From the NCBI GenBank assembly GCA_002441285.1, contig DJVR01000034.1, positions 3,369-67,368 of the forward strand: 64,000 bases of DNA, written 5' to 3'. How positions within the stretch are numbered: the first letter of the stretch is position 1; every line of letters starts with the position of its first letter. The translations under genes and the position numbers were made by a program. Positions 1-64,000 of this stretch are shown here, piece by piece. The notes beneath the pieces were generated by a model. That model was not told the DNA's origin. It was given only the letters and a program-made list of their open reading frames with translations, and ran no database searches. Source of the stretch: Candidatus Atribacteria bacterium UBA6251. GTDB taxonomy: Bacteria > Atribacterota > Phoenicimicrobiia > Phoenicimicrobiales > Phoenicimicrobiaceae.

Positions 1-1531
1 AAAATTTTAATCCCATCATAACCATTCTAGCTACCCAGAAAAAGATAATGTCAAAACCGGTAACTAGTGTGGAAGTCGGATAAAAACTTTTCAAATCATC
101 GGTTTCTTCAGGCCATCCCAGAGTTGAGAAAGGCCAGAGGGCTGAGCTGAACCAGGTATCTAAAACATCGGGATCCTGAAATAAATTTTGGTTACCGCAT
201 TTTTTACATGAGGAAGGCTCGTATTCTTCTACATTTAAAGTTGAACAATCCTGACAATACCAAACTGGAATACGATGCCCCCACCATAGTTGTCTTGAAA
301 TACACCAATCTTTTATATTTTTCATCCATTCAAAATATACTTTAGTCCAGCGAGAAGGTATAAATTCAATTTTGCCCTCCTCTACCGCTGCAATAGCTGG
401 CTCAGCGAGTTCTTTCATTTTTACAAACCATTGCTTTGAAAGATAAGGCTCAATAACCGTATTACATCTATAACAATGTCCAACAGCATGATGATAATTT
501 TCAACTTTTTTAAGATATCCTTCATTTTTTAGGGCTTCTATTACTTCTTTCCTTGCTTCTTCAATATTTAAACCTTTAAATTTACCCGCCTGTTCATTTA
601 AAGTTCCATCTTCATTTAAAAGATTTATGAATTCAAGATTGTGCCGTTTGCCCATTTCATAATCATTAAGATCATGAGCAGGAGTAATTTTTACTGCTCC
701 AGTACCAAATTCTGGATCAACATAAGAGTCAGCAATAATAGATAATTCTCTTCCTACTAAAGGCAATATTGCAATTTTACCAATTAATCTTTTATATCTT
801 GGGTCATCAGGGTGAACTGCAACTGCTGTATCACCTAACATAGTTTCCGGTCTTACTGTAGCAACGGTAATATACTCACCACTATCTTTAATAGGATAAT
901 TTATATAATATAAATAAGCATCTTCTTCAACCGACTCTACTTCAATATCTGCTAAAGCAGTTTGGCACCTGGGGCACCAATTAATAACATAATTTTCTCG
1001 ATAAATTAAGCCTTCTTTATATAGTTGAACGAATACTTTTCTTACTGCTCGGGAAAGACCTTCATCTAAAGTAAATCTTAGACGCGACCAATCGCAGGAT
1101 GAACCTAGTCTCTTTAATTGATTGACAATATTTCCTCCATATTTCTCTTTCCATTGCCAAATCCGTTCTAAGAATTTTTCTCTCCCTAAATCATGTCTAG
1201 TCTTGTTTTCCTTGGAAATTTCTCTTTCTACTACATTTTGAGTAGCAATTCCAGCGTGATCAGTTCCTGGTAACCATAAAGTATTATATCCTTCCATCCT
1301 TTTCCATCTAATCAAAATATCCTGTAGAGTGTTATTTAAGGCATGACCAATATGTAGAGACCCAGTAACATTAGGAGGAGGTATTACTATCGAATAATTT
1401 TTTTCTTTATCCAATTGAATATGAGCTTTAAAATAATCTTTATCTAACCAGTATTGATACCATTTCTCTTCTAATCCTTTAGGATCATATACAGAGGGAA
1501 GATCGTTATTAAACATTTTTTTCATTTGCAT
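1..1531 (-). CDS. valS: Valyl-tRNA synthetase, N-terminal part (continues beyond window start)
   Basis: Minus-strand frame is open from about 1531 to position 1. Translation begins [29 protein letters not shown] and has the class I HIGH motif [14 protein letters not shown]. An AAGGAGG RBS sits at 1534-1540. Not in the ORF track because no stop lies in the window. Confidence 0.85.
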
Positions 1532-1540
1532 TTCCTCCTT

Positions 1541-1860
1541 AGAAAAAATAAAAGACTCCTTCGTCAAGCAAGGACGAATGGAGCCTTTCCGTGGTACCAC
1601 CTTATTTCCTGTTTTTAAATATAAACTAAAGTAATATTTTAGACAGGCACTTATTTTAGTTTTAACGAAACTACCGTTTAACCTTACTTTTTTATTCGGG
1701 TTAAATTACCAGGGATGACTTTCGGATAAAGCCAACATTTCCTACTCTTCCCTGGATATTTATGGCTATATTTTTTGCTATATTACTATATTTTAAACAG
1801 CATGTCAAAAAATAATCAAATTTTATAATTTAAAAAAGTAATCTCTTTTTTGATGCCGAT
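1541..1860 (-). promoter_or_regulatory. T-box leader (tRNA-sensing riboswitch) upstream of valS
   Basis: Minus-strand RNA contains AAAUAAGGUGGUACCACGGAAAGG, matching the T-box consensus AAUUAGGGUGGUACCGCGG. It is followed by a terminator hairpin (CUCCAUUCGUCC...GACGAAGGAG) and UCUUUUAUUUUUU immediately before the valS RBS. About 320 nt of untranslated leader. Confidence 0.6.
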
Positions 1861-1874
1861 TCATCATAGACAAT

Positions 1875-4232
1875 TTAGAAAGGTGATCTAATCAGTGCAG
1901 TTTTTAATACTTCATCTATATTATTTACTGCAATAAAATTTATTTTTTTTCTAATTTGTTTCGGTATATCCTCAATATTTTTAATGTTCTCTTTTGGTAT
2001 GATTATGTTTTTAATACCTGATTGATAAGCAGCTAGTATCTTTTCTTTTAAACCACCTACTGGTAATACTCTGCCTCGCAAAGTAATTTCTCCCGTCATA
2101 GCTACATCTTTGCGAACCGGAATTTCAGTAAGGGATGATATTAGAGAAGTAGCCATTGTTATTCCAGCCGATGGTCCGTCTTTTGGCGTAGCGCCTTCTG
2201 GAATATGAACATGAATATCATAGTTTTCATAGAATTTATCTTCAATTTTAAATACTTTTGCACGTGAACGAGCATAAGTTAAGGCAGCTTTACCTGATTC
2301 TTGCATTATTTCTCCCAGTTGTCCAGTTAGAGTTAATTTACCTTTCCCCGGCATCACAATTGTTTCCACGGACAGAATTTCCCCTCCTGCTTCTGTCCAG
2401 GCTAACCCAGTAGCTAATCCTACCATATCTTCCTTTTCAGTTAAATTATTTTTATATTTTGGTTTTCCTAAATAATTTTCCAGATTGTTTAAGTTTATCC
2501 TAATTTTCTTCTTTTTATTATGGTAGGCAATATTTAATGCTACTTTTCTGCAAATAGAAGCAATTTCTTTCTCCAAACCCCTAACTCCTGCTTCACGAGT
2601 ATATTCGTGGATTATTTTTTTAATGGCTGGAAGAGAAATATCTATATCTTCTTTTTTAAATCCATGATTTTTTAATTGTTTGGGAAGCAAAAATAAACGA
2701 GCTATACTTATCTTTTCATAATCTGTATAGCCTGGAAGACTAATTACCTCCATTCTATCTCTAAGAGAAAAAGGTATATCTTCTTCTATATTGGCAGTAC
2801 AGATAAACATTGTTTCAGAAAGATCAAAAGGTAATTCTAAATAGTGGTCAACAAAGTTACTATTCTGCTCAGGATCTAATACTTCCAACAAAGCTGAAGC
2901 CGGATTACCTCTAAAGTCCATTCCCATTTTGTCTATTTCATCTAATAAAAAGACTGGGTTTTTTGAATGAGCATTGATAATACCCTTAATAATTCTGCCC
3001 GGCATTGAACCTATATAGGTTTTTCTATGTCCCCTAATTTCTGCTTCATCTCTTACTCCTCCTAAAGATATCATTACAAAATTTCTACCCATTGCTCGGG
3101 CAATAGATTTAGCCAGAGAAGTTTTACCAACTCCCGGTGGACCGACTAAACAGAGAATTGTTCCTTTATTCTTATTCTTTTTTAATTTTTTAACGGCCAA
3201 ATATTCAAGTATTCTTTCTTTTACTTCATTTAAGCCGTAGTGATCTTTATTTAATATTTTTTCCACATATTTTATATCTAATTTTTCTTTGCTCTTTTTA
3301 TTCCAAGGCAAGGATAAAACCCATTCTAAATAATTTAATATTATACCGCTTTCAGCTGATAGCGGTGGAGTCTTTTCTAATCTTTTGATTTCTTTGAATA
3401 GTCTATCTTCCAATTTTTGTTCAAGTTTTAATTTTTTAATTCTTTTTTTATATTCATCTACTTCATTATCTTCTTCTTCATATTCAATATCCTGGATAGA
3501 AAGCTCTTTTTGAATCTCTTTTAATTGTTCTTTGAGATAATAATCTTTTTGTAATTTTTCCAATTTATCTTCAACTTTATTGTTAATTTGTTGTTTCAAA
3601 TTTAAAATTGCTGTTTCTTTTTTTAATAATTTAATTATTTTTTCTAATCTTTTTACCGGGTCAATTGTTTCTAAAAGTTCCTGTTTTTCTTTAATTCTTA
3701 AAAATAGGTTAGCCGCAATCAAATCGGCCAACTTTTCAATCTTTTCTATATTTTGTAAAGAAGAAATTATTTCTACTGGTACTTTATCATTTAGCTTTGC
3801 ATATTTTTCAAATTCCTGAAGAGCCAATCTCATTAGTGCTTCATTCTCTAAGTTTTTACTGGATTTACCCTTAATTTTTTCAATTTTTGCTAGTATTAAG
3901 TTTTTATTCTTTTCCAAATCCATTAATCTTGCGCGATGTAGTCCTTCGATTAACACTTTTATACTATTGTCTGGTAATTTATAGATTTGAATTATTTTAG
4001 CTATGGTACCCACTGTAAAAAGGTTATCCTGCTCTATTTTTTCTATTTCCGGATTTTTTTGAGTTACTATAAATATATGATTATTTGAGCTAATTGCTTC
4101 CTCTAAAGAGTTCAATGATTCTTTACTTTCCTCAAAAAGAGGAATAATCATAGAGGGAAAGATCACTGAATCAATTATAGGCAATAAAGGAAGTGTGGTC
4201 TGATTTGATTTTTTATTTTTTAAATTATTCAT
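1875..4232 (-). CDS. lon: ATP-dependent Lon protease
   Basis: 785 aa. Lon N-domain, AAA+ Walker [11 protein letters not shown]-terminal Ser-Lys proteolytic domain ([11 protein letters not shown]). Confidence 0.95.
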
Positions 4233-4345
4233 TCTTTATATTTGAATTCCCCTTCTACTTCGAACAAATAAAGTAATTAGTAATATAGAGAAATTAATTA
4301 CTTATTTTCTTATTATTAAAAGAATAATCATTATAGATTCTTGAT

Positions 4346-4930
4346 TTATTTTCTATTTTTGATTACTTCATCTATAATACCATATTCCTGAGCTTCAAGA
4401 GCAGTCATATAAAAATCTCGATCAGTATCTTTTTCAATTTTTTTTAATGGTTGCCCAGTATGTAAGGTAAATATCTTATTAATATTATCTTTAATTCTTT
4501 TTAGTTCTTTAGTTTGTATTTCGATATCAGTTACTTGTCCTTGTGCTCCACCCAGAGGTTGATGGACCATAATTCTAGAATTAGGTAAGGCATATCTTTT
4601 TCCCTTTGTTCCACTACATAAGATTAAAGCAGCTCCACTAGCTGCCATACCTACACAAATAGTGGATACCTTCGATTTAATATATTGTATAGTATCATAA
4701 ATGGCAATAGTCGAACTAACTGACCCACCTGGACTGTTAATGTAAATATAGATATCTTTATCCGAATCACTGGCATCCAAAAATAATAATTGAGCAATTA
4801 TAGTATTAGCTGTTGTATCATCAATTTCTGTTCCTAAAAAGATTATTCTATCTTTTAATAAACGCGAATATATATCATAGGACCTTTCTCCCTGAGGAGT
4901 CTGTTCTATTACTATCGGTACTAGGCTCAT
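4346..4930 (-). CDS. clpP: ATP-dependent Clp protease proteolytic subunit
   Basis: 194 aa. Typical ClpP sequence ([23 protein letters not shown]). Confidence 0.95.
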
Positions 4931-4932
4931 AA

Positions 4933-6243
4933 TTATTTTTTCTCCTTTCCAGAAGTGATAATTTTTACTTGTTTACTAAGATAATCGAGCGTTTTTTCTC
5001 TTTTTATGCTTTCTTTTAATGCTTCTAATGTATTTTCTTTTTTAAAACTTGCTTCAACTTTTAAAGGGTCTTGTTTTATTTCCTGAGCTATACTATTAAT
5101 TTTATTCTTTATATCTTCTTCATTTACCTCTAAGTTAAATTGTTTAGTTAACTGTTCTAAAACTAATTCTTCTTTGACTCTCTTTTCTGCAACTTTCTTA
5201 TATTCTTGTCTTACTTTTTCTTCATTAGAATTAATTCTTTTATAATATTCCTCTAAGCTAATATTCTGAGCTTTAAGATCATTTTCCAGGTATTTCATCA
5301 TATAATCAAGTTCTCTCTCGATGAGAACTTCAGGGACCTTTACTTCGCTAATTTCTGCAACTTTATCTAATAATATATGTTCAAAATTAATCTTATTAAT
5401 TCGATTAACTTGTTGTTCTAACCTTTTTCTAATTTCTTCTTCCAACTCATCTAAGCTTTGATAATTACCTATTTTTTTAATAAAATCATCGTTTATTTGT
5501 GGTAATTCTTTTTCTTTGATTTCAAGTACTTTTATTTTATAGGTTATTTCTTTACCAGCAAGATCCTTTTCCTGAGCATTTACGGGAACCTTTATCATTA
5601 TCTCTTTTTCTTCTCCAGGTGAACAGTTTAGTAATTGTTGATTAAATTCTTGAACAGGACTCTTTCCTAACTGGATAAGTTGTTTTTCTAATTTAGTTTT
5701 TTCTAAAGGTTCCCCTTCCAGGTAAGCCTCTGCATCAATAACCAAAAAGTCCCCTTCTTTTGATTTCCTATTTTCGATTACTTTTAGAACAGCTTGACTT
5801 TCTTGCAATCTTTTTAACTCAACCTGTATGTCTTCTTCGGAAACAGTTTGATCTTCTTTATTGATTTCCAACTCTTTTAAATTACCAATCTTTACTTCTG
5901 GTTTTAATTGCACTTTAGCTTCATAAATTAAGGATTTATCCTCTTCAATTTGAATAATATTAATTTCAGGTTGAGTAATTGGTTGAATATTTGATTCTTT
6001 TATCGCTTCACTATAACTTTCTGGAATAATTTCTTCAGCTAATTTTTGATAAAAATATTCTTTACCTAAGTGTAAATTTAAGATATTTTTAGGTACCCTT
6101 CCCTGTCTGAAACCAGGTATTCTTACTTGGTATGATAATTTATTATATAATTTTTCTAATTTATCACTTACTACAGCTTGGTCAATTTCTATTTCTAAAT
6201 TAACCTTGTCCTGCTGCTGTTCTTTTATTTTTAATTTTACCAT
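4933..6243 (-). CDS. tig: Trigger factor
   Basis: 436 aa. N-terminal ribosome-binding signature GFRQGRVP, and the tig-clpP-lon gene order. Confidence 0.9.
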
Positions 6244-6385
6244 TATTAATATTCCTCCGCTATATTTTCTTCAAGTAAATAAGTTAGATATTTATTTATT
6301 TTTTATATTAAATTACAACCGCAAATAAATTTGCGGTTGTAAAACTATCATCATAAATTTTTAAATCTGTTTTAATCATTTTCTC

Positions 6386-6470
6386 TGGTGCGAAGGGCGG
6401 GACTCGAACCCGCATGGTTTTACCCACTGGATCCTAAGTCCAGCGTGTCTACCAATTCCACCACCCTCGC
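6386..6470 (-). tRNA. tRNA-Leu (anticodon TAG), long variable arm, CCA encoded
   Basis: Reverse complement gives GCGAGGGTGG...CTGGACTTAGGATCCAG...GGTTCGAGTCCCGCCCTTCGCACCA. Anticodon loop CTTAGGA. Confidence 0.85.
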
Positions 6471-6484
6471 TATAATAATTTAAA

Positions 6485-6560
6485 TGGTGGGCCGTACAGG
6501 ATTCGAACCTGTGACACCCTGATTAAAAGTCAGGTGCTCTGCCACCTGAGCTAACGGCCC
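6485..6560 (-). tRNA. tRNA-Lys (anticodon TTT), CCA encoded
   Basis: Reverse complement GGGCCGTTAGCTCAGGTGGCAGAGCACCTGACTTTTAATCAGGGTGTCACAGGTTCGAATCCTGTACGGCCCACCA. Confidence 0.9.
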
Positions 6561-6567
6561 ATATAAG

Positions 6568-6641
6568 CGCGCTCGGAGGGACTTGAACCCCCAACCATCG
6601 GATCCGAAGTCCGCAGCTCTATCCAATTAAGCTACGAGCGC
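6568..6641 (-). tRNA. tRNA-Arg (anticodon TCG), no encoded CCA
   Basis: Reverse complement GCGCTCGTAGCTTAATTGGATAGAGCTGCGGACTTCGGATCCGATGGTTGGGGGTTCAAGTCCCTCCGAGCGCG. Anticodon loop CTTCGGA with U33. Confidence 0.8.
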
Positions 6642-6664
6642 TTAAATAAAAGCTTTACTTAAAG

Positions 6665-6740
6665 GGTGAGCGAGGGGATTTGAACCCCCGACCACTGGAG
6701 CCACAATCCAGTGCTCTAACCAGTCTGAGCTACGCCCACC
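6665..6740 (-). tRNA. tRNA-His (anticodon GTG) with the extra 5' G(-1)
   Basis: Reverse complement GGTGGGCGTAGCTCAGACTGGTTAGAGCACTGGATTGTGGCTCCAGTGGTCGGGGGTTCAAATCCCCTCGCTCACC. Anticodon loop TTGTGGC. G-1 and discriminator C are characteristic of tRNA-His. Confidence 0.85.
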
Positions 6741-6756
6741 ATAATAATATAATAAG

Positions 6757-6830
<74 letters not shown>

Positions 6831-6842
6831 AGGTTTAGCATC

Positions 6843-6918
6843 TGGAGCGGGAAACGGGTTTCGAACCCGCGACACCCAGCTTGGAAGGCTGGTGCTCTGC
6901 CAACTGAGCTATTCCCGC
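6843..6918 (-). tRNA. tRNA-Gly (anticodon TCC), CCA encoded
   Basis: Reverse complement GCGGGAATAGCTCAGTTGGCAGAGCACCAGCCTTCCAAGCTGGGTGTCGCGGGTTCGAAACCCGTTTCCCGCTCCA. Confidence 0.9.
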
Positions 6919-6919
6919 C

Positions 6920-6996
<77 letters not shown>

Positions 6997-7057
6997 AAAC
7001 AAAAGTTATTATATAAGAAATATTGAGATAAGTCAATCAAAAAATATGGTAAATATA

Positions 7058-7651
7058 TTATTCTTTCCCCATTAAGTTTTCTAGAATTTGTTTCATTTGT
7101 TTCAAGGCTTTAGCTCGATGGCTAATTTTGTTTTTTATCTCTTCACCTAATTCAGCAAAAGTCCTATTATATTCAGGTACTATAAAAATAGGATCATATC
7201 CAAATCCATTACTTCCTCGCGGTGAGGTAGCAATAATTCCCATGCATTCACCCTCTATTATATAACTTTTTCCTTCTGGAAAGAATAGTGCTAATGCACA
7301 AATAAATTTTGCCTTTCTTCGTTTTTTCGGTACACCCTTTAATAAATTTAAAACTTTTTGAATTCGTTCTTTATCACTTTTCCCCCAGCGGGCGGATAAT
7401 ATTCCTGGTTTTCCTCCTAAATATTCTATTGCTAATCCAGAATCATCGGCTAAGCATATTTTTCCGGTAAGTTTAGAAATAAACTCTGCTTTTTTAAGGG
7501 CATTTTCCTGAAAACTTTGACCATCTTCTTTTATTTCTGGTAAATCATAAAAATCATTTAAACTTAAAATTTTTATATTAGTATTTTTTAAAATATCCTT
7601 TATCTCTTTGATTTTACCAGAATTTTTAGAAGCAATAAGTAATTCTAACAT
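7058..7651 (-). CDS. rdgB: Non-canonical purine NTP pyrophosphatase (RdgB/HAM1, ITPase)
   Basis: 197 aa. HAM1 family signatures (SGKIKEI, FGYDPIF). Overlaps rph as in the usual rph-rdgB operon. Confidence 0.85.
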
Positions 7652-8370
7652 ATATCTTTTAAGATTTCTTTTTCTTTTTCGATTACCATTTCAATACCAT
7701 ATTCACCTAATTTAATTAACTCTAACAAATTTCTTTTAGAAAAAGGTCTTCCTTCAGCAGTCCCTTGTATTTCTATGATTTCTCCTTTTTCCGTCATTAC
7801 CAAGTTTAAATCTACTTGTGCACGAGAATCTTCATCAAAATTTAAGTCTAATAACATTTCTCCATCTACGATCCCCATACTGATCGCTCCCAAATATTCT
7901 TTGATAGGAATCTTCTGTAATTGTCCTTCTGCCTTTAGGTAATTTAAAGCATCATATAGGGCAATAAAAGAACCGATAATAGAAGCAATTCTAGTTCCTC
8001 CATCTGCTTGCAACACATCACAATCTATCCAGATAGTTCTCTCTCCTAATTCTTCTAAATCTACTACCGCTCTTAAAGCTCTACCAATCAATCTTTGGAT
8101 TTCTGAAGACCTTCCATTAATTTTACCTTTTATGGAATCACGGATATTTCTTATCTGATTAGCACGAGGAATCATCGAATATTCTGCTGAAATCCAACCT
8201 TTTTTAGTTCCTCGTAAAAAAATTGGCGTTTTATCTTCTACGGAGGCAGTACAGACTATTTTGGTATCTCCCATTTCTATCAAAACAGATCCCTCAGCAT
8301 ATTTAATATAATTTCTATTTACCTTAATGGGTCTTATTTCATTAAATTTTCGATTATTACTCCTTAACAT
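7645..8370 (-). CDS. rph: Ribonuclease PH
   Basis: 241 aa. RNase PH sequence ([11 protein letters not shown], phosphorolytic exoribonuclease fold). Confidence 0.9.
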
Positions 8371-8400
8371 TTTAGTTTCCTCTTCTTATAAATAATTCCT

Positions 8401-9261
8401 TTATTTTTCTCTAGATAAAATATAGTCTGCTAGAGAATTCAACATTGCAGATTTTTCTCCGAATATTTTTATCGACTTTTTAGCCTCCTGGATCAAATTT
8501 TCTACTATTTTTCTTGATTCCTTTAAGCCAAATTTGTGAGGATAAGTATATTTTTTCATCTCTCTTTGATCTTGCATTAAATCTAATATATCATCAGTTA
8601 TTTGAAAAGACAAACCAATGTTTTGCCCATATTTAGTTAAAGCTTTTAGTTCTTCTTTATTTGCTGCACAAAGTAGAGCTGCCCCACGAATAGTAGCACA
8701 GATAAGAGAGGCAGTTTTTTTCTCATACAGTTTAAAAAAACCTTCTCTGGTAGCATTTTCTTCTTGCATAGTTATATCTTCAATTTGCCCCCCCAATAAA
8801 TTTTCTGTTCCTAAATAATGAGTAAGTTCCTTCAGAACTTTTAAAACTGTTGATTTTTTTATTCCTTTAATTTCTTCATTTTTTAAAATAGCTTGTATAC
8901 CTAAAATCATTAGGGCATCTCCAGTTAGGATCGCAATATCTTCGCCAAACACTTTATGACAGCTGGGTTTACCTCTTCTAAAATCATCATTATCAATAGA
9001 GGGTAAATCATCATGAATTAAAGAAAAAGTATGAATAAGTTCAATTCCACAGGCAAAATAGATTACCTTTTCCCATTTTTCTCCTAAAATTTCTGCAGTC
9101 ATTAAAGCTAAAAAAGGTCTTAACCTCTTCCCTCCACTAAAAACACTATAACGCATCGCTTGATGAATTATAGCCGGTTCCATCCCTTCTTCAGGTAAAA
9201 TTTTATTTAGAGTATTATCAATAATTATCCTTTTTTCTTCAAGATATTTTTCAAGATTCAT
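8401..9261 (-). CDS. ispA: Polyprenyl (farnesyl/geranylgeranyl) diphosphate synthase
   Basis: 286 aa. Two Asp-rich motifs (LIHDDLPSIDNDDFRRG and ITDDILD). Confidence 0.85.
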   Translation of the reverse strand: MNLEKYLEEKRIIIDNTLNKILPEEGMEPAIIHQAMRYSVFSGGKRLRPFLALMTAEILGEKWEKVIYFACGIELIHTFSLIHDDLPSIDNDDFRRGKPSCHKVFGEDIAILTGDALMILGIQAILKNEEIKGIKKSTVLKVLKELTHYLGTENLLGGQIEDITMQEENATREGFFKLYEKKTASLICATIRGAALLCAANKEELKALTKYGQNIGLSFQITDDILDLMQDQREMKKYTYPHKFGLKESRKIVENLIQEAKKSIKIFGEKSAMLNSLADYILSREK

Positions 9262-9520
9262 TATTACTGTTTTCTCCTTTATTTATAGAAAAAGGATTGA
9301 GAGAATATTCTCCTTCGCCTTTGATTACCAACTCTTCAACTCTTTGCTTAGCTTGGTCTAACATTTTTAGACATATCTTTGAGATATTCATACCTTCCTG
9401 GTATAATTCTACTGATTCATCCAGAGTTAATTCTCCTTCTTCCAATTGTTGAACGATCTTTTCTAATTTTTCTAAATAATCTTCAAATTTCATTTTTTGA
9501 TTATCTTTTTTACTTTTCAA
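9251..9520 (-). CDS. xseB: Exodeoxyribonuclease VII small subunit
   Basis: 89 aa. XseB helical signature (FEDYLEKLEKIVQQLEEGELTLDESVELYQEG). Overlaps xseA. Confidence 0.85.
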   Translation of the reverse strand: MKSKKDNQKMKFEDYLEKLEKIVQQLEEGELTLDESVELYQEGMNISKICLKMLDQAKQRVEELVIKGEGEYSLNPFSINKGENSNNES

Positions 9521-10748
9521 GTTTGAGAGCCTCCTTTTGGTTTATTTGTCCGTAAAGCTTTCCGTTACTGATAATTATTTCTATTTGGTTGCCAGACTCT
9601 ACCTGTTCAATTTTTTTAATTATCTCTAAATCTGGGTATCTTCTACAAATACTATATCCTCTTTGTATAACTGCCCAAGGGTTTAGAGCGGTTAATCTCT
9701 GGATATCTTTATTCACTTTTTCATTTAACCACTGAATTTGATAATTCATTTGGTTATTCATTCGGTTAATTATCTCATCTAAATGTTGATAATGTTGGTT
9801 AATCTTATTCTCAGGGTTATAAAAATTGATGGTTTTTTTTAAGGAATTCATATTTTCCTGGTATATTTCCATTCTTCTATTAATAGCTCTATTTAATTTC
9901 CCTACTATTAGATTTAGATGGTAAATTAATTTATCCTTTTCGGGAATTGTCATTTCAGCTGCTGCAGAAGGAGTAGGAGCGCGTAAATCTGCTACAAAAT
10001 CAGCAATAGTGAAATCTGTTTCATGACCAACTGCGGATACAATAGGAATCATTGAACGATAAATACTACGCGCAAGTATTTCTTCATTAAAAGCCCATAA
10101 TTCTTCTAATGAGCCACCTCCGCGTCCCACTATAATAAAATCTAAATCATAAAAGTTTTGATTTAAAAAATCAATTTTTTGGGCAATTTCCCGGGCAGCT
10201 TGAACGCCCTGGACTAAAGATGGTACCACTAAAATAGAAAGATTGGGAAATCTTCTCAGAGAAATAGTAATAATATCACGAATTGCAGCTCCAGTAGGAG
10301 AGGTAATTACCGCAATTTTTTGGGGTAAAAAGGGTAATTTTTTCTTTCTTTCTTCCAAAAATAGACCTTCATTTCTTAGCTTTTCTTTCAACTTTTCAAA
10401 AGCTAAGTAGAGTTCTCCTTTGCCTGATTCAATAATCATCCGAGCATATAACTGATAGTCCCCTTTTCTTTCATAAATTTTTATATCTCCCAGCACCTTT
10501 ACCTTCATACCATCCTGAGGAATAAATTTCAGATTAAAATTATTGCCCTTAAACATTACACATTTAATCTGGCTTTCTTCATCTTTTAAGATAAAGTACA
10601 TATGGCCAGAGGAGTGAAATTTAAAATTAGAAATTTCACCTAAAACCCAAATATTTTGTAAATTATCATCACTTTCAAATAGGGTTTTTAAATATTTATT
10701 AACTTTAGATACGGTATATATATTTTTCTCTAAAAAGTTATTATTCAT
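9510..10748 (-). CDS. xseA: Exodeoxyribonuclease VII large subunit
   Basis: 412 aa. N-terminal OB fold and ExoVII catalytic core. nusB-xseA-xseB-ispA synteny. Confidence 0.85.
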   Translation of the reverse strand: MNNNFLEKNIYTVSKVNKYLKTLFESDDNLQNIWVLGEISNFKFHSSGHMYFILKDEESQIKCVMFKGNNFNLKFIPQDGMKVKVLGDIKIYERKGDYQLYARMIIESGKGELYLAFEKLKEKLRNEGLFLEERKKKLPFLPQKIAVITSPTGAAIRDIITISLRRFPNLSILVVPSLVQGVQAAREIAQKIDFLNQNFYDLDFIIVGRGGGSLEELWAFNEEILARSIYRSMIPIVSAVGHETDFTIADFVADLRAPTPSAAAEMTIPEKDKLIYHLNLIVGKLNRAINRRMEIYQENMNSLKKTINFYNPENKINQHYQHLDEIINRMNNQMNYQIQWLNEKVNKDIQRLTALNPWAVIQRGYSICRRYPDLEIIKKIEQVESGNQIEIIISNGKLYGQINQKEALKLEK

Positions 10749-11161
10749 CTTTCTCTTTTAAAAATACTTTTATTTACCTTGCCTAAAATTCCATTTACAA
10801 AGATAAAAGAATTTTCAGTACCATATTTTTTTGCTAATTCTATTGCCTCGTTAATAGATACACTGCGCGGAATATCTTCTCTATATAAGATTTCAAAAAT
10901 AGCAATGCGAAGAATATTTCGATCAATATGATTTATCCTTTCTAAAGACCAATTATCGGTATGCTCTTTGATAATCGTATTAATTTCAGTAAGGTTTAAC
11001 ATTACCCCTTCAACCAGGGAAAGGGTAAAATCCCATATCTCCTGATTAGGATGATACATCTCCCAAATAAATTTTAAACTTTCTTCCAAATTAGCATTGA
11101 CTAAATCAATTGGAAATAAGACTTGAAGCGCTAACTCTCTAGATACTCTCCTGTTTCCCAT
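10745..11161 (-). CDS. nusB: Transcription antitermination factor NusB
   Basis: 138 aa. NusB sequence (RELALQVLF...RNILRIAIFEILY). Confidence 0.9.
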   Translation of the reverse strand: MGNRRVSRELALQVLFPIDLVNANLEESLKFIWEMYHPNQEIWDFTLSLVEGVMLNLTEINTIIKEHTDNWSLERINHIDRNILRIAIFEILYREDIPRSVSINEAIELAKKYGTENSFIFVNGILGKVNKSIFKRER

Positions 11162-11192
11162 TTTAATCTCCTGCGAATTGAAGTTACTTTTT

Positions 11193-11630
11193 TTATATTA
11201 CTTGAATAGATAGATCTGATAAAATTAAGTCTTTTTTCCTAAAATGATTATTTGGAAAGTAGATACCTTGAATGTGTATATTTATTTCTAAATCGTCTAT
11301 TGCAAGTTTATGTACGATTTCTTCTTTTATTTTACTCTGAATTTCCCAGGCTAAATCTGGAATTCTTATTCCATATAGAATGGTTAAAAATAATTCAATT
11401 AATATGTTTTGCTCTTTGGTTTCTATTTTTATCTCAATATTTTTGTCTTTATTATTTTGTTTTTCCTCTTCTTTTATCATTTCTAGATTAGAAAAATTAT
11501 TTATTTTTCTAATTTTATTTTTTTCTTTCTCTATTATGCCTTTAACCTTCCTTATTTTTAACATAATAAGTTGTTCAATCACTTCATTTTCAATAATTAT
11601 TTTCCCATATTCACTTTTTATATTGAGCAT
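11193..11630 (-). CDS. Asp23/Gls24-family (alkaline shock-like) protein
   Basis: 145 aa. Weak family resemblance. Sits in the Firmicutes Asp23(yqhY)-nusB position. Confidence 0.45.
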   Translation of the reverse strand: MLNIKSEYGKIIIENEVIEQLIMLKIRKVKGIIEKEKNKIRKINNFSNLEMIKEEEKQNNKDKNIEIKIETKEQNILIELFLTILYGIRIPDLAWEIQSKIKEEIVHKLAIDDLEINIHIQGIYFPNNHFRKKDLILSDLSIQVI

Positions 11631-11687
11631 TTTTTATTTCCTTTTCTATTGGAAAAAAGACTTTTCTATAAAACCTTAAGCAAAATC

Positions 11688-12245
11688 TTATATTCTTTCT
11701 ACATATCTTTTTTCTCGGGTATCTACTCGAATAATATCTCCTTCTTCGATAAATAGAGGTACCTGAATAATAGCTCCTGTTTCTAAAGTAGCTGATTTTA
11801 AAGCACCGGATACCGTATTTCCTTTAACTCCAGGAACAGTAGAGATTACTTTTAAATCCATAAAATTGGGTAATTCTGCCCCAATTAAGCTCCCTTTACA
11901 AAAAACTATCTCTACATCTTCTCCTTCTTTGAGAAATTCCTTTACCTCTTCCACCTGTTCAGAGGATAAAGAAATTTGTTCATAGTTTTCCTTATTCATA
12001 AAATGATAATTTTCTCCATCATTATATAAATATTGCATTACCTTTCTTTCCACTATAGCTTGCTCCATTTTTTCTCCCGCTCGAAAAGTTCTATCCAGTA
12101 CATATCCAGTTTTTAAATTCTTTATTTTGGTTCTTACAAAGGCTCCGCCTTTTCCTGGTTTTACATGGAGAAAATCAATAATTACATATATTTCTCCATC
12201 TAATTCTATGGTCAAACCTTTTTTAAAATCACTAGTAGATATCAA
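11688..12245 (-). CDS. efp: Elongation factor P
   Basis: 185 aa. EF-P signature including the KPGKGGAFVRTKIKN loop. Confidence 0.95.
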   Translation of the reverse strand: MISTSDFKKGLTIELDGEIYVIIDFLHVKPGKGGAFVRTKIKNLKTGYVLDRTFRAGEKMEQAIVERKVMQYLYNDGENYHFMNKENYEQISLSSEQVEEVKEFLKEGEDVEIVFCKGSLIGAELPNFMDLKVISTVPGVKGNTVSGALKSATLETGAIIQVPLFIEEGDIIRVDTREKRYVERI

Positions 12246-12274
12246 ATTTTTACCGCCTTTCTATTTCAATTGTT

Positions 12275-13507
12275 CTAATTTTGTATAAATTTTTGACAAA
12301 GGTCATAAACCTTTTTTCTTACTTCTTTTATAATTTCTTGGTTATTAATATTGGATAAAACTTGATTAATCATTCTGGCTATTTCGATCATTTCTTGTTC
12401 TTTCATTCCTTTGGTAGTAACTGCTGGGGTACCTATCCTTATACCACTGGTTATCATAGGTTTTTGAGGATCAAAAGGTATAGCATTCTTGTTAACAGTA
12501 ATTCCTGCATCTTCAAGGGCCTTCTCTGCATCTTTCCCAGTTAATCCCTTATTTCTTAAATCTACCAGCATTAAGTGATTATCTGTTCCTCCGGAGACTA
12601 AATTATATCCTAATTCTATTAATTGCTGGGCTAATGTTTTCGCATTTTTGATAATTTGTTTTTGATATTTTTTAAAATCTTCTCCCATAGCTTCCTTGAA
12701 ACACACAGCTTTTGCAGCAATAACATGCATTAATGGACCACCTTGAATGCCTGGGAAAATAGTTTTATCAATAAATTTAGCATATTCTTCTTGACAGAGG
12801 ATCAGACCTCCTCGAGGGCCTCTTAAAGTTTTATGAGTAGTAGTGGTAACAAAATGACAAAAAGGAATAGGGCTTTGATGTAAACCAGCAACTACTAAAC
12901 CAGCAATATGAGCTATATCGGCCATAAGATAAGCCCCTACCTCATCAGCAATTTTACGAAAAGTAGAAAATTCTATTTCTCTCGAATAGGCGCTAGCACC
13001 ACAGACAATCATTTTTGGTTTACTTTGATGGGCTAATTCTCTTAAAGCATCATAGTCTATTCTTCCCGTCTTTTCATTTACTCCATATGGAACAATTTTA
13101 AAAAATCTTCCCGAAAAGTTTACTGGGCTACCATGGGTAAGATGACCACCATGGGATAAATTCATAGCTAATATAGTATCTCTTACTTCTAATACACTAA
13201 AATACACGGCCATATTTGCCTGTGAACCAGAATGAGGTTGAACATTAGCATGCTCTGCTTTAAATATTTGTTTGGCTCTTTCTATAGCAATATTTTCAAC
13301 TATATCGATATATTGACAGCCACCATAATATTTTTTCCCAGGATAACCTTCCGCATATTTATTAGTTAAAACTGAACCCTGGGCTTCTAAAACTGCGGGA
13401 GAGACAAAATTTTCTGAGGCAATTAATTCAATCGTATTTTTTTGACGATTCTCTTCTCCCCGGATAGCTTCAAAGATTTCTGAATCAACTTTTCTTAAAT
13501 TATTCAT
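12275..13507 (-). CDS. glyA: Serine hydroxymethyltransferase
   Basis: 410 aa. SHMT PLP site ([14 protein letters not shown]). Confidence 0.95.
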
Positions 13508-13701
13508 ATCTTTACTCCTTATTTATTTTTAGAGGTAAATTTATTGCCAACTTCTTAAAGAATAAGATCCCAAGAATATTTTTTACTTTAAAAAATTGAT
13601 TTGAGCTCCTATTTTTATTTATGCCATTTATTTTTATTTATTCCAGCTTGACTGAATTTTTGTAGGATTTAGCTACAGTTAATCTATATTCCTTTTTATG
13701 G

Positions 13702-14784
13702 TTATAGATTAAGCACTTTTGGAAACCAAGTCAAAATTTCAGACCCATCTTCAGTAATTAAAACCGTGTCTTCTATTCTAACTCCTCCAATATCGGGTAG
13801 ATATATTCCCGGTTCAATAGTAATTACCATTCCTGGCAGAAGAATAGTTTCATTATTGAAGGAAATACCAGGTAATTCATGGATATCCAAACCTACTCCA
13901 TGACCTAAATTATGACCAAAATATTTACCATATCCTCTCTTTTCAATGAATTTACGGGCAAGGCTATCTATATCTTTAGCTTTTACTCCTGATTTCAAAG
14001 CCTTAAGCGCTTCTTCCTGTGCTTCTAAAACTAATGAAAATATCTCTTTCTGTTTTTCATTTTCCTTCCCCAAAAGAATAGTACGAGTTATATCAGAATT
14101 ATAATTTTGAAAATAAGCACCAATATCTATGGTAATCAATTCTCCTTCATTAATCTTTTTTTCAGATGGTTTTCCATGAGGTAAAGATCCTCGATGTCCA
14201 GAAACGACAATTAAATCAAAAGCTTCTTTCTGGGCGCCTTTTTTTCTCATAGTATAAGCTATCTCGGTAGCAATATCAAGTTCTCTTACCCCAGGAGTTA
14301 AATTTTCCAGAACTTCTTTCAAACTTTCAGTGGTTATTTGAGCTGCTTTCTTTAGGCTAATTATTTCATCTTTATCTTTAACCATCCTAATTTGTTCTAT
14401 AAAATCTTTGGTAGAAACATATTCTACTAGAGGAAAGTATTTCTGATAATTCTGGAAATCAGAATAATACAGGCTTTCACTTTCGATAGCTATCTTTTTG
14501 ATTTTTTCTTTTTCAATAATCTTTTTTAAAGCCAGCTCTCGAGAATCTTTTTTCCTTGCTTCATCAACGAGAATTTCACTTTCCGGACTTTCTTTTTCTG
14601 CCTGCTCTCCATATCTTGGATCAGTAAATAAATAGAATTTATTTTTGGTAATCAAGCCGTTTCCTTCTCCGTCAAAACCACTTAGATAAAAAAGATTCTT
14701 CCAGTTGCTTACCAAGAAGGCATCAATTTCTAATTTTTCTTGGATAATTTTCTTTCTAAGTTTTTCTACTCTATCCTTACGCAA
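13702..14784 (-). CDS. M24-family Xaa-Pro aminopeptidase/dipeptidase
   Basis: 360 aa. Metal-binding pita-bread motifs (HNLGHGVGLDIHE, ITIEPG). Located upstream of efp as in Firmicutes papA-efp. Confidence 0.8.
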   Translation of the reverse strand: MRKDRVEKLRKKIIQEKLEIDAFLVSNWKNLFYLSGFDGEGNGLITKNKFYLFTDPRYGEQAEKESPESEILVDEARKKDSRELALKKIIEKEKIKKIAIESESLYYSDFQNYQKYFPLVEYVSTKDFIEQIRMVKDKDEIISLKKAAQITTESLKEVLENLTPGVRELDIATEIAYTMRKKGAQKEAFDLIVVSGHRGSLPHGKPSEKKINEGELITIDIGAYFQNYNSDITRTILLGKENEKQKEIFSLVLEAQEEALKALKSGVKAKDIDSLARKFIEKRGYGKYFGHNLGHGVGLDIHELPGISFNNETILLPGMVITIEPGIYLPDIGGVRIEDTVLITEDGSEILTWFPKVLNL

Positions 14785-14829
14785 TTATTTAGCACCTCCT
14801 TTTAAAATTAACCATCATCTGAGTTAAAC

Positions 14830-16197
14830 TTAATAATTAATTACTTTATTATCTTCTTCTATTGGTTCTCCTATCAAATCATATTCCAGGGTAGAAGTGA
14901 TTTTTACTTTTATCATCTCTCCAATTTTTAATTTATCTGATTTAATAATTACTTTTCCATCTATTTCAGGAGCATCAAATGCACTTCTTCCCAAAATAAA
15001 ACCTGATTTCTCTTTAGTAGCTTCCTCCACTAAAACTTCAATTTCTTTACCCAGATAAGTTTGGTTTATCTCTCTGGATATTTCTTGTTGTACTAACATT
15101 AATTTTTCTAATCTTTCAAGCTTTTTCTTTTTGGGTATTCGAGGAGTAAATCTATAAGCAGGAGTCCCTTCTTCTGGAGAAAAAATGAATGCTCCTAACT
15201 TTTCCCATCTTACTTCTTTTATAAAATTAATTAGCTCGGTAAATTTTTGCTTATCTTCACCTGGAAATCCAACCATAAAAGTACTTCTTAAAACAAGTTG
15301 GGGTATTTCTTTTCTTAATCTTTTAATTAAAGTAAGAATCTCTTTTCTGCTTACCGTTCTATTCATCTTACCTAATATTTCATCATTTATATGCTGTAAA
15401 GGTAGATCTAAATAAGGAACAATCTTGGAAGATTCTCCTATTACCTCAATTAATTGAGGAGTATAATGCGCAGGATGAGTATAGAGCAATCTAATCCATT
15501 TTAAATCTTTTAAAGGAAGCGAAGAAATTCTTTTTAACAATTCTGCTAATTTTAAGTCTCCGTATATATCCCAACCATATTTAGTAGTATCTTGAGCAAT
15601 TAAGATAATTTCACGCAATTTCTGTTTTTGGGAAATTATTTCCACCTCTTTGATTATATCTTCAATCTTTCTACTGCGATATTTTCCTCTTATTTTAGGA
15701 ATTAAACAATAAGAACAATTATTATCACATCCTTCTGCTATTTTGATATAAGCATAAGGTAATGGTGTAATAGTAAAACGAGGAAAAGTGGAATTATATA
15801 AAAAGGTTGGTACTGAGCTAATATAATCTATTTTTTTATTTTTAATAAAAATATTATCGATAACCTGGTTTATCTTAATTAAATCTCCTACTCCTATAAA
15901 AGCATCAACTTCTGGAATTTCCTGTTTTAGATGATTTTTAAAATACCTTTGCGGTAAACAGCCAGCTACTACCAACCCTTTGATTCTTCCTTCTTCTTTT
16001 AATTTAATCGCTTCAAATATTTCTTCCAAAGATTCTTCTACTGCATCCTGGATAAAACTGCAAGTATTGATAATTAATACATCAACTTCATCAACATTGG
16101 AGCAAATTTGATGATTATTTTTTTGTAATATTCCACAGATAACTTCAGAGTCTACTAAATTTTTTGGACAACCCAAGGATTTAATCCCAATTTTCAT
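14830..16197 (-). CDS. rimO: Radical-SAM methylthiotransferase, RimO-like (ribosomal S12 Asp88 methylthiotransferase)
   Basis: 455 aa. MTTase N-domain (LGCPKNLVDSE), CxxxCxxC radical SAM motif (CDNNCSYC), C-terminal TRAM domain. Could alternatively be MiaB-like. Confidence 0.7.
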   Translation of the reverse strand: MKIGIKSLGCPKNLVDSEVICGILQKNNHQICSNVDEVDVLIINTCSFIQDAVEESLEEIFEAIKLKEEGRIKGLVVAGCLPQRYFKNHLKQEIPEVDAFIGVGDLIKINQVIDNIFIKNKKIDYISSVPTFLYNSTFPRFTITPLPYAYIKIAEGCDNNCSYCLIPKIRGKYRSRKIEDIIKEVEIISQKQKLREIILIAQDTTKYGWDIYGDLKLAELLKRISSLPLKDLKWIRLLYTHPAHYTPQLIEVIGESSKIVPYLDLPLQHINDEILGKMNRTVSRKEILTLIKRLRKEIPQLVLRSTFMVGFPGEDKQKFTELINFIKEVRWEKLGAFIFSPEEGTPAYRFTPRIPKKKKLERLEKLMLVQQEISREINQTYLGKEIEVLVEEATKEKSGFILGRSAFDAPEIDGKVIIKSDKLKIGEMIKVKITSTLEYDLIGEPIEEDNKVINY

Positions 16198-16224
16198 ACT
16201 ACTAAGCCATTCTTTCCTTTTCTT

Positions 16225-16599
16225 TTATGCTCGATAAAAAAACTTAAATCTATTTTTATTTTCTATATCAATAGCCTGGACATGTTCTTTTACTACTTCG
16301 GGGGGGCTGAATTTTACCAAACCTATTAAACAAAAAATTAAGATTAATAAGTCTTCAAAAAAACCTAAAAAAGGTAATAAAAAATCAGGTAATAAATCAA
16401 AAGGAGAAATAACATATAAAATTGCAGCGTATACTAATAGCTTTAGATAAAAAGAGACTCTTTTATCTCTTATTAAGCGTAAGGATAATTTAATAAAATT
16501 AGGGATATGGAATAAAATTCGTGCAATATATAGTTTTCTTTTTAAACTATTATAATCATTTTGGCTTTCTTCCGTAGACATATTATTTTCTATCTCCAT
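16225..16599 (-). CDS. DUF1232 (YkvA-like) small membrane protein
   Basis: 124 aa. Sequence (YAAILYVISPFDLLPDFLLPFLGFFEDLL) fits DUF1232. Confidence 0.5.
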   Translation of the reverse strand: MEIENNMSTEESQNDYNSLKRKLYIARILFHIPNFIKLSLRLIRDKRVSFYLKLLVYAAILYVISPFDLLPDFLLPFLGFFEDLLILIFCLIGLVKFSPPEVVKEHVQAIDIENKNRFKFFYRA

Positions 16600-16703
16600 A
16601 AAAAATAAAAATTTTCAAATTATTTATATTTTAGAAGGCATAAAAAAGATTTCAATACCTATTAATTTTAACACAATTAAAAGAATATCGTCAATTAAAC
16701 TAA

Positions 16704-16760
16704 AAAAGGGGACAGTCTACTTTTTACAATTACCTTTAAAAAAGTAGCCTGTCCCCTTTT
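16704..16760 (-). terminator. Intrinsic terminator after the small secreted-protein gene
   Basis: Long inverted repeat AAGGGGACAGTCTACTTTTT / AAAAAGTAGCCTGTCCCCTT, with a U-run on the minus-strand RNA. Confidence 0.7.
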
Positions 16761-16788
16761 ATTGGGGGTATAATGAATAATTTTTATT

Positions 16789-17190
16789 TTACCAACACCC
16801 ACGATATCTGCAAAAATGAGTTGTTTCTATATAACCGTTACTAATGATATAAACTTCTGTTTCTCCTTTTTCAAAAGTTGTAACCTCTGCTCCATCTGGT
16901 GCATCTGCAAAATAGATCCTGAAGGTGCCATTTACTTTTATATCCGGGCCAAACTGATAAGTGCCATCACCGAAATCGATAATGATTATCTTAGTATCCT
17001 TGGTAAGGATTCCCGGATCAAATTCAATAGTTACGTTATTTAAACTTACAGATCCACCCTCTTCTGCGCTTACCCACTCTTGTACCATATCTTTCTTCTC
17101 GGCAAAAACAAACGCAGTTAGAGCAAAAAGGGCAAATACAACTATGATAGAGAGTATAATATAGTGTTTCAAAGATTTATTATTTTTCAT
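16789..17190 (-). CDS. Small secreted/membrane-anchored protein of unknown function, riboswitch-controlled
   Basis: 133 aa. N-terminal signal/TM (IILSIIVVFALFALTAFVFA), a beta-rich domain, C-terminal CRYRGCW. An AGGAGGTG RBS immediately follows a GEMM-like aptamer. Confidence 0.6.
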   Translation of the reverse strand: MKNNKSLKHYIILSIIVVFALFALTAFVFAEKKDMVQEWVSAEEGGSVSLNNVTIEFDPGILTKDTKIIIIDFGDGTYQFGPDIKVNGTFRIYFADAPDGAEVTTFEKGETEVYIISNGYIETTHFCRYRGCW

Positions 17191-17194
17191 TCTT

Positions 17195-17290
17195 CACCTC
17201 CTTCGGTAATCCAGCCATCATAGCTATTAAATAGCTTTAGACCTGAGACTTTGCGTCCTACCCTTTCGGATAGTTTGCTATTATCGAGAG
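17195..17290 (-). ncRNA. c-di-GMP-I (GEMM) riboswitch candidate in the 5' UTR of the 16789-17190 gene
   Basis: Minus-strand RNA AUAGCAAACUAUCCGAAAGGGUAGGACGCAAAGUCUCAGGUCUAAAGCUAUUUAAUAGCUAUGAUGGCUGGAUUACCGAAGGAGGUG. This matches the Vc2-type consensus GGCAAACC-N-GAAA-N-GGGACGCAAAGCC-N-GGCCUAAA. The aptamer runs into the RBS. Confidence 0.7.
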
Positions 17291-17405
17291 TTATGCAAGT
17301 TTAGAACCTAAATCCATCATACCCCCACTAAAAAATTATATCATAGATAATCTTTATTTACAAAAAATACCTTAAATTTATAATTCCTATTTTTGCGTCA
17401 TTAGA

Positions 17406-20400
17406 TTATAATTTTATCTCAGCTAAACATTTATTTATCTCTTCAATAAATCTTTTTGTTCCTATCTCATACAATATCTTTCTTGCTTTCTTTAATTTTA
17501 AAGCAGCCTTTTTTAATTCATCCATTCCTTTCAGCATATCTCCCCATTCGTAATAGCTTTCAGCTTCATTAATTCTATCTCCAAATTTTGAATATAGTTT
17601 TATTGCTTGCTGAAAATATAGCTCAGCATCTACATAGTTTTTGCATTCCTTATATAGCCTTCCCTTTAATTTATAAATATCGGCAAAACCTAATTCGTCT
17701 TCTAATTCCTTAAATATTTTTTCTGCCTGGGAAATATAGTATTCCACTTCTTTTAATTCACTTTTTTTTAAATACTCTTCACCTAAATGAATATAATTAA
17801 TTCCTTTATTATAAATATCGCCAATTTTGTCTGCTATCTTTACACTTTCTTTTAAATAATGAATTGCTTTTTCTGAATCTCCTAAGGAAGAGTATGCAAA
17901 ACCAATATTATTCATAATATTAGAAACAACAATAATATTTTTATTCTTTTGAGCAATAGAAAGACTTTCTTGATAAGCTTCAATGGCTTTTTCCCATTTG
18001 CCTAACATATCATAATAAATACCAATGTTGTTTAAAGCCATCGCATAAACATCTAAAGCTTTTATCCTCTGAGAAAGATCAATACTTTCTTTAAGGTAAG
18101 AATATCCGGTAGAGGTATCTCCTTTAAAAATACTGGCTAATCCTATACTTTTCAAAATAATTGCCATTCTTTTTTGGTTATTCATTTCTATAGCAAGAGA
18201 AAGACTTTTTTTGAGATATTCGATTGATTTATCCCATTGTCCCATATCTCCATAAATATTTCCTAAATTAATCAAAATTAAAGATTCATTATCTTGATCT
18301 TTGATTTTCCTACTATATTTTAGAGCTTTATTAAAATTAGTTTTAGCCTCTTTTCTTTTGCCAATAACTGATTGGGAAAAAGCTAATTTATTATATATTT
18401 CTGAAAGTTTTTTTATTTGTTCATTATTCAGTCTATCTTGTGATTCTAGAATTTTAATACTATCTAAATAATAATAAATAGCATTTTTAAAAGCATATAA
18501 AAATTGAGCTTTATCTCCAGCCTTATTTAAGTAAAATAATGCTTTTTGCCAATTATCACTATTTTTAAAATGATAAGCTAATTCTTCTGATTTTGCGTCA
18601 ATCTTGGTAGAATAAATTTCTTCTATAGCTAAACCTATTTTGTTATGCAAATCTTTTCTAACCTCAAAAAGTAGGCTGTTATAAGCTATTTCTTGAATAA
18701 TTGAATGAATAAAAGCAAAATAATTTTTATGGCCAGTTGCAGGAGTAATTTCTTCAATAAACCTATAATTTTGTAATTTCTTTAGCGATTCTAATAAGAT
18801 TTTCTCTTCCTGGTTGATAACCTTTTTTAAAAGTTCTATTTCAATATTTTTTCCTAAAACTGAAGCTTGATATAATATTTCTTTTAAGGCTAAAGGAAGA
18901 AGATCAATTCTTGCGCGAGCAATACTTTGCACTGTATCCGGAATTTCAAAGTGATCAAAAACATCAGAGTATTTGCCTAATTTATCTTTTTCTACTAAAG
19001 ACCATCTTCTTTCCTCTATTCCACTAATAATTTCTTCGATAAACAAAGGGTTTCCATGGGCCATAGAAATTATCTTATCCTTCATTAAAGAAGAAATATA
19101 TTTTTCTTGGTCTAAAAAATTGATTAGCTTTTTAGATTCTTTATTTTTTAATGGTAATAATCTTATTTTTTTAACTTCAAATAAAGATATATTCTTTTTT
19201 AAAGAGTCTTGAAGACTATAAATAATTAAAACAGGATATTCTTTAATTTCTTTGGAAATTTGGGATAAAAATTCTGCAGAAGCAGTATCAATCCATTGCA
19301 TATCTTCAATAATTATAAGAAGAGGTTGTTGTATAGAGAGACTCCAGAATAATTTTTTCATAATCCCGATAAGTAAATCACTTTCTCTTTTAAATTGATT
19401 GGTTATTTTTTCTGTAAAATTAAGATTTGTCGATAAAAATCTTAAGAAATAAGAAGAAGCAAATAATAAGGAAGCATCAACCTCTTTTATCTTATTTTCT
19501 ATTTTCTTTTTAATCTCTTGAGGTTCATCTTCAAATTTTATTTGAAAAATTTTATTAAATATTTCTTTTATAATATAATATGGTTTTGATTCTTCCCAGG
19601 ATGTACAATTTGCTGATAGAAGGATGAATTTTTGGGTGTAAGAATCATTGGTAAGCTCTGAAATTAACCTTGTTTTACCTATTCCAGATTCCCCACTTAT
19701 TTCAACTATTTTTCCTCGCGATTGAAAGGAGTTTTTTAAGACTGCTTTTAAGGTTTTCAACTCTTTTTCTCTACCAATAAATTGAGTATAATATTTTCTT
19801 TTCTGCTCTGACAAAATATCTTTATTCTTTTCTCTCTTTAAAATATAAGCGGTTACTGGATTTTTCTTTCCTTTTATCTTTAATTCACGAGGTTTAGAAA
19901 ATATAAAAAAGTCTTTAATTCTTTGAAAAGTCTTTTCTCCAATTAATATACTACCAGGTGTGGATTTTTCCTGTAAACGAGAAGCCAAGTTTACCGTATC
20001 TCCTATCACCGTAAATTCTTTTCTGCAAGTAGAGCCAATTTCGCCAGAAATACATAATCCAGTATTAATCCCAATCCTTGCTTTCATACTTATTACTTTA
20101 TTTTTATTTTTTATTTTTCCGTTTTTAGCAATAGATTTCATAATCTCCAAACTTGCTCTCGCCGCTCTTTCTGGATCATTTTCATGACTAAAAGGTGTGC
20201 CAAATATAGCCATTAATCCATCACCCAAAAATTTATTAATACTCCCACCGTATTGCTCAATAATTGAAACTATAGGAGCAAAGACACTATTGATTACTTT
20301 GGTAGCCTTTTCGGGATCCATTCTTTCTGCTAAAGTGGTAAATCCATTTATATCAATAAATACTACCGTAGCTTCTCTTCTTTCGCTAGGTAGGCTTTCC

Positions 20401-20495
20401 TTTCCTTCTAATATCCTATAGGTCACCGCTTCTGGAACATAAGGTTTAAACAATTTTAATATTTTATTTTCTTGATTTTGTTTTTTCTTTTTCAT
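17406..20495 (-). CDS. Class III adenylate/guanylate cyclase domain + AAA/STAND ATPase + TPR repeats signalling protein
   Basis: 1029 aa. N-terminal CHD cyclase domain (VVFIDINGFTTLAE...FLGDGLMAIFG...RIGINTG). P-loop ISGESGIGKTRL. Long C-terminal TPR array. Confidence 0.8.
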   Translation of the reverse strand: MKKKKQNQENKILKLFKPYVPEAVTYRILEGKESLPSERREATVVFIDINGFTTLAERMDPEKATKVINSVFAPIVSIIEQYGGSINKFLGDGLMAIFGTPFSHENDPERAARASLEIMKSIAKNGKIKNKNKVISMKARIGINTGLCISGEIGSTCRKEFTVIGDTVNLASRLQEKSTPGSILIGEKTFQRIKDFFIFSKPRELKIKGKKNPVTAYILKREKNKDILSEQKRKYYTQFIGREKELKTLKAVLKNSFQSRGKIVEISGESGIGKTRLISELTNDSYTQKFILLSANCTSWEESKPYYIIKEIFNKIFQIKFEDEPQEIKKKIENKIKEVDASLLFASSYFLRFLSTNLNFTEKITNQFKRESDLLIGIMKKLFWSLSIQQPLLIIIEDMQWIDTASAEFLSQISKEIKEYPVLIIYSLQDSLKKNISLFEVKKIRLLPLKNKESKKLINFLDQEKYISSLMKDKIISMAHGNPLFIEEIISGIEERRWSLVEKDKLGKYSDVFDHFEIPDTVQSIARARIDLLPLALKEILYQASVLGKNIEIELLKKVINQEEKILLESLKKLQNYRFIEEITPATGHKNYFAFIHSIIQEIAYNSLLFEVRKDLHNKIGLAIEEIYSTKIDAKSEELAYHFKNSDNWQKALFYLNKAGDKAQFLYAFKNAIYYYLDSIKILESQDRLNNEQIKKLSEIYNKLAFSQSVIGKRKEAKTNFNKALKYSRKIKDQDNESLILINLGNIYGDMGQWDKSIEYLKKSLSLAIEMNNQKRMAIILKSIGLASIFKGDTSTGYSYLKESIDLSQRIKALDVYAMALNNIGIYYDMLGKWEKAIEAYQESLSIAQKNKNIIVVSNIMNNIGFAYSSLGDSEKAIHYLKESVKIADKIGDIYNKGINYIHLGEEYLKKSELKEVEYYISQAEKIFKELEDELGFADIYKLKGRLYKECKNYVDAELYFQQAIKLYSKFGDRINEAESYYEWGDMLKGMDELKKAALKLKKARKILYEIGTKRFIEEINKCLAEIKL

Positions 20496-20721
20496 TTTTT
20501 CCTTTTCCGAAGCAAATAAATCCGCCCACTACAACATAACTATTTTATAATAAATCAGGAATTGTTAATATTATAACAAAAGCAGGAAATTAAATAAAGT
20601 CCCAATAATAAAAGGGAACAGACTATTCTTTAGTATTTATTTTCTATAGAAATTAGTCTTTCCCCTTTTTATTATTAAATACCCGTAGGACAGGTGTCTC
20701 GCCTGCCAAATGACACAAAAA

Positions 20722-20762
20722 ATAGGCGAGCTATTTTTTTATATAACTCGCCTATTTCTAAT
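20722..20762 (-). terminator. Intrinsic terminator after the PKD-repeat gene
   Basis: Hairpin AATAGGCGAG...CTCGCCTATT followed by UUUUUUG on the minus-strand RNA. Confidence 0.7.
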
Positions 20763-20783
20763 TTATACTCATCAAATTAATAA

Positions 20784-22175
20784 TTATGGTCCAGTTACAA
20801 TAATTGACTGAAATGCATATCCGATATTTTCTTCTGAATCTTCTACTGTCAGCTGTACAAGATAAGTTCCTGCAGTACTGTAAGTATGAGTAGTTACCGG
20901 AGTAGGTGGTGTCTCATCATGTACCTCTATAGGGCTACCATCATTAAAGTCCCAGGTATAGCTGACTATAGTTGCACCAATTACCGAAGTAGTCGATTCT
21001 GATGCATCAAGTCCAACAGTAAAGGGAGCAGTTCCAGTTGCACTTGAAGGAGTAACCTTGATAACTGCATTTACTCCACTATCCACAGTAATGGTGACAC
21101 TTCCATAACCAACATTTCCTGCAGAATCCGTTATAGTTAGAACAACTATGTAAGTCCCAATATTTGTATAAGTATGAGAAGTAGTAACTCCTGTCCCGGT
21201 CGTTCCATCTCCAAAATCCCAACTATAATTAGCAGTCATAACTCCACATCCAGTTTCAAAAGTACTACCCGAAGCATCGAAATAGACTGTAAACGGAGCA
21301 GATCCTGTTGTACTCGGAGTAACCTGGATGTCCACACTTGTGACTCCTGTCTCTCCTACGGTAATTACTACTGTATCATAACCTTGTTTTCCCCAATAGT
21401 CAGTTACCGTTAATTTAACAATATAGGTACCACAACTACTATAAGTATGGGCTGCCGGCATAACTCCCGTTCCGGATGTTCCGTCTCCAAAATCCCAACT
21501 ATAACTGGCAATCCCGCGATCATCAGTAGAATCACTAGCATCGAAGATTACGGTAAAGGGTGCGGTTCCACTTACTCCAGGTATTACTTTAATCACTGCC
21601 TTTGGTGGTGTAAAGTCAATTCCTGGTTCTATAGCAGGTAAATTAACAGTAACCGATTTATTGATATTGTGACCGGCTCCATCGGTACCAAGTAAGGTTA
21701 TAGTACAAGTAAGTTCGGTTATTAAAGGATTCTTTTTTATATAATCTTTGACTTCTTGAAAATACAAAGGCATATTTTTAATTTCAGTAATTGGACCAGG
21801 GGTACCGGGAGTAGTGGATGGTTCAACATAAAAAGTAGCTCCCACCGTTTTAGTTAATGAACTTATTTTAGTATTTTCTTCATAATATTCGTATTTAAAA
21901 CCTGAACCAATAAATTCTACTTCATTTAAAGAATATACTTCCAAACTAATGGTGCCATCTTCTAAGTTAATTTCTGTATAATTCAATCTTATCTGCGCCT
22001 GGGGGTCAAAGATATTAAGAAGTCCAAAAGAAAGCCAGTTACACCCAACTAATGATATTATAAAACCTAACAATATGGTTATAAATAATATTTTATACAA
22101 ATTCTTTTTATTTTTATATTGCAAAGTCTTGTCCTCCTTTCGAATTATAATTTTGTCATTGCGAGCCTTCTGCAA
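20784..22175 (-). CDS. PKD-repeat surface (lipo)protein
   Basis: 463 aa. Lipobox-like LVGC after a hydrophobic segment. Four tandem PKD domains (YSWDFGDGTSGTG repeated three times, plus YTWDFNDGS). The annotated TTG start lies inside a dispersed repeat, so the true start is uncertain. Confidence 0.75.
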   Translation of the reverse strand: MQKARNDKIIIRKEDKTLQYKNKKNLYKILFITILLGFIISLVGCNWLSFGLLNIFDPQAQIRLNYTEINLEDGTISLEVYSLNEVEFIGSGFKYEYYEENTKISSLTKTVGATFYVEPSTTPGTPGPITEIKNMPLYFQEVKDYIKKNPLITELTCTITLLGTDGAGHNINKSVTVNLPAIEPGIDFTPPKAVIKVIPGVSGTAPFTVIFDASDSTDDRGIASYSWDFGDGTSGTGVMPAAHTYSSCGTYIVKLTVTDYWGKQGYDTVVITVGETGVTSVDIQVTPSTTGSAPFTVYFDASGSTFETGCGVMTANYSWDFGDGTTGTGVTTSHTYTNIGTYIVVLTITDSAGNVGYGSVTITVDSGVNAVIKVTPSSATGTAPFTVGLDASESTTSVIGATIVSYTWDFNDGSPIEVHDETPPTPVTTHTYSTAGTYLVQLTVEDSEENIGYAFQSIIVTGP

Positions 22176-22400
22176 GAAGGCGTGGCAATCTCAATTTTAT
22201 TTTTTCAATTATATGCCAACTTAGATTCCCGCTCTGAATTACCGCTTTCGCGGGAATGACATAATCAAATTAAAATGACATTTAATATTTTTCTTATAGG
22301 GGTCGGATTTATCCGACCCGTTTTAATTGCGGGTTCGATGAATCAAACCCCTACATTTCACCCTCACCCTACCCTCTCCCCTCAAGGGAGAGGAAATAGA
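22150..22400. repeat. Composite of dispersed GTCATT-hairpin repeat modules plus GC-rich hairpins
   Basis: GTCATTGCGAGCCTTCTGCAAGAAGGCGTGGCAATCTCA at 22155-22193. A reverse-orientation GTCATTCCCGCGAAAGCGG module at 22226-22262. Hairpins GGGTCGGATTTATCCGACCC and CCTCTCCCCTCAAGGGAGAGG. Related copies at about 27260 and about 32150. Confidence 0.75.
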
Positions 22401-22416
22401 AACGATGACAAAAATA

Positions 22417-24321
22417 TTAGTAATCTAACTTGTGAGCAGTGATAAGGATAATTATTTCTGTTTTCTTGTTTTTGCTATTAGTAAATTTGAATAACTCACC
22501 AAATATAGGTATATCTCCTAATAACGGTATTTTCGTTGTAGTTTTTATCTGTTCTGAAGTAATTAATCCTCCTATTACTACCGTCTCACCCAATTTAGAT
22601 CGAATTATTACCTCCTCTTCTCGAGAATTAATTACAGGATAACCTATATACTGCTCTGTTCCCAGTGAATTTACTGTTACATAAACATCCATTGTTATGG
22701 GCCCATCAGTACTTAAATAAGGAGTAATATTTAAAGTTAATCCTACTTTTTTATAATCAATAGTTTCCACACCTTCAGCATCTCTCTTTTTTATAGGAAT
22801 TTGTTGACCAGTTTCTATTCTAGCTTCTTTCCCATCCAAAGTAAGAACCTTAGGATTAGATAGAATATTAGTCTTTCCTTCAGTTTGCAAGGCTTTTAGC
22901 GTTGCTTCAATTAAACCACTTCTTTCGAAAGAACCCCCTAAAGTTATTTCACCTATAGTAATTTGACCTTCTAATTTAGCATCACCACTCACCCACTTAA
23001 TTCCTAAGTCTTTTTCCCCATCTAAAGTAATTTCAACGACTTTAGCTTCTATCATTATCTGAGGTACACGCTTATCCAGACCAGCAATCATTGTTTCTAC
23101 ATTATCCAATTGTTCTTCTGTACCTTTTACAATAATTTCACTCTGCCGGCTATCAATATTTATTCTTTCTTCTTCAGGAATAATAATGCTGAGCATATTC
23201 TTTATAGCCTCAATTTCATCATCAAAGATAGCATTATTTATCTTAAAGGTTTTAGTAAATAATTGAGAATCAATCCTGGAGATTATCTCTTCAACCTTTT
23301 TTATATCTTCTTTTGTGCCAGAGATGATTAGATTGTTTAATCTTGGATCGGCTACAATATTTATTTTACTTTTTTCTTCTTCTTTTAGATAATTATCTAA
23401 AACTCTTTTAGCTTCTTCAGCGGTTGTATTTTTTAGTTCAAATATTTGAGTAATGGTGGACTGTCTTTCTTTAATTTTATTTTTAGTGGTAATGTAGACC
23501 GTATTCTCGGAAATTTCCATATAATCCAAATCTTTAATTAATAAAATGGCATTTAAGGCTTCTTTAAAGCTAACTTTTTTGGGGAAATTCAGAGTAATGG
23601 TTCCACTTACCGAGTCATCGGTGATAAGATTAATTTCAGCCCTAGCAAATAAAAGATTTAAAATATCTCGAACTTCGGAATCTTTTTTAAAATTAATTTC
23701 CAAAGGTTCCATCTTATTATCCGCTAAATCAATAATTGAAACCTTAGGGGGTTCTTCTTTTTCCAGCTTGACTGGTTTACTAATTACCGGGGTAACTGTA
23801 AATACTTGAGCTTCAGGAGCAGTAAATTCTTCATAATCATAAATATCAATATACAATAGCTTTTTCTCTTCCGATAATTTTACTTCATACTTTGCCTTTT
23901 GAAACAAATCTACCACAAATCTGGTAATAGGTATCGGTTCAGTTTCAAATTGTCCACATCTTACCTGTTTAACTGCTCCCAAATTTAAAAATAAAATATT
24001 TTTAGATAAATCTTGGATGTTATAAATTGCATTCTTTACATCAATTACAATTCTATCCGGAGAATCGAAATAACTAACTTCATAATCTTGGATTGCTCCA
24101 TTAGCTTTAATGGTAAGATGAGTAAAGTTAGGAACTTTTTTATACCAGATATTAGTAAAAGAAATATTATCTGTCTCAGCGTTAGCTATAGCTAATATAA
24201 AGGAAGTTAATAAAAATAATATTAAAACGAAAATTAAATTTTTTATTCTTCTAATTCTTGTAGTTGTTTCAACTGGTGGAAAAATAATCATATCTTTTTT
24301 ATTCATTAGAAGCTTCCTCAC
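22417..24321 (-). CDS. pilQ: Type IV pilus secretin PilQ (AMIN domain + secretin domain)
   Basis: 634 aa. N-terminal AMIN-like region. C-terminal secretin signature (GETVVIGGLI...IPLLGDIPIFGELFKF). Confidence 0.85.
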   Translation of the reverse strand: MRKLLMNKKDMIIFPPVETTTRIRRIKNLIFVLILFLLTSFILAIANAETDNISFTNIWYKKVPNFTHLTIKANGAIQDYEVSYFDSPDRIVIDVKNAIYNIQDLSKNILFLNLGAVKQVRCGQFETEPIPITRFVVDLFQKAKYEVKLSEEKKLLYIDIYDYEEFTAPEAQVFTVTPVISKPVKLEKEEPPKVSIIDLADNKMEPLEINFKKDSEVRDILNLLFARAEINLITDDSVSGTITLNFPKKVSFKEALNAILLIKDLDYMEISENTVYITTKNKIKERQSTITQIFELKNTTAEEAKRVLDNYLKEEEKSKINIVADPRLNNLIISGTKEDIKKVEEIISRIDSQLFTKTFKINNAIFDDEIEAIKNMLSIIIPEEERINIDSRQSEIIVKGTEEQLDNVETMIAGLDKRVPQIMIEAKVVEITLDGEKDLGIKWVSGDAKLEGQITIGEITLGGSFERSGLIEATLKALQTEGKTNILSNPKVLTLDGKEARIETGQQIPIKKRDAEGVETIDYKKVGLTLNITPYLSTDGPITMDVYVTVNSLGTEQYIGYPVINSREEEVIIRSKLGETVVIGGLITSEQIKTTTKIPLLGDIPIFGELFKFTNSKNKKTEIIILITAHKLDY

Positions 24322-24964
24322 CTCCTATTTTCAGAGAAAATTCATAATCTTCTATTTCCAGTATTACTTCATTTTTTCTTATCTCTTTGACAATATATTT
24401 ATCTAATAATATATCGTATAATTTAGCAATAAAAGTATCACCATCTATTTCTATCATAGCTACGCGATTACTTTCATTACCGACTATACCATTTAATTTA
24501 GTATCGGGAGGTAATTCCGGTTTGTATATAGCAGTTTGTTTCCACCAGGCTTCCTCCTCTTCAGTTGGAGCCTCTTCTTCTTTTTTAGAAGAGAAAACAC
24601 TTACTTTTTGAAAAGGATTGCGATAGCTAGGAGGTTCATAAGGTTCATAAGCAAAAATTTTCTCTTCGTAAGCTTGTTTTCTTTTTTCCATTTCAATATC
24701 GAAAGGAGTTTTTTCTTGAACCACAGGTTCCTCTTTTTGCAAGGGAGAAGAAACAGCAGTAGAGGTAGTAGTATTCGTTTTAGTAGAAAAAGTTGCTACT
24801 TTAGGGGTACTTGCCTTTGGTGGAAAAAACATCGGATACCCTAAATAGGCAATTGCTCCTAATAAGATTACTAATATTAAAAACAACCATAACCACCTTC
24901 GGCTACGAGAACCTTGGTCTCTTTCTGTTTTTTTAAAAATATTTTTGAAAGATATTTTTTTCAT
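24299..24964 (-). CDS. PilP-like pilus assembly lipoprotein (putative)
   Basis: 221 aa. N-terminal TM, Pro/Thr-rich linker, C-terminal beta domain. Position between pilO and pilQ. Confidence 0.4.
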   Translation of the reverse strand: MKKISFKNIFKKTERDQGSRSRRWLWLFLILVILLGAIAYLGYPMFFPPKASTPKVATFSTKTNTTTSTAVSSPLQKEEPVVQEKTPFDIEMEKRKQAYEEKIFAYEPYEPPSYRNPFQKVSVFSSKKEEEAPTEEEEAWWKQTAIYKPELPPDTKLNGIVGNESNRVAMIEIDGDTFIAKLYDILLDKYIVKEIRKNEVILEIEDYEFSLKIGGEEASNE

Positions 24965-24967
24965 TTT

Positions 24968-25522
24968 CTATGGCGTACCTTCTTTTCTTAATAGATAAGT
25001 AAGCATACTTATAGAAATATTTAATTTATCGGGATCTTTACCACCTTTACTAATATTTAGAGATTGAACATCAATAATACGAGGTAGGTTTTCCAGTCGA
25101 TCCAGATAGAAGATTAGATCAAAATAATTAGCAGCAAGATTCATAGAAATAGGCATTTTCCCATAGATCCTTTCTTTCTCCCAGATGATATTTTGAGGAG
25201 TAAAGTTGGTAAAATCTACTTTAAACTCAGTCATAGTATCTTGAATCATTACCAATAAATCAGGAATCTCTTTTTCTTTAGGCAACATTACCTCTAAAAA
25301 AGCTAATTTTTCTTTCAAAGCGGCATATTCTGCTTTTAAGGGACCTAATTGAGCAGCAATCTTTTTACCCTGTTCAATCTTTTGAGCAGTAGTTTGAATA
25401 TCTCGATCTAATTGTTCTATTTTTTGCATCCTAGGCTGATAAATATATAAATAGTTAACTCCCACAATTAAGATAGTTAAAAGTAAGAGTAGAAAGATCA
25501 CTATGCCCTTTCTTAATTTCAT
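24968..25522 (-). CDS. pilO: Type IV pilus assembly protein PilO
   Basis: 184 aa. Single TM plus coiled coil. pilMNOPQ context. Confidence 0.6.
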   Translation of the reverse strand: MKLRKGIVIFLLLLLTILIVGVNYLYIYQPRMQKIEQLDRDIQTTAQKIEQGKKIAAQLGPLKAEYAALKEKLAFLEVMLPKEKEIPDLLVMIQDTMTEFKVDFTNFTPQNIIWEKERIYGKMPISMNLAANYFDLIFYLDRLENLPRIIDVQSLNISKGGKDPDKLNISISMLTYLLRKEGTP

Positions 25523-25552
25523 AAACTAAATATTTCCTTTCTTTTTTAGCCT

Positions 25553-26122
25553 TTATGGTTTTACTTTCTTAGGTATAAATATTCCGGATAATTTAAAATT
25601 AACTATTTCTGTTTCTATATCATCTGCTTCACGTAAATTAGTTTTATGAACATAAGCCAATTCGATATTATCAAAAGTGGAGTTATTCTTTAAAGCCACC
25701 ATATACTTGGCAATTAAATAATTGTTATAGGTATTAGCAGTAAAATTAAAGGTTTGATTGGCGCTTAAACTAATGTTATCTACCCAAACTTCATCCAGTA
25801 TAGAAGCGCTGAATTCACCCAGAATACGGGATAAACGAGATTGATTATCGATTAACCCCTGAATAACCATAATCCGATCTTCGATAACCTTTTTATCTTT
25901 TTCTAAATCTTTTACTTCTTTGATGATCTTTTCAATAGCTGCTAGTTCAGCCTTCATTACCTTTAATTGTTGTTCACGACTATCGATTTGAATCTCTAAG
26001 TAATAATAGAGGTAAATAGAGGCCATTATTAAAAAAGAAAAGAATAAAATGATTATAAATCTACTAAATCTAAATTTCTCCTTCTCTTTATATTCGCTTG
26101 GTAATAAGTTAATATTTGTCAT
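25553..26122 (-). CDS. pilN: Type IV pilus assembly protein PilN
   Basis: 189 aa. N-terminal INLLP motif and single TM. Confidence 0.65.
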   Translation of the reverse strand: MTNINLLPSEYKEKEKFRFSRFIIILFFSFLIMASIYLYYYLEIQIDSREQQLKVMKAELAAIEKIIKEVKDLEKDKKVIEDRIMVIQGLIDNQSRLSRILGEFSASILDEVWVDNISLSANQTFNFTANTYNNYLIAKYMVALKNNSTFDNIELAYVHKTNLREADDIETEIVNFKLSGIFIPKKVKP

Positions 26123-26131
26123 CTTGATGGT

Positions 26132-27238
26132 TTACCTTTCTCTTTTAGCTAAACCTATTACTGTAGCCAGGGTGGATTTAATCTTATTTAGCCTCTTTAA
26201 ATCAAATTCAGCCTCATTAATCCTGATTCCTTTCCAAGGGTCACCTATTTTAGTAGTAATTTCAAATTCATTGGTGAGGAATTCTTCAATACCAGAAATA
26301 TTGGCACTACCTCCGCAAAGAATAATTTTACTATATTTTACTTGCTGATTTTGAGTTTTATAATAATTTAATGATTTTCTTACCTCTTTAGCTAATTGAT
26401 CTAAAATCTTTAACATAATTTTTTCAGCTTCATCGCTCTTTTTTTCGCCTGGAGATTCTTCAGAGGGATTAATTATTTTAGTTTCTCTTTTTAGTTTTTC
26501 TGCTTCACTAAAGGTTAGATTTAATGATTTGGCAATTGCTTTGGTAATATCGTTACCTCCGATAAGGATATCTCGGGCAAATTTCAAGTTACCTTTTTCG
26601 GTCAGGGTAAGGATGGTAGTGCTTGCTCCTATAGATAAAATTGCATCAGTAACTGTTTCTATAGATTGTTTTTCTTTTTCTTCTTGGACCTTTTCTTTTG
26701 GTTCATTTTGACTTTTATTTAAATAAAAGTCAAAAGCTCTGATATTGGCAGCAGAGCTTATATCCACTATTTTAGGAATTATCCGTACCTTTTTTAAGGC
26801 CTCCATATAAGGTTGAATAACTGATTTAGGAACCGCAACCAGTAAAACTCTCATCATCTGATTGCCATCCTTTTCGGTAAATTCCTCAATCTTTTCCGCA
26901 TCAATTACCGCTTCATCAAGATTATAAGGGACATACTTAGGTGCTTCCCATAGCACTCCTGGTAATATTTCTTTCTCTTCCATTAAAGGCAGAATAATTT
27001 CTCGAATAATTAATTTTTGTCCAGTAATAGCAATAATCGCTCGATTATCTCTCATTCTAATCTTACTTAATAAATCAGCTAAGGCCTCAGCAACCGCAAT
27101 GGGATTTATAATTTCACCATTAGCCACCGCACCTTCCGGACTAAAATTAGTTCCGAAACTATCCAGTTCATATCCAGCACCAACTTTGTTCAGTTTTAAT
27201 ACTTTAATCGAACGTGCACCAAAATCGATTGCAAACAT
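26132..27238 (-). CDS. pilM: Type IV pilus assembly protein PilM (actin-like ATPase fold)
   Basis: 368 aa. PilM/FtsA-like sequence (MFAIDFGARSIKVLKL...). Confidence 0.85.
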   Translation of the reverse strand: MFAIDFGARSIKVLKLNKVGAGYELDSFGTNFSPEGAVANGEIINPIAVAEALADLLSKIRMRDNRAIIAITGQKLIIREIILPLMEEKEILPGVLWEAPKYVPYNLDEAVIDAEKIEEFTEKDGNQMMRVLLVAVPKSVIQPYMEALKKVRIIPKIVDISSAANIRAFDFYLNKSQNEPKEKVQEEKEKQSIETVTDAILSIGASTTILTLTEKGNLKFARDILIGGNDITKAIAKSLNLTFSEAEKLKRETKIINPSEESPGEKKSDEAEKIMLKILDQLAKEVRKSLNYYKTQNQQVKYSKIILCGGSANISGIEEFLTNEFEITTKIGDPWKGIRINEAEFDLKRLNKIKSTLATVIGLAKRER

Positions 27239-27259
27239 ATCTACTCTTTATTTCCTTTC

Positions 27260-27375
27260 TGTCATTCCCGCGAAAGCGGGAATCCATCTTCTCCGTCATT
27301 GCGAAGAATCCACCCTTTCTGTCATTGCGAGGGTGGCACTCAAGTAATATTGAGTGCCACCCGTGGCAATCTCAT
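27260..27375. repeat. Three tandem GTCATT-hairpin repeat modules upstream of pilM
   Basis: GTCATTCCCGCGAAAGCGGGAATCCATCTTCTCC, GTCATTGCGAAGAATCCACCCTTTCT, and GTCATTGCGAGGGTGGCACTCAAGTAATATTGAGTGCCACCCGTGGCAATCTCA. Confidence 0.8.
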
Positions 27376-27425
27376 ATTACTATATCACATCATTGTAAAC
27401 TTACCATATGAATTTTTTTTTCTAT

Positions 27426-27654
27426 ACTCGATAATTTTCTTTCTTGTTTTATTCTTTCTCGATACTATCTTATGTTGTTTCTTTTCTGTTTTCTTTCTTG
27501 ACGCGATAATGTTCTACTAAATGCCAAAGCTATCTCTTTAAGCTCGTAATTCTTTCCCACACTATAACTATCCGCTATTATTATACGACAACCTACGATT
27601 CAAGCCCTTATCTTCTCTTGGACTCGATACTCGATACTATATGCTCGATACTAT
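27426..27654. promoter_or_regulatory. Array of CTCGATACT direct repeats in the pilM upstream region
   Basis: (C)TCGATA(C/A)T occurs at least five times (27426, 27459, 27623, 27630, 27644) within about 230 bp, 190-420 bp upstream of the pilM start. Confidence 0.4.
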
Positions 27655-27732
27655 TTTTATGCTGTTTTTATACATATTTTCTCCATAACTTCTAAAAATC
27701 CTTCTTTTTATGAAAAATAATTTAAAAATTAT

Positions 27733-28956
27733 TTAATATACCTCTCTCCAGGATGTTTTTTTAAAGAAACGGTCACCGGTAGTTGTAAATTGATTCATAG
27801 ATGTATCATAATTAATTATTGATTTATTACGAACATATACAGTATCTGCAATCACCGAACCGGTAACTTCACATCCATTTTTTAATTCAATAAAACCTTC
27901 AGAATTACCATCAGGTAAAATTGATTGAACTATTCCTTTAAGAATAGATGATTTAGCGTAAATTTTGATATTTCCCTGTGCTACTAAAGCAAGTGCGGTA
28001 ATTGGGTCATCTGCATTAATATAAGTACTGTCATTATTAATATTAAAAGTTGCACCTTCTTTAATTTCCACATTACCAGTAGCAATAATTGCACCATTGT
28101 TAACATTTATTGTTGAGCCATTTTTAGCTTCTAAACTTCCTTCAATATAATGTATTCCCGTCCAATTTTCTATATCACCATTTCCCAGAATAACATCACT
28201 TGTGTGATAATGAATATTGCCTGATGCGGCTTCATCAGCCAAAGCTCTCACTTTTAATTCATCATAATCAACTGTAGGAATAGTCTCTTTTGGAACCCCC
28301 GTATTACTACCATCACTAGTATCATCTAAGTCATTATTTTTTCCGGAAGAAGTAGCGTTTCCATCATAATTTTCATCAAACTTACCCGAAACTAAGATAT
28401 CATCATTAGAATGCACATCACCAGTAATATCAGGCCCAGGAGTGCCCTGGAAAAGAATTATTTTATCAGCAAGAATGGCATATTTATACATCGCTATTAT
28501 TATGTAATCAATTTCCGCGGTTACTTCTATTTTTCGCTTTCCTGAGGAAAATTTACCTCCTAAAACTACTCCAGTTGAAGTAATTTTAATCTTATCAGTA
28601 TCAATATCCTCAATGCTTACTTGATAATATTCGGTAGCTGTCCCTGGGTCAGGTTCATTAGTAGGACGCCACTCTATTCCCTCTCCACCATTTTCAACGA
28701 TTGTATTTAATTTCCATAGAGCGTCTTCAATGCCTGCATCAGCCAAATAAAAAGCTTTATTAGATTCCCGTTGAAGGGTAGACAACTTCGTATCATTATT
28801 AGTCATAGTAAGCAGGGCTACGGCTAAAGTAACTAATACAAAAACAAAGATTAAAGTTGTCAAAAGAGCCATGCCTTTTTGATTTAACAGAATATTTCTT
28901 ATTTTTTTATCTTTAATCTTCTTTTTTCTTTTTTTCATTTCTATCACCCCTCTCAA
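27733..28956 (-). CDS. PilX-like minor pilin / pilus assembly protein with beta-helix-like repeats
   Basis: 407 aa. PilX_N-type N-terminus (QKGMALLTTLIFVFVLVTLAVALL). Repeat-rich C-terminal region (GNVEIKEGATFNINND). Confidence 0.6.
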   Translation of the reverse strand: MRGVIEMKKRKKKIKDKKIRNILLNQKGMALLTTLIFVFVLVTLAVALLTMTNNDTKLSTLQRESNKAFYLADAGIEDALWKLNTIVENGGEGIEWRPTNEPDPGTATEYYQVSIEDIDTDKIKITSTGVVLGGKFSSGKRKIEVTAEIDYIIIAMYKYAILADKIILFQGTPGPDITGDVHSNDDILVSGKFDENYDGNATSSGKNNDLDDTSDGSNTGVPKETIPTVDYDELKVRALADEAASGNIHYHTSDVILGNGDIENWTGIHYIEGSLEAKNGSTINVNNGAIIATGNVEIKEGATFNINNDSTYINADDPITALALVAQGNIKIYAKSSILKGIVQSILPDGNSEGFIELKNGCEVTGSVIADTVYVRNKSIINYDTSMNQFTTTGDRFFKKTSWREVY

Positions 28957-29072
28957 GTGGATTATTAGTCAATTTATCGATTAACTAATTCATCAATTTC
29001 AGTACTTCATTTAACCATTCCGTAAAACAGGCGTCTCGCCTGTCTATAATTTTAATAGAAACAAAAAATCTA

Positions 29073-29645
29073 CTATAAACCATAATTTCTCAGATTAACA
29101 TCCGTATTTAAAGTTATATCAGGTTTGCCATCATCATCAACATCTACTTTTAAATTTATGTGTATTTTAGATATTTTAGGCAATGTAGAGATATCAGGAG
29201 AATCATATTTTACTCCATTAGAATCATAGTATTCAAAAATATCTTCCTCACTTATTTTAAGTACATTATCAATTAAAGGATTGCTGGTTAAATTTTTTAT
29301 TCTTTGTATGGTAGTACCAAATAAAGCATAGGTAACAGAATAAGCGGAACTTCCACCTAAAGGAGGAATATCAACAGTAACAGAAATTTCTGAACCACTA
29401 GATATATTACTACCCTCTCTTATTTCTCTTACCATTCTATCCATAGCCTGACGTGCATTTCTCTGTGCCTCTAATTGACTCTGGCCTGCTACCCAGGATT
29501 TAGCTCCCCCTGTGAAAAAAGTTACCAATCCTAAAACAATTAATCCTAGAATAGCCACTACAACCATCATTTCGATTAAACTAAAACCTTTTTGTTTATA
29601 CTTACAATGAATTATCTTCATAATATTTCCCTTTTTAAATATCAC
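29073..29645 (-). CDS. Prepilin-type minor pseudopilin (PilV/PilW/GspJ-like)
   Basis: 190 aa. Class III signal KQKG|FSLIEMMVVVAILGLIVLG. Confidence 0.75.
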   Translation of the reverse strand: MIFKKGNIMKIIHCKYKQKGFSLIEMMVVVAILGLIVLGLVTFFTGGAKSWVAGQSQLEAQRNARQAMDRMVREIREGSNISSGSEISVTVDIPPLGGSSAYSVTYALFGTTIQRIKNLTSNPLIDNVLKISEEDIFEYYDSNGVKYDSPDISTLPKISKIHINLKVDVDDDGKPDITLNTDVNLRNYGL

Positions 29646-29671
29646 AAGATATTTTTGTAATACAATCTTAA

Positions 29672-32296
29672 TTATTCTACTACTGTTATTGGTACAGTAT
29701 ATTCATATGCTCCAAAATTAGTATAAAAAGTAACTGATAATGATTTACCTTCCATATTTGTGCTAAAGGTCAATCTGATAGTAGATTCACCAGGTAACAA
29801 ATTTGCATTGATATTATCTTCGATATGGGGGCTAGTAGAATTTCCGGTATCAATGATAGGGTCATAATCGTCTGCATTATATGGACTTTTAATTTCGATT
29901 TTCCTTAGTTTCGAAGGATCATAGTCCCACTCAACCTTCATACTACTTAAATTAAGTGTAGGTCCATTAACTTTAATATTAAAAGTGACAATTTTATTGT
30001 TTAACCAATATTTTAACGAATTATCTACTAAGATTAAGTTTATTATATTTACTGGAATATTTACAGTTGAAGATGGCTGTGTAATTATATCACCTGAAGC
30101 TTCTGCTTCTACTATTACTGTACCTGGATTAATAGTCGATTGTAAAGTGACTTCTGCAATTCCATTTTCTACATATACCTGTTTGAAGGAAGTTCCATCA
30201 GAAAATTTTCCTGACGTCTCTCCTTCTGTAATTGAAAAATCGACTACACCTGAATAATCAGGAACTATAATACCAGGTTCATCCACTATTGTTGCAGTTA
30301 TTATACAAGTATCCCCACCTACAAAGATATATGCAGGATTAGCAACCAAATTAATATGATGTGGTGCTGATTTTTTGTGAAATAACACCTCTATTTCTAT
30401 TGGATTGTCAGGATTTCCTGGTGGTCCATCTGCATTAGGTGGTAAATCACTTGAATAAATCTTAATACGTGCAGTAACTGTAGATGTAACTTCATAAGGA
30501 TATAAAGTTGCAGTAGCCATACCCCCGGTTAATGTTATTTCCTGAGTAGATTCACCAGAGGAAAAAGACCCTATTCCATTCGTGATTTTAAATGTGATGA
30601 AATTACCGTAAACTATATCCCCATCTTCAGATTTCATAATAGCCGTAATATCAGAAGGTATTATTGTATCTTCATCTAATTCAATAATTGATGGGTCAAA
30701 AGTAACATCGATATGGTGAGCTACAAGCGGACTTAAAATATTTATTTTTGTAGATCCTGAAATTAATTCCCCCCCACTGTCCTTTGCGCTAATTGTTATT
30801 TCTTGAGGAAACTCTCCAATTGAGGATGCTTTAAAAATACAGGTTTGAGAGTTTTCACCTTTAAATGTTAAATTAATAGAACCTGTACTACCGTTTAAGG
30901 TACCATAATCATCGGGGAAGTCAGTAATTACAACAGTTTTTGGAATACCAGCCTCACCAAAACTAACCGGTTTATTATTTTCATCTACAATAGTTACAGT
31001 TATAGTAGTTTCCTCATTCGGATAAATAGACTTTTTCTTTGTAGAAACTAAGATAGATTTAGCATCTCCAGTAAAGGTTACTTCAGTATATCCCATATCT
31101 AAATCAGGAGCTGATGCAGTTATCCCTACTACTCCAGGAGTTCCAGTGGACATTAAGTTTACAGTTGTTGGATTAGTAGGGTCAGCAGATACAGAATTAA
31201 TAGTTGAAGTTGATAAAGAACCAATGTCAGGGTTAGAAACGTTCAATGTTATTGTTCCTGAATATGCTATAGGAGTTTTATAATCAGCTTTTACTACAGT
31301 TACATTGATAGTTGAATTTTCACCTACAGGAAGAATTCTATCTTCTTCGGTTGCAGGTTCAAGAATTATTCCTACAGCTCCAGTGGTTACTCTAATATTA
31401 ACTGTATCAGTTACATCCTCGGGTCCTCCTAAATTAGCTGAAGCTTGAATCTTTTCTATGCCATCTATAGATTCACCTGGTTCAAATGCAAAAGAGTAAA
31501 ATGTAATTTTAGCTTTTCCATTAGTTGTATGGACAATTATAGTGTCTGGGTCATCTTTAGTTCTTGATGCATTATTTATATATCCAACTGGGTTATAATC
31601 ATCATTTGGAGTAGGGATAATAAAGGAAAAACTAATATCTCCTTCCCAATCTGTTATAGTATTACCATTATTGTCTTTAATTTCTGCAAAAAGTGCAACC
31701 TCAGAATCAGGTATAATAGTATAATAAGGAGAGGCATAAAGAATAATACCAGCAGCATCAGAAACTTTACTTGTATTTGGCTTATTATATAATATCGTTG
31801 AGGCTTCTTCTGTTTTTATATTTCCTTTTCTATCCATCCAACGAACCTGCGTAATTACTTTTTTCAAAGTTACTACTTCGCCTTTTTTTTCTAAGTCTAA
31901 AACAATAGAGCCTCTATGAAATTTTGTGCCAGGGATAAGAGTAATGGGTTCATCTTTTACTTTATTAAAATCCATATTTTTAAAATCTTCTATCGTTTCC
32001 CGCAAATAGTTAGTAGCAACTGTCCGGTCTCGGGCGTCAGCCATTCCCATAAAGCCGGTGCTATAGGCGTAAAAGATTCCCACAATGGCCAGAGCTAAAA
32101 TAGCTACCGCTACCATTAATTCAACTAAGGAAAAACCTTTGAGATTGCTTCCCCTGCTTTCGCTGGTGCAGGCTTGCTTCGCTTCTCGCAATGACAGATA
32201 AGATGGATTCCCTCTTTCGCGGGAATGACAGAAGGGAAACAGCCCTCGCAATGACAGGGAAAATTTTATTTTTTTTGATAATATTTTATTTAACAT
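29672..32296 (-). CDS. Giant prepilin-type protein with Ig-like/Big repeats (putative pilus tip adhesin)
   Basis: 874-aa ORF. Prepilin cleavage/methylation motif NLKG|FSLVELMVAVAILALAIVGIF at about 32135, followed by about 800 aa of beta-rich repeat domains. The annotated N-terminal 55 codons overlap the 32150-32275 repeat, so the true start is probably near 32190. Confidence 0.7.
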   Translation of the reverse strand: MLNKILSKKIKFSLSLRGLFPFCHSRERGNPSYLSLREAKQACTSESRGSNLKGFSLVELMVAVAILALAIVGIFYAYSTGFMGMADARDRTVATNYLRETIEDFKNMDFNKVKDEPITLIPGTKFHRGSIVLDLEKKGEVVTLKKVITQVRWMDRKGNIKTEEASTILYNKPNTSKVSDAAGIILYASPYYTIIPDSEVALFAEIKDNNGNTITDWEGDISFSFIIPTPNDDYNPVGYINNASRTKDDPDTIIVHTTNGKAKITFYSFAFEPGESIDGIEKIQASANLGGPEDVTDTVNIRVTTGAVGIILEPATEEDRILPVGENSTINVTVVKADYKTPIAYSGTITLNVSNPDIGSLSTSTINSVSADPTNPTTVNLMSTGTPGVVGITASAPDLDMGYTEVTFTGDAKSILVSTKKKSIYPNEETTITVTIVDENNKPVSFGEAGIPKTVVITDFPDDYGTLNGSTGSINLTFKGENSQTCIFKASSIGEFPQEITISAKDSGGELISGSTKINILSPLVAHHIDVTFDPSIIELDEDTIIPSDITAIMKSEDGDIVYGNFITFKITNGIGSFSSGESTQEITLTGGMATATLYPYEVTSTVTARIKIYSSDLPPNADGPPGNPDNPIEIEVLFHKKSAPHHINLVANPAYIFVGGDTCIITATIVDEPGIIVPDYSGVVDFSITEGETSGKFSDGTSFKQVYVENGIAEVTLQSTINPGTVIVEAEASGDIITQPSSTVNIPVNIINLILVDNSLKYWLNNKIVTFNIKVNGPTLNLSSMKVEWDYDPSKLRKIEIKSPYNADDYDPIIDTGNSTSPHIEDNINANLLPGESTIRLTFSTNMEGKSLSVTFYTNFGAYEYTVPITVVE
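32150..32275. repeat. Three GTCATT-hairpin repeat modules (reverse orientation) at the 5' end of the giant pilin gene
   Basis: Reverse complement reads GTCATTGCGAGGGCTGTTTCCCTTCT, GTCATTCCCGCGAAAGAGGGAATCCATCTTATCT, and GTCATTGCGAGAAGCGAAGCAAGC...GAAGCAATCTCA. Confidence 0.8.
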
Positions 32297-32479
32297 ACTA
32301 TCACCTCAACAATTAGTCTGCCGGTCGACCAATCTGCCAGTCTAAATAGTCATTAGTAAATAGTGGATAATCGTTAGTAAAGAAAATACAAAAAATAAAT
32401 TCAAAAAAACGTAAACCATACACCTCGTAGAACAGGCATCATTAAGCCCACAATTTATGCCCGAAAGCTAACGACTAAT

Positions 32480-32965
32480 TTACCAATTCTCCGGAGGGTC
32501 TGGACTTATTCTTACTCGGGCAGTTACCGGTGTCATAATCACATAAAGAATCTTTCCTCTTTTATTTTTCAAAGTAACTGTTCCTCCCATACTAGGGACT
32601 CCATTCGGATAAAAATAGACTTTATTGTTTGTAAAATTAGTCTTAAATAATTCTACTCCTTCTAATTTTATTTCTTTATAAAGTTCACTTTCACTTCCTT
32701 TAAGTATTTTATATTTATTTGAGGAAGTTGGCCAATTAAAAGTTGTATAAAATTCTATTTTGTAATATACACCCTCATAAAATGCCCTCGACTGAGTATT
32801 TTTTAATTCTGAACTTAAAAGTGCTGCTGCTGTGTTTAATTTATTCCATTGTATCAAATAATCTAATCCGTTTATGCCAAGACCAAGCAGTAAGGATATT
32901 ATACCTCCTACGACCATTAATTCGATAAGGGTAAAACCTTGTTTAAGACCAGGGCTACGCTTCAT
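32480..32965 (-). CDS. FimT/GspH-like minor pseudopilin
   Basis: 161 aa. Class III signal LKQG|FTLIELMVVGGIISLLLGL. Confidence 0.75.
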   Translation of the reverse strand: MKRSPGLKQGFTLIELMVVGGIISLLLGLGINGLDYLIQWNKLNTAAALLSSELKNTQSRAFYEGVYYKIEFYTTFNWPTSSNKYKILKGSESELYKEIKLEGVELFKTNFTNNKVYFYPNGVPSMGGTVTLKNKRGKILYVIMTPVTARVRISPDPPENW

Positions 32966-33093
32966 ATACTGGTTATTTATCTTTCTATATTTTAAAGGTT
33001 TTGGTTATGGTTATTGGTTAAAAGCTATAAGTTTGATACCACATACACCTATTTTTTATAGCTATATATTACATTTTTTTATTTTCTTAATCT

Positions 33094-33861
33094 TTATCCG
33101 CCTAAGTACCAGAATAGAATTTTATCACCAATTAAAATTGCAATTAACGAGCCTGCTACTATAAATGGTCCAAAGGGTATTGTCTCTCCCCTGTTTTTCA
33201 TTTTTAAGATAATTAAAACAATTCCGGTTAATGCACCTAACAAATAACCAAAAAATAAGGATAAGGAAGTATATCTCCAGCCCAGGAAAGCTCCAATCAT
33301 AGCTGCCAGTTTAATATCACCTCCACCCATTGCTTCTTTTTTAAAGAGCCATTCTCCTATCAAGGCGATGAATAAAATTGCACCTCCTCCTGTTACTATG
33401 CCCAGAGCTGAATCCCACACTGAGATATGCTTTACCAAAAAACTGATCATCAATCCTATTACTATCCCTGGAAGAGAAATCTCATTCGGGATAATCTCTT
33501 CCTTAAAATCGATAAAGGCAATAATAATTAGTGCTGAAGATAAAGCCATATAGACTAAAGTTTGCACCCTAAAACCATATTTTAAATAAAGAAGTAAATA
33601 GATTATGGCATTTAAAAATTCTACCACAGGATATTGGAGAGAGATCTTATTTTTACAATTACGGCATCTACCTTTCAGTAAGAAGTAACTTAATAAAGGT
33701 ATATTGTCTTTGGTGCTTATCCTGGTATTACAGTACGGACAATGAGAAGCAGGATAAACTATCGATTCTTTTCTGGGTAGACGATATATACATACATTAT
33801 TAAAACTTCCTACCACCAGACCGAGAACGATTAATAGAATAATATTTATAACATAGTACAT
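33094..33861 (-). CDS. pilD: Prepilin peptidase (A24 family) PilD
   Basis: 255 aa. N-terminal zinc-binding CPYC...CRNC tetracysteine. Polytopic membrane domain with catalytic Asp motifs. Confidence 0.85.
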   Translation of the reverse strand: MYYVINIILLIVLGLVVGSFNNVCIYRLPRKESIVYPASHCPYCNTRISTKDNIPLLSYFLLKGRCRNCKNKISLQYPVVEFLNAIIYLLLYLKYGFRVQTLVYMALSSALIIIAFIDFKEEIIPNEISLPGIVIGLMISFLVKHISVWDSALGIVTGGGAILFIALIGEWLFKKEAMGGGDIKLAAMIGAFLGWRYTSLSLFFGYLLGALTGIVLIILKMKNRGETIPFGPFIVAGSLIAILIGDKILFWYLGG

Positions 33862-33876
33862 TTATACTCCTGTTAT

Positions 33877-34263
33877 TTATTTTACCACTATATTTAAATT
33901 TAAAAATTCACCATCAGGACCAATCGCATCAATGGTGAAGGTATCTATACTATTAAACTTTACTACTACATCACCGGGGGTACTGAAACCGTTAGCGGTT
34001 TGTACTCCTCGGGTAATGGGATTCTGAATATTTAAAGATTTTATTAGATCATCTATATTATTCCAGATAATTATAGGATGTTTACTGATTAATTCTGATT
34101 TAATTTCACTTACTACCGAATCTAAATTAGCTTTAATCAGTCTTATTTCATTCTGTTCTACATACCAATCATAGAGTTTGGGAACATAGATTATGGCAGC
34201 CCCAATAATCGCTATCCAGATAATTAATGTTAGAACCACTATGCCTTTTTGGTTATGTAGCAT
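33877..34263 (-). CDS. Small membrane-anchored protein, possibly a degenerate pilin-like protein
   Basis: 128 aa. QKG followed by a hydrophobic helix (IVVLTLIIWIAIIGAAI), but no Glu at +5. Confidence 0.35.
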   Translation of the reverse strand: MLHNQKGIVVLTLIIWIAIIGAAIIYVPKLYDWYVEQNEIRLIKANLDSVVSEIKSELISKHPIIIWNNIDDLIKSLNIQNPITRGVQTANGFSTPGDVVVKFNSIDTFTIDAIGPDGEFLNLNIVVK

Positions 34264-34280
34264 CCCTCTTTACCTCTATC

Positions 34281-34466
34281 TTATTCTTCCAGAGTCTCCT
34301 CTTTTTTAATTCTTTCTTCTCTTTTCTTCATACGATTCAACTTCTCTTTAATAGCTTCAGTAACAAAATGATTAATTAATATGCCATGAGATTGACAATA
34401 ATCCTTTAATTCTATAATTATTTCATTCGGTATTCTAGTACCTAATAACTTTTTCGTCATAGTCAT
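34281..34466 (-). CDS. Small ribbon-helix-helix (CopG/Arc-like) DNA-binding protein (putative)
   Basis: 61 aa. A beta-strand/helix-helix pattern (TRIPNEIIIELKDYCQ...NHFVTEAIKEKL). First gene of the pilD operon. Confidence 0.35.
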   Translation of the reverse strand: MTMTKKLLGTRIPNEIIIELKDYCQSHGILINHFVTEAIKEKLNRMKKREERIKKEETLEE

Positions 34467-34723
34467 TATATTTAACCTCTGTTGACTAATGTTAACATAA
34501 GATAACTCATTTTGTCAAACCTAAATAATTTACCAAATCTAAATAAGTAGCAAGGGATAAGTAATGAGTGATTAGTAATGATTAGTGATAAATTATATAG
34601 TTAAAAGCCAATCAATCAACTAACCATCTCACTTTCAACTAAGCTTTAATTACTAACAATTATCCATTTATCCACTAATGATTAAATACTATCCTCTATC
34701 AGTTCATCCTTAATGATTGAATA

Positions 34724-36835
34724 TTATTCTCCTTTTCTATTTTTATCAAGATTCTTAATCTCTTTTTCTATATCTTCAATTATCGGACTGCCTTCCGGTG
34801 CTAATACTAAAGCTTCCAAAAAATATTCCAGTGCCTTGTCCGGCATTTCTTTTTTCTTATACACTATCCCTAAATTATTTAATACAATATACTTATTGTT
34901 AAAATTGGGTTCAATTTCTAAAATCTTATTCCACTGTTCGATAGTATCATCATATTTTTCTTGAGTAAAATATAGATACCCTAAATCATAATATGCCTTA
35001 GTAAATTTCGGGATAAGATAAGCGGCATACCGAAATTCTTCTTCTGCTTTTGAAAATAATCCTGCCTGGCGATAAACTAAACCTAAATTATAAAAGGTTT
35101 TGGCATCAATCCGATATCTGGTAGTCTGCAATAAAACTTCTTCAGCCTTAGTGAGATTTCCCAAATTATAATAAGTTGTGCCAAGGGCATGTAATATCCT
35201 TCCATTATAAGGATATAATGATGCGGCCTGCTCAAAATAAGATAAGGCCTCACTATAATTACCGTCCACATTGTGCCTCATACCCTTAAAATATTTTATT
35301 TCAGCAATATATGGTCTTACTGCTATTAAATTAATAGCCCATATCATAAAGACTAATACAATAATGGTCAGAGTAATTTTTATCCTTTTATTTTTTAATT
35401 TTGATTCTTTTGTTCTATTATCAGAATAAGTTTTGGGTAAATTTATCTTTCTGGCATATATTACAGTTAGTCCTAATAAAGCAAAAAAGGTTACCCCTAA
35501 TGCCGGCACATGAAAAGGAAAAGTAAACAGACAATGTATTAAAAAACAGGTAATACCCGAAACTAGACCAAAGACAATTATTTTTTCTTTGTCACTATCA
35601 TTTTCTTTCCAATAATCTATTATTAAACTATAAAATATCAGAATAATTCCGATAAATATCCCCAAACCGACTATTCCTATTTCCGCCCACATCTGCAGAT
35701 ATTCATTATGGGCCTCCCCTGCCTTTCCGGAATATTGTATATAGTAGGGATTGTTTTTTAAAAACTCTGCCTGATAGTTTAAATAATTCATTTTAAAAGT
35801 GCCAATCCCCGAACCAAATATGGGATTATCCTTAATCATTTCAAGAGTGGTCTTCCAGATTAACAGACGGGTATTGATGGAGGGGTCTTGCTCGTCAAAG
35901 GTGGATAGTGCTCTCTGGGGAACAGTTATGGCGCTTTTGTTGAGAGGATTGTCAGTGGAATAGATAATAGTAATTACCAGAAAAATTAATAAAAGTAAGG
36001 ACAGCCTTTTTTTATTTTCTTGAAATATTTTTAAAAGATTAAATTTAAAAATAATATAAATTGCTAATATTACAGTAAGACTGATGCTAATCCATATTCC
36101 CCGGCTCTGGCAAATCATTAAAGTCGCATAAAGGATAGATAATAAGAAAAAATATTTTATTTTATTTTTTTTGGTTTGCTCTAATAGAAAATAGGAAAAT
36201 ACTACCGGAAAAATCATCGCCAGGTAATTGGAAATCCAATTTTTCTGGCCAATTGTAGAAGTCAAGTTGTGTAAATCACTTAAATAGGGGTCTATACCAT
36301 AATACTGCATAAGGGTGTATATTGAGACGAGTAAGGAGATTATAAAGAATAGATAAATAAATGGATTAAAATCTTTCTTTCTATTTAGATTATTGGTTAT
36401 TAAAAAAAATATCAAAATATAAGATAAGAATATTATAAATTCCTGAAAACTTACTGCCTTTGTTTTGCTGATAAAAAGAGAAAGGAATAATACTAATGAA
36501 AACAAAATCAAAGGTAAGTCCAATTTAGTCCTTTGCAGAGAATATTTTCCGGTATTTATTATTTTCATCAAAAAAATAGCAAATAAAATTACATTGAATA
36601 GTTTAAGAATGGCTTCCTGGTTTACTCGGAAATCATAGACATATTTACTAGCAAATAAGGGAATAGTTATTAGCAATAATTGTAATAATATGGTTAATAG
36701 TTTCTGATAAATATTATCTTTTTCTATCCAGTACTTTTTCACTTTTACGCTTCTTTCGTATTTATTTAAAAATAAAAATAGCTCCAGATACAAATTTATA
36801 CCTGGAGCCATTTGCCTATTTCTACTATTTTGCAA
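34724..36835 (-). CDS. O-antigen ligase (Wzy_C)-family polytopic membrane protein with C-terminal TPR repeats; candidate pilin O-glycosyltransferase
   Basis: 703 aa. About 12 TM helices and a Wzy_C-like loop. TPR motifs in the C-terminal 250 aa. Located immediately downstream of pilA. The annotated first 20 codons overlap the pilA terminator hairpin, so the start is uncertain. Confidence 0.6.
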   Translation of the reverse strand: MQNSRNRQMAPGINLYLELFLFLNKYERSVKVKKYWIEKDNIYQKLLTILLQLLLITIPLFASKYVYDFRVNQEAILKLFNVILFAIFLMKIINTGKYSLQRTKLDLPLILFSLVLFLSLFISKTKAVSFQEFIIFLSYILIFFLITNNLNRKKDFNPFIYLFFIISLLVSIYTLMQYYGIDPYLSDLHNLTSTIGQKNWISNYLAMIFPVVFSYFLLEQTKKNKIKYFFLLSILYATLMICQSRGIWISISLTVILAIYIIFKFNLLKIFQENKKRLSLLLLIFLVITIIYSTDNPLNKSAITVPQRALSTFDEQDPSINTRLLIWKTTLEMIKDNPIFGSGIGTFKMNYLNYQAEFLKNNPYYIQYSGKAGEAHNEYLQMWAEIGIVGLGIFIGIILIFYSLIIDYWKENDSDKEKIIVFGLVSGITCFLIHCLFTFPFHVPALGVTFFALLGLTVIYARKINLPKTYSDNRTKESKLKNKRIKITLTIIVLVFMIWAINLIAVRPYIAEIKYFKGMRHNVDGNYSEALSYFEQAASLYPYNGRILHALGTTYYNLGNLTKAEEVLLQTTRYRIDAKTFYNLGLVYRQAGLFSKAEEEFRYAAYLIPKFTKAYYDLGYLYFTQEKYDDTIEQWNKILEIEPNFNNKYIVLNNLGIVYKKKEMPDKALEYFLEALVLAPEGSPIIEDIEKEIKNLDKNRKGE
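36768..36808 (-). terminator. Intrinsic terminator/attenuator after pilA
   Basis: Hairpin GCTCCAG...CTGGAGC followed by UAUUUUUAUUUU on the minus-strand RNA. Confidence 0.6.
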
Positions 36836-36839
36836 AAAA

Positions 36840-37262
36840 CTATTTCCTCGCAGTTAAAGGATTATCATATACATTACCATTATCATTGGTATTTCTTCCA
36901 TTAATAGTAAAAACATTATTACTATAAGTAACCCATACTTCTCCAGCAACGGCAGCATCCTCACTTGCTGGGCAAGTAGTTTGTGCGTTTCCAGTTACAG
37001 GATTATATATACCAGCATTTGCAAATACTACAGATGATAGTTTATCAGGTGTATCAATATCGGTTACTGGTCTATCAGCTAATTCTGCTTGAATCAAAGT
37101 TTGAATTGTTCCTGCATTGGCTTTAACTATCGCATTTTTTGCTTTATCCTGCTGGCCAGTATAAAGTCTTAATCCTAAGAGTGCTAATACACCGATGATA
37201 GCTACTACGACCATCAATTCGATTAAGGTAAAACCTTTTTTATTCTTTCTAAAATTATACAT
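36840..37262 (-). CDS. pilA: Major type IV pilin PilA
   Basis: 140 aa. Canonical class III signal KKG|FTLIELMVVVAIIGVLA. Short pilin with a C-terminal Cys. Confidence 0.9.
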   Translation of the reverse strand: MYNFRKNKKGFTLIELMVVVAIIGVLALLGLRLYTGQQDKAKNAIVKANAGTIQTLIQAELADRPVTDIDTPDKLSSVVFANAGIYNPVTGNAQTTCPASEDAAVAGEVWVTYSNNVFTINGRNTNDNGNVYDNPLTARK

Positions 37263-37404
37263 TTTTTTATTTCCTCCATTTATTTTAGTTTGTTGCTTAG
37301 CTTATAGGTTAGGAATTAGAAGTAGGTTAAAAAATTATTCCAAAAACTCTTGAATTATTCACCAATTCCTAATAATTTAATAATAATTAAAAATATTTTT
37401 AAAA

Positions 37405-37500
37405 ATCGGTAGTTAGACAGTCATAACCCTTTTTTTGAAGAGATTAAGTTATTAGGTTTTAGACCCTAACTTTGCGCCCCATTCTTTCAAATGGTTTACC
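37405..37500 (-). ncRNA. c-di-GMP-I (GEMM) riboswitch candidate, proximal copy upstream of pilA
   Basis: Minus-strand RNA GGUAAACCAUUUGAAAGAAUGGGGCGCAAAGUUAGGGUCUAAAACC... aligns with Vc2 GGCAAACCAUUCGAAAGAGUGGGACGCAAAGCCUCCGGCCUAAACC. Confidence 0.7.
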
Positions 37501-37597
37501 TTTCTCAATTTTTTTATGACCCTGGATTTGATCACCTCCTGTTTTTCTTTTCATCTGCTAGTACATTTTTGTGTCTTATTTAAATAAATAAAAGGAA

Positions 37598-37700
37598 AGT
37601 CGGTAGTTTGGCAGTCATAGCAATCATAGTAATAATTACTTTAGACCCATAACTTTGCGCCCCATCTTTTCAGATAGTTTGCCTTTTTCAACTTTTAAAA
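37598..37700 (-). ncRNA. c-di-GMP-I (GEMM) riboswitch candidate, distal copy upstream of pilA (tandem)
   Basis: Minus-strand RNA AAGGCAAACUAUCUGAAAAGAUGGGGCGCAAAGUUAUGGGUCUAAAG..., the same consensus. About 200 nt upstream of the proximal copy. Confidence 0.7.
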
Positions 37701-37794
37701 GATTACTTATTCTATTTTCTATTTATATTATTCCATATTTTAAAAAATTTTAGACTAAAGAAGAATTTTTTTTACAATCTACAATATATGAAAA

Positions 37795-37844
37795 AAAGAA
37801 GAAAAAATCTATACTTAAAATTCTTTTTAATTTTAAGTATAGAT
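37795..37844 (-). terminator. Intrinsic terminator after the sigma/unknown-protein operon
   Basis: Hairpin ATCTATACTTAAAATT / AATTTTAAGTATAGAT followed by a U-run on the minus-strand RNA. Confidence 0.7.
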
Positions 37845-37879
37845 CTTTGAGCTGTAAATTAAGGATTTAGCCTTTTAAA

Positions 37880-38332
37880 TCAGGTATTTTCATAAACAAA
37901 GATTTGAAAATCATCACTGTTAAATCTTTGAAATTTTACACTATTTACCGCAGGTTTAACTACAAAGACTCTTTCATTATTATCATGAGGGTCAATTGGG
38001 TAAGCAAAAAAACCTTTTCTCTCTGGATTAAAACTATGGGTAGAACCATAAAAATTTTCGCCATCTTTAAAGATGATGACAATTTTACGTTGAGTAGGAA
38101 TAGGCTGAGGTTGTCCTTCGAAGGTTCTTACTTTTTGATAATCTTTATTCCCTTGATAATCTTTAACAAAAAATACTGCTTTTAATTCATTTACATCTAC
38201 TTCAACTAGTTTATCTCCGTATTCTTCCAAAGGATGAAGGTGAAAAATATCTTTGTTGGGATTAAAGTCAGTAGACCAACCTTTGATGATGGAGCCATCC
38301 TTGTATTTTACTACCATTTTGTTGGGTATCAT
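37880..38332 (-). CDS. Uncharacterized protein with internal tandem duplication (paralog B)
   Basis: 150 aa. Two ~65-aa repeats of the pattern VVKYKDGSIIKGW...F.P / IVIIFKDGENFYG...FFAYPIDP. Paralogous to 38391-38816. Confidence 0.6.
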   Translation of the reverse strand: MIPNKMVVKYKDGSIIKGWSTDFNPNKDIFHLHPLEEYGDKLVEVDVNELKAVFFVKDYQGNKDYQKVRTFEGQPQPIPTQRKIVIIFKDGENFYGSTHSFNPERKGFFAYPIDPHDNNERVFVVKPAVNSVKFQRFNSDDFQIFVYENT

Positions 38333-38390
38333 CTTAATCTCCTTGTCTCCTCTCTAGAATAGAAAGGTTAAAATAAATCCTTTCCTGGTC

Positions 38391-38816
38391 TTAAAAATCG
38401 TTTTCATTAGTTTTTATTTTTACAATAGCTTTACGAACTACAAAAATGCGTTCATTATTATCTTCCGGGTCAAGGGGAAAGACAAAAAATCCATCTTCAT
38501 ATCTTCCAAAATTATAACAGGTGCCATAGATCTCTTCCCCATCTTCAAAAAAAATAACTACTTTTTTTTGACTGGGTGTTACCTTGAATCTTTCATCATC
38601 AAAGTTTCTTACTTTCTGATAATCTTTATTACCGAAAAAATCTTTAACAAAAAAGATTGCTTTTAGGGGAGCAAATACGAGATTAAGAGTCTCCTTTGAG
38701 CTATATTCCATCAAGGGGTAAAGGGTAAAGAAATGACGTTCCGGACTAAAATCTTCTACCCAACCTTTAATAATTTCTCCATTTTTATATTTTACTACTA
38801 CCTTCTTTTTCAACAT
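38391..38816 (-). CDS. Uncharacterized protein with internal tandem duplication (paralog A)
   Basis: 141 aa. Same two-repeat architecture (VVVKYKNGEIIKGW... / VVIFFEDGEEIYG...FFVFPLDP). Confidence 0.6.
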   Translation of the reverse strand: MLKKKVVVKYKNGEIIKGWVEDFSPERHFFTLYPLMEYSSKETLNLVFAPLKAIFFVKDFFGNKDYQKVRNFDDERFKVTPSQKKVVIFFEDGEEIYGTCYNFGRYEDGFFVFPLDPEDNNERIFVVRKAIVKIKTNENDF

Positions 38817-38826
38817 AGCAAATTTC

Positions 38827-39543
38827 CTAAAGCTTAATATTTTTTAATTCCTTTCTTAAGGACTTAATGGCTTCTTTTTTAATGCGAGAAACCTGCTTCT
38901 GAGAAAGATCTAGAGCCTGAGCGGTTTTGGTCTGAGTTAAATCTTTAAGGAAGATATAATTAACCACTTTACGCTGGATATCTTTTAATTTGTTTAGAGC
39001 CATTTCTAAGGTAATTAAATCTTCTATAGGTAATTTAAAGCTCTGATAATGATCATTCTTTATTTTAGAAATAACCGGTAAATCCCGGTAGTCATACATT
39101 CTATTTTCCTGGTCAATAGAAACAGTATGCACTGCTTCCCTAGCCTTTAAAATCTCTTTTACTCCTTCTTCGGTAAGATTGAATTGAGCAGCAATTTGTT
39201 TAAGAGAAGGCATTTGGTTATTTTCTTTTTTGTATTTAAGAATATACTGATCGATTTTTTTATTTAATTCCATTACCCAGTGAGGAATTTTTATAGTTTG
39301 ATGCTTGTCCCGAATATAATGACGAATCTCTCCCGAGATAAGCCAGGAGGCATAAGTTTCAAATTTTACCTTCCGGGCTGGATCATAAAGGTTTAAGGCA
39401 TTAATTAATCCAATATAACCTACCTGCTCTAAATCCTCCAAAGGTTCTCCAGAATTGATAAATTTAGCTGCAATACTACGCACTAAAGGTTTATATTTTA
39501 AAATTATTTCATCATTTATTTCTTGAGTAGTTGACATTACCAC
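38827..39543 (-). CDS. Group-3 sigma-70-family sigma factor (FliA/SigB/SigF-like), paralog 2
   Basis: 238 aa. Region 2 (DLEQVGYIGLINALNLYDP...FETYASWLISGEIRHYIRD) and region 4 HTH (LTQTKTAQALDLSQKQVSRIKKEAI). Confidence 0.8.
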   Translation of the reverse strand: MVMSTTQEINDEIILKYKPLVRSIAAKFINSGEPLEDLEQVGYIGLINALNLYDPARKVKFETYASWLISGEIRHYIRDKHQTIKIPHWVMELNKKIDQYILKYKKENNQMPSLKQIAAQFNLTEEGVKEILKAREAVHTVSIDQENRMYDYRDLPVISKIKNDHYQSFKLPIEDLITLEMALNKLKDIQRKVVNYIFLKDLTQTKTAQALDLSQKQVSRIKKEAIKSLRKELKNIKL

Positions 39544-39594
39544 AAACTCATCATCCTTTTTTAAATTTACCCTTAAAAAAAGATTTTTTGGGGG

Positions 39595-40290
39595 TTATTC
39601 TTTTTCTAATTCTTCCTTTAAATCTTCCAGAGTCCTTTTTTTAATTCGAGAAACTTGCCGTTGACTCAAACCCAGTTTCTGCGCTACTTTGGTTTCGGTT
39701 AAATCCATTTCAAAAAGATAATAAATTACTTTTTTTTGAATATTTTTTAATTTTTGCACTGCCATCTGTAAGGTGATAATATCTTCAATAGGCAATCTAA
39801 AAGTTTGATAGTTTGTACTTTTGATACTACCAATTTTAGGAAAACTATCAGTTAATTCCACATTTCCATCTTTTTGGTCTAGAGAAATAGTCTTTGCAAG
39901 ATTATAAATTTTAAGAATTTCTTTTATTCCTTCTTCCGCAATATTAAATTTTTTTGATATTTCGCTTAAAGAAGGATCAGTTTTATTTTCTTCTTGATAA
40001 AAGAAGATATATTCATTAATTCTTTTATTCAACTTTCTCATCCATTCTGGTATTTTTATAGCTGATTTTTTATCTCTTAGATAATGTTGTATTTCACCAG
40101 AGATAAGCCAGGAAGCATAAGTCTCAAATTTAACCTTCTTAGCAGGATTATAAAGATTATAAGCATTAATCAGACCAATATAACCTACCTGTTCTAAATC
40201 TTCCAGAGGTTCTCCTGTATATTTAAATTTAGCGGCAATTCTTTTAACCAATGGTCGGTATTTTTCAATCTGTTTATCATTTATTTTCAC
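39595..40290 (-). CDS. Group-3 sigma-70-family sigma factor (FliA/SigB/SigF-like), paralog 1
   Basis: 231 aa. Same region 2/region 4 signatures as 38827-39543 (YASWLISGEIQHYLRD, LSQRQVSRIKKRTL). Confidence 0.8.
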   Translation of the reverse strand: MKINDKQIEKYRPLVKRIAAKFKYTGEPLEDLEQVGYIGLINAYNLYNPAKKVKFETYASWLISGEIQHYLRDKKSAIKIPEWMRKLNKRINEYIFFYQEENKTDPSLSEISKKFNIAEEGIKEILKIYNLAKTISLDQKDGNVELTDSFPKIGSIKSTNYQTFRLPIEDIITLQMAVQKLKNIQKKVIYYLFEMDLTETKVAQKLGLSQRQVSRIKKRTLEDLKEELEKE

Positions 40291-40404
40291 CGCTTTTTAC
40301 ACCTTTATATTATCTAATTAATCTCTTTAATTTAAGGCTAGAAAGTTGATATGTTTTTTTAAAAAGTTTATTGCTTTATCAGTATAAAAAATCTTAACCA
40401 ACTA

Positions 40405-41616
40405 TTATTTTATTAAATTAACCATATTAAAGATGGGTAAATACATCGCAATAATCATTACTCCAACTGTACCGCCAATGACTAACATCATCAAAGGTTC
40501 AATAATGGAAGTTAATCTTTCCACACTGCGATCTACTTCTTCGTCATAGAATTTAGAGACATTGATCAACATTTCTTCTAACTCTCCACTCTCTTCACCT
40601 ACTAGAATCATCTGGGTAACCATAGGTGGAAATACACCGCTGGCAGCCAAAGGAGAGGAAATACTCTGACCTTCTTTTATTCTGGTTTTAGCTCCCAATA
40701 CTGCCTTAGAGATAACCAGATTACCGATAGCATTAGAAGAAACGGTTAAGGCTTCAATGATAGGAACACCGCTCTTGATTAAGGTACCTAAGATACGGGA
40801 AAACCTAGAAATAGCACTTTTACGGTTAATATCCCCTATAATAGGAGCATTTAACTTAAATCGATCAAAGTTTTGTCTTCCATTAGGAGTTTTAATATAG
40901 GCATATAAGCCAAAACTTAGAGCAATGATTAAACCAAAAAATAAATACCAGAATTTTCTAAACAAAATGGTTAGGGTTACAAAAAAATTAGTAAGAGCGG
41001 GAAGCTCTCCTCCAAACTGAGCGAATATTCCTACAAATTGTGGCAGGACAAAGGTAAGCATAAAGATAGCCATCAGAACAGCTGCTCCAATGATAAAGCT
41101 AGGATAACTCATTGCGGATCTGATCTTCTGCCTTAGGGCAAATTCTTTTTCCATTAAATCTGCAATCTTATTTAAAATTTCATCCAGAACCCCTCCTACC
41201 TCACCAGCTTTTATCATACTGATATATAATTCGGAAAATACGTTGGGGTGCTTAGCCATAGCATCAGCCAAGGTTGAACCACCTTCTACGTCAGTTTTAA
41301 CTGTGTTGATAATTCTGGACAAGGCTTTATTTTCTACTTGCTCAGTTAATATATTTAAAGAATTTACTAAAGTCAAACCAGCATTAACCATAGTAGCAAA
41401 CTGACGGTAAAAAATAGTTAAATCCCGAAATTTGATCCGATTAAAGAGAGATATCTCAACAGATAGAAATGTACTTTTTCTTTTTTCTTGAATGGAAGAA
41501 ATAAAATAATTCATTTCCCTTAGACGAGAGACTACGGCTGATTTGTTTTCTCCCTCCATTGTTCCGGTAAAAATTTTACCTGATCTATCTCTAACTTTAT
41601 ACACAAAAGTAGCCAT
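40405..41616 (-). CDS. pilC: Type IV pilus platform protein PilC (GspF family)
   Basis: 403 aa. Two T2SS-F repeats, three TM helices, N-terminus MATFVYKVRDRSGK. Confidence 0.9.
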   Translation of the reverse strand: MATFVYKVRDRSGKIFTGTMEGENKSAVVSRLREMNYFISSIQEKRKSTFLSVEISLFNRIKFRDLTIFYRQFATMVNAGLTLVNSLNILTEQVENKALSRIINTVKTDVEGGSTLADAMAKHPNVFSELYISMIKAGEVGGVLDEILNKIADLMEKEFALRQKIRSAMSYPSFIIGAAVLMAIFMLTFVLPQFVGIFAQFGGELPALTNFFVTLTILFRKFWYLFFGLIIALSFGLYAYIKTPNGRQNFDRFKLNAPIIGDINRKSAISRFSRILGTLIKSGVPIIEALTVSSNAIGNLVISKAVLGAKTRIKEGQSISSPLAASGVFPPMVTQMILVGEESGELEEMLINVSKFYDEEVDRSVERLTSIIEPLMMLVIGGTVGVMIIAMYLPIFNMVNLIK

Positions 41617-41832
41617 TTAGTACATATTCACCTCGCTTTTCCTTAGTCTCTAGTAAAGAGTGTCGAGAGAAAATTAAAATAAATAATTTTTTAGATCAAT
41701 CTGAATGATAATTTCTTGATTAATTTTACTACCATTCTAATAGTTAGTGTATTTTAATTTTACAGTTATTTTTAAATCTTTGTGTTTCTTTCTTTACTAT
41801 ATACTGAATATGGGTACTCAATATTATATTAT

Positions 41833-42978
41833 TTATACTTTGATAATTTCTTTTAGAACATTGATTATTTTTGGGTCATATTTTTTCCCGGTAAAAGAGA
41901 AAAATCTTTTTAATGCTTCTTTGTCGGGTAAAGAATTTTCTACATAATTATTCTTGCTATTATTATAAAGTATATTAGTAAAATCTTCAACCACAGCTAT
42001 AATCCGAGAAGCAAGAGGGATTTCTTCTCCTTTTAGCCCCTTGGGATAACCTGATCCGTCATAATTTTCGTGATGATGGAGGATAATGGGTGCTAAATCT
42101 TTGAATAAATGTATCTGTTTAAGCATATTTGCTCCAATTATAGGATGCATACTTATTTCTTTTTGAATTATAGGAGTTAGGTTTTCTCTTGGTCTTGGTT
42201 TGAAGCTAAGATCTATTTTATGGTTAGTTTTTAATTTACCAATATTATGTAAAAGTGCGGCATAATATAAGTTATTATATTCTTTCCCGACTATTCCTAA
42301 TTTATTACCAACCTGGGTAGCTAATCGTGCTACTTGCATAAAATAGCCTTTGGGACCAAGAGGGTCACTCTCTATGGCTTGAATCAATATCTCCATAATA
42401 TTTACAAAATAATTATTTAAATCTCTGATAATATTAGCATTTCTTAAAACGACTACAGCTTGATTAGCAAAAGAGGTTAAGGTCTGTTCATCATTTTTAT
42501 CGAAAAGTTTATTCTCTTTTTTATTGACTACCTCCATTACCCCTAATATTTCTTTCTCTAATATTAAAGGCACACAAATAATTGATTTAGTTTTAAATTT
42601 TGTTTTTTCATCAAATATTTTCTTCCATCGCTTATCTTTGGATACATCATTAACTATCAGAGAAATACCATTTTCAGCAACCCATCCAGCAATTCCTTCT
42701 CCAACTTTAACTTTATAGCCTCTTATTTCCTTGCTCTTTTTACCTAAACTTGCTTGAAAAGATAATTCTCTTTTCTCTTGGTCTAACAGCAATATAGAAG
42801 CAGCTTCTCCTTCTACGATTATAGTGGCATAATTAATTATCTTGTTTAACAAAATATCTAAATCTATAGTATGGGTTAAATCAAAAGTTATTTTATTTAA
42901 GGCATCTAATTGTAATAACTTCTTTTTGAGTTCACTAAATTTGTTATCTTCAACTATATTATTTTTATCATCAATCAT
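41833..42978 (-). CDS. GAF-domain + HD-GYP c-di-GMP phosphodiesterase
   Basis: 381 aa. N-terminal GAF. C-terminal HD-GYP signatures (LLHNIGK, HHHENYDGSGYPKGL). Confidence 0.8.
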   Translation of the reverse strand: MIDDKNNIVEDNKFSELKKKLLQLDALNKITFDLTHTIDLDILLNKIINYATIIVEGEAASILLLDQEKRELSFQASLGKKSKEIRGYKVKVGEGIAGWVAENGISLIVNDVSKDKRWKKIFDEKTKFKTKSIICVPLILEKEILGVMEVVNKKENKLFDKNDEQTLTSFANQAVVVLRNANIIRDLNNYFVNIMEILIQAIESDPLGPKGYFMQVARLATQVGNKLGIVGKEYNNLYYAALLHNIGKLKTNHKIDLSFKPRPRENLTPIIQKEISMHPIIGANMLKQIHLFKDLAPIILHHHENYDGSGYPKGLKGEEIPLASRIIAVVEDFTNILYNNSKNNYVENSLPDKEALKRFFSFTGKKYDPKIINVLKEIIKV

Positions 42979-43000
42979 TTTAATTCACCTCAATTAACTT

Positions 43001-44752
43001 TTAGGAGGTAACTACTCTTAAAACTTCGCTTATGGTAGTAATCCCTGCACAAACTTTTTTTATACCATCCTCCTTTAAGGTACACATACCTTCTTCAAGT
43101 GCAACTTCCTTAAGTTTTTTATTGTTTACGTTCTTAGTAATCAATTCTCTTATAGTGTCAGTGATAATCATTAACTCGAAGAGGGCAATTCTACCCTTAT
43201 ATCCTGTGTGCTTACAATTAGAACACCCTTCACCTTGGTATAAAGTTATCTCCGAACTTCTTATCTCATAGTCATTCATTATTTCTTGTATTTCGGGAGT
43301 TACTTCTAATACTTTTTTACATTGGGGGCAGATTCTTCTTACCAATCTTTGCGCAATAATACCAATTACTGAAGAAGAGATTAGAAATGGTTCAATTCCC
43401 ATATCGATTAATCTTATCACTGAACCGGGAGCATCGTTAGTATGTAGAGTACTTAGCACTAAATGCCCGGTAAGTGCTGCCTGGACTGCAATTTCGGCAG
43501 TTTCTTTATCTCTAATCTCTCCTACTAGCATAATATCAGGGTCCTGACGCAAAAAACTTCTTAAACCTGCCGCAAAAGTAAGTCCTATTTTTGGTTTAGC
43601 TTGAATCTGACTAATTCCCTTTAATCTATATTCTACTGGGTCTTCAATAGTCATAATCTTTTTTTCACTGGAATTCAATAAATTTAAAGCGGTATATAGG
43701 GTAGTAGATTTTCCACTTCCAGTAGGACCAGTAACCAGAATAATACCATTTGGCTTACTAATTAAAGAAACAAATTTGGGAAGAATATCTTTGGACAAAC
43801 CTAAAGAGTCTAAGTCTAATAAAATGCTCGCTGGATCTAAGATTCTTAATACTACACTCTCTCCATTTACAGTAGGGATAGTAGAAACTCTAATATTTAT
43901 ATTTCTTCCCCCCACTTTAACTTGAATTCTACCATCTTGCGGTAATCTTCTTTCGGCAATATCTAAATCAGACATTATTTTTATTCTAGAAATAACAGCT
44001 AAATGTAAATTTTTGGGTAGGGTCATTACATCGATTAATATCCCATCAATGCGATAACGCACTCTAAGGCTTTCTTCTCCAAATAATTCTATATGAATAT
44101 CACTGGCTTTCTCTTTAACTGCTCTCAAAATAATCAGATTAACCAGGGCAATTACTGGCGCTTCTTCGCTTTTACTTACTTCCGCAATATCACTAATTTC
44201 TTTTTCATCTTCTTTTAAAACGGTAACTTGCATATTTTCCAGTTTACCAATTACCTGATCCCATTCTTCCGTAATTCCATATACTTCATCTAAAGCTCGA
44301 TTAATATCTTCACCAAAAGCTAATACCGAATCAATATCATATCCTAATCTAATTTTTAATTCATCATGCGCAAAAACATCTAAAGGGTTTGCCATAGCTA
44401 CCAGTAATCTGTCTCTCTCTTTATCAATAGCAATAAGCTGATGTCTTCTAGACATCTCTTCAGGAATTAAGACTACTATGGTAGGATCAATATTTATTTC
44501 ATTTAAATTTACGTATTTTACCCCAATTTCATCAGCTAAAGCAAGCATCATTTCGTCTTTTTTAAGTATACCCAAATCAATAATTACCTTTTGTAATTCA
44601 TTACCACTATTTTTTTGAATTTTAATAATTCTATCTAATTGCTCATCATTGATTAAATTTCTCTTATATAAGATATCTAACAGGAAATTGCCCGTGATAC
44701 TTTTACTTATGTTTTTTTTCATTCTTCCTCTCCTAATGAATGCAAAGTGCAA
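43001..44752 (-). CDS. pilB: Type IV pilus assembly ATPase PilB (GspE family)
   Basis: 583 aa. N-terminal GSPII_E_N domains, Walker A GPTGSGKSTTLY, tetracysteine CPQC...CSNC. Confidence 0.9.
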   Translation of the reverse strand: MHFAFIRRGRMKKNISKSITGNFLLDILYKRNLINDEQLDRIIKIQKNSGNELQKVIIDLGILKKDEMMLALADEIGVKYVNLNEINIDPTIVVLIPEEMSRRHQLIAIDKERDRLLVAMANPLDVFAHDELKIRLGYDIDSVLAFGEDINRALDEVYGITEEWDQVIGKLENMQVTVLKEDEKEISDIAEVSKSEEAPVIALVNLIILRAVKEKASDIHIELFGEESLRVRYRIDGILIDVMTLPKNLHLAVISRIKIMSDLDIAERRLPQDGRIQVKVGGRNINIRVSTIPTVNGESVVLRILDPASILLDLDSLGLSKDILPKFVSLISKPNGIILVTGPTGSGKSTTLYTALNLLNSSEKKIMTIEDPVEYRLKGISQIQAKPKIGLTFAAGLRSFLRQDPDIMLVGEIRDKETAEIAVQAALTGHLVLSTLHTNDAPGSVIRLIDMGIEPFLISSSVIGIIAQRLVRRICPQCKKVLEVTPEIQEIMNDYEIRSSEITLYQGEGCSNCKHTGYKGRIALFELMIITDTIRELITKNVNNKKLKEVALEEGMCTLKEDGIKKVCAGITTISEVLRVVTS

Positions 44753-44756
44753 TATT

Positions 44757-45518
44757 TTATCTCATTTTTAAAACTAATCCGATAAAAATAGCCAGTGAAG
44801 TATTAATAATTCTTTTTAAATTATATACCTTTTCTATCTTTTCTGCACTTATTTGGTAATAAATAAAGTTAGCTATTATAAAACCTATAAAAATAATGGC
44901 TATATATTTATCATCTAAATATTGAGTTGAGATAGTTAATAATAAACGATAAGATTTATCGATGGTCTGATTTTCTGGTATTTTAATCTTTATTTTTTTG
45001 GGTACTAATGATGTAAGAGATTTATCTGTAATATCTTCTTTTTCTTTAATATGCAAAAGTAAAATAGGAATAAAAAATACTGAAATAATATATCCGCTTA
45101 AATTGATAATAAATATATCATTATTATAAAATTCTATTAAATAATTTAAAAAAGTACTATTAAAGTTATAATTTAAAAAATAATTTTTATTAAAAATAAT
45201 ACTCAGGATAAAAATTATTCCCAGATGCAAGATTTGATCAAATAAAAAAATTCCTATTGTCAGATTATTATCTTTTTTTGAATGTTCTAATTTTACTTTA
45301 TCAATAATAGTATGGGAAATAAAAATAATCATAAGAAGCAAAATATAGGAAAATTCTTCTAAATAGGGAAAGGTTAAGAGAACAGAAAAGATTAATACTA
45401 TCAGACTATGCAGTAAAACTCCCCATTCAGTATTCATTTTTATATTGAATATTTGCTTGGTTTGTAAAGGAAAATCAGCAATTATATGCGCCAATAACAA
45501 TCTATAAAATAGTGACAT
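44757..45518 (-). CDS. Polytopic membrane protein (DUF3307-like)
   Basis: 253 aa. Hydrophobic, with the motif LLAHIIADFPLQT. Confidence 0.4.
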   Translation of the reverse strand: MSLFYRLLLAHIIADFPLQTKQIFNIKMNTEWGVLLHSLIVLIFSVLLTFPYLEEFSYILLLMIIFISHTIIDKVKLEHSKKDNNLTIGIFLFDQILHLGIIFILSIIFNKNYFLNYNFNSTFLNYLIEFYNNDIFIINLSGYIISVFFIPILLLHIKEKEDITDKSLTSLVPKKIKIKIPENQTIDKSYRLLLTISTQYLDDKYIAIIFIGFIIANFIYYQISAEKIEKVYNLKRIINTSLAIFIGLVLKMR

Positions 45519-45816
45519 TTGGCAAATTCTCCAAATTCAACAATTCTATGGCTTTCTATATTGTTACTTATAGTAAGGGAAGTTTAGTAATATAAACATA
45601 TTTAGTTAAATCCACTGGTAATTGGGAATAAATTTTTATTAATTTGATATTAATCTATTACAGCTAGGTTAGAAAATAAATTTAGAATTTTAATAAAATA
45701 TTATTTTGTTTACTCCTCCCTTCCCTAACTAACTGGTTTACAAATTATCTGTGTACTTCTAAAGTAAGGTGTGAAGTGTATATTTTTAAAAATTGTTAAT
45801 GTGATTAACCTAAAAT

Positions 45817-46350
45817 TCATTTAGGCCAGTCACCGTTTTCCAGATTAATTAAATTTCTTTTCAACCAGTAAGAAAGAATAATTCTTTCAAAATTACGCTT
45901 AAAAAATGTTCCTATCGAATCTCTATTGATGATAGGTTTAACTAAAATAGTGGTAAGTTTTAACCTGTTTCCTCCCCAGATATCGGTAAAAATCTGATCA
46001 CCGATTACTACGGTCTCTTTTTTTTCTGTTTTTAATATTTTTAGACCATTTAAAAAAGGTGTATTACAAGGTTTAAAAAATTTTGAATAGTAAGGAATAT
46101 TCAAAAATTTGGCAAATTTCTCGACTCTTTTTGATTTGGTATTAGAAACTATGCAAAGCTTAAATTCTAATTTTTTCGCTTCATTAACCCAATTAATAAC
46201 CTTCTGGTCTATTTTATTACCTCCCCAAGCCACCAAAGTATTATCTAAATCAATAATAATGCCTTTTATTCTCTGCTTTTCTTTTAACTTTTTTAAATCT
46301 ATATTATAAATTGAATTGACATAAACCTTCGGTTTGAATATTTCAAACAA
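45817..46350 (-). CDS. HAD-superfamily phosphatase, YqeG-like (subfamily IIIA)
   Basis: 177 aa. DLDNTL motif I, SNT motif II, GDQIFTD motif IV. Confidence 0.7.
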   Translation of the reverse strand: MFEIFKPKVYVNSIYNIDLKKLKEKQRIKGIIIDLDNTLVAWGGNKIDQKVINWVNEAKKLEFKLCIVSNTKSKRVEKFAKFLNIPYYSKFFKPCNTPFLNGLKILKTEKKETVVIGDQIFTDIWGGNRLKLTTILVKPIINRDSIGTFFKRNFERIILSYWLKRNLINLENGDWPK

Positions 46351-46590
46351 TTCTTTATCCTCTTTTTAGATTTTTATAAATAGTAGCTTGTTTTTAGAAA
46401 ACGTTTTCTAATCTCCTAATAAATAGATTATATTATTTTTGAAAAATTACTTCTCACTTTTTTAGTTCGCTATGGCCTTATAAAAATAAAGGGATGCAGT
46501 ATTATTAAATTATTGCACCATTAAATTTGTAAGGAATTTTGACTATTAGTAAAAGATCATTTGCTGACTTCTAATGATTAGGTGCTAAAA

Positions 46591-47235
46591 CTAGGCGATA
46601 GATTTTATTTTGCTTACAATTATATCAATAGCAACGTCATTTAATCCACCCTGAGGTATAATAATATCTGCATAGCGTTTAGAGGGTTCTACAAATTGTA
46701 AAAACATTGGCTTTACTATATTTAAATATTGGTTAATTACAGATTCCATAGTTCGCCCTCTTTCTTTGGTGTCTCTTAATAATCTCCGAATAAACCGTTC
46801 GTCCTCATCTGCATCTACAAAAATTTTTATATCAAGAAGTTCCCTAATTCTCTCTTCTTCCAGAACCATTATACCTTCCAGGATAATAATATCCTTTGGG
46901 ATTACCTTCTCTACTTCCTTTTTTCTTGTATAATCAGTAAAAGAATAGATGGGTTTTTCAATCTCTTCTTTTTTAATTAGTTTTTTTAGATGGGCTATTA
47001 GTAGGTCATTATCAAAAGCAGAAGGATGATCAAAATTAACTTTCTTTCTTTCTTCCAGAGGAATATGGCTTAAATCTTTATAATAAGCATCTTGTTCTAA
47101 AACTAAAACATTCTTTCCTTTCAAACTTTCATATATTCGATAAGCAACAGTAGTCTTTCCTGAACCAGTTCCCCCGGCAATTCCAATTATTAATGTTTTC
47201 ATATTCCCTCCTATGTAAAAAAAAGTGCCTGGCAC
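46591..47235 (-). CDS. udk: Uridine kinase
   Basis: 214 aa. P-loop [12 protein letters not shown] and uridine kinase core. Confidence 0.9.
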
Positions 47236-47241
47236 TTTTTT

Positions 47242-48189
47242 TTACATCTTGTTTTTGAGATGATCTTCGTAGGTCCTGGAAAAGATATGTTTTCCATCTG
47301 GACCTAAGGTGAAAAAGAGCCATTCAGTTTCAGCCGGCTCCAAAGCTGCCTTAATGGACTCCAAACCCGGGTTACAAATAGGACCAGGAGGAAGACCATA
47401 ATATAAATAGGTGTTATAGGGTGAATCAATATTTAAATCTGTATCACTTAACTTTTCTTTTGGATGACCTAAAATATATTGAATGGTAGCACAAGATTGC
47501 AATTTCATATTAATCTTTAAACGATTATAAAATACAGAAGCTATGATCTTTTTTTCTTCATCATATTTGGCTTCTCTTTCAATCAGTGATGCCATAGTAA
47601 TAACCTCTTCCCAGGACAGCTTATTTGGTCTACTTTTTTGCTGAAGGTCTTCAGTTCTTTGTTGAAAATTTTCTTGCATCAATCTATACATTTTTTCAGC
47701 TCCGTATCCTTTAGGAACTTCATAAGTATCTGGAAAAAGGTACCCTTCTCCCATATTTTTATTCTCCCTTACCAACTTTAAGAAAGATTCCTTTGAAGCA
47801 ATCTCTTTATTTTCCAATAAATCCGCGATTTGTACACAGGTATAACCTTCGGGGATAGTTATTCGATAAACTATTATCTCTCCTTTGATCATTTTCTCTA
47901 AAATCTGGCGTAGATTCATTGCGGGACTAAGATGGTATTCACCATATCTTAATTTATCTTCTAATTTAGATAATCTCAAGAATAGGGGCAAAAAATAAAT
48001 ATTTTTTCGGATAATCTGATTATCTTCTAATATTTTCACAATTTGCCTGGCATTAGCTCCAGGAGGAATAATAATAATCTTTTGTAAAAAAGAATTTTCT
48101 TCCGCAGGAAAGTAAAAAGCAGTAAGCATCAAGATAGTCAGCAATAATATTACTGAAAATAAAAAGAATAGCTTTCTAAAAAAATTCAT
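47242..48189 (-). CDS. mltG: Endolytic murein transglycosylase MltG (YceG)
   Basis: 315 aa. N-terminal TM and YceG-like domain (EGYLFPDTYE). Confidence 0.85.
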   Translation of the reverse strand: MNFFRKLFFLFSVILLLTILMLTAFYFPAEENSFLQKIIIIPPGANARQIVKILEDNQIIRKNIYFLPLFLRLSKLEDKLRYGEYHLSPAMNLRQILEKMIKGEIIVYRITIPEGYTCVQIADLLENKEIASKESFLKLVRENKNMGEGYLFPDTYEVPKGYGAEKMYRLMQENFQQRTEDLQQKSRPNKLSWEEVITMASLIEREAKYDEEKKIIASVFYNRLKINMKLQSCATIQYILGHPKEKLSDTDLNIDSPYNTYLYYGLPPGPICNPGLESIKAALEPAETEWLFFTLGPDGKHIFSRTYEDHLKNKM

Positions 48190-48195
48190 CTTCCT

Positions 48196-48618
48196 TTACC
48201 TGTTATTCATCATTCTTCTATCTAAATAGGATTGTAGGATAATTACTGCTGACATTTTATCAATTACCTTTTTTCTTTTTTTTCGGCTTCTATCCATTTC
48301 AATCAAAAGTCTTTCTGCTTTAGCTGTACTTAATCTTTCATCTTCCAATTCTACCTGAATATCACAAATATTTTTTAGATTATGAGCAAAAGAAAGCACC
48401 TTTTCAGCCTGTTTACCCAAAGTTCCATTCATATTACGGGGTAAACCTAAGACTATCTTTTCTACTCCATAGTGATTGACTATATCTTTTATTTTTTCTA
48501 AATCATCTTTTTCCACAGTACAAAGAACAGTAGGTAGACCCTGGGCAGTTATACCTAATTCATCACTTATAGCCAGACCAATCCTTTTTTCTCCTAAATC
48601 TATTCCCAATATTCTCAA
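48196..48618 (-). CDS. ruvX: Holliday-junction resolvase-like RuvX (YqgF)
   Basis: 140 aa. MRILGIDLGEKRIGLAISDE signature. Confidence 0.9.
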   Translation of the reverse strand: MRILGIDLGEKRIGLAISDELGITAQGLPTVLCTVEKDDLEKIKDIVNHYGVEKIVLGLPRNMNGTLGKQAEKVLSFAHNLKNICDIQVELEDERLSTAKAERLLIEMDRSRKKRKKVIDKMSAVIILQSYLDRRMMNNR

Positions 48619-48688
48619 TCTTTAATTCTCCGCAAGCTCTTTTTAAAATTTTTAGAAAGGAAATATAACTAAAAAATATTTTAATTAT

Positions 48689-51340
48689 TTATTTAAAATA
48701 TGCATATACCTTTTCTAAAACCTGGTTTAATCTTTCAATCTTTGTCCCACCAGCTTGTGCCATTGATTTTTTCCCTCCACCTTTTCCACCAATTAGAGGA
48801 GCAAGATAATTAATGATCTTTACAGCATCAAAACCTTTTTCCACTAAATCATTAGTAACCATTACCAGGAGAATAACTTTATTTTGATTTATTACTGTAC
48901 CCAGCAGGATTACACCTGATTCAATCTTATCTCTTATTAGATCACCCCAGTAACGTAATTCTTCATTATCTGTAGCTTCTATACGTGCGGATACTATCTT
49001 TATTCCTTGAATAACCTGGCTCCTTTTTAATATCTCATTGAGTTCATAAACAGCTAATCTATTTTTATTTACTTTTATCTCTCTTTTTAGATTATTTATT
49101 TCCTCTAAAATTTGGTTCAAACGATGATTAATATCTGCGGGTAGAACATCTAATTTCTGGGCAGCTTGAGATAAAATTTCATCTCTTTCTTGGATATATT
49201 TTAAAGCCTCCTCTCCAGTTACCGCTTCAATTCTTCGTATATTACTTCCAATCCCCTGCTCATTTAATATTTTAAATAATCCTATAGAAGAGGTCTTATC
49301 TAAGTGTGTACCACCACATAATTCTAAACTATAATCTCCAATCTTTATTACTCTGACTTTATCTCCATATTTTTCGTCAAAAAGGGCTATCGCTCCCAGT
49401 TTTTGTGCCTGTTCAAGGCTGGTGATAATCTTCTCAACCGGTAAATCTTCAAATATCTTTTCATTAACTCTTCCCTCTATCCTTTTTAATTCTTCTTTCT
49501 GTAAATAAGTAAAGTGGGTAAAATCAAATCTGAAATGTTTCTCGGTAACCAGAGAACCTGCTTGTCTAACATGTGGACCTAGAACCTCCCTTAAAGCCTG
49601 ATGTAAAAGATGAGTAGAGGTATGATTTCTAGCAATAGCCATTCTTCTTTTTTTATCTACTTGAGCAATTACCGTTTCCTTTGTCCTTATCTCACCTTCT
49701 TCTACAATGCCATAATGAATTATTAAGTTCTCCAGAGGACTCTGGGTGTCAGTAACTTTAAATTTGAAACCTTTTCTATTCAAAGAAACTATTTCCCCTT
49801 GATCGCCAATCTGTCCACCTTTCTCGGCATAAAAAGGAGTTTTATCTAATACAATTTCACATTTCTCCCCATCTGAAGCTAATTCCACCCTTTGGCCTTC
49901 TTTAATAATGGCCAAAACTTGAGCATTAGTTTTATCAGAGTCATATCCGATAAATATTGTCTCTCCTTTTTCCTTCTGGATACTTCTAAATATTTCTTTA
50001 TTTTTCTTATCGTTTTCCAAGTCTATTTTCGAGACAGACCATATTTTTCTTGATTTTTCTTTCTGCAGTTCCATCGCTTTTTCAAATTCTAATTCATTAA
50101 CTGTAAACCCATCTTCTTGAAGTAATTCCTTGGTTAATTCAATGGGAAATCCGTAAGTATCATACAGTTTGAAGGCTTCTTCCCCACTTAAAATTAATTT
50201 ATTTTCCTTCTTCAAGGAGGCTTTCATTGTCTCTAAAATCTGTATCCCAATATTCAAGGTTTCTTGAAACTTTTTTTCTTCACTTAAAATAATCTGACAG
50301 ATTTGATTTTCAGAGGTGGTTAGTTCAGGATAAACATCCTGCATCATATCAATAACCACTGGAGCTATTTCAAAAAGAAATGGGCGGTCAAAATTTAAGC
50401 TCCTTCCATAGCGGAAAGCTCTTCTTAATAACATTCGTAATACATAACCCCTACCTTCATTGGAAGGCATAATTCCATCAGCAATCATAAAGACCAATGC
50501 CCTCATATGGTCAGCAATTACCTTTAAAGCTAAATCTATTTTATGATTCTGTTGATACTTTACTCCTGCATTTTGAGCTACAAAATTGATTATAGGCAAA
50601 AAAAGGTCAGTTTCAAAATCAGTATGAGCCCCCTGCAGGACAGAAGCGATCCTCTCTAATCCTAAACCAGTGTCAATATTCTTTTTAGGTAAAGGAGTAA
50701 GTGATCCATCTTCATTACGATTATATTGCATAAAAACCAGGTTCCATAGTTCAAGGTATCTATCGCCATCTACGCCAACGCCTCCCCCCGTGTTAGAAGC
50801 TCTTTCAGTACCTAAATCAATATATATTTCAGAACAGGGTCCGCAAGGCCCGGTGGGCCCTACTTTCCAGAGATTATCTTCTTCTCCCAAACGAATAATC
50901 TTATGATCCGGAATTCCAATCAGATTGTACCAAATTTCGTATGCCTCTTCATCATCTTTATAGATAGAAACCCATAATTTTTCTTTGGGAAATCCGATAA
51001 CCTCAGTAAATAATTCCCAACTCCACTGAATTGCTTCTTTCTTAAAATAATCTCCAAAAGAAAAATTACCCAACATTTCAAAAAAAGTATGATGGCGGGC
51101 AGTTCTACCTACATTTTCAATATCATTGGTACGCACACATTTTTGACAGGTAGTTGCTCTTTTCATTGCCGATTTTACCTGCCCTAAAAAGATAGGCTTA
51201 AAGGGGACCATACCAGCAATGGTAAGTAAAATAGTAGGATCTGCTGGGATTAGGGAAGCACTGGGAACTATTTTATGTCCTTTACTTTCAAAAAACTTTA
51301 AAAAAAGCGTTCTTATTTCTTTACTACTCATATATTTCAT
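48689..51340 (-). CDS. alaS: Alanyl-tRNA synthetase
   Basis: 883 aa. Class II AlaRS core, editing domain (HTSTHLLH), C-terminal DHHA1. Confidence 0.95.
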   Translation of the reverse strand: MKYMSSKEIRTLFLKFFESKGHKIVPSASLIPADPTILLTIAGMVPFKPIFLGQVKSAMKRATTCQKCVRTNDIENVGRTARHHTFFEMLGNFSFGDYFKKEAIQWSWELFTEVIGFPKEKLWVSIYKDDEEAYEIWYNLIGIPDHKIIRLGEEDNLWKVGPTGPCGPCSEIYIDLGTERASNTGGGVGVDGDRYLELWNLVFMQYNRNEDGSLTPLPKKNIDTGLGLERIASVLQGAHTDFETDLFLPIINFVAQNAGVKYQQNHKIDLALKVIADHMRALVFMIADGIMPSNEGRGYVLRMLLRRAFRYGRSLNFDRPFLFEIAPVVIDMMQDVYPELTTSENQICQIILSEEKKFQETLNIGIQILETMKASLKKENKLILSGEEAFKLYDTYGFPIELTKELLQEDGFTVNELEFEKAMELQKEKSRKIWSVSKIDLENDKKNKEIFRSIQKEKGETIFIGYDSDKTNAQVLAIIKEGQRVELASDGEKCEIVLDKTPFYAEKGGQIGDQGEIVSLNRKGFKFKVTDTQSPLENLIIHYGIVEEGEIRTKETVIAQVDKKRRMAIARNHTSTHLLHQALREVLGPHVRQAGSLVTEKHFRFDFTHFTYLQKEELKRIEGRVNEKIFEDLPVEKIITSLEQAQKLGAIALFDEKYGDKVRVIKIGDYSLELCGGTHLDKTSSIGLFKILNEQGIGSNIRRIEAVTGEEALKYIQERDEILSQAAQKLDVLPADINHRLNQILEEINNLKREIKVNKNRLAVYELNEILKRSQVIQGIKIVSARIEATDNEELRYWGDLIRDKIESGVILLGTVINQNKVILLVMVTNDLVEKGFDAVKIINYLAPLIGGKGGGKKSMAQAGGTKIERLNQVLEKVYAYFK

Positions 51341-51471
51341 CGTCTATCTACTCCTTGCTCAATGAATTGGGTAACCATTTTTAAATTATTTTTTATAGTT
51401 ATATTAATAAAATACATAATTAATATATTATTAATTTTTTATGGTTATTAATAGTTATTAATAGTATAATT

Positions 51472-53187
51472 TTAACCTGCTACTCTTAGAACTTCTTCTA
51501 TAGTAGTAATCCCTTGAAGAGCTTTCTCTAAACCACTTTCCCTCAAGGTTTTCATCCCTTTTTTAATGGATTCTTCCTTGATTATGTCACTGGAAGTTTT
51601 GGATAGAATTAGTGAGCGTATCCTCTCATCTAGCTCCAGGATTTCATAGATAGAAGTTCTACCATAATAACCAGTATCTTTACATAAGGGACAACCTGCT
51701 CCTCTATATAGCTTTACCTGGTTATTCTGATCCAAATCTAATTCTTTTAATATCTCTGGAGGAGGAGGATATTCTTCTTTGCATTTTTCACAAATCACTC
51801 TCACCAATCTTTGGGCTAATACCCCAATTACTGAGGAAGAAATGAGGAAAGGTTCAATGCGCATATCTACCAACCTGGTTAATGCACTGGCTGCATCATT
51901 GGTATGTAAAGTACTTAAAACCAGGTGCCCCGTTAAGGCTGCCTGAATAGCTATCTCAGCAGTTTCTCGATCTCTTATCTCTCCAACCATAACAATATCT
52001 GGATCCTGTCTTAAAATTGATCTTAAGGCATTAGCAAAGTTTAAATTTATCTTCGGTAGAATTTGAATCTGATTAATACGGTTCAGCTTATATTCAACTG
52101 GATCTTCAATGGTAATGATATTTTTCTGTTTATAGTCCATTCTGTTTAAAGCCGCATATAAGGTTGTAGTTTTGCCACTTCCAGTAGGCCCAGTAATTAA
52201 AATAATCCCATAAGATTTGTTAATCATATTTTTAAATTGATTAAGTTGAGGAGTGGAAAAACCAAGTTGTTCTAACTCGATTAAACCTTTACTTTTATCC
52301 AGTAATCGTAATACTGTTTTTTCACCATAAATGGTGGGGATAGTAGAAACTCTAATATCCACCTCTTTACTACCAAATTGAACCTGGAAACCACCATCCT
52401 GGGGAAGCCGCCTTTCTGCAATATCCATCTTGGATAATATCTTTATTCGAGAAACAATAGCGGATTTTACTTTGAAAGGTAAATTTCTGATATCATGTAA
52501 GATTCCATCAATACGAAATCTTACCAGTATCCCTTTTTCATTAGGTTCAAGATGGATATCACTAGCCCGGTCTTTTACCCCTTGCACAATTAACATATTT
52601 ACTAATTGAATTACCGGTGCTTCTCTACTGATAGCTTCTAATTCTCGGAGGTCTTCTTCCCTCTCTTCCTCTTTAAGGATTACCTCGGTATCTAACTTAT
52701 TAAGAATATCATCATATTCTCCTAATTTATAATAACTATTAATGGTATTAATGATATCCTCTTCATCAGATAATACACATTTGACTTTATTTTTCTTAGT
52801 AATGCCTTTTACAAAATCAATGGCATGCACATCAAAGGGATTGGCCATAGCGATTACTAATTCATCTTTATCTACGCTGAGTGGAATTAATTTAAATTGT
52901 AGGGCAATTTTCTCTGGAATAACAGAAATTATTTCCGGATCTATGACCAGTTTGGTTAGATCTACATACTCAGTTTCGTAGATATGCTGCAAGACTTGAT
53001 AAAGCTCTTCCTTAGTTAAAGCTCCCATCTCAATTAAAATCTCCCCTATCTTTTTATTATTTCCTTTTTGTTGAGATTTGAGAGCTTTTTCTAATTGTTG
53101 AGTGGTAATAATTCCTTGGCCAACCAATATTTCTCCCAATTTTTTATTGGAATATTCTTTTCTTATTCTTTCCATAATCATCACCAA
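51472..53187 (-). CDS. Second GspE/PilB-family secretion ATPase (paralog)
   Basis: 571 aa. GSPII_E_N domain, Walker A GPTGSGKTTTLY, CEKC...CPLC. Confidence 0.85.
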   Translation of the reverse strand: MVMIMERIRKEYSNKKLGEILVGQGIITTQQLEKALKSQQKGNNKKIGEILIEMGALTKEELYQVLQHIYETEYVDLTKLVIDPEIISVIPEKIALQFKLIPLSVDKDELVIAMANPFDVHAIDFVKGITKKNKVKCVLSDEEDIINTINSYYKLGEYDDILNKLDTEVILKEEEREEDLRELEAISREAPVIQLVNMLIVQGVKDRASDIHLEPNEKGILVRFRIDGILHDIRNLPFKVKSAIVSRIKILSKMDIAERRLPQDGGFQVQFGSKEVDIRVSTIPTIYGEKTVLRLLDKSKGLIELEQLGFSTPQLNQFKNMINKSYGIILITGPTGSGKTTTLYAALNRMDYKQKNIITIEDPVEYKLNRINQIQILPKINLNFANALRSILRQDPDIVMVGEIRDRETAEIAIQAALTGHLVLSTLHTNDAASALTRLVDMRIEPFLISSSVIGVLAQRLVRVICEKCKEEYPPPPEILKELDLDQNNQVKLYRGAGCPLCKDTGYYGRTSIYEILELDERIRSLILSKTSSDIIKEESIKKGMKTLRESGLEKALQGITTIEEVLRVAG

Positions 53188-53281
53188 GACAATATTAGAT
53201 TTTATTATATACCTTTTTTATCAAGCTTTTTTGTTCCAAATCAAAAATTTAAAAATCTGGGTAAATACCAAGCAGCTAACC

Positions 53282-55288
53282 TTATCTTTTTTTATTCATC
53301 TTATTTTTAAATAAGTCTCCAAATAAATCTTTTAATAATATCTTATCTTCGCTCTGTTTACGGTTATATTCCTTTAAAAATTGTCTTTCTTCTTCCTTTT
53401 CTGCCTTTCTTATACTTAAACTAATCTTTTTCTTTTTGTTATCCAGTTTAGTTACTAGAGTTAATACCTCTTCTCCCTCAGATAGAACATGAGCAGGATT
53501 ATCAATTTTCTGAGGTGAAATTTCGGATAAGGGGACTAAACCATCTACCCCTTCTTCTAGATTAATAAAAGCTCCAAAATCGGTAATTTTAAGCACTCTT
53601 CCTTCAATCAAGGTGCCCACTGGATATTTCTTTTTAACTTCTTCCCAAGGATCGGGGAGTAATCTTTTTTTGCTTAAAGTAATTTGAAGTTTTTCTTGAT
53701 CTATATTCAAAATTTTAAATTCATATTCCTTATCTTTTTTTAATCTCTCGTTGGGATGTTTAACTCTTTTCCAATCAATTTCAGAGAGAGGAATAAAGCC
53801 CTCAATATGGTCCTCTAATTGAACAAAAGCACCAAAATCTTTAATTTTAGTGACCTTCCCTTTTACCACAGCGTCCTTTTTATATCTTTTTTTAATATTA
53901 TCCCAAGGGTTGGGGAGGGTTCTCTTTCTGCTTAAAAAGACTAAATGAGATTCCTTATCGATATTAATCACCTTTAAAGAAAGAACCATATATTTTTTCA
54001 AAATATTTGAAGGTTTTTCGATATATTGCCAGTCTATTTCAGATAAATGTATTACCCCATTCACTCCTGCTTCTAGTTTTACATTAGCACCATAGGAAGT
54101 AACCTGGGTAATTTTACCTTCTACCACTGCTCCAACAGGATATTTCTTTTCAATATCTTCCCAGGGGTCGGGCAACATTTGCTTTAAACCTAAGGCTATT
54201 TTTTTCTTTTCAGGATCTATTTCTAAAATTTTTAATTTCAATAATTCTCCTTCTTTAATTATATCAGCAGGGTTTTTAACATAGGTCCAGGCCATTTCAG
54301 AAACATGTAATAAACCATTAAGACCTTCTTCAATTTCAATAAAGGCACCATAATCCTTAATGGAGATGACTCTTCCTTCGACTTCATTACCTACTGCGTA
54401 TCTTTCTAAGACATTTTCCCAGGGATCGGGAGTGATCTGTTTTATACTCAAAGCAATTTTATTCTTCTCTTTATCAAAATCTATAACCTTTACTCTAATC
54501 TGGTCGCCTAATCTCAATAATTTAGTTGGATCTTTCATTTCTCTGCGAGTAATTTCTGAGATATGTAATAATCCTTCAATACCTCCAATATCTACAAAAG
54601 CACCAAAATTAGTAATATTTTTCACGGTTCCTTCTAATATCTGCCCAACTTGTAAATTATTGAGAGTCTTTTTAAGTAAAGCTTGACGTTCTTTCTCTAC
54701 TATTTTGCGATGAGATAAAATAATTTTATCTTTATTTTTATCTAAATCTATAATTACAAAATCCAATTTTTTACCTATGTATTTATCTAAATCTTTTTCC
54801 TGAATTATATTTGCTTCAATCTGACTACGGGGTACAAATGCTTTTAAACCCAGGTTTACGATTAAACCATCGGAATTCTTATCAATGACTTCTACATTAA
54901 TCTTTTCTTTTTTTCGGTATAGATCAGTTAATTTTCCCCAGAGTTGTACATATTTTGCCCTTTCCTTAGAAAGAATAATCTGTCCGTTCTTTTCATCCAT
55001 ACTATTTATATATACATAAACTTCATCTCCCACCTCTAAGGCATGGGTAATAAGTTTATTTTCTCGGGAAAAAAGAGATTCTTCATTCTTAGGAAGGAAT
55101 CCTTCCATCTTAAAATTTAAATCCAAAAAATAGCCATCTTCATTCGCCTTTACGATCTTTCCTTTTACTATGTCTCCTCTTTTAAATTGTTTCATTTGAT
55201 CTAAAGATTCCTTAAACATTTCCTTAACTTCTTCTTGCTGGTTTATTTTTTCTTCTTTTTTTACTTCAGATTTGTTTTGGTGCTCCAT
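53282..55288 (-). CDS. rpsA: 30S ribosomal protein S1 (multi-S1-domain)
   Basis: 668 aa with six or more S1 RNA-binding repeats. Confidence 0.8.
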   Translation of the reverse strand: MEHQNKSEVKKEEKINQQEEVKEMFKESLDQMKQFKRGDIVKGKIVKANEDGYFLDLNFKMEGFLPKNEESLFSRENKLITHALEVGDEVYVYINSMDEKNGQIILSKERAKYVQLWGKLTDLYRKKEKINVEVIDKNSDGLIVNLGLKAFVPRSQIEANIIQEKDLDKYIGKKLDFVIIDLDKNKDKIILSHRKIVEKERQALLKKTLNNLQVGQILEGTVKNITNFGAFVDIGGIEGLLHISEITRREMKDPTKLLRLGDQIRVKVIDFDKEKNKIALSIKQITPDPWENVLERYAVGNEVEGRVISIKDYGAFIEIEEGLNGLLHVSEMAWTYVKNPADIIKEGELLKLKILEIDPEKKKIALGLKQMLPDPWEDIEKKYPVGAVVEGKITQVTSYGANVKLEAGVNGVIHLSEIDWQYIEKPSNILKKYMVLSLKVINIDKESHLVFLSRKRTLPNPWDNIKKRYKKDAVVKGKVTKIKDFGAFVQLEDHIEGFIPLSEIDWKRVKHPNERLKKDKEYEFKILNIDQEKLQITLSKKRLLPDPWEEVKKKYPVGTLIEGRVLKITDFGAFINLEEGVDGLVPLSEISPQKIDNPAHVLSEGEEVLTLVTKLDNKKKKISLSIRKAEKEEERQFLKEYNRKQSEDKILLKDLFGDLFKNKMNKKR

Positions 55289-55433
55289 AGTTTTTTACTT
55301 CCTTCCCTTTCAAGTATGGTTATATTTTATTATTATATCATATTATAATTTATATTTAATACCATATTCTTAAAAATATATTCTATAATTCATTTCTTTC
55401 TTCAAAGTAAGCTCACAAATTTTATTTAATTTA

Positions 55434-56015
55434 TCAATGTTGCTTTAAGCAGTCTATAATTCTTTTTTCAGTAATTATTTTATGTACTGGAATATCATTT
55501 TCTAAAGCAGGTATATGGTCTACTATCTGTATTTCAAAGGATAAAGCAATAAGGTGGGTGGAAGGATTTATTTTTTTTAAAAAATTATCATAATATCCTT
55601 TACCTCTCCCAATCCGATTACCTCTCATATCAAAAGCAACTCCTGGTAAAATAATAAGTTCTAATTCTTCTGGAGGAGATAAACGAAGATATTCCTGTTT
55701 GGGTTCCCTTATGCCCATACTTCCTCTAGTTAATTCCTGATCATAATTAAGAATTCGGGAAGGTAATAAGTTTACAGAATCTTTAGCAATAATAGGGACA
55801 AAAACCTTTTTCTTCTCTTTTATTGAGGCTTTGATTATCTCTTCGGTTTGAACTTCACTTTTTGTGGATACATAAAACATAATTTTAGAAGATTTAATAT
55901 ACTCGGAAGAATGAAATAAATGATTAAATATTTGTTGGCTCTTTTCTTTTATTTCATTAGGAGTAAGACTTAATCTTTTTTGTAAAATGGTGGTGCGTAT
56001 CTCTTCTTTATTCAT
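55434..56015 (-). CDS. 5-formyltetrahydrofolate cyclo-ligase (MTHFS)
   Basis: 193 aa. MTHFS family sequence (ILPGVAFDMRGNRIGRGKGYYD). Confidence 0.8.
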   Translation of the reverse strand: MNKEEIRTTILQKRLSLTPNEIKEKSQQIFNHLFHSSEYIKSSKIMFYVSTKSEVQTEEIIKASIKEKKKVFVPIIAKDSVNLLPSRILNYDQELTRGSMGIREPKQEYLRLSPPEELELIILPGVAFDMRGNRIGRGKGYYDNFLKKINPSTHLIALSFEIQIVDHIPALENDIPVHKIITEKRIIDCLKQH

Positions 56016-56119
56016 AATTAAATTTTTTTATATTTATTAGTTGGTGGGTATTTTCCTTTAAATTCTAATCAAAATAATATTTAATGTTTATATAATATAG
56101 CATATATATCGTTTTTGTC

Positions 56120-56340
56120 AAAATTATCCTGCTTAAAATGAAAAAATAAAACCCCGCTATGCCGTGTGCTTTAGGTTTTGATACCTGTCCTCAAACAGGT
56201 GGGTATCTACCTAAATGCTTGATGTTTCCGTGTTAACTTAAGCAGTTAACATTTGGTATTTACCAACCTCGCCAGAGGGGTAATGCACCTTAGGCCTACA
56301 TTCCACATTTAGAGATCGATTCCCTATTTAAAATTTGTTG
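56120..56340 (-). ncRNA. Candidate structured ncRNA (possibly 6S RNA/SsrS) upstream of MTHFS
   Basis: A 450-bp gene-free interval, locally GC-richer than its surroundings. Multiple stable hairpins on the minus strand (GUUAACUGCUUAAGUUAAC; GCAUUUAGGUAGAUACC...GGUAUCAAAACCUAAAGC). 6S RNA is frequently encoded immediately upstream of the MTHFS (ygfA) gene. No conserved primary sequence could be verified by eye. Confidence 0.25.
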
Positions 56341-56493
56341 GCTCAAAACTTCATTAGACATCACGAACATAGCAGGGTAGCTTTATTTTGATCTGCTCTA
56401 ATATTAGCATATTTTTATTCTTTTTTCAATAATCCTGGCTATTACACTTGCTCATGAAAAGTAAAAATCATATTATTTAAAAATTATGATAAT

Positions 56494-58326
56494 TTACAAT
56501 TCCATCTTAATATGTAATTCTTTTAATTGTTCAGGTTCAACCTCAGAAGGTGCATCAGTTAAAAGGCAGGTAGCTTTTTGAGTTTTGGGAAAAGCAATTA
56601 CTTCCCTTATAGAGTTTGACCCACTCAGTAGCATAGCTAATCTATCTAGACCAAAAGCTATACCTCCATGGGGAGGAGCACCATACTGAAGAGCCTGTAA
56701 TAAAAATCCAAATTTTTGTTTTGCTCTCTGAGCATCTATGCCTAATAGATTAAAAACCTTAGCTTGAATTTCTGATTGGTGAATTCTAATACTACCTCCC
56801 CCTACTTCGTTACCATTCCACACCAGGTCATAAGCCTTAGAACGAACTTTCCAGGGATAACTTTCTAAAAAATTTAGATCTTCATCTAAGGGCGCGGTAA
56901 AAGGATGATGCACTGATTCATATCTTTTTTCTTCAGAATTAAACACCAAAAGAGGAAAATTGACTACCCAGAGAAAGCAATTCTTTGATTCATTTTTTTT
57001 AATTAATTCAAAATCATTAGCTAATTTAATTCTTAAATTACCCAATGCAGGGTAAAATATTTCGCTTGGTTCAGCCAGTAGTAAAAGATTATCACCGCTT
57101 TGTGCTTTGGTTTTATCCTTTATCCTTTCTAATTCTTCTATCGACAAAAACTTAGCTAATGATGATTGAATCTCCTGTTCATCTTTAAATTTAATGAAGT
57201 AGATTCTTTTTGCGCCATAATTATTTATCCATAAATTCAAGTTATCCTGCATTTTACGGGAAAAGGTTCTGTTTTCTTCTAATTTAATTGCTCCAATTTT
57301 TCCTTTATTTTTTGATATTTCTTGAAAAACAGGGAAAGAACTGTTAGATAATATTTCAGTTAAATCAAAGATTTCCATACCATATCTTAAATCTGGTTTA
57401 TCTGAACCATATTTAGAGATAGCTTCTTGATAATCCATTTTTAAAAAAGGAGTATCAATTCTAATTTCAAATAATTTATCAAATAAATATGCCATCATCT
57501 GTTCAACCAGATTAAATATATCTTCTCGATCGATAAAGGACATTTCAATATCTAATTGAGTAAATTCTGGTGCACGATCAGCCCTTAAATCTTCGTCCCT
57601 AAAACACCTTACTATCTGAAAATACTTCTCAAAACCAGAAATCATTAGTAATTGTTTAAATAATTGTGGTGACTGTGGAAGAGCATAAAATTTACCAGGG
57701 TTTACCCGACTGGGAACAATATAATCTCGTGCTCCTTCGGGAGTACTTTTAGTTAAAAAGGGAGTTTCTATTTCCAGAAATCCTTTACTATCCCAGAATT
57801 TTCTTATTTCCAGACAAAGCTGATGACGTAAGCGAATATTTCTTTGCATCCTCGGCCTTCTTAAATCCAGATATCGATATTTAAAACGTAAATTATCGCT
57901 AATAGTAATTTTATCATCAATCTGAAAAGGTAAAATTGAAGAAGGATTTAATATTTTTAATTCTTCTACTTTTACTTCTATCGCTCCGGTGGATAAATTG
58001 GGATTTTCAGTACCTTTTAAGCGTGATTTTACTATACCTTTTACTGCGATAACATATTCATCTTTAATTTGACGGGCTTTTTGATATGCCTCTAAAGCTT
58101 CTGAAGGATTAAAAACTAGCTGAATAATACCTTCTCTATCACGTAAATTTATAAAAATTAATCCCCCATGATCTCTAACGCTCTGTACCCATCCCATAAG
58201 GATTATCTCTTTACCAATATCATTTTTGTTTAGCTCTCCACAAGAATGAGTTTTTCTCCACTTACCTAAAGTTCCAATACTTTGTTCTGAATTCTTCATC
58301 ATTTTTTTTACTCCTTGTCTGATCAC
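56494..58326 (-). CDS. aspS: Aspartyl-tRNA synthetase
   Basis: 610 aa. N-terminal OB fold, class II motifs, bacterial-type insertion domain. Confidence 0.9.
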
Positions 58327-58371
58327 TTTAGTTATGTAATATAAATATTTTTCTTTAATGTAAATTATTAA

Positions 58372-59667
58372 TTAAGGGTAAATTTTATTTAGCATTCTAG
58401 GAAAAGGAATTGTTTCGCGGACATGATTTAAACCACAAATCCAGGCCACAGTTCTTTCGATCCCCAGACCAAAGCCGGAATGGGGTACAGAACCATATTT
58501 TCTTAAATCTAAATACCACTCATAATCTTTGCGTGGAAGATTATGTTCTTCTATTTTTTGTAGTAATAAGTTATAATCATCAATTCTTTGCCCCCCACCG
58601 ATGATTTCTCCATATCCTTCTGGAGCTATTAAATCAGCACATAATACTACTTCTGGTCGCTGTGGATCTGGTTTCATATAGAAAGCTTTACATTTTGTGG
58701 GATAATGATGAATAAACACTGGCTTATCAAAACTTTGAGAAATAACAGTTTCTTCATCTCCTCCAAAATCATCTCCCCATTCAATCTGCATTCCTTTTTC
58801 TTTTAACATATTTATAGCCTGATCATAGGCTAAACGAGGAAAGGGAATTTGTATTTTTTCCAATTTGGAGATATCTCTCTCTAATACAATTAATTCTGCC
58901 CGTTTATTTTTTAGCACTTGCTTTACAATATAAGTGATTAATCGTTCTTGTATCTGATTATTTTCCTCTAGTTCAACAAAAGCTGCCTCAGGTTCTACCA
59001 TCCAGAATTCCATTAAATGTCGACGTGTTTTTGATTTTTCTGCTCTAAAAGTAGGACCAAAACAGTATACTTTCCCAAAAGCCATTGCGGAAGCTTCATT
59101 GTATAATTGACCACTTTGAGTCAAATATGCTTTATCTTCAAAATAATTGGTCTCAAATAAAGTAGTGGTTCCTTCACAGGCAGCAGGAGTTAGAATTGGT
59201 GCATCTACCAAGATAAAACCTTCTTGATCTAAAAAATTACGAATAGCTTTAATTATCTCTGCCCGAATGCGTAAAACAGCATTCTGTCTAGTTGATCTTA
59301 ACCAAAGATGTCGAAAATCCATTAGAAATCCAACCCCATGTTCTTTTAAAGAAATGGGGTAATCTTTCTGGGCATTATGGATTACTTGTAAATCTTTTAA
59401 AAGTATTTCATAACCTAGGGGTGCTCTTTTTTCTTTTTTTACCCGTCCTGCTATTCTTATAGCAGATTCATATTCTATCTCTCCTATCTTTTCAAATAGT
59501 TCTTTTTCTACCTCACTTTTAATGATAGTAACCTGAATATAGCCAGAACCATCTCGGATAATTAAAAATTTTATACTGCCACTGGACCTTTTATTGTAAA
59601 GCCAACCTTTTATTTCTACCTCTTGATCTGCATAATTACTAATTTCCGATATACGGATGGTTTGCAT
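58372..59667 (-). CDS. asnS: Asparaginyl-tRNA synthetase
   Basis: 431 aa. [21 protein letters not shown] is the AsnRS-type motif 2. Confidence 0.8.
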
Positions 59668-59724
59668 TAATTACCACTCCTTTTGTTACTTTATTTATTC
59701 AAAAATTTCTATGGATTGAAAATT

Positions 59725-60993
59725 TTAGAATTTATTAAAAACTGTTTTAAGTTCATTAATTATTTTTTCGATTTCTACCTCTTTTTGTTCTTTGGTTTGC
59801 ATATTTCTTAAGAGTATTCTATCTCTAGATAATTCTTCTTCTCCCAGTATAATAGTGTATCTAGCCTTTAATTTATCCGCCAATCTCATTTGGCCCTTCA
59901 AGCTACGAAAGGAATAATCCATCTCGGCAGATATACCTGCCATTCTTATCTTCTGGAGTAATTCAAAAGCAAATAACTCTTTTTCTTGATTAATTTTAGC
60001 TACAAAGACTTCAATCCCTGAATCTTTTGGCCATTCAATCTTTTGCTGTTGCATAGCTAGAATAGTTCTTTCTATTCCAGCGGCAAAACCTACTGCTGGA
60101 GTTGGTTTTCCACCAAACTCTTCTACTAGATAGTCATATCTGCCTCCACCACTGACAGCATTCTGGGCTCCAAGCTCTTTACAGATTATTTCAAAGGCAG
60201 TCTTAGTATAATAATCAAAACCTCTAACTAATCTAGGATCTAAACGGTATTCTATATTTAATACCTTCAGATATTTTTGCACCTCTTGAAAATGTTCCTG
60301 ACATTCCTCACATAGATATTGGGTAAGGGCCGGAACTTTTTTAATAATACTCTGGCAGCTAACATTTTTACAATCTAATATTCTTAAAGGATTTTTATAA
60401 TATCTTTTTTTACAATCCGTACAGAGGTTATCTATCTCTTGATGAATAGAGCTTTTTAATTCTCGAAGATAAAGGGCACGACATTTTTTACACCCTACAC
60501 TATTGAGTAAAACTTCTAAATTTTTTAAACCTAATTTACGAAATATTTCCAGACAGAGTAAAATAATTTCCGCATCGACTTGTGCCGAAGAAGTTCCAAT
60601 TATCTCAGCACCGTATTGGTGAAATTGCCTAAACCTACCTGCTTGAGGTTTTTCGCTACGGAACATTGGTCCAAGATAGAATAGCTTGGTTACTGGAAAT
60701 AAACGATCCATTCGTTGCTCAAGATACGCCCTTACTACCGGAGCAGTACCTTCCGGTCTTAAGGTAAGGCTTCTTTCTTTCCGATCTAAAAAGGTAAACA
60801 TTTCTTTAGTAACAATATCGGTTGATTCTCCAATTCCTCTTGCAAATAACTCAGTATATTCAAAAATAGGAGTTCTTATTTCCCTATATCCGAATCTATT
60901 AGCTACTTCCTTAATAATCTTTTCCACATAATTCCATTTTTCTATGTCTTCTGGTAAAATATCTTGTGTCCCCTTCGGAATTCTAATGATCAT
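59725..60993 (-). CDS. hisS: Histidyl-tRNA synthetase
   Basis: HisRS motifs (RIPKGTQD, class II core). The ORF track starts at 61065, which overlaps the pilT stop by 47 nt. The internal Met (MIIRIPKG, at 60993) is the more likely start. Confidence 0.85.
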   Translation of the reverse strand: MIIRIPKGTQDILPEDIEKWNYVEKIIKEVANRFGYREIRTPIFEYTELFARGIGESTDIVTKEMFTFLDRKERSLTLRPEGTAPVVRAYLEQRMDRLFPVTKLFYLGPMFRSEKPQAGRFRQFHQYGAEIIGTSSAQVDAEIILLCLEIFRKLGLKNLEVLLNSVGCKKCRALYLRELKSSIHQEIDNLCTDCKKRYYKNPLRILDCKNVSCQSIIKKVPALTQYLCEECQEHFQEVQKYLKVLNIEYRLDPRLVRGFDYYTKTAFEIICKELGAQNAVSGGGRYDYLVEEFGGKPTPAVGFAAGIERTILAMQQQKIEWPKDSGIEVFVAKINQEKELFAFELLQKIRMAGISAEMDYSFRSLKGQMRLADKLKARYTIILGEEELSRDRILLRNMQTKEQKEVEIEKIINELKTVFNKF

Positions 60994-61018
60994 ATCTTCT
61001 CCCCCTTGTAGTATATTT

Positions 61019-62083
61019 TTAGTAGTTATAATTATAATGTTCTTTTTCAAATACTTTTTTATCAATTGCTTTTCTTAAGGCATCTTCTCGACTAATCTTT
61101 CCCTCCATTAACAAGTCTTTCAAGGATTGATCCAGGCTTTGCATACCATCTTTTTTACTAATTTGAATAATTGATTGAATCTGATAGGTCTTATTTTCTC
61201 TAATCAAGTTTTTTATAGCTGGAGTAGCAAACATTATCTCCAAGGCTGGGGCTCTTCCTTTTTCATCTAGAGTAGGCAAAAGGGTTTGAGCTACTACACC
61301 TAATAAAGCACCAGCTAATTGCATTCTTACTTGATTCTGTTGATGAGGAGGAAATACGTCAATTATTCTATCGATAGTATCTGATACACTGATAGTATGT
61401 AAAGTAGAAAATACTAAATGACCAGTTTCAGCAGCAGTAAGAGCCATAGAAATAGTTTCAAGATCCCTCATCTCTCCTACCAGTATTACATCAGGGTCCT
61501 CTCTTAATGCACTACGTAAAGCATCAGAAAAGCTTTTAGTATGAGCCCCTATTTCTCTTTGAGTAATTAAACAGTTTTTATGTTGATGAATAAATTCAAT
61601 AGGGTCTTCAATGGTAATAATATTATCATAACGTTGAGTATTAATTATATCTATTAAGGTGGCTAGGGTGGTAGATTTTCCACTTCCCGTAGGTCCAGTG
61701 ATTAAAACAAATCCTTTATCTTTTTCACAAAAATTAGCTAGAACAGAAGGTAATCCTAATTCAGATAGAGATTTAATCTTTTCCGGAATTAATCGAAAAG
61801 CTCCTCCTTCTCCTCTCCGGTGCTTAAATAAATTTACTCGAAAACGGGCAACACTCTCTAATTCATATGACAAATCTAATTCCCCATTAGTTTCGAAATC
61901 TTTTTTTTGATTTTCATCCAAAATACTATAAATTAAACGGTGCACCTCTTCTTTAGTTAATTCGGGGAACTTCAATTTATTTAGTTTTCCATTAATTCTT
62001 ATTACTGGGGGTATACCAACATTAAGATGTAAATCAGAAGCATCATTTTCTTTGGCAAGAGTTAATAAATCATTTAAAATCAT
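61019..62083 (-). CDS. pilT: Twitching-motility retraction ATPase PilT
   Basis: 354 aa. DASDLHL, Walker A GPTGSGKSTTLA, PilT AIRNLIRE motif. Confidence 0.9.
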   Translation of the reverse strand: MILNDLLTLAKENDASDLHLNVGIPPVIRINGKLNKLKFPELTKEEVHRLIYSILDENQKKDFETNGELDLSYELESVARFRVNLFKHRRGEGGAFRLIPEKIKSLSELGLPSVLANFCEKDKGFVLITGPTGSGKSTTLATLIDIINTQRYDNIITIEDPIEFIHQHKNCLITQREIGAHTKSFSDALRSALREDPDVILVGEMRDLETISMALTAAETGHLVFSTLHTISVSDTIDRIIDVFPPHQQNQVRMQLAGALLGVVAQTLLPTLDEKGRAPALEIMFATPAIKNLIRENKTYQIQSIIQISKKDGMQSLDQSLKDLLMEGKISREDALRKAIDKKVFEKEHYNYNY

Positions 62084-62124
62084 ACATTAATCACCTTTCT
62101 CTAAAAACTTGGTTAAATTTCTCC

Positions 62125-62598
62125 TCATTTAAAGAGTAAATCTAAGGACTCATTAATATTTTTATAAGAAGCCAATACAATCCTTATCTTTTTACCGAAA
62201 ATCTGTTGGATGACCATCTTGGCTTCCTCATCGGTGGGATCAGCCATAGCTATAGTAATTTCGTTATCTAACTTAATTAAAGGTAAAAAATTAAATTTTC
62301 TCATCGTATATTCTGGTACTTTCCTGGACAATTCATGATCAATACTCTCTAAATTAATATGCATATAAGGAAGATCTAACTGTCTTCCTAAAGTCCAGTT
62401 TATTTCATCCTGGCTCACCCATCCTTTTTCCATTAAAATTTCTCCTATTCTTTTTTCGGTACTCTTTTGAATGTCTAGAGCTGCTTTTAACTGTTGGGGT
62501 GTGATTATTTTATAATTAATTAAAATCTCGCCTAATTTTGGTACCTCTTTGTTGATCTTTTCTATTTTTTCCATCCGATGATATCCTCCTGTTATCAA
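62125..62598 (-). CDS. Stand-alone GspE N-terminal (T2SSE_N / MshEN-like) domain protein
   Basis: 157 aa. The only similarity is to the N-terminal domain of GspE/MshE ATPases (KLGEILINYKIITPQQLKAALDIQK...RIGEILMEKGWVSQDEI). No ATPase domain. Confidence 0.6.
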   Translation of the reverse strand: MITGGYHRMEKIEKINKEVPKLGEILINYKIITPQQLKAALDIQKSTEKRIGEILMEKGWVSQDEINWTLGRQLDLPYMHINLESIDHELSRKVPEYTMRKFNFLPLIKLDNEITIAMADPTDEEAKMVIQQIFGKKIRIVLASYKNINESLDLLFK

Positions 62599-62649
62599 AG
62601 TATTTTATCGATAGATATATCCACAAATGACATTTTTATATCTTTAACA

Positions 62650-62684
62650 AAAAACCCTGATAATGCTTTTTAGCATTATCAGGG
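62650..62684 (-). terminator. Intrinsic terminator after the second pilT paralog
   Basis: Hairpin CCCTGATAATGCT...AGCATTATCAGGG followed by UUUUUUG on the minus-strand RNA. Confidence 0.7.
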
Positions 62685-62986
62685 ACGAGTTTATCTCGCG
62701 GTGCCACCCTGTTTGAAGGATATTTTTATCCTTCCACTCCATAGCTTTTTAACAGAAGCCAATCGAATAAGTTTACTTTTTTAGAAAACAATATAGTTCA
62801 ACTTATTTTTTCTTCAGGGGTCATTGGAAGATTTTTCCAGCAAGTAAAATCTTCTACTTTCCTGATTTTTAATTAACTAAATTTTGATGTTTAAATATAT
62901 TTTATCTAATTAACTATTAAAAATCAATCTCTATAGATAAGGATTAATAATTTTAAAAATTTCACTTCCTCTCATTTTTTAAAAGA

Positions 62987-64000
62987 TTACTTTTGGTAAA
63001 ATTCTTTTTTATCTATCGCTCTTAATATAGCTTCATCTCGACTAATTTTCCCTTCAATAAGCATACTTTTTAAAGATTGATCTATACTGATCATTCCATC
63101 ACTTCTACCCATCTGAATAATAGAAGCAATCTGATGAATTTTATTCTCTCTGATAATATTACGGACAGCTGGAGTAGCTATCATTAATTCAATAATAGGC
63201 ACCCTTCCTCCTCCATCAATAGTGGGTAATAGAGTCTGAGCAACAATACCTAAAAGTGATTCGGCAATTTGTGTTCTAATTTGATTTTGCTGGTGGGGTG
63301 GAAAGACATTAATAATTCTTTCTACGGTTTCTGCGGCATTATTAGTATGCAGGGTAGAAAATACTAAATGACCAGTTTCAGCGGCAGTAACCGCCATCGA
63401 GATAGTTTCTAAATCTCTCATTTCACCTACTAAAATAACATCTGGATCTTCTCTTAATGCGCTACGCAAAGCGCTGGCAAAAGAATGAGTATGTGATCCA
63501 ATTTCTCTTTGATCTATAACACAATTTTTATGTTGATGAATAAATTCTATAGGATCTTCGATAGTAATAATATGTTTATATTGTTCTTTATTAATCATAT
63601 CGATTAAAGTAGCCAAGGTAGTAGTTTTACCACTGCCAGTGGGACCGGTAATTAAGACAAAACCTTTGGGCCTTTTAGTTAAATAACTTAATTCTTTCGG
63701 TAGATTTAATTCTTCCAGTGTCTTTATCTTTTCTGGAATCAATCTAAAGGCAGCTGATTCTCCATTACGGGTACGAAAAATATTCACTCTAAAGCGAGCA
63801 ACATTTTTTAATTCGTAAGAAAAATCTAATTCATAATATTTAATATATTTAGTCAGTTGTTCTTTATCCAGGATACTAAAGATCATTTCGTGAACGTCTT
63901 CTGAAGTTAATTCGGGTAGGTTTAGTTTTTTTAAATCACCATTAATACGGAGAATTGGAGGTACTCCTACTGAAATATGCAAATCGGAAGCGTCTCTCTC
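62987..64000 (-). CDS. PilT/PilU-family ATPase, second paralog (N-terminus beyond the window end)
   Basis: Walker A GPTGSGKTTTLA, AVRNIIRE. The frame stays open to position 64000 (...ERDASDLHISVGVPP), so the gene is truncated by the window edge. Confidence 0.85.
   Translation of the reverse strand, partial: ERDASDLHISVGVPPILRINGDLKKLNLPELTSEDVHEMIFSILDKEQLTKYIKYYELDFSYELKNVARFRVNIFRTRNGESAAFRLIPEKIKTLEELNLPKELSYLTKRPKGFVLITGPTGSGKTTTLATLIDMINKEQYKHIITIEDPIEFIHQHKNCVIDQREIGSHTHSFASALRSALREDPDVILVGEMRDLETISMAVTAAETGHLVFSTLHTNNAAETVERIINVFPPHQQNQIRTQIAESLLGIVAQTLLPTIDGGGRVPIIELMIATPAVRNIIRENKIHQIASIIQMGRSDGMISIDQSLKSMLIEGKISRDEAILRAIDKKEFYQK

Follow-up and report, generated by a model that had tools for sequence, protein, structure and literature searches.

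The window, by which we mean the whole stretch of 64,000 nucleotides of Atribacterota DNA that was analysed, holds a gene that joins a GAF domain to an HD-GYP-like domain within a type IV pilus supercluster (Table 1). Its open reading frame starts with an ATG, ahead of which lies a GAGGTG Shine-Dalgarno sequence, and Pfam detects both domains, GAF_2 at residues 39-178 (E 2.8e-17, above the gathering threshold) and HD_5, the HD-GYP model, at residues 197-371 (E 1.8e-28; 99.8 bits, cut-off 27.2). The gene is transcriptionally packed with the DUF3307 gene and pilB1, the stop of pilB1 lying 22 nt ahead of its start, and pilC follows 216 nt downstream in a synteny that is restricted to Atribacterota. 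An earlier note on this DNA had placed a GAF and HD-GYP gene between pilC and pilB, and the Pfam domains and flanking genes confirm this arrangement. The top match in the PDB is PmGH of Persephonella marina (PERMA_0986; 4MCW; E 3.2e-30, residues 35-375 aligned), a member of the GAF-HD-GYP family in the census of Galperin & Chou, which has the same two domains and a similar length. The layout is that of the PmGH type, with an N-terminal GAF and a C-terminal HD-GYP domain on a single cytoplasmic polypeptide (381 aa; about 350-400 aa in the type). AlphaFold2 modelling of the protein with a 16-sequence family alignment (A1) gave a model of mean pLDDT 44.6, too low to be of use.

Table 1. Genes, domains, codons and RNA elements of the pilus locus, in window coordinates.
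Feature	Position	Strand	Remarks
GAF + HD-GYP-like gene	41833..42978	-	381 aa; Pfam GAF_2 + HD_5
GAF domain, aa 39-178	42445..42864	-	Pfam; NK-x5-F-x3-DE motif at aa 152-164
HD-GYP-like domain, aa 197-371, degenerate catalytic centre	41866..42390	-	Alignment to PmGH
Codon TAT, Tyr212, aligned with PmGH metal ligand His189	42343..42345	-	Same codon in L081
Codon AAT, Asn245, at Asp222 of the HD dyad, in LLHNIGK	42244..42246	-	Same codon in L081
Retained HHExxDGxGYP signature loop HHHENYDGSGYP, aa 301-312	42043..42078	-	Motif matched
pilB1, extension ATPase	43001..44722 (longer ORF to 44752)	-	T2SSE + MshEN; probable true start ATG 44722
pilC, platform protein	40405..41616	-	T2SSF x2; NCBIfam PilC E 4e-124
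DUF3307 membrane protein	44757..45518	-	Opens conserved trio DUF3307-pilB-GAF/HD-GYP
pilB2, second PilB-type ATPase	51472..53187	-	MshEN fits c-di-GMP-binding consensus
Stand-alone MshEN protein, 157 aa	62125..62598	-	c-di-GMP motifs good in both copies; flanked by pilT genes
PilT-type ATPase	61019..62083
PilT-type ATPase	62987..63982
c-di-GMP-I aptamer 1 of tandem pair	37599..37693	-	RF01051, 76.8 bits; upstream of pilin gene
c-di-GMP-I aptamer 2 of tandem pair	37405..37510	-	RF01051, 60.4 bits; upstream of pilin gene
Type IV pilin gene under tandem riboswitches	36840..37262	-	N_methyl motif
Third c-di-GMP-I riboswitch	17202..17289	-	RF01051, 84.0 bits; upstream of 133-aa signal-peptide protein
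133-aa signal-peptide protein	16789..17190		Downstream of third riboswitch
Class III adenylate cyclase + STAND (AAA_16) + TPR	17406..20495	-	Guanylate_cyc domain; candidate GAF-ligand source

PmGH is an active c-di-GMP phosphodiesterase with a tri-iron centre, and its metal-ligand positions E185/H189/H221/D222/H250/H276/H277/D305 align with G/Y/H/N/H/H/H/E in the window protein, which keeps five of the eight (H244, H278, H302, H303 and, conservatively, E331). Instead of the H...HD metal-binding signature formed by H189, H221 and D222, the protein has Y212, H244 and N245. The C-terminal DxxD and Rxx(K/R) elements are likewise lacking: D305 is replaced by E331 and D308 by T334, and a search of the C-terminal region VVEDFTNILYNNSKNNYVEN for the Rxx(K/R) motif (PmGH R314..K317) found none. 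D183 of PmGH is without an aligned counterpart. Common to both proteins are H221, H250, H276 and H277, K225 (K248 in the window protein) and the HHExxDGxGYP loop, of which H302, H303, E304, G308, G310 and P312 are invariant across alignment A1. Since alanine at H189, D222 or D308 abolishes the activity of PmGH (PMC4159591), the substitution of all three makes the phosphodiesterase reading doubtful. Rxx(K/R), which about 88% of HD-GYP domains possess, reads guanine, and changes in it reprogram substrate specificity, as in PmxA, which has RxxQ and is cGAMP-specific (bioRxiv 10.1101/600031). Judged by these residues, catalytic activity is predicted to be lost, and residual or altered catalysis may persist. 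The earlier note had called the protein an HD-GYP phosphodiesterase and had itself named degenerate catalytic residues as grounds for abandoning that view; the comparison with PmGH finds exactly such degeneracy (H189Y, D222N, D308T, E185G, D305E and no Rxx(K/R)) and does not support the label. The HN that stands in place of the HD dyad had been overlooked there, as had the other changes at catalytic positions. A sequencing error as the origin of the HN was ruled out, because an independent NCBI MAG has the same codons and a JGI contig the same residues. Three independent assemblies carry identical substitutions at the catalytic site, the TAT and AAT codons recur in the independent assembly L081, and Asn245 is common to P0001 and P0003.

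Degeneracy of this kind extends through the relatives that are encoded next to pilB. Between 17 pilB-linked GAF/HD-GYP genes and 45 unlinked ones, conservation differs at D183 (kept in 3 of 17 against 43 of 45), at D308 (0 of 17 against 37 of 45) and at the HD dyad (12 of 17 against 45 of 45), contrasts assessed by Fisher tests that ignore phylogenetic non-independence. An NJ tree recovers the pilB-linked clade, together with L010, in 181 of 200 bootstraps, and PmGH falls among the unlinked GAF-HD-GYPs, which are canonical. Members of the clade come from no fewer than three named phyla, Atribacterota, Nitrospirota and Elusimicrobiota, and their genes sit directly 3' of pilB at 20 loci, with two exceptions; three of the pilB-adjacent loci were added to the 17 linked genes from a search of representatives. 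Giant multi-GAF proteins prevail among the matches of this profile search, which covered 1.84 billion representatives, and family size is therefore not derivable from it; five short matches were usable and had their contexts inspected. The conserved unit in Elusimicrobiota is the pair of pilB and the GAF/HD-GYP gene alone, after which unrelated metabolic genes follow. As adjacency to pilB alone is kept outside Atribacterota, the conserved partner is pilB, and pilC was ruled out as the functional partner.

Within the clade, D308 and Rxx(K/R) are missing from every member and the HD dyad has been lost several times independently, a pattern expected in the absence of selection on catalysis. The gene is not decaying, given dN/dS values of 0.17-0.21 (0.17 in the HD-GYP-like domain against the L081 orthologue), which indicate purifying selection. 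Loss of essential metal ligands from a fold that is under purifying selection is the mark of inactive HD-GYP regulators, and this is the combination found here. Among Atribacterota members of the family, H189 is kept by 100 of 121 and D222 by 117 of 121, and the family as a whole may thus include weak enzymes.

The GAF motif of the window protein, NKKENKLFDKNDE at aa 152-164, follows NK-x(n)-F-x3-DE, with N152, K153, F159, D163 and E164 invariant in alignment A1. Its best GAF matches in the PDB are cNMP binders, namely Lcd1 (5W10; 1.4e-18), PDE2A (3.7e-17) and CyaB2 (4.7e-17), whereas GAFs from outside the phosphodiesterases and cyclases, such as PtsP, match at only 1.5e-9 or weaker. Both in motif and in closest similarity, the domain agrees with the cyclic-nucleotide-binding GAFs (PDE2/5/6/10, CyaB1/2 and Lcd1). 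However, the GAF of PmGH carries the NK..F..D motif too, which makes the motif weakly discriminating and cNMP binding a lead only. The GAF ligand might come from the adenylate cyclase of the window, listed in the earlier note as a cyclase/STAND/TPR protein and found here to contain the corresponding Guanylate_cyc, AAA_16 and TPR domains. Its catalytic motifs FIDINGFT, KFLGDG, RIGINTG and IGDTVNLASR are present, its Lys/Asp substrate pair is of the adenylate type, and among PDB entries it matches CyaB best (3R5G; E 4.7e-32).

The two PilB-type ATPases of the window differ in their fit to the c-di-GMP-binding MshEN consensus, two copies of (R/K/L)LGxx(L/V/I)(L/V/I)xxG(L/V/I)(L/V/I)xxxxLxxxLxxQ (PMC11731258). 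The PilB1 motifs FLLDILYKRNLI... and ELQKVIIDLGIL... depart from it in that Gly3 is missing from both and position 1 of motif II is a Glu; the motifs are degenerate in all 13 partner PilBs examined. Because PilB1 is without an MshEN c-di-GMP site, the GAF/HD-GYP protein may provide it with a nucleotide sensor in trans. Many PilBs of other bacteria lack the MshEN motif and yet have no such partner. The PilB2 motifs KLGEILVGQGIITTQQLEKALKSQ and KIGEILIEMGALTKEELYQVLQHI fit the consensus; this second ATPase had been overlooked in the earlier note. The MshEN-like domain which that note had reported as a stand-alone protein between pilT paralogs is borne out, with motifs that fit the consensus.

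All three GEMM riboswitch candidates proposed in the earlier note match the RF01051 covariance model over model positions 1-87, at 60.4-84.0 bits (gathering score 35). Of the pilin-linked pair, aptamer 1 is conserved in the two relatives L081 and L003 and aptamer 2 in L081. Folding of the sequence 3' of both pilin aptamers revealed no convincing terminator or SD-sequestering hairpin (z-scores 0.29 and -1.53). No GGDEF, EAL or PilZ domain occurs in any window ORF of at least 100 aa, in agreement with the earlier report that the window has no GGDEF or EAL gene. The suggestion that the pilus is wired to c-di-GMP at the RNA and protein levels holds for RNA, where control of the locus through the conserved tandem riboswitches ahead of the pilin gene is real; at the protein level it is plausible, c-di-GMP probably acting also via the MshEN motifs of PilB2 and of the stand-alone protein.

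What the GAF/HD-GYP protein contributes to this circuitry can be read in several ways. As an active, GAF-regulated HD-GYP phosphodiesterase it would lower c-di-GMP locally and tune PilB, PilC and the riboswitch-controlled pilin. It is indeed a clear HD_5/HD-GYP homologue with PmGH architecture, with the signature loop, the lysine and the four histidine ligands in place; H189 and D222 are kept by most family members, the riboswitches make the surrounding locus c-di-GMP-responsive, and Tlr0485 sets a precedent for a cAMP-activated GAF-HD-GYP phosphodiesterase. We nevertheless consider this reading quite unlikely, for three residues that PmGH cannot lose are all replaced, E185 is lost, D305 has become Glu, D183 is unaligned and the guanine-reading motif is missing, and across the pilB-linked clade catalytic residues have been lost repeatedly and independently. 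PA2572, which has Asn at the same Asp position, is moreover inactive (PMC3749722). The degenerate pocket might instead bind c-di-GMP and signal to PilB1, the GAF domain being structural or secondary, which would make the protein a non-catalytic receptor resembling DvhD or FimX. DvhD, with SQ for HD and MN for HH, binds c-di-GMP metal-free and does not hydrolyse it (PMC13090378), the remainder of the locus responds to c-di-GMP, and a trans-acting receptor would be useful to PilB1 and to all the partner PilBs, which have no c-di-GMP-binding MshEN site of their own. But the residues of Rxx(K/R) that contact guanine in PmGH are missing, and Tyr285 of the GYP varies (Y/C/F/S) within the family; in DvhD, R650 and Y652, which may correspond to the Rxx(K/R) loop, contact c-di-GMP at the canonical site (PMC13090378). 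On balance we regard such a receptor as rather unlikely.

Highly improbable, in our view, is that the protein hydrolyses a different substrate at a rebuilt metal centre, for instance 3',3'-cGAMP, pGpG or some other cyclic di- or oligonucleotide. Metal ligation by Tyr, Asn and Glu is known from other phosphoesterases, and alterations of Rxx(K/R), such as that of PmxA towards cGAMP, do alter HD-GYP specificity. In the window protein, however, the change goes beyond the fourth position, as the Arg of the motif is gone too, and D308 and D183, which PmGH requires for activity, are absent. The variable catalytic positions have not been fixed to a new consensus inside the pilB-linked clade, which argues against a newly defined active site.

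We therefore favour, as the probable explanation, a GAF-gated signalling protein with an HD-GYP fold and without phosphodiesterase chemistry that serves as a regulatory partner of PilB1. Because the residues are degenerate and the subfamily adjoins pilB, a signal adaptor for the pilus motor is likelier than an enzyme that degrades c-di-GMP. In such a protein the GAF domain would bind a small molecule, cAMP or cGMP being the likeliest in view of the Lys/Asp class III cyclase in the window, and binding would shift the conformation of a dimeric HD-GYP-like module, after the model of the non-catalytic receptor DvhD. The retained surface loop HHExxDGxGYP might then contact PilB1 and tune pilus extension, in the way that RpfG uses this loop for protein contacts; the physical interaction with PilB we infer from gene adjacency. 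Elsewhere in the locus c-di-GMP acts through the riboswitches and probably through PilB2 and the free MshEN protein. More tentatively, the genes may represent an undescribed module found in several phyla, of two genes or often three with DUF3307, in which a non-catalytic HD-GYP protein, GAF-gated and probably cAMP-sensing, allosterically regulates an extension ATPase that has no c-di-GMP-binding MshEN site, with cAMP entering via PilB1 and c-di-GMP via riboswitches, PilB2 and free MshEN.

Known systems provide parallels for parts of this arrangement. FimX, whose domains are degenerate, regulates PilB by protein-protein contacts. The FimX-(PilZ)-PilB and RpfG-GGDEF-PilZ-PilT/U systems, known from Pseudomonas and Xanthomonas, employ proteins with domains for c-di-GMP turnover to control pilus ATPases via contacts and not via catalysis; these proteins are, however, of the GGDEF-EAL or REC-HD-GYP type, proteobacterial and encoded apart from pilB, whereas here a GAF-HD-GYP protein belongs to the pilB operon. 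The GYP motif of RpfG mediates the protein contacts that control pilus motors, although RpfG is an active enzyme (PMC3749722). PA2572 of Pseudomonas aeruginosa, a YN-GYP protein, likewise has Asn where the HD dyad has its Asp (YNIGK; HNIGK in the window protein) and is enzymically inactive yet regulatory (PMC3749722); it differs in being a response regulator of the REC type that has a further C-terminal domain, lacks a GAF and is not known to be linked to pilB. DvhD of Desulfovibrio vulgaris, which combines PAS with a degenerate HD-GYP domain, has an incomplete set of metal ligands and works as a ligand-driven conformational switch, not as an enzyme (PMC13090378). As a membrane receptor it serves a Lap-like adhesin system, and it has lost both HD and HH, whereas the window protein is cytoplasmic, GAF-linked and pilB-linked and keeps its HH. 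Tlr0485 of Thermosynechococcus, compared at the level of domain architecture, has the same GAF and HD-GYP layout with a GAF that senses cAMP, and the type IV pili of this organism respond to both cAMP and c-di-GMP; it differs in being a catalytically active phosphodiesterase that cAMP activates.

HD-GYP proteins are usually labelled, and counted in censuses, as c-di-GMP phosphodiesterases, and for the pilB-linked subfamily this label is probably wrong. The doubtful annotation concerns Atribacterota, Elusimicrobiota, Nitrospirota and further uncultured lineages, and the position after pilB points to a testable job, the regulation of the pilus-extension motor. If this is true, a third family of adaptor domains would join degenerate GGDEF-EAL (FimX) and PilZ in linking nucleotide signals to pilus ATPases, and a way would open into the pilus regulation of Atribacterota, a major subsurface phylum with hardly any cultured members. 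Second-messenger control is compact and layered at this locus, with tandem riboswitches on a pilin gene, MshEN sites in PilB2 but not PilB1 and in a free protein, an adenylate cyclase and a cNMP-type GAF.

DUF6982, which is present in two copies in the operon, was considered as a PilZ-like c-di-GMP receptor and rejected as a receptor of known type, having no similarity to PilZ. It has no significant match in the PDB (best E 0.019), and its confident AlphaFold2 model (pLDDT 85) consists of tandem Sm/Tudor-like barrels.

The gene between pilB1 and pilC encodes a GAF and HD-GYP protein, whose ATG lies eight bases past a GAGGTG Shine-Dalgarno sequence and 22 nt beyond the stop codon of pilB1. Its GAF_2 (Pfam E 2.8e-17) and HD_5 (the HD-GYP model, E 1.8e-28) domains both score far over the curated thresholds, the upstream gene encodes a PilB-type ATPase (T2SSE and MshEN; TIGR02538 pilB, E 3.8e-190), and the gene 216 nt downstream carries two T2SSF repeats and matches PilC models at E 4e-124. 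The ORF, Pfam and neighbour models agree with the coordinates, domain call and gene order of an earlier note, which had cited the string HHHENYDGSGYP (residues 301-312). The operon is tightly spaced (DUF3307, 4 nt, pilB1, 22 nt, GAF/HD-GYP). The mechanical ORF start of pilB1, a TTG at 44752 (-), is probably wrong; starting from the ATG after AGGAGAGG, the product has 573 aa and is as long as its orthologue in the relative L081. DUF3307 also occurs at the comparison loci L001, L003, L005, L006, L081, L087 and L016; the DUF3307-pilB-GAF/HD-GYP trio is seen again in Atribacterota as well as on the unrelated metagenome contig L087, and in the Dictyoglomaceae MAG L016 DUF3307 comes after a canonical GAF-HD-GYP gene.

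Among solved structures, the closest is Persephonella marina PmGH (4MCW; aligned over residues 35-375, E 3.2e-30), a GAF and HD-GYP c-di-GMP phosphodiesterase with eight metal ligands, E185, H189, H221, D222, H250, H276, H277 and D305 (PMC4159591). At these positions the window protein reads, in order, G, Y, H, N, H, H, H and E, and its HD dyad is HN (LLHNIGK). Alanine substitution at H189, H221, D222, H250, H276 or H277 of PmGH essentially abolishes activity, as it does at D183, K225 or D308, and E185A and D305A markedly reduce it (PMC4159591); in the window protein D183 is without an aligned counterpart and D308 is replaced by Thr. R314 and K317 of PmGH hydrogen-bond a guanine of c-di-GMP (PMC4159591), and the Rxx(K/R) motif, found in ~88% of HD-GYP domains, sets which nucleotide is read (bioRxiv 10.1101/600031); the R314-P-Y-K317 segment corresponds to an unrelated NNSKNNYVEN. 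The catalytic residues are therefore degenerate at the sequence level, which is the state that the earlier note, in calling the protein an HD-GYP phosphodiesterase, had named as refuting that call. Sequencing error as the source of Tyr212 (TAT) and Asn245 (AAT) is ruled out, because the codons are identical in L081, an independent NCBI MAG (88% protein identity), and a JGI contig encodes the same residues.

Among the 120 closest database proteins, which are ~67% identical to the query and almost all from Atribacterota, the E185 position is always G or A. Counted over 121 sequences including the query, the D305 position is E in 111, the D308 position is never D, and Arg occupies the R314 position in only 5, so that Rxx(K/R) is essentially absent from the family. 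H189 is kept in 100 and D222 in 117 of the 121, and Tyr285 of the GYP motif varies among close relatives (Y, C, F, S). Compared with its L081 orthologue, the HD-GYP-like domain is under clear purifying selection (dN/dS 0.17), looser than that on the pilus machine components (dN/dS 0.04 for pilB1 and 0.06 for pilC), and is conserved for something besides canonical chemistry.

A scan that took a single genome for each GTDB species yielded 80 loci. PilB is encoded immediately upstream of GAF/HD-GYP in all six Atribacterota loci and in nine Elusimicrobiota loci, with gaps of 15-96 nt, and adjacency to pilB is strict across phyla. One Nitrospirota locus is also pilB-linked; there a nucleotidyltransferase/HepT-like (HepT/MNT) toxin-antitoxin insert (L007, 3132-4006) makes it the sole split pair. 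Downstream of the pair, Elusimicrobiota carry unrelated metabolic genes (NadA; B12-binding/MeaB), which makes pilB plus GAF/HD-GYP the conserved unit, not pilB-X-pilC. When the 17 pilB-linked proteins were compared with 45 unlinked GAF-HD-GYPs from the same scan, D183 was kept in 3/17 versus 43/45, D308 in 0/17 versus 37/45, K225 in 8/17 versus 38/45, the HD dyad in 12/17 versus 45/45, and RPY(K/R) in 0/17 versus nearly all; Fisher p values reach ~1e-9 but are descriptive only, as shared ancestry is ignored. In four Elusimicrobiota proteins HD is replaced by HK, and H250 and H277 are gone too, and HN, YD and ND occur on different Atribacterota branches, which indicates that the dyad was lost several times independently. 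In a neighbour-joining tree (~330 columns), the linked proteins and the unlinked Latescibacterota protein L010, which carries their E/T signature, form one clade in 181/200 bootstrap replicates, with PmGH and all canonical proteins outside it. The degenerate centre is, as judged from these alignments, a property of the pilB-linked clade.

The E/T signature was also found in five further short representatives of a 50%-clustered library. Context was usable in four, and PilB lies directly upstream in three of these (gaps of 3, 25 and 34 nt), one with DUF3307 ahead of pilB as in Atribacterota. The fourth (L086, 5001-6098 on a 7.6-Mb contig) is not pilB-adjacent; it has cheA, cheX/cheC and a cheY-like receiver gene as neighbours and pilM ~4 kb away, a setting that hints at a tie to a pilus chemosensory system there.

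For c-di-GMP binding, MshEN domains use the motif (R/K/L)LGxx(L/V/I)(L/V/I)xxG(L/V/I)(L/V/I)xxxxLxxxLxxQ in two copies, and no binding is seen for a PilF domain in which one copy is good and the other 45% conserved (PMC11731258). The PilB1 motifs, FLLDILYKRNLI... and ELQKVIIDLGIL..., fit this consensus poorly, with Gly3 missing in both copies and Glu at position 1 of the second. The same degenerate pattern was seen in 13/13 partner PilBs examined at other loci, one of which is entirely without the N-terminal helical bundle. Many PilBs in nature lack the MshEN c-di-GMP site, and hence the degeneracy is consistent with nucleotide sensing in trans but is not proof of it. The window also holds a second PilB-type ATPase, PilB2, absent from the earlier note and with an orthologue in L081; its motifs, KLGEILVGQGIITTQQLEKALKSQ and KIGEILIEMGALTKEELYQVLQHI, fit almost perfectly. 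Those of the stand-alone MshEN protein, KLGEILINYKIITPQQLKAALDIQ and RIGEILMEKGWVSQDEINWTLGRQ with a 5-residue spacer, also fit well.

With moderate confidence, we read the protein as a non-catalytic, GAF-gated regulator that would act on PilB1 by direct contact, as suggested by synteny. This reading is built on the architecture, the degenerate centre, the absence of catalytic and guanine-reading residues across the clade, the strict pilB adjacency, purifying selection and the tight operon. Contact would probably be made through the retained surface GYP loop; through this loop RpfG makes protein-protein contacts whose final targets are pilus motors (PMC3749722, PMC4159591). The signal could be passed on by a ligand-driven rearrangement of the dimeric HD-GYP module like that of DvhD (PMC13090378), and as for the input, a cyclic mononucleotide may bind the GAF domain, the degenerate pocket may still bind some c-di-GMP, or both may apply. 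The main variant of the non-catalytic reading, a c-di-GMP receptor, is unlikely when taken by itself. That the protein is an active c-di-GMP phosphodiesterase is quite improbable. Despite homology and a PmGH-type architecture, it departs from the HD-GYP family at three sequence-level catalytic criteria. An enzyme with a new substrate is very unlikely.

Functionally, the regulator favoured here resembles the inactive regulators PA2572 and DvhD; PmGH is a homologue of the same architecture. PA2572, which has the same Asn (YNIGK), is enzymically inactive in vivo, yet its regulatory effects persist (PMC3749722). At the system level, it recalls RpfG-GGDEF-PilZ-PilT and FimX-PilB, in which c-di-GMP turnover-domain proteins steer pilus ATPases through protein contacts. 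Degenerate turnover domains as adaptors are an established principle. For the pilB-linked GAF-HD-GYP subfamily, no description turned up in full-text literature searches on HD-GYP with pilB/pilC/pilT or Atribacterota, and PilB is unmentioned in the Galperin & Chou census of HD-GYP architectures. Recognizing the subfamily corrects a likely mis-annotation shared by all its members and, for phyla that have been little studied, proposes a directly testable connection of nucleotide signalling to the motor of pilus extension.

Against solved structures, the GAF domain scores best with proteins that bind cyclic nucleotides: Lcd1, whose GAF binds cAMP (5W10, 1.4e-18), PDE2A (3.7e-17) and CyaB2 (4.7e-17), with PDE5/6/10 also among the best; GAFs from outside the PDEs and cyclases (PtsP, MCP, NifA-like) score 1.5e-9 or weaker. 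An NK-x5-F-x3-DE motif (aa 152-164) is invariant across the family, but as PmGH has a similar NK..F..D, it is only a lead for cNMP binding. The class III cyclase of the window has the full catalytic set with a Lys/Asp substrate pair, and its best match is the adenylate cyclase CyaB (E 4.7e-32), so that it plausibly makes cAMP. Among published proteins, Tlr0485 sets a precedent for the activation of a GAF-HD-GYP by cAMP.

The earlier note had proposed that the pilus is wired to c-di-GMP at the RNA and protein levels. Its three GEMM riboswitch candidates, the MshEN domain between two pilT paralogs and the cyclase/STAND/TPR protein were all recovered, the aptamers above the Rfam gathering score of 35, and no GGDEF, EAL or PilZ domain was found by Pfam in window ORFs of at least 100 aa, in line with its statement on GGDEF and EAL. 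The RNA level holds: the pilin leader has two of the aptamers in tandem, and its riboswitch is kept in both relatives examined (tandem in L081, single in L003). The third aptamer controls the gene of a small secreted protein. At the protein level, the credible predicted sites are PilB2 and the stand-alone MshEN protein, not PilB1.

Features of the window
Feature	Coordinates	Strand	Details
tRNA genes	6389-6996	-	cluster of seven
Riboswitch-controlled gene unit	16789-17289	-	133-aa protein, N-terminal signal/anchor, no Pfam family
c-di-GMP-I aptamer	17202-17289		full-length, 84 bits
Cyclase	17406-20495		class III cyclase + AAA_16 (STAND) + TPR
Wzy_C + TPR membrane protein	34724-36835	-	O-antigen ligase-like
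Pilin	36840-37262
c-di-GMP-I aptamer	37405-37510		full-length, 60.4 bits
c-di-GMP-I aptamer	37599-37693		full-length, 76.8 bits
DUF6982 genes	37880-38816	-	two
Sigma genes	38827-40290	-	two, SigB/F/G-type
GAF/HD-GYP	41833-42978	-	381 aa; GAF_2 39-178, HD_5 197-371
pilB1	43001-44722	-	ATG at 44722
DUF3307	44757-45518	-	multi-pass membrane protein
pilB2	51472-53187	-	T2SSE + MshEN
6S RNA	56147-56381	-	97 bits; 63-nt insertion relative to Rfam model
Stand-alone MshEN	62125-62598		157 aa

The window, which comes from a member of the Atribacterota / Caldatribacteriota, amounts to one large supercluster of type IV pilus genes and also holds pilQ, pilO, pilN, pilM, minor pilins and a prepilin peptidase. 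The gene for the 133-aa protein sits between the cyclase gene, which it directly follows, and a gene for a DUF1232 protein. Within the pilus operon, the sigma and DUF6982 genes lie between pilC and the riboswitch-pilin unit, an arrangement conserved in L081 (2+2) and L003 (1+1). The AF2 model of DUF6982 (pLDDT 85) has two tandem Sm/Tudor-like beta-barrels without a significant match in the PDB, and these proteins might regulate the sigma factors encoded with them. The Wzy_C protein gene, directly 3' of the pilin gene and present in L003 and L081, suggests a TfpO/PilO-type pilin O-glycosylase. Minus-strand genes are the only ones called in the 64-kb window (G+C ~31%), and its GC skew stays negative from end to end, which fits a single replichore with strong co-orientation.
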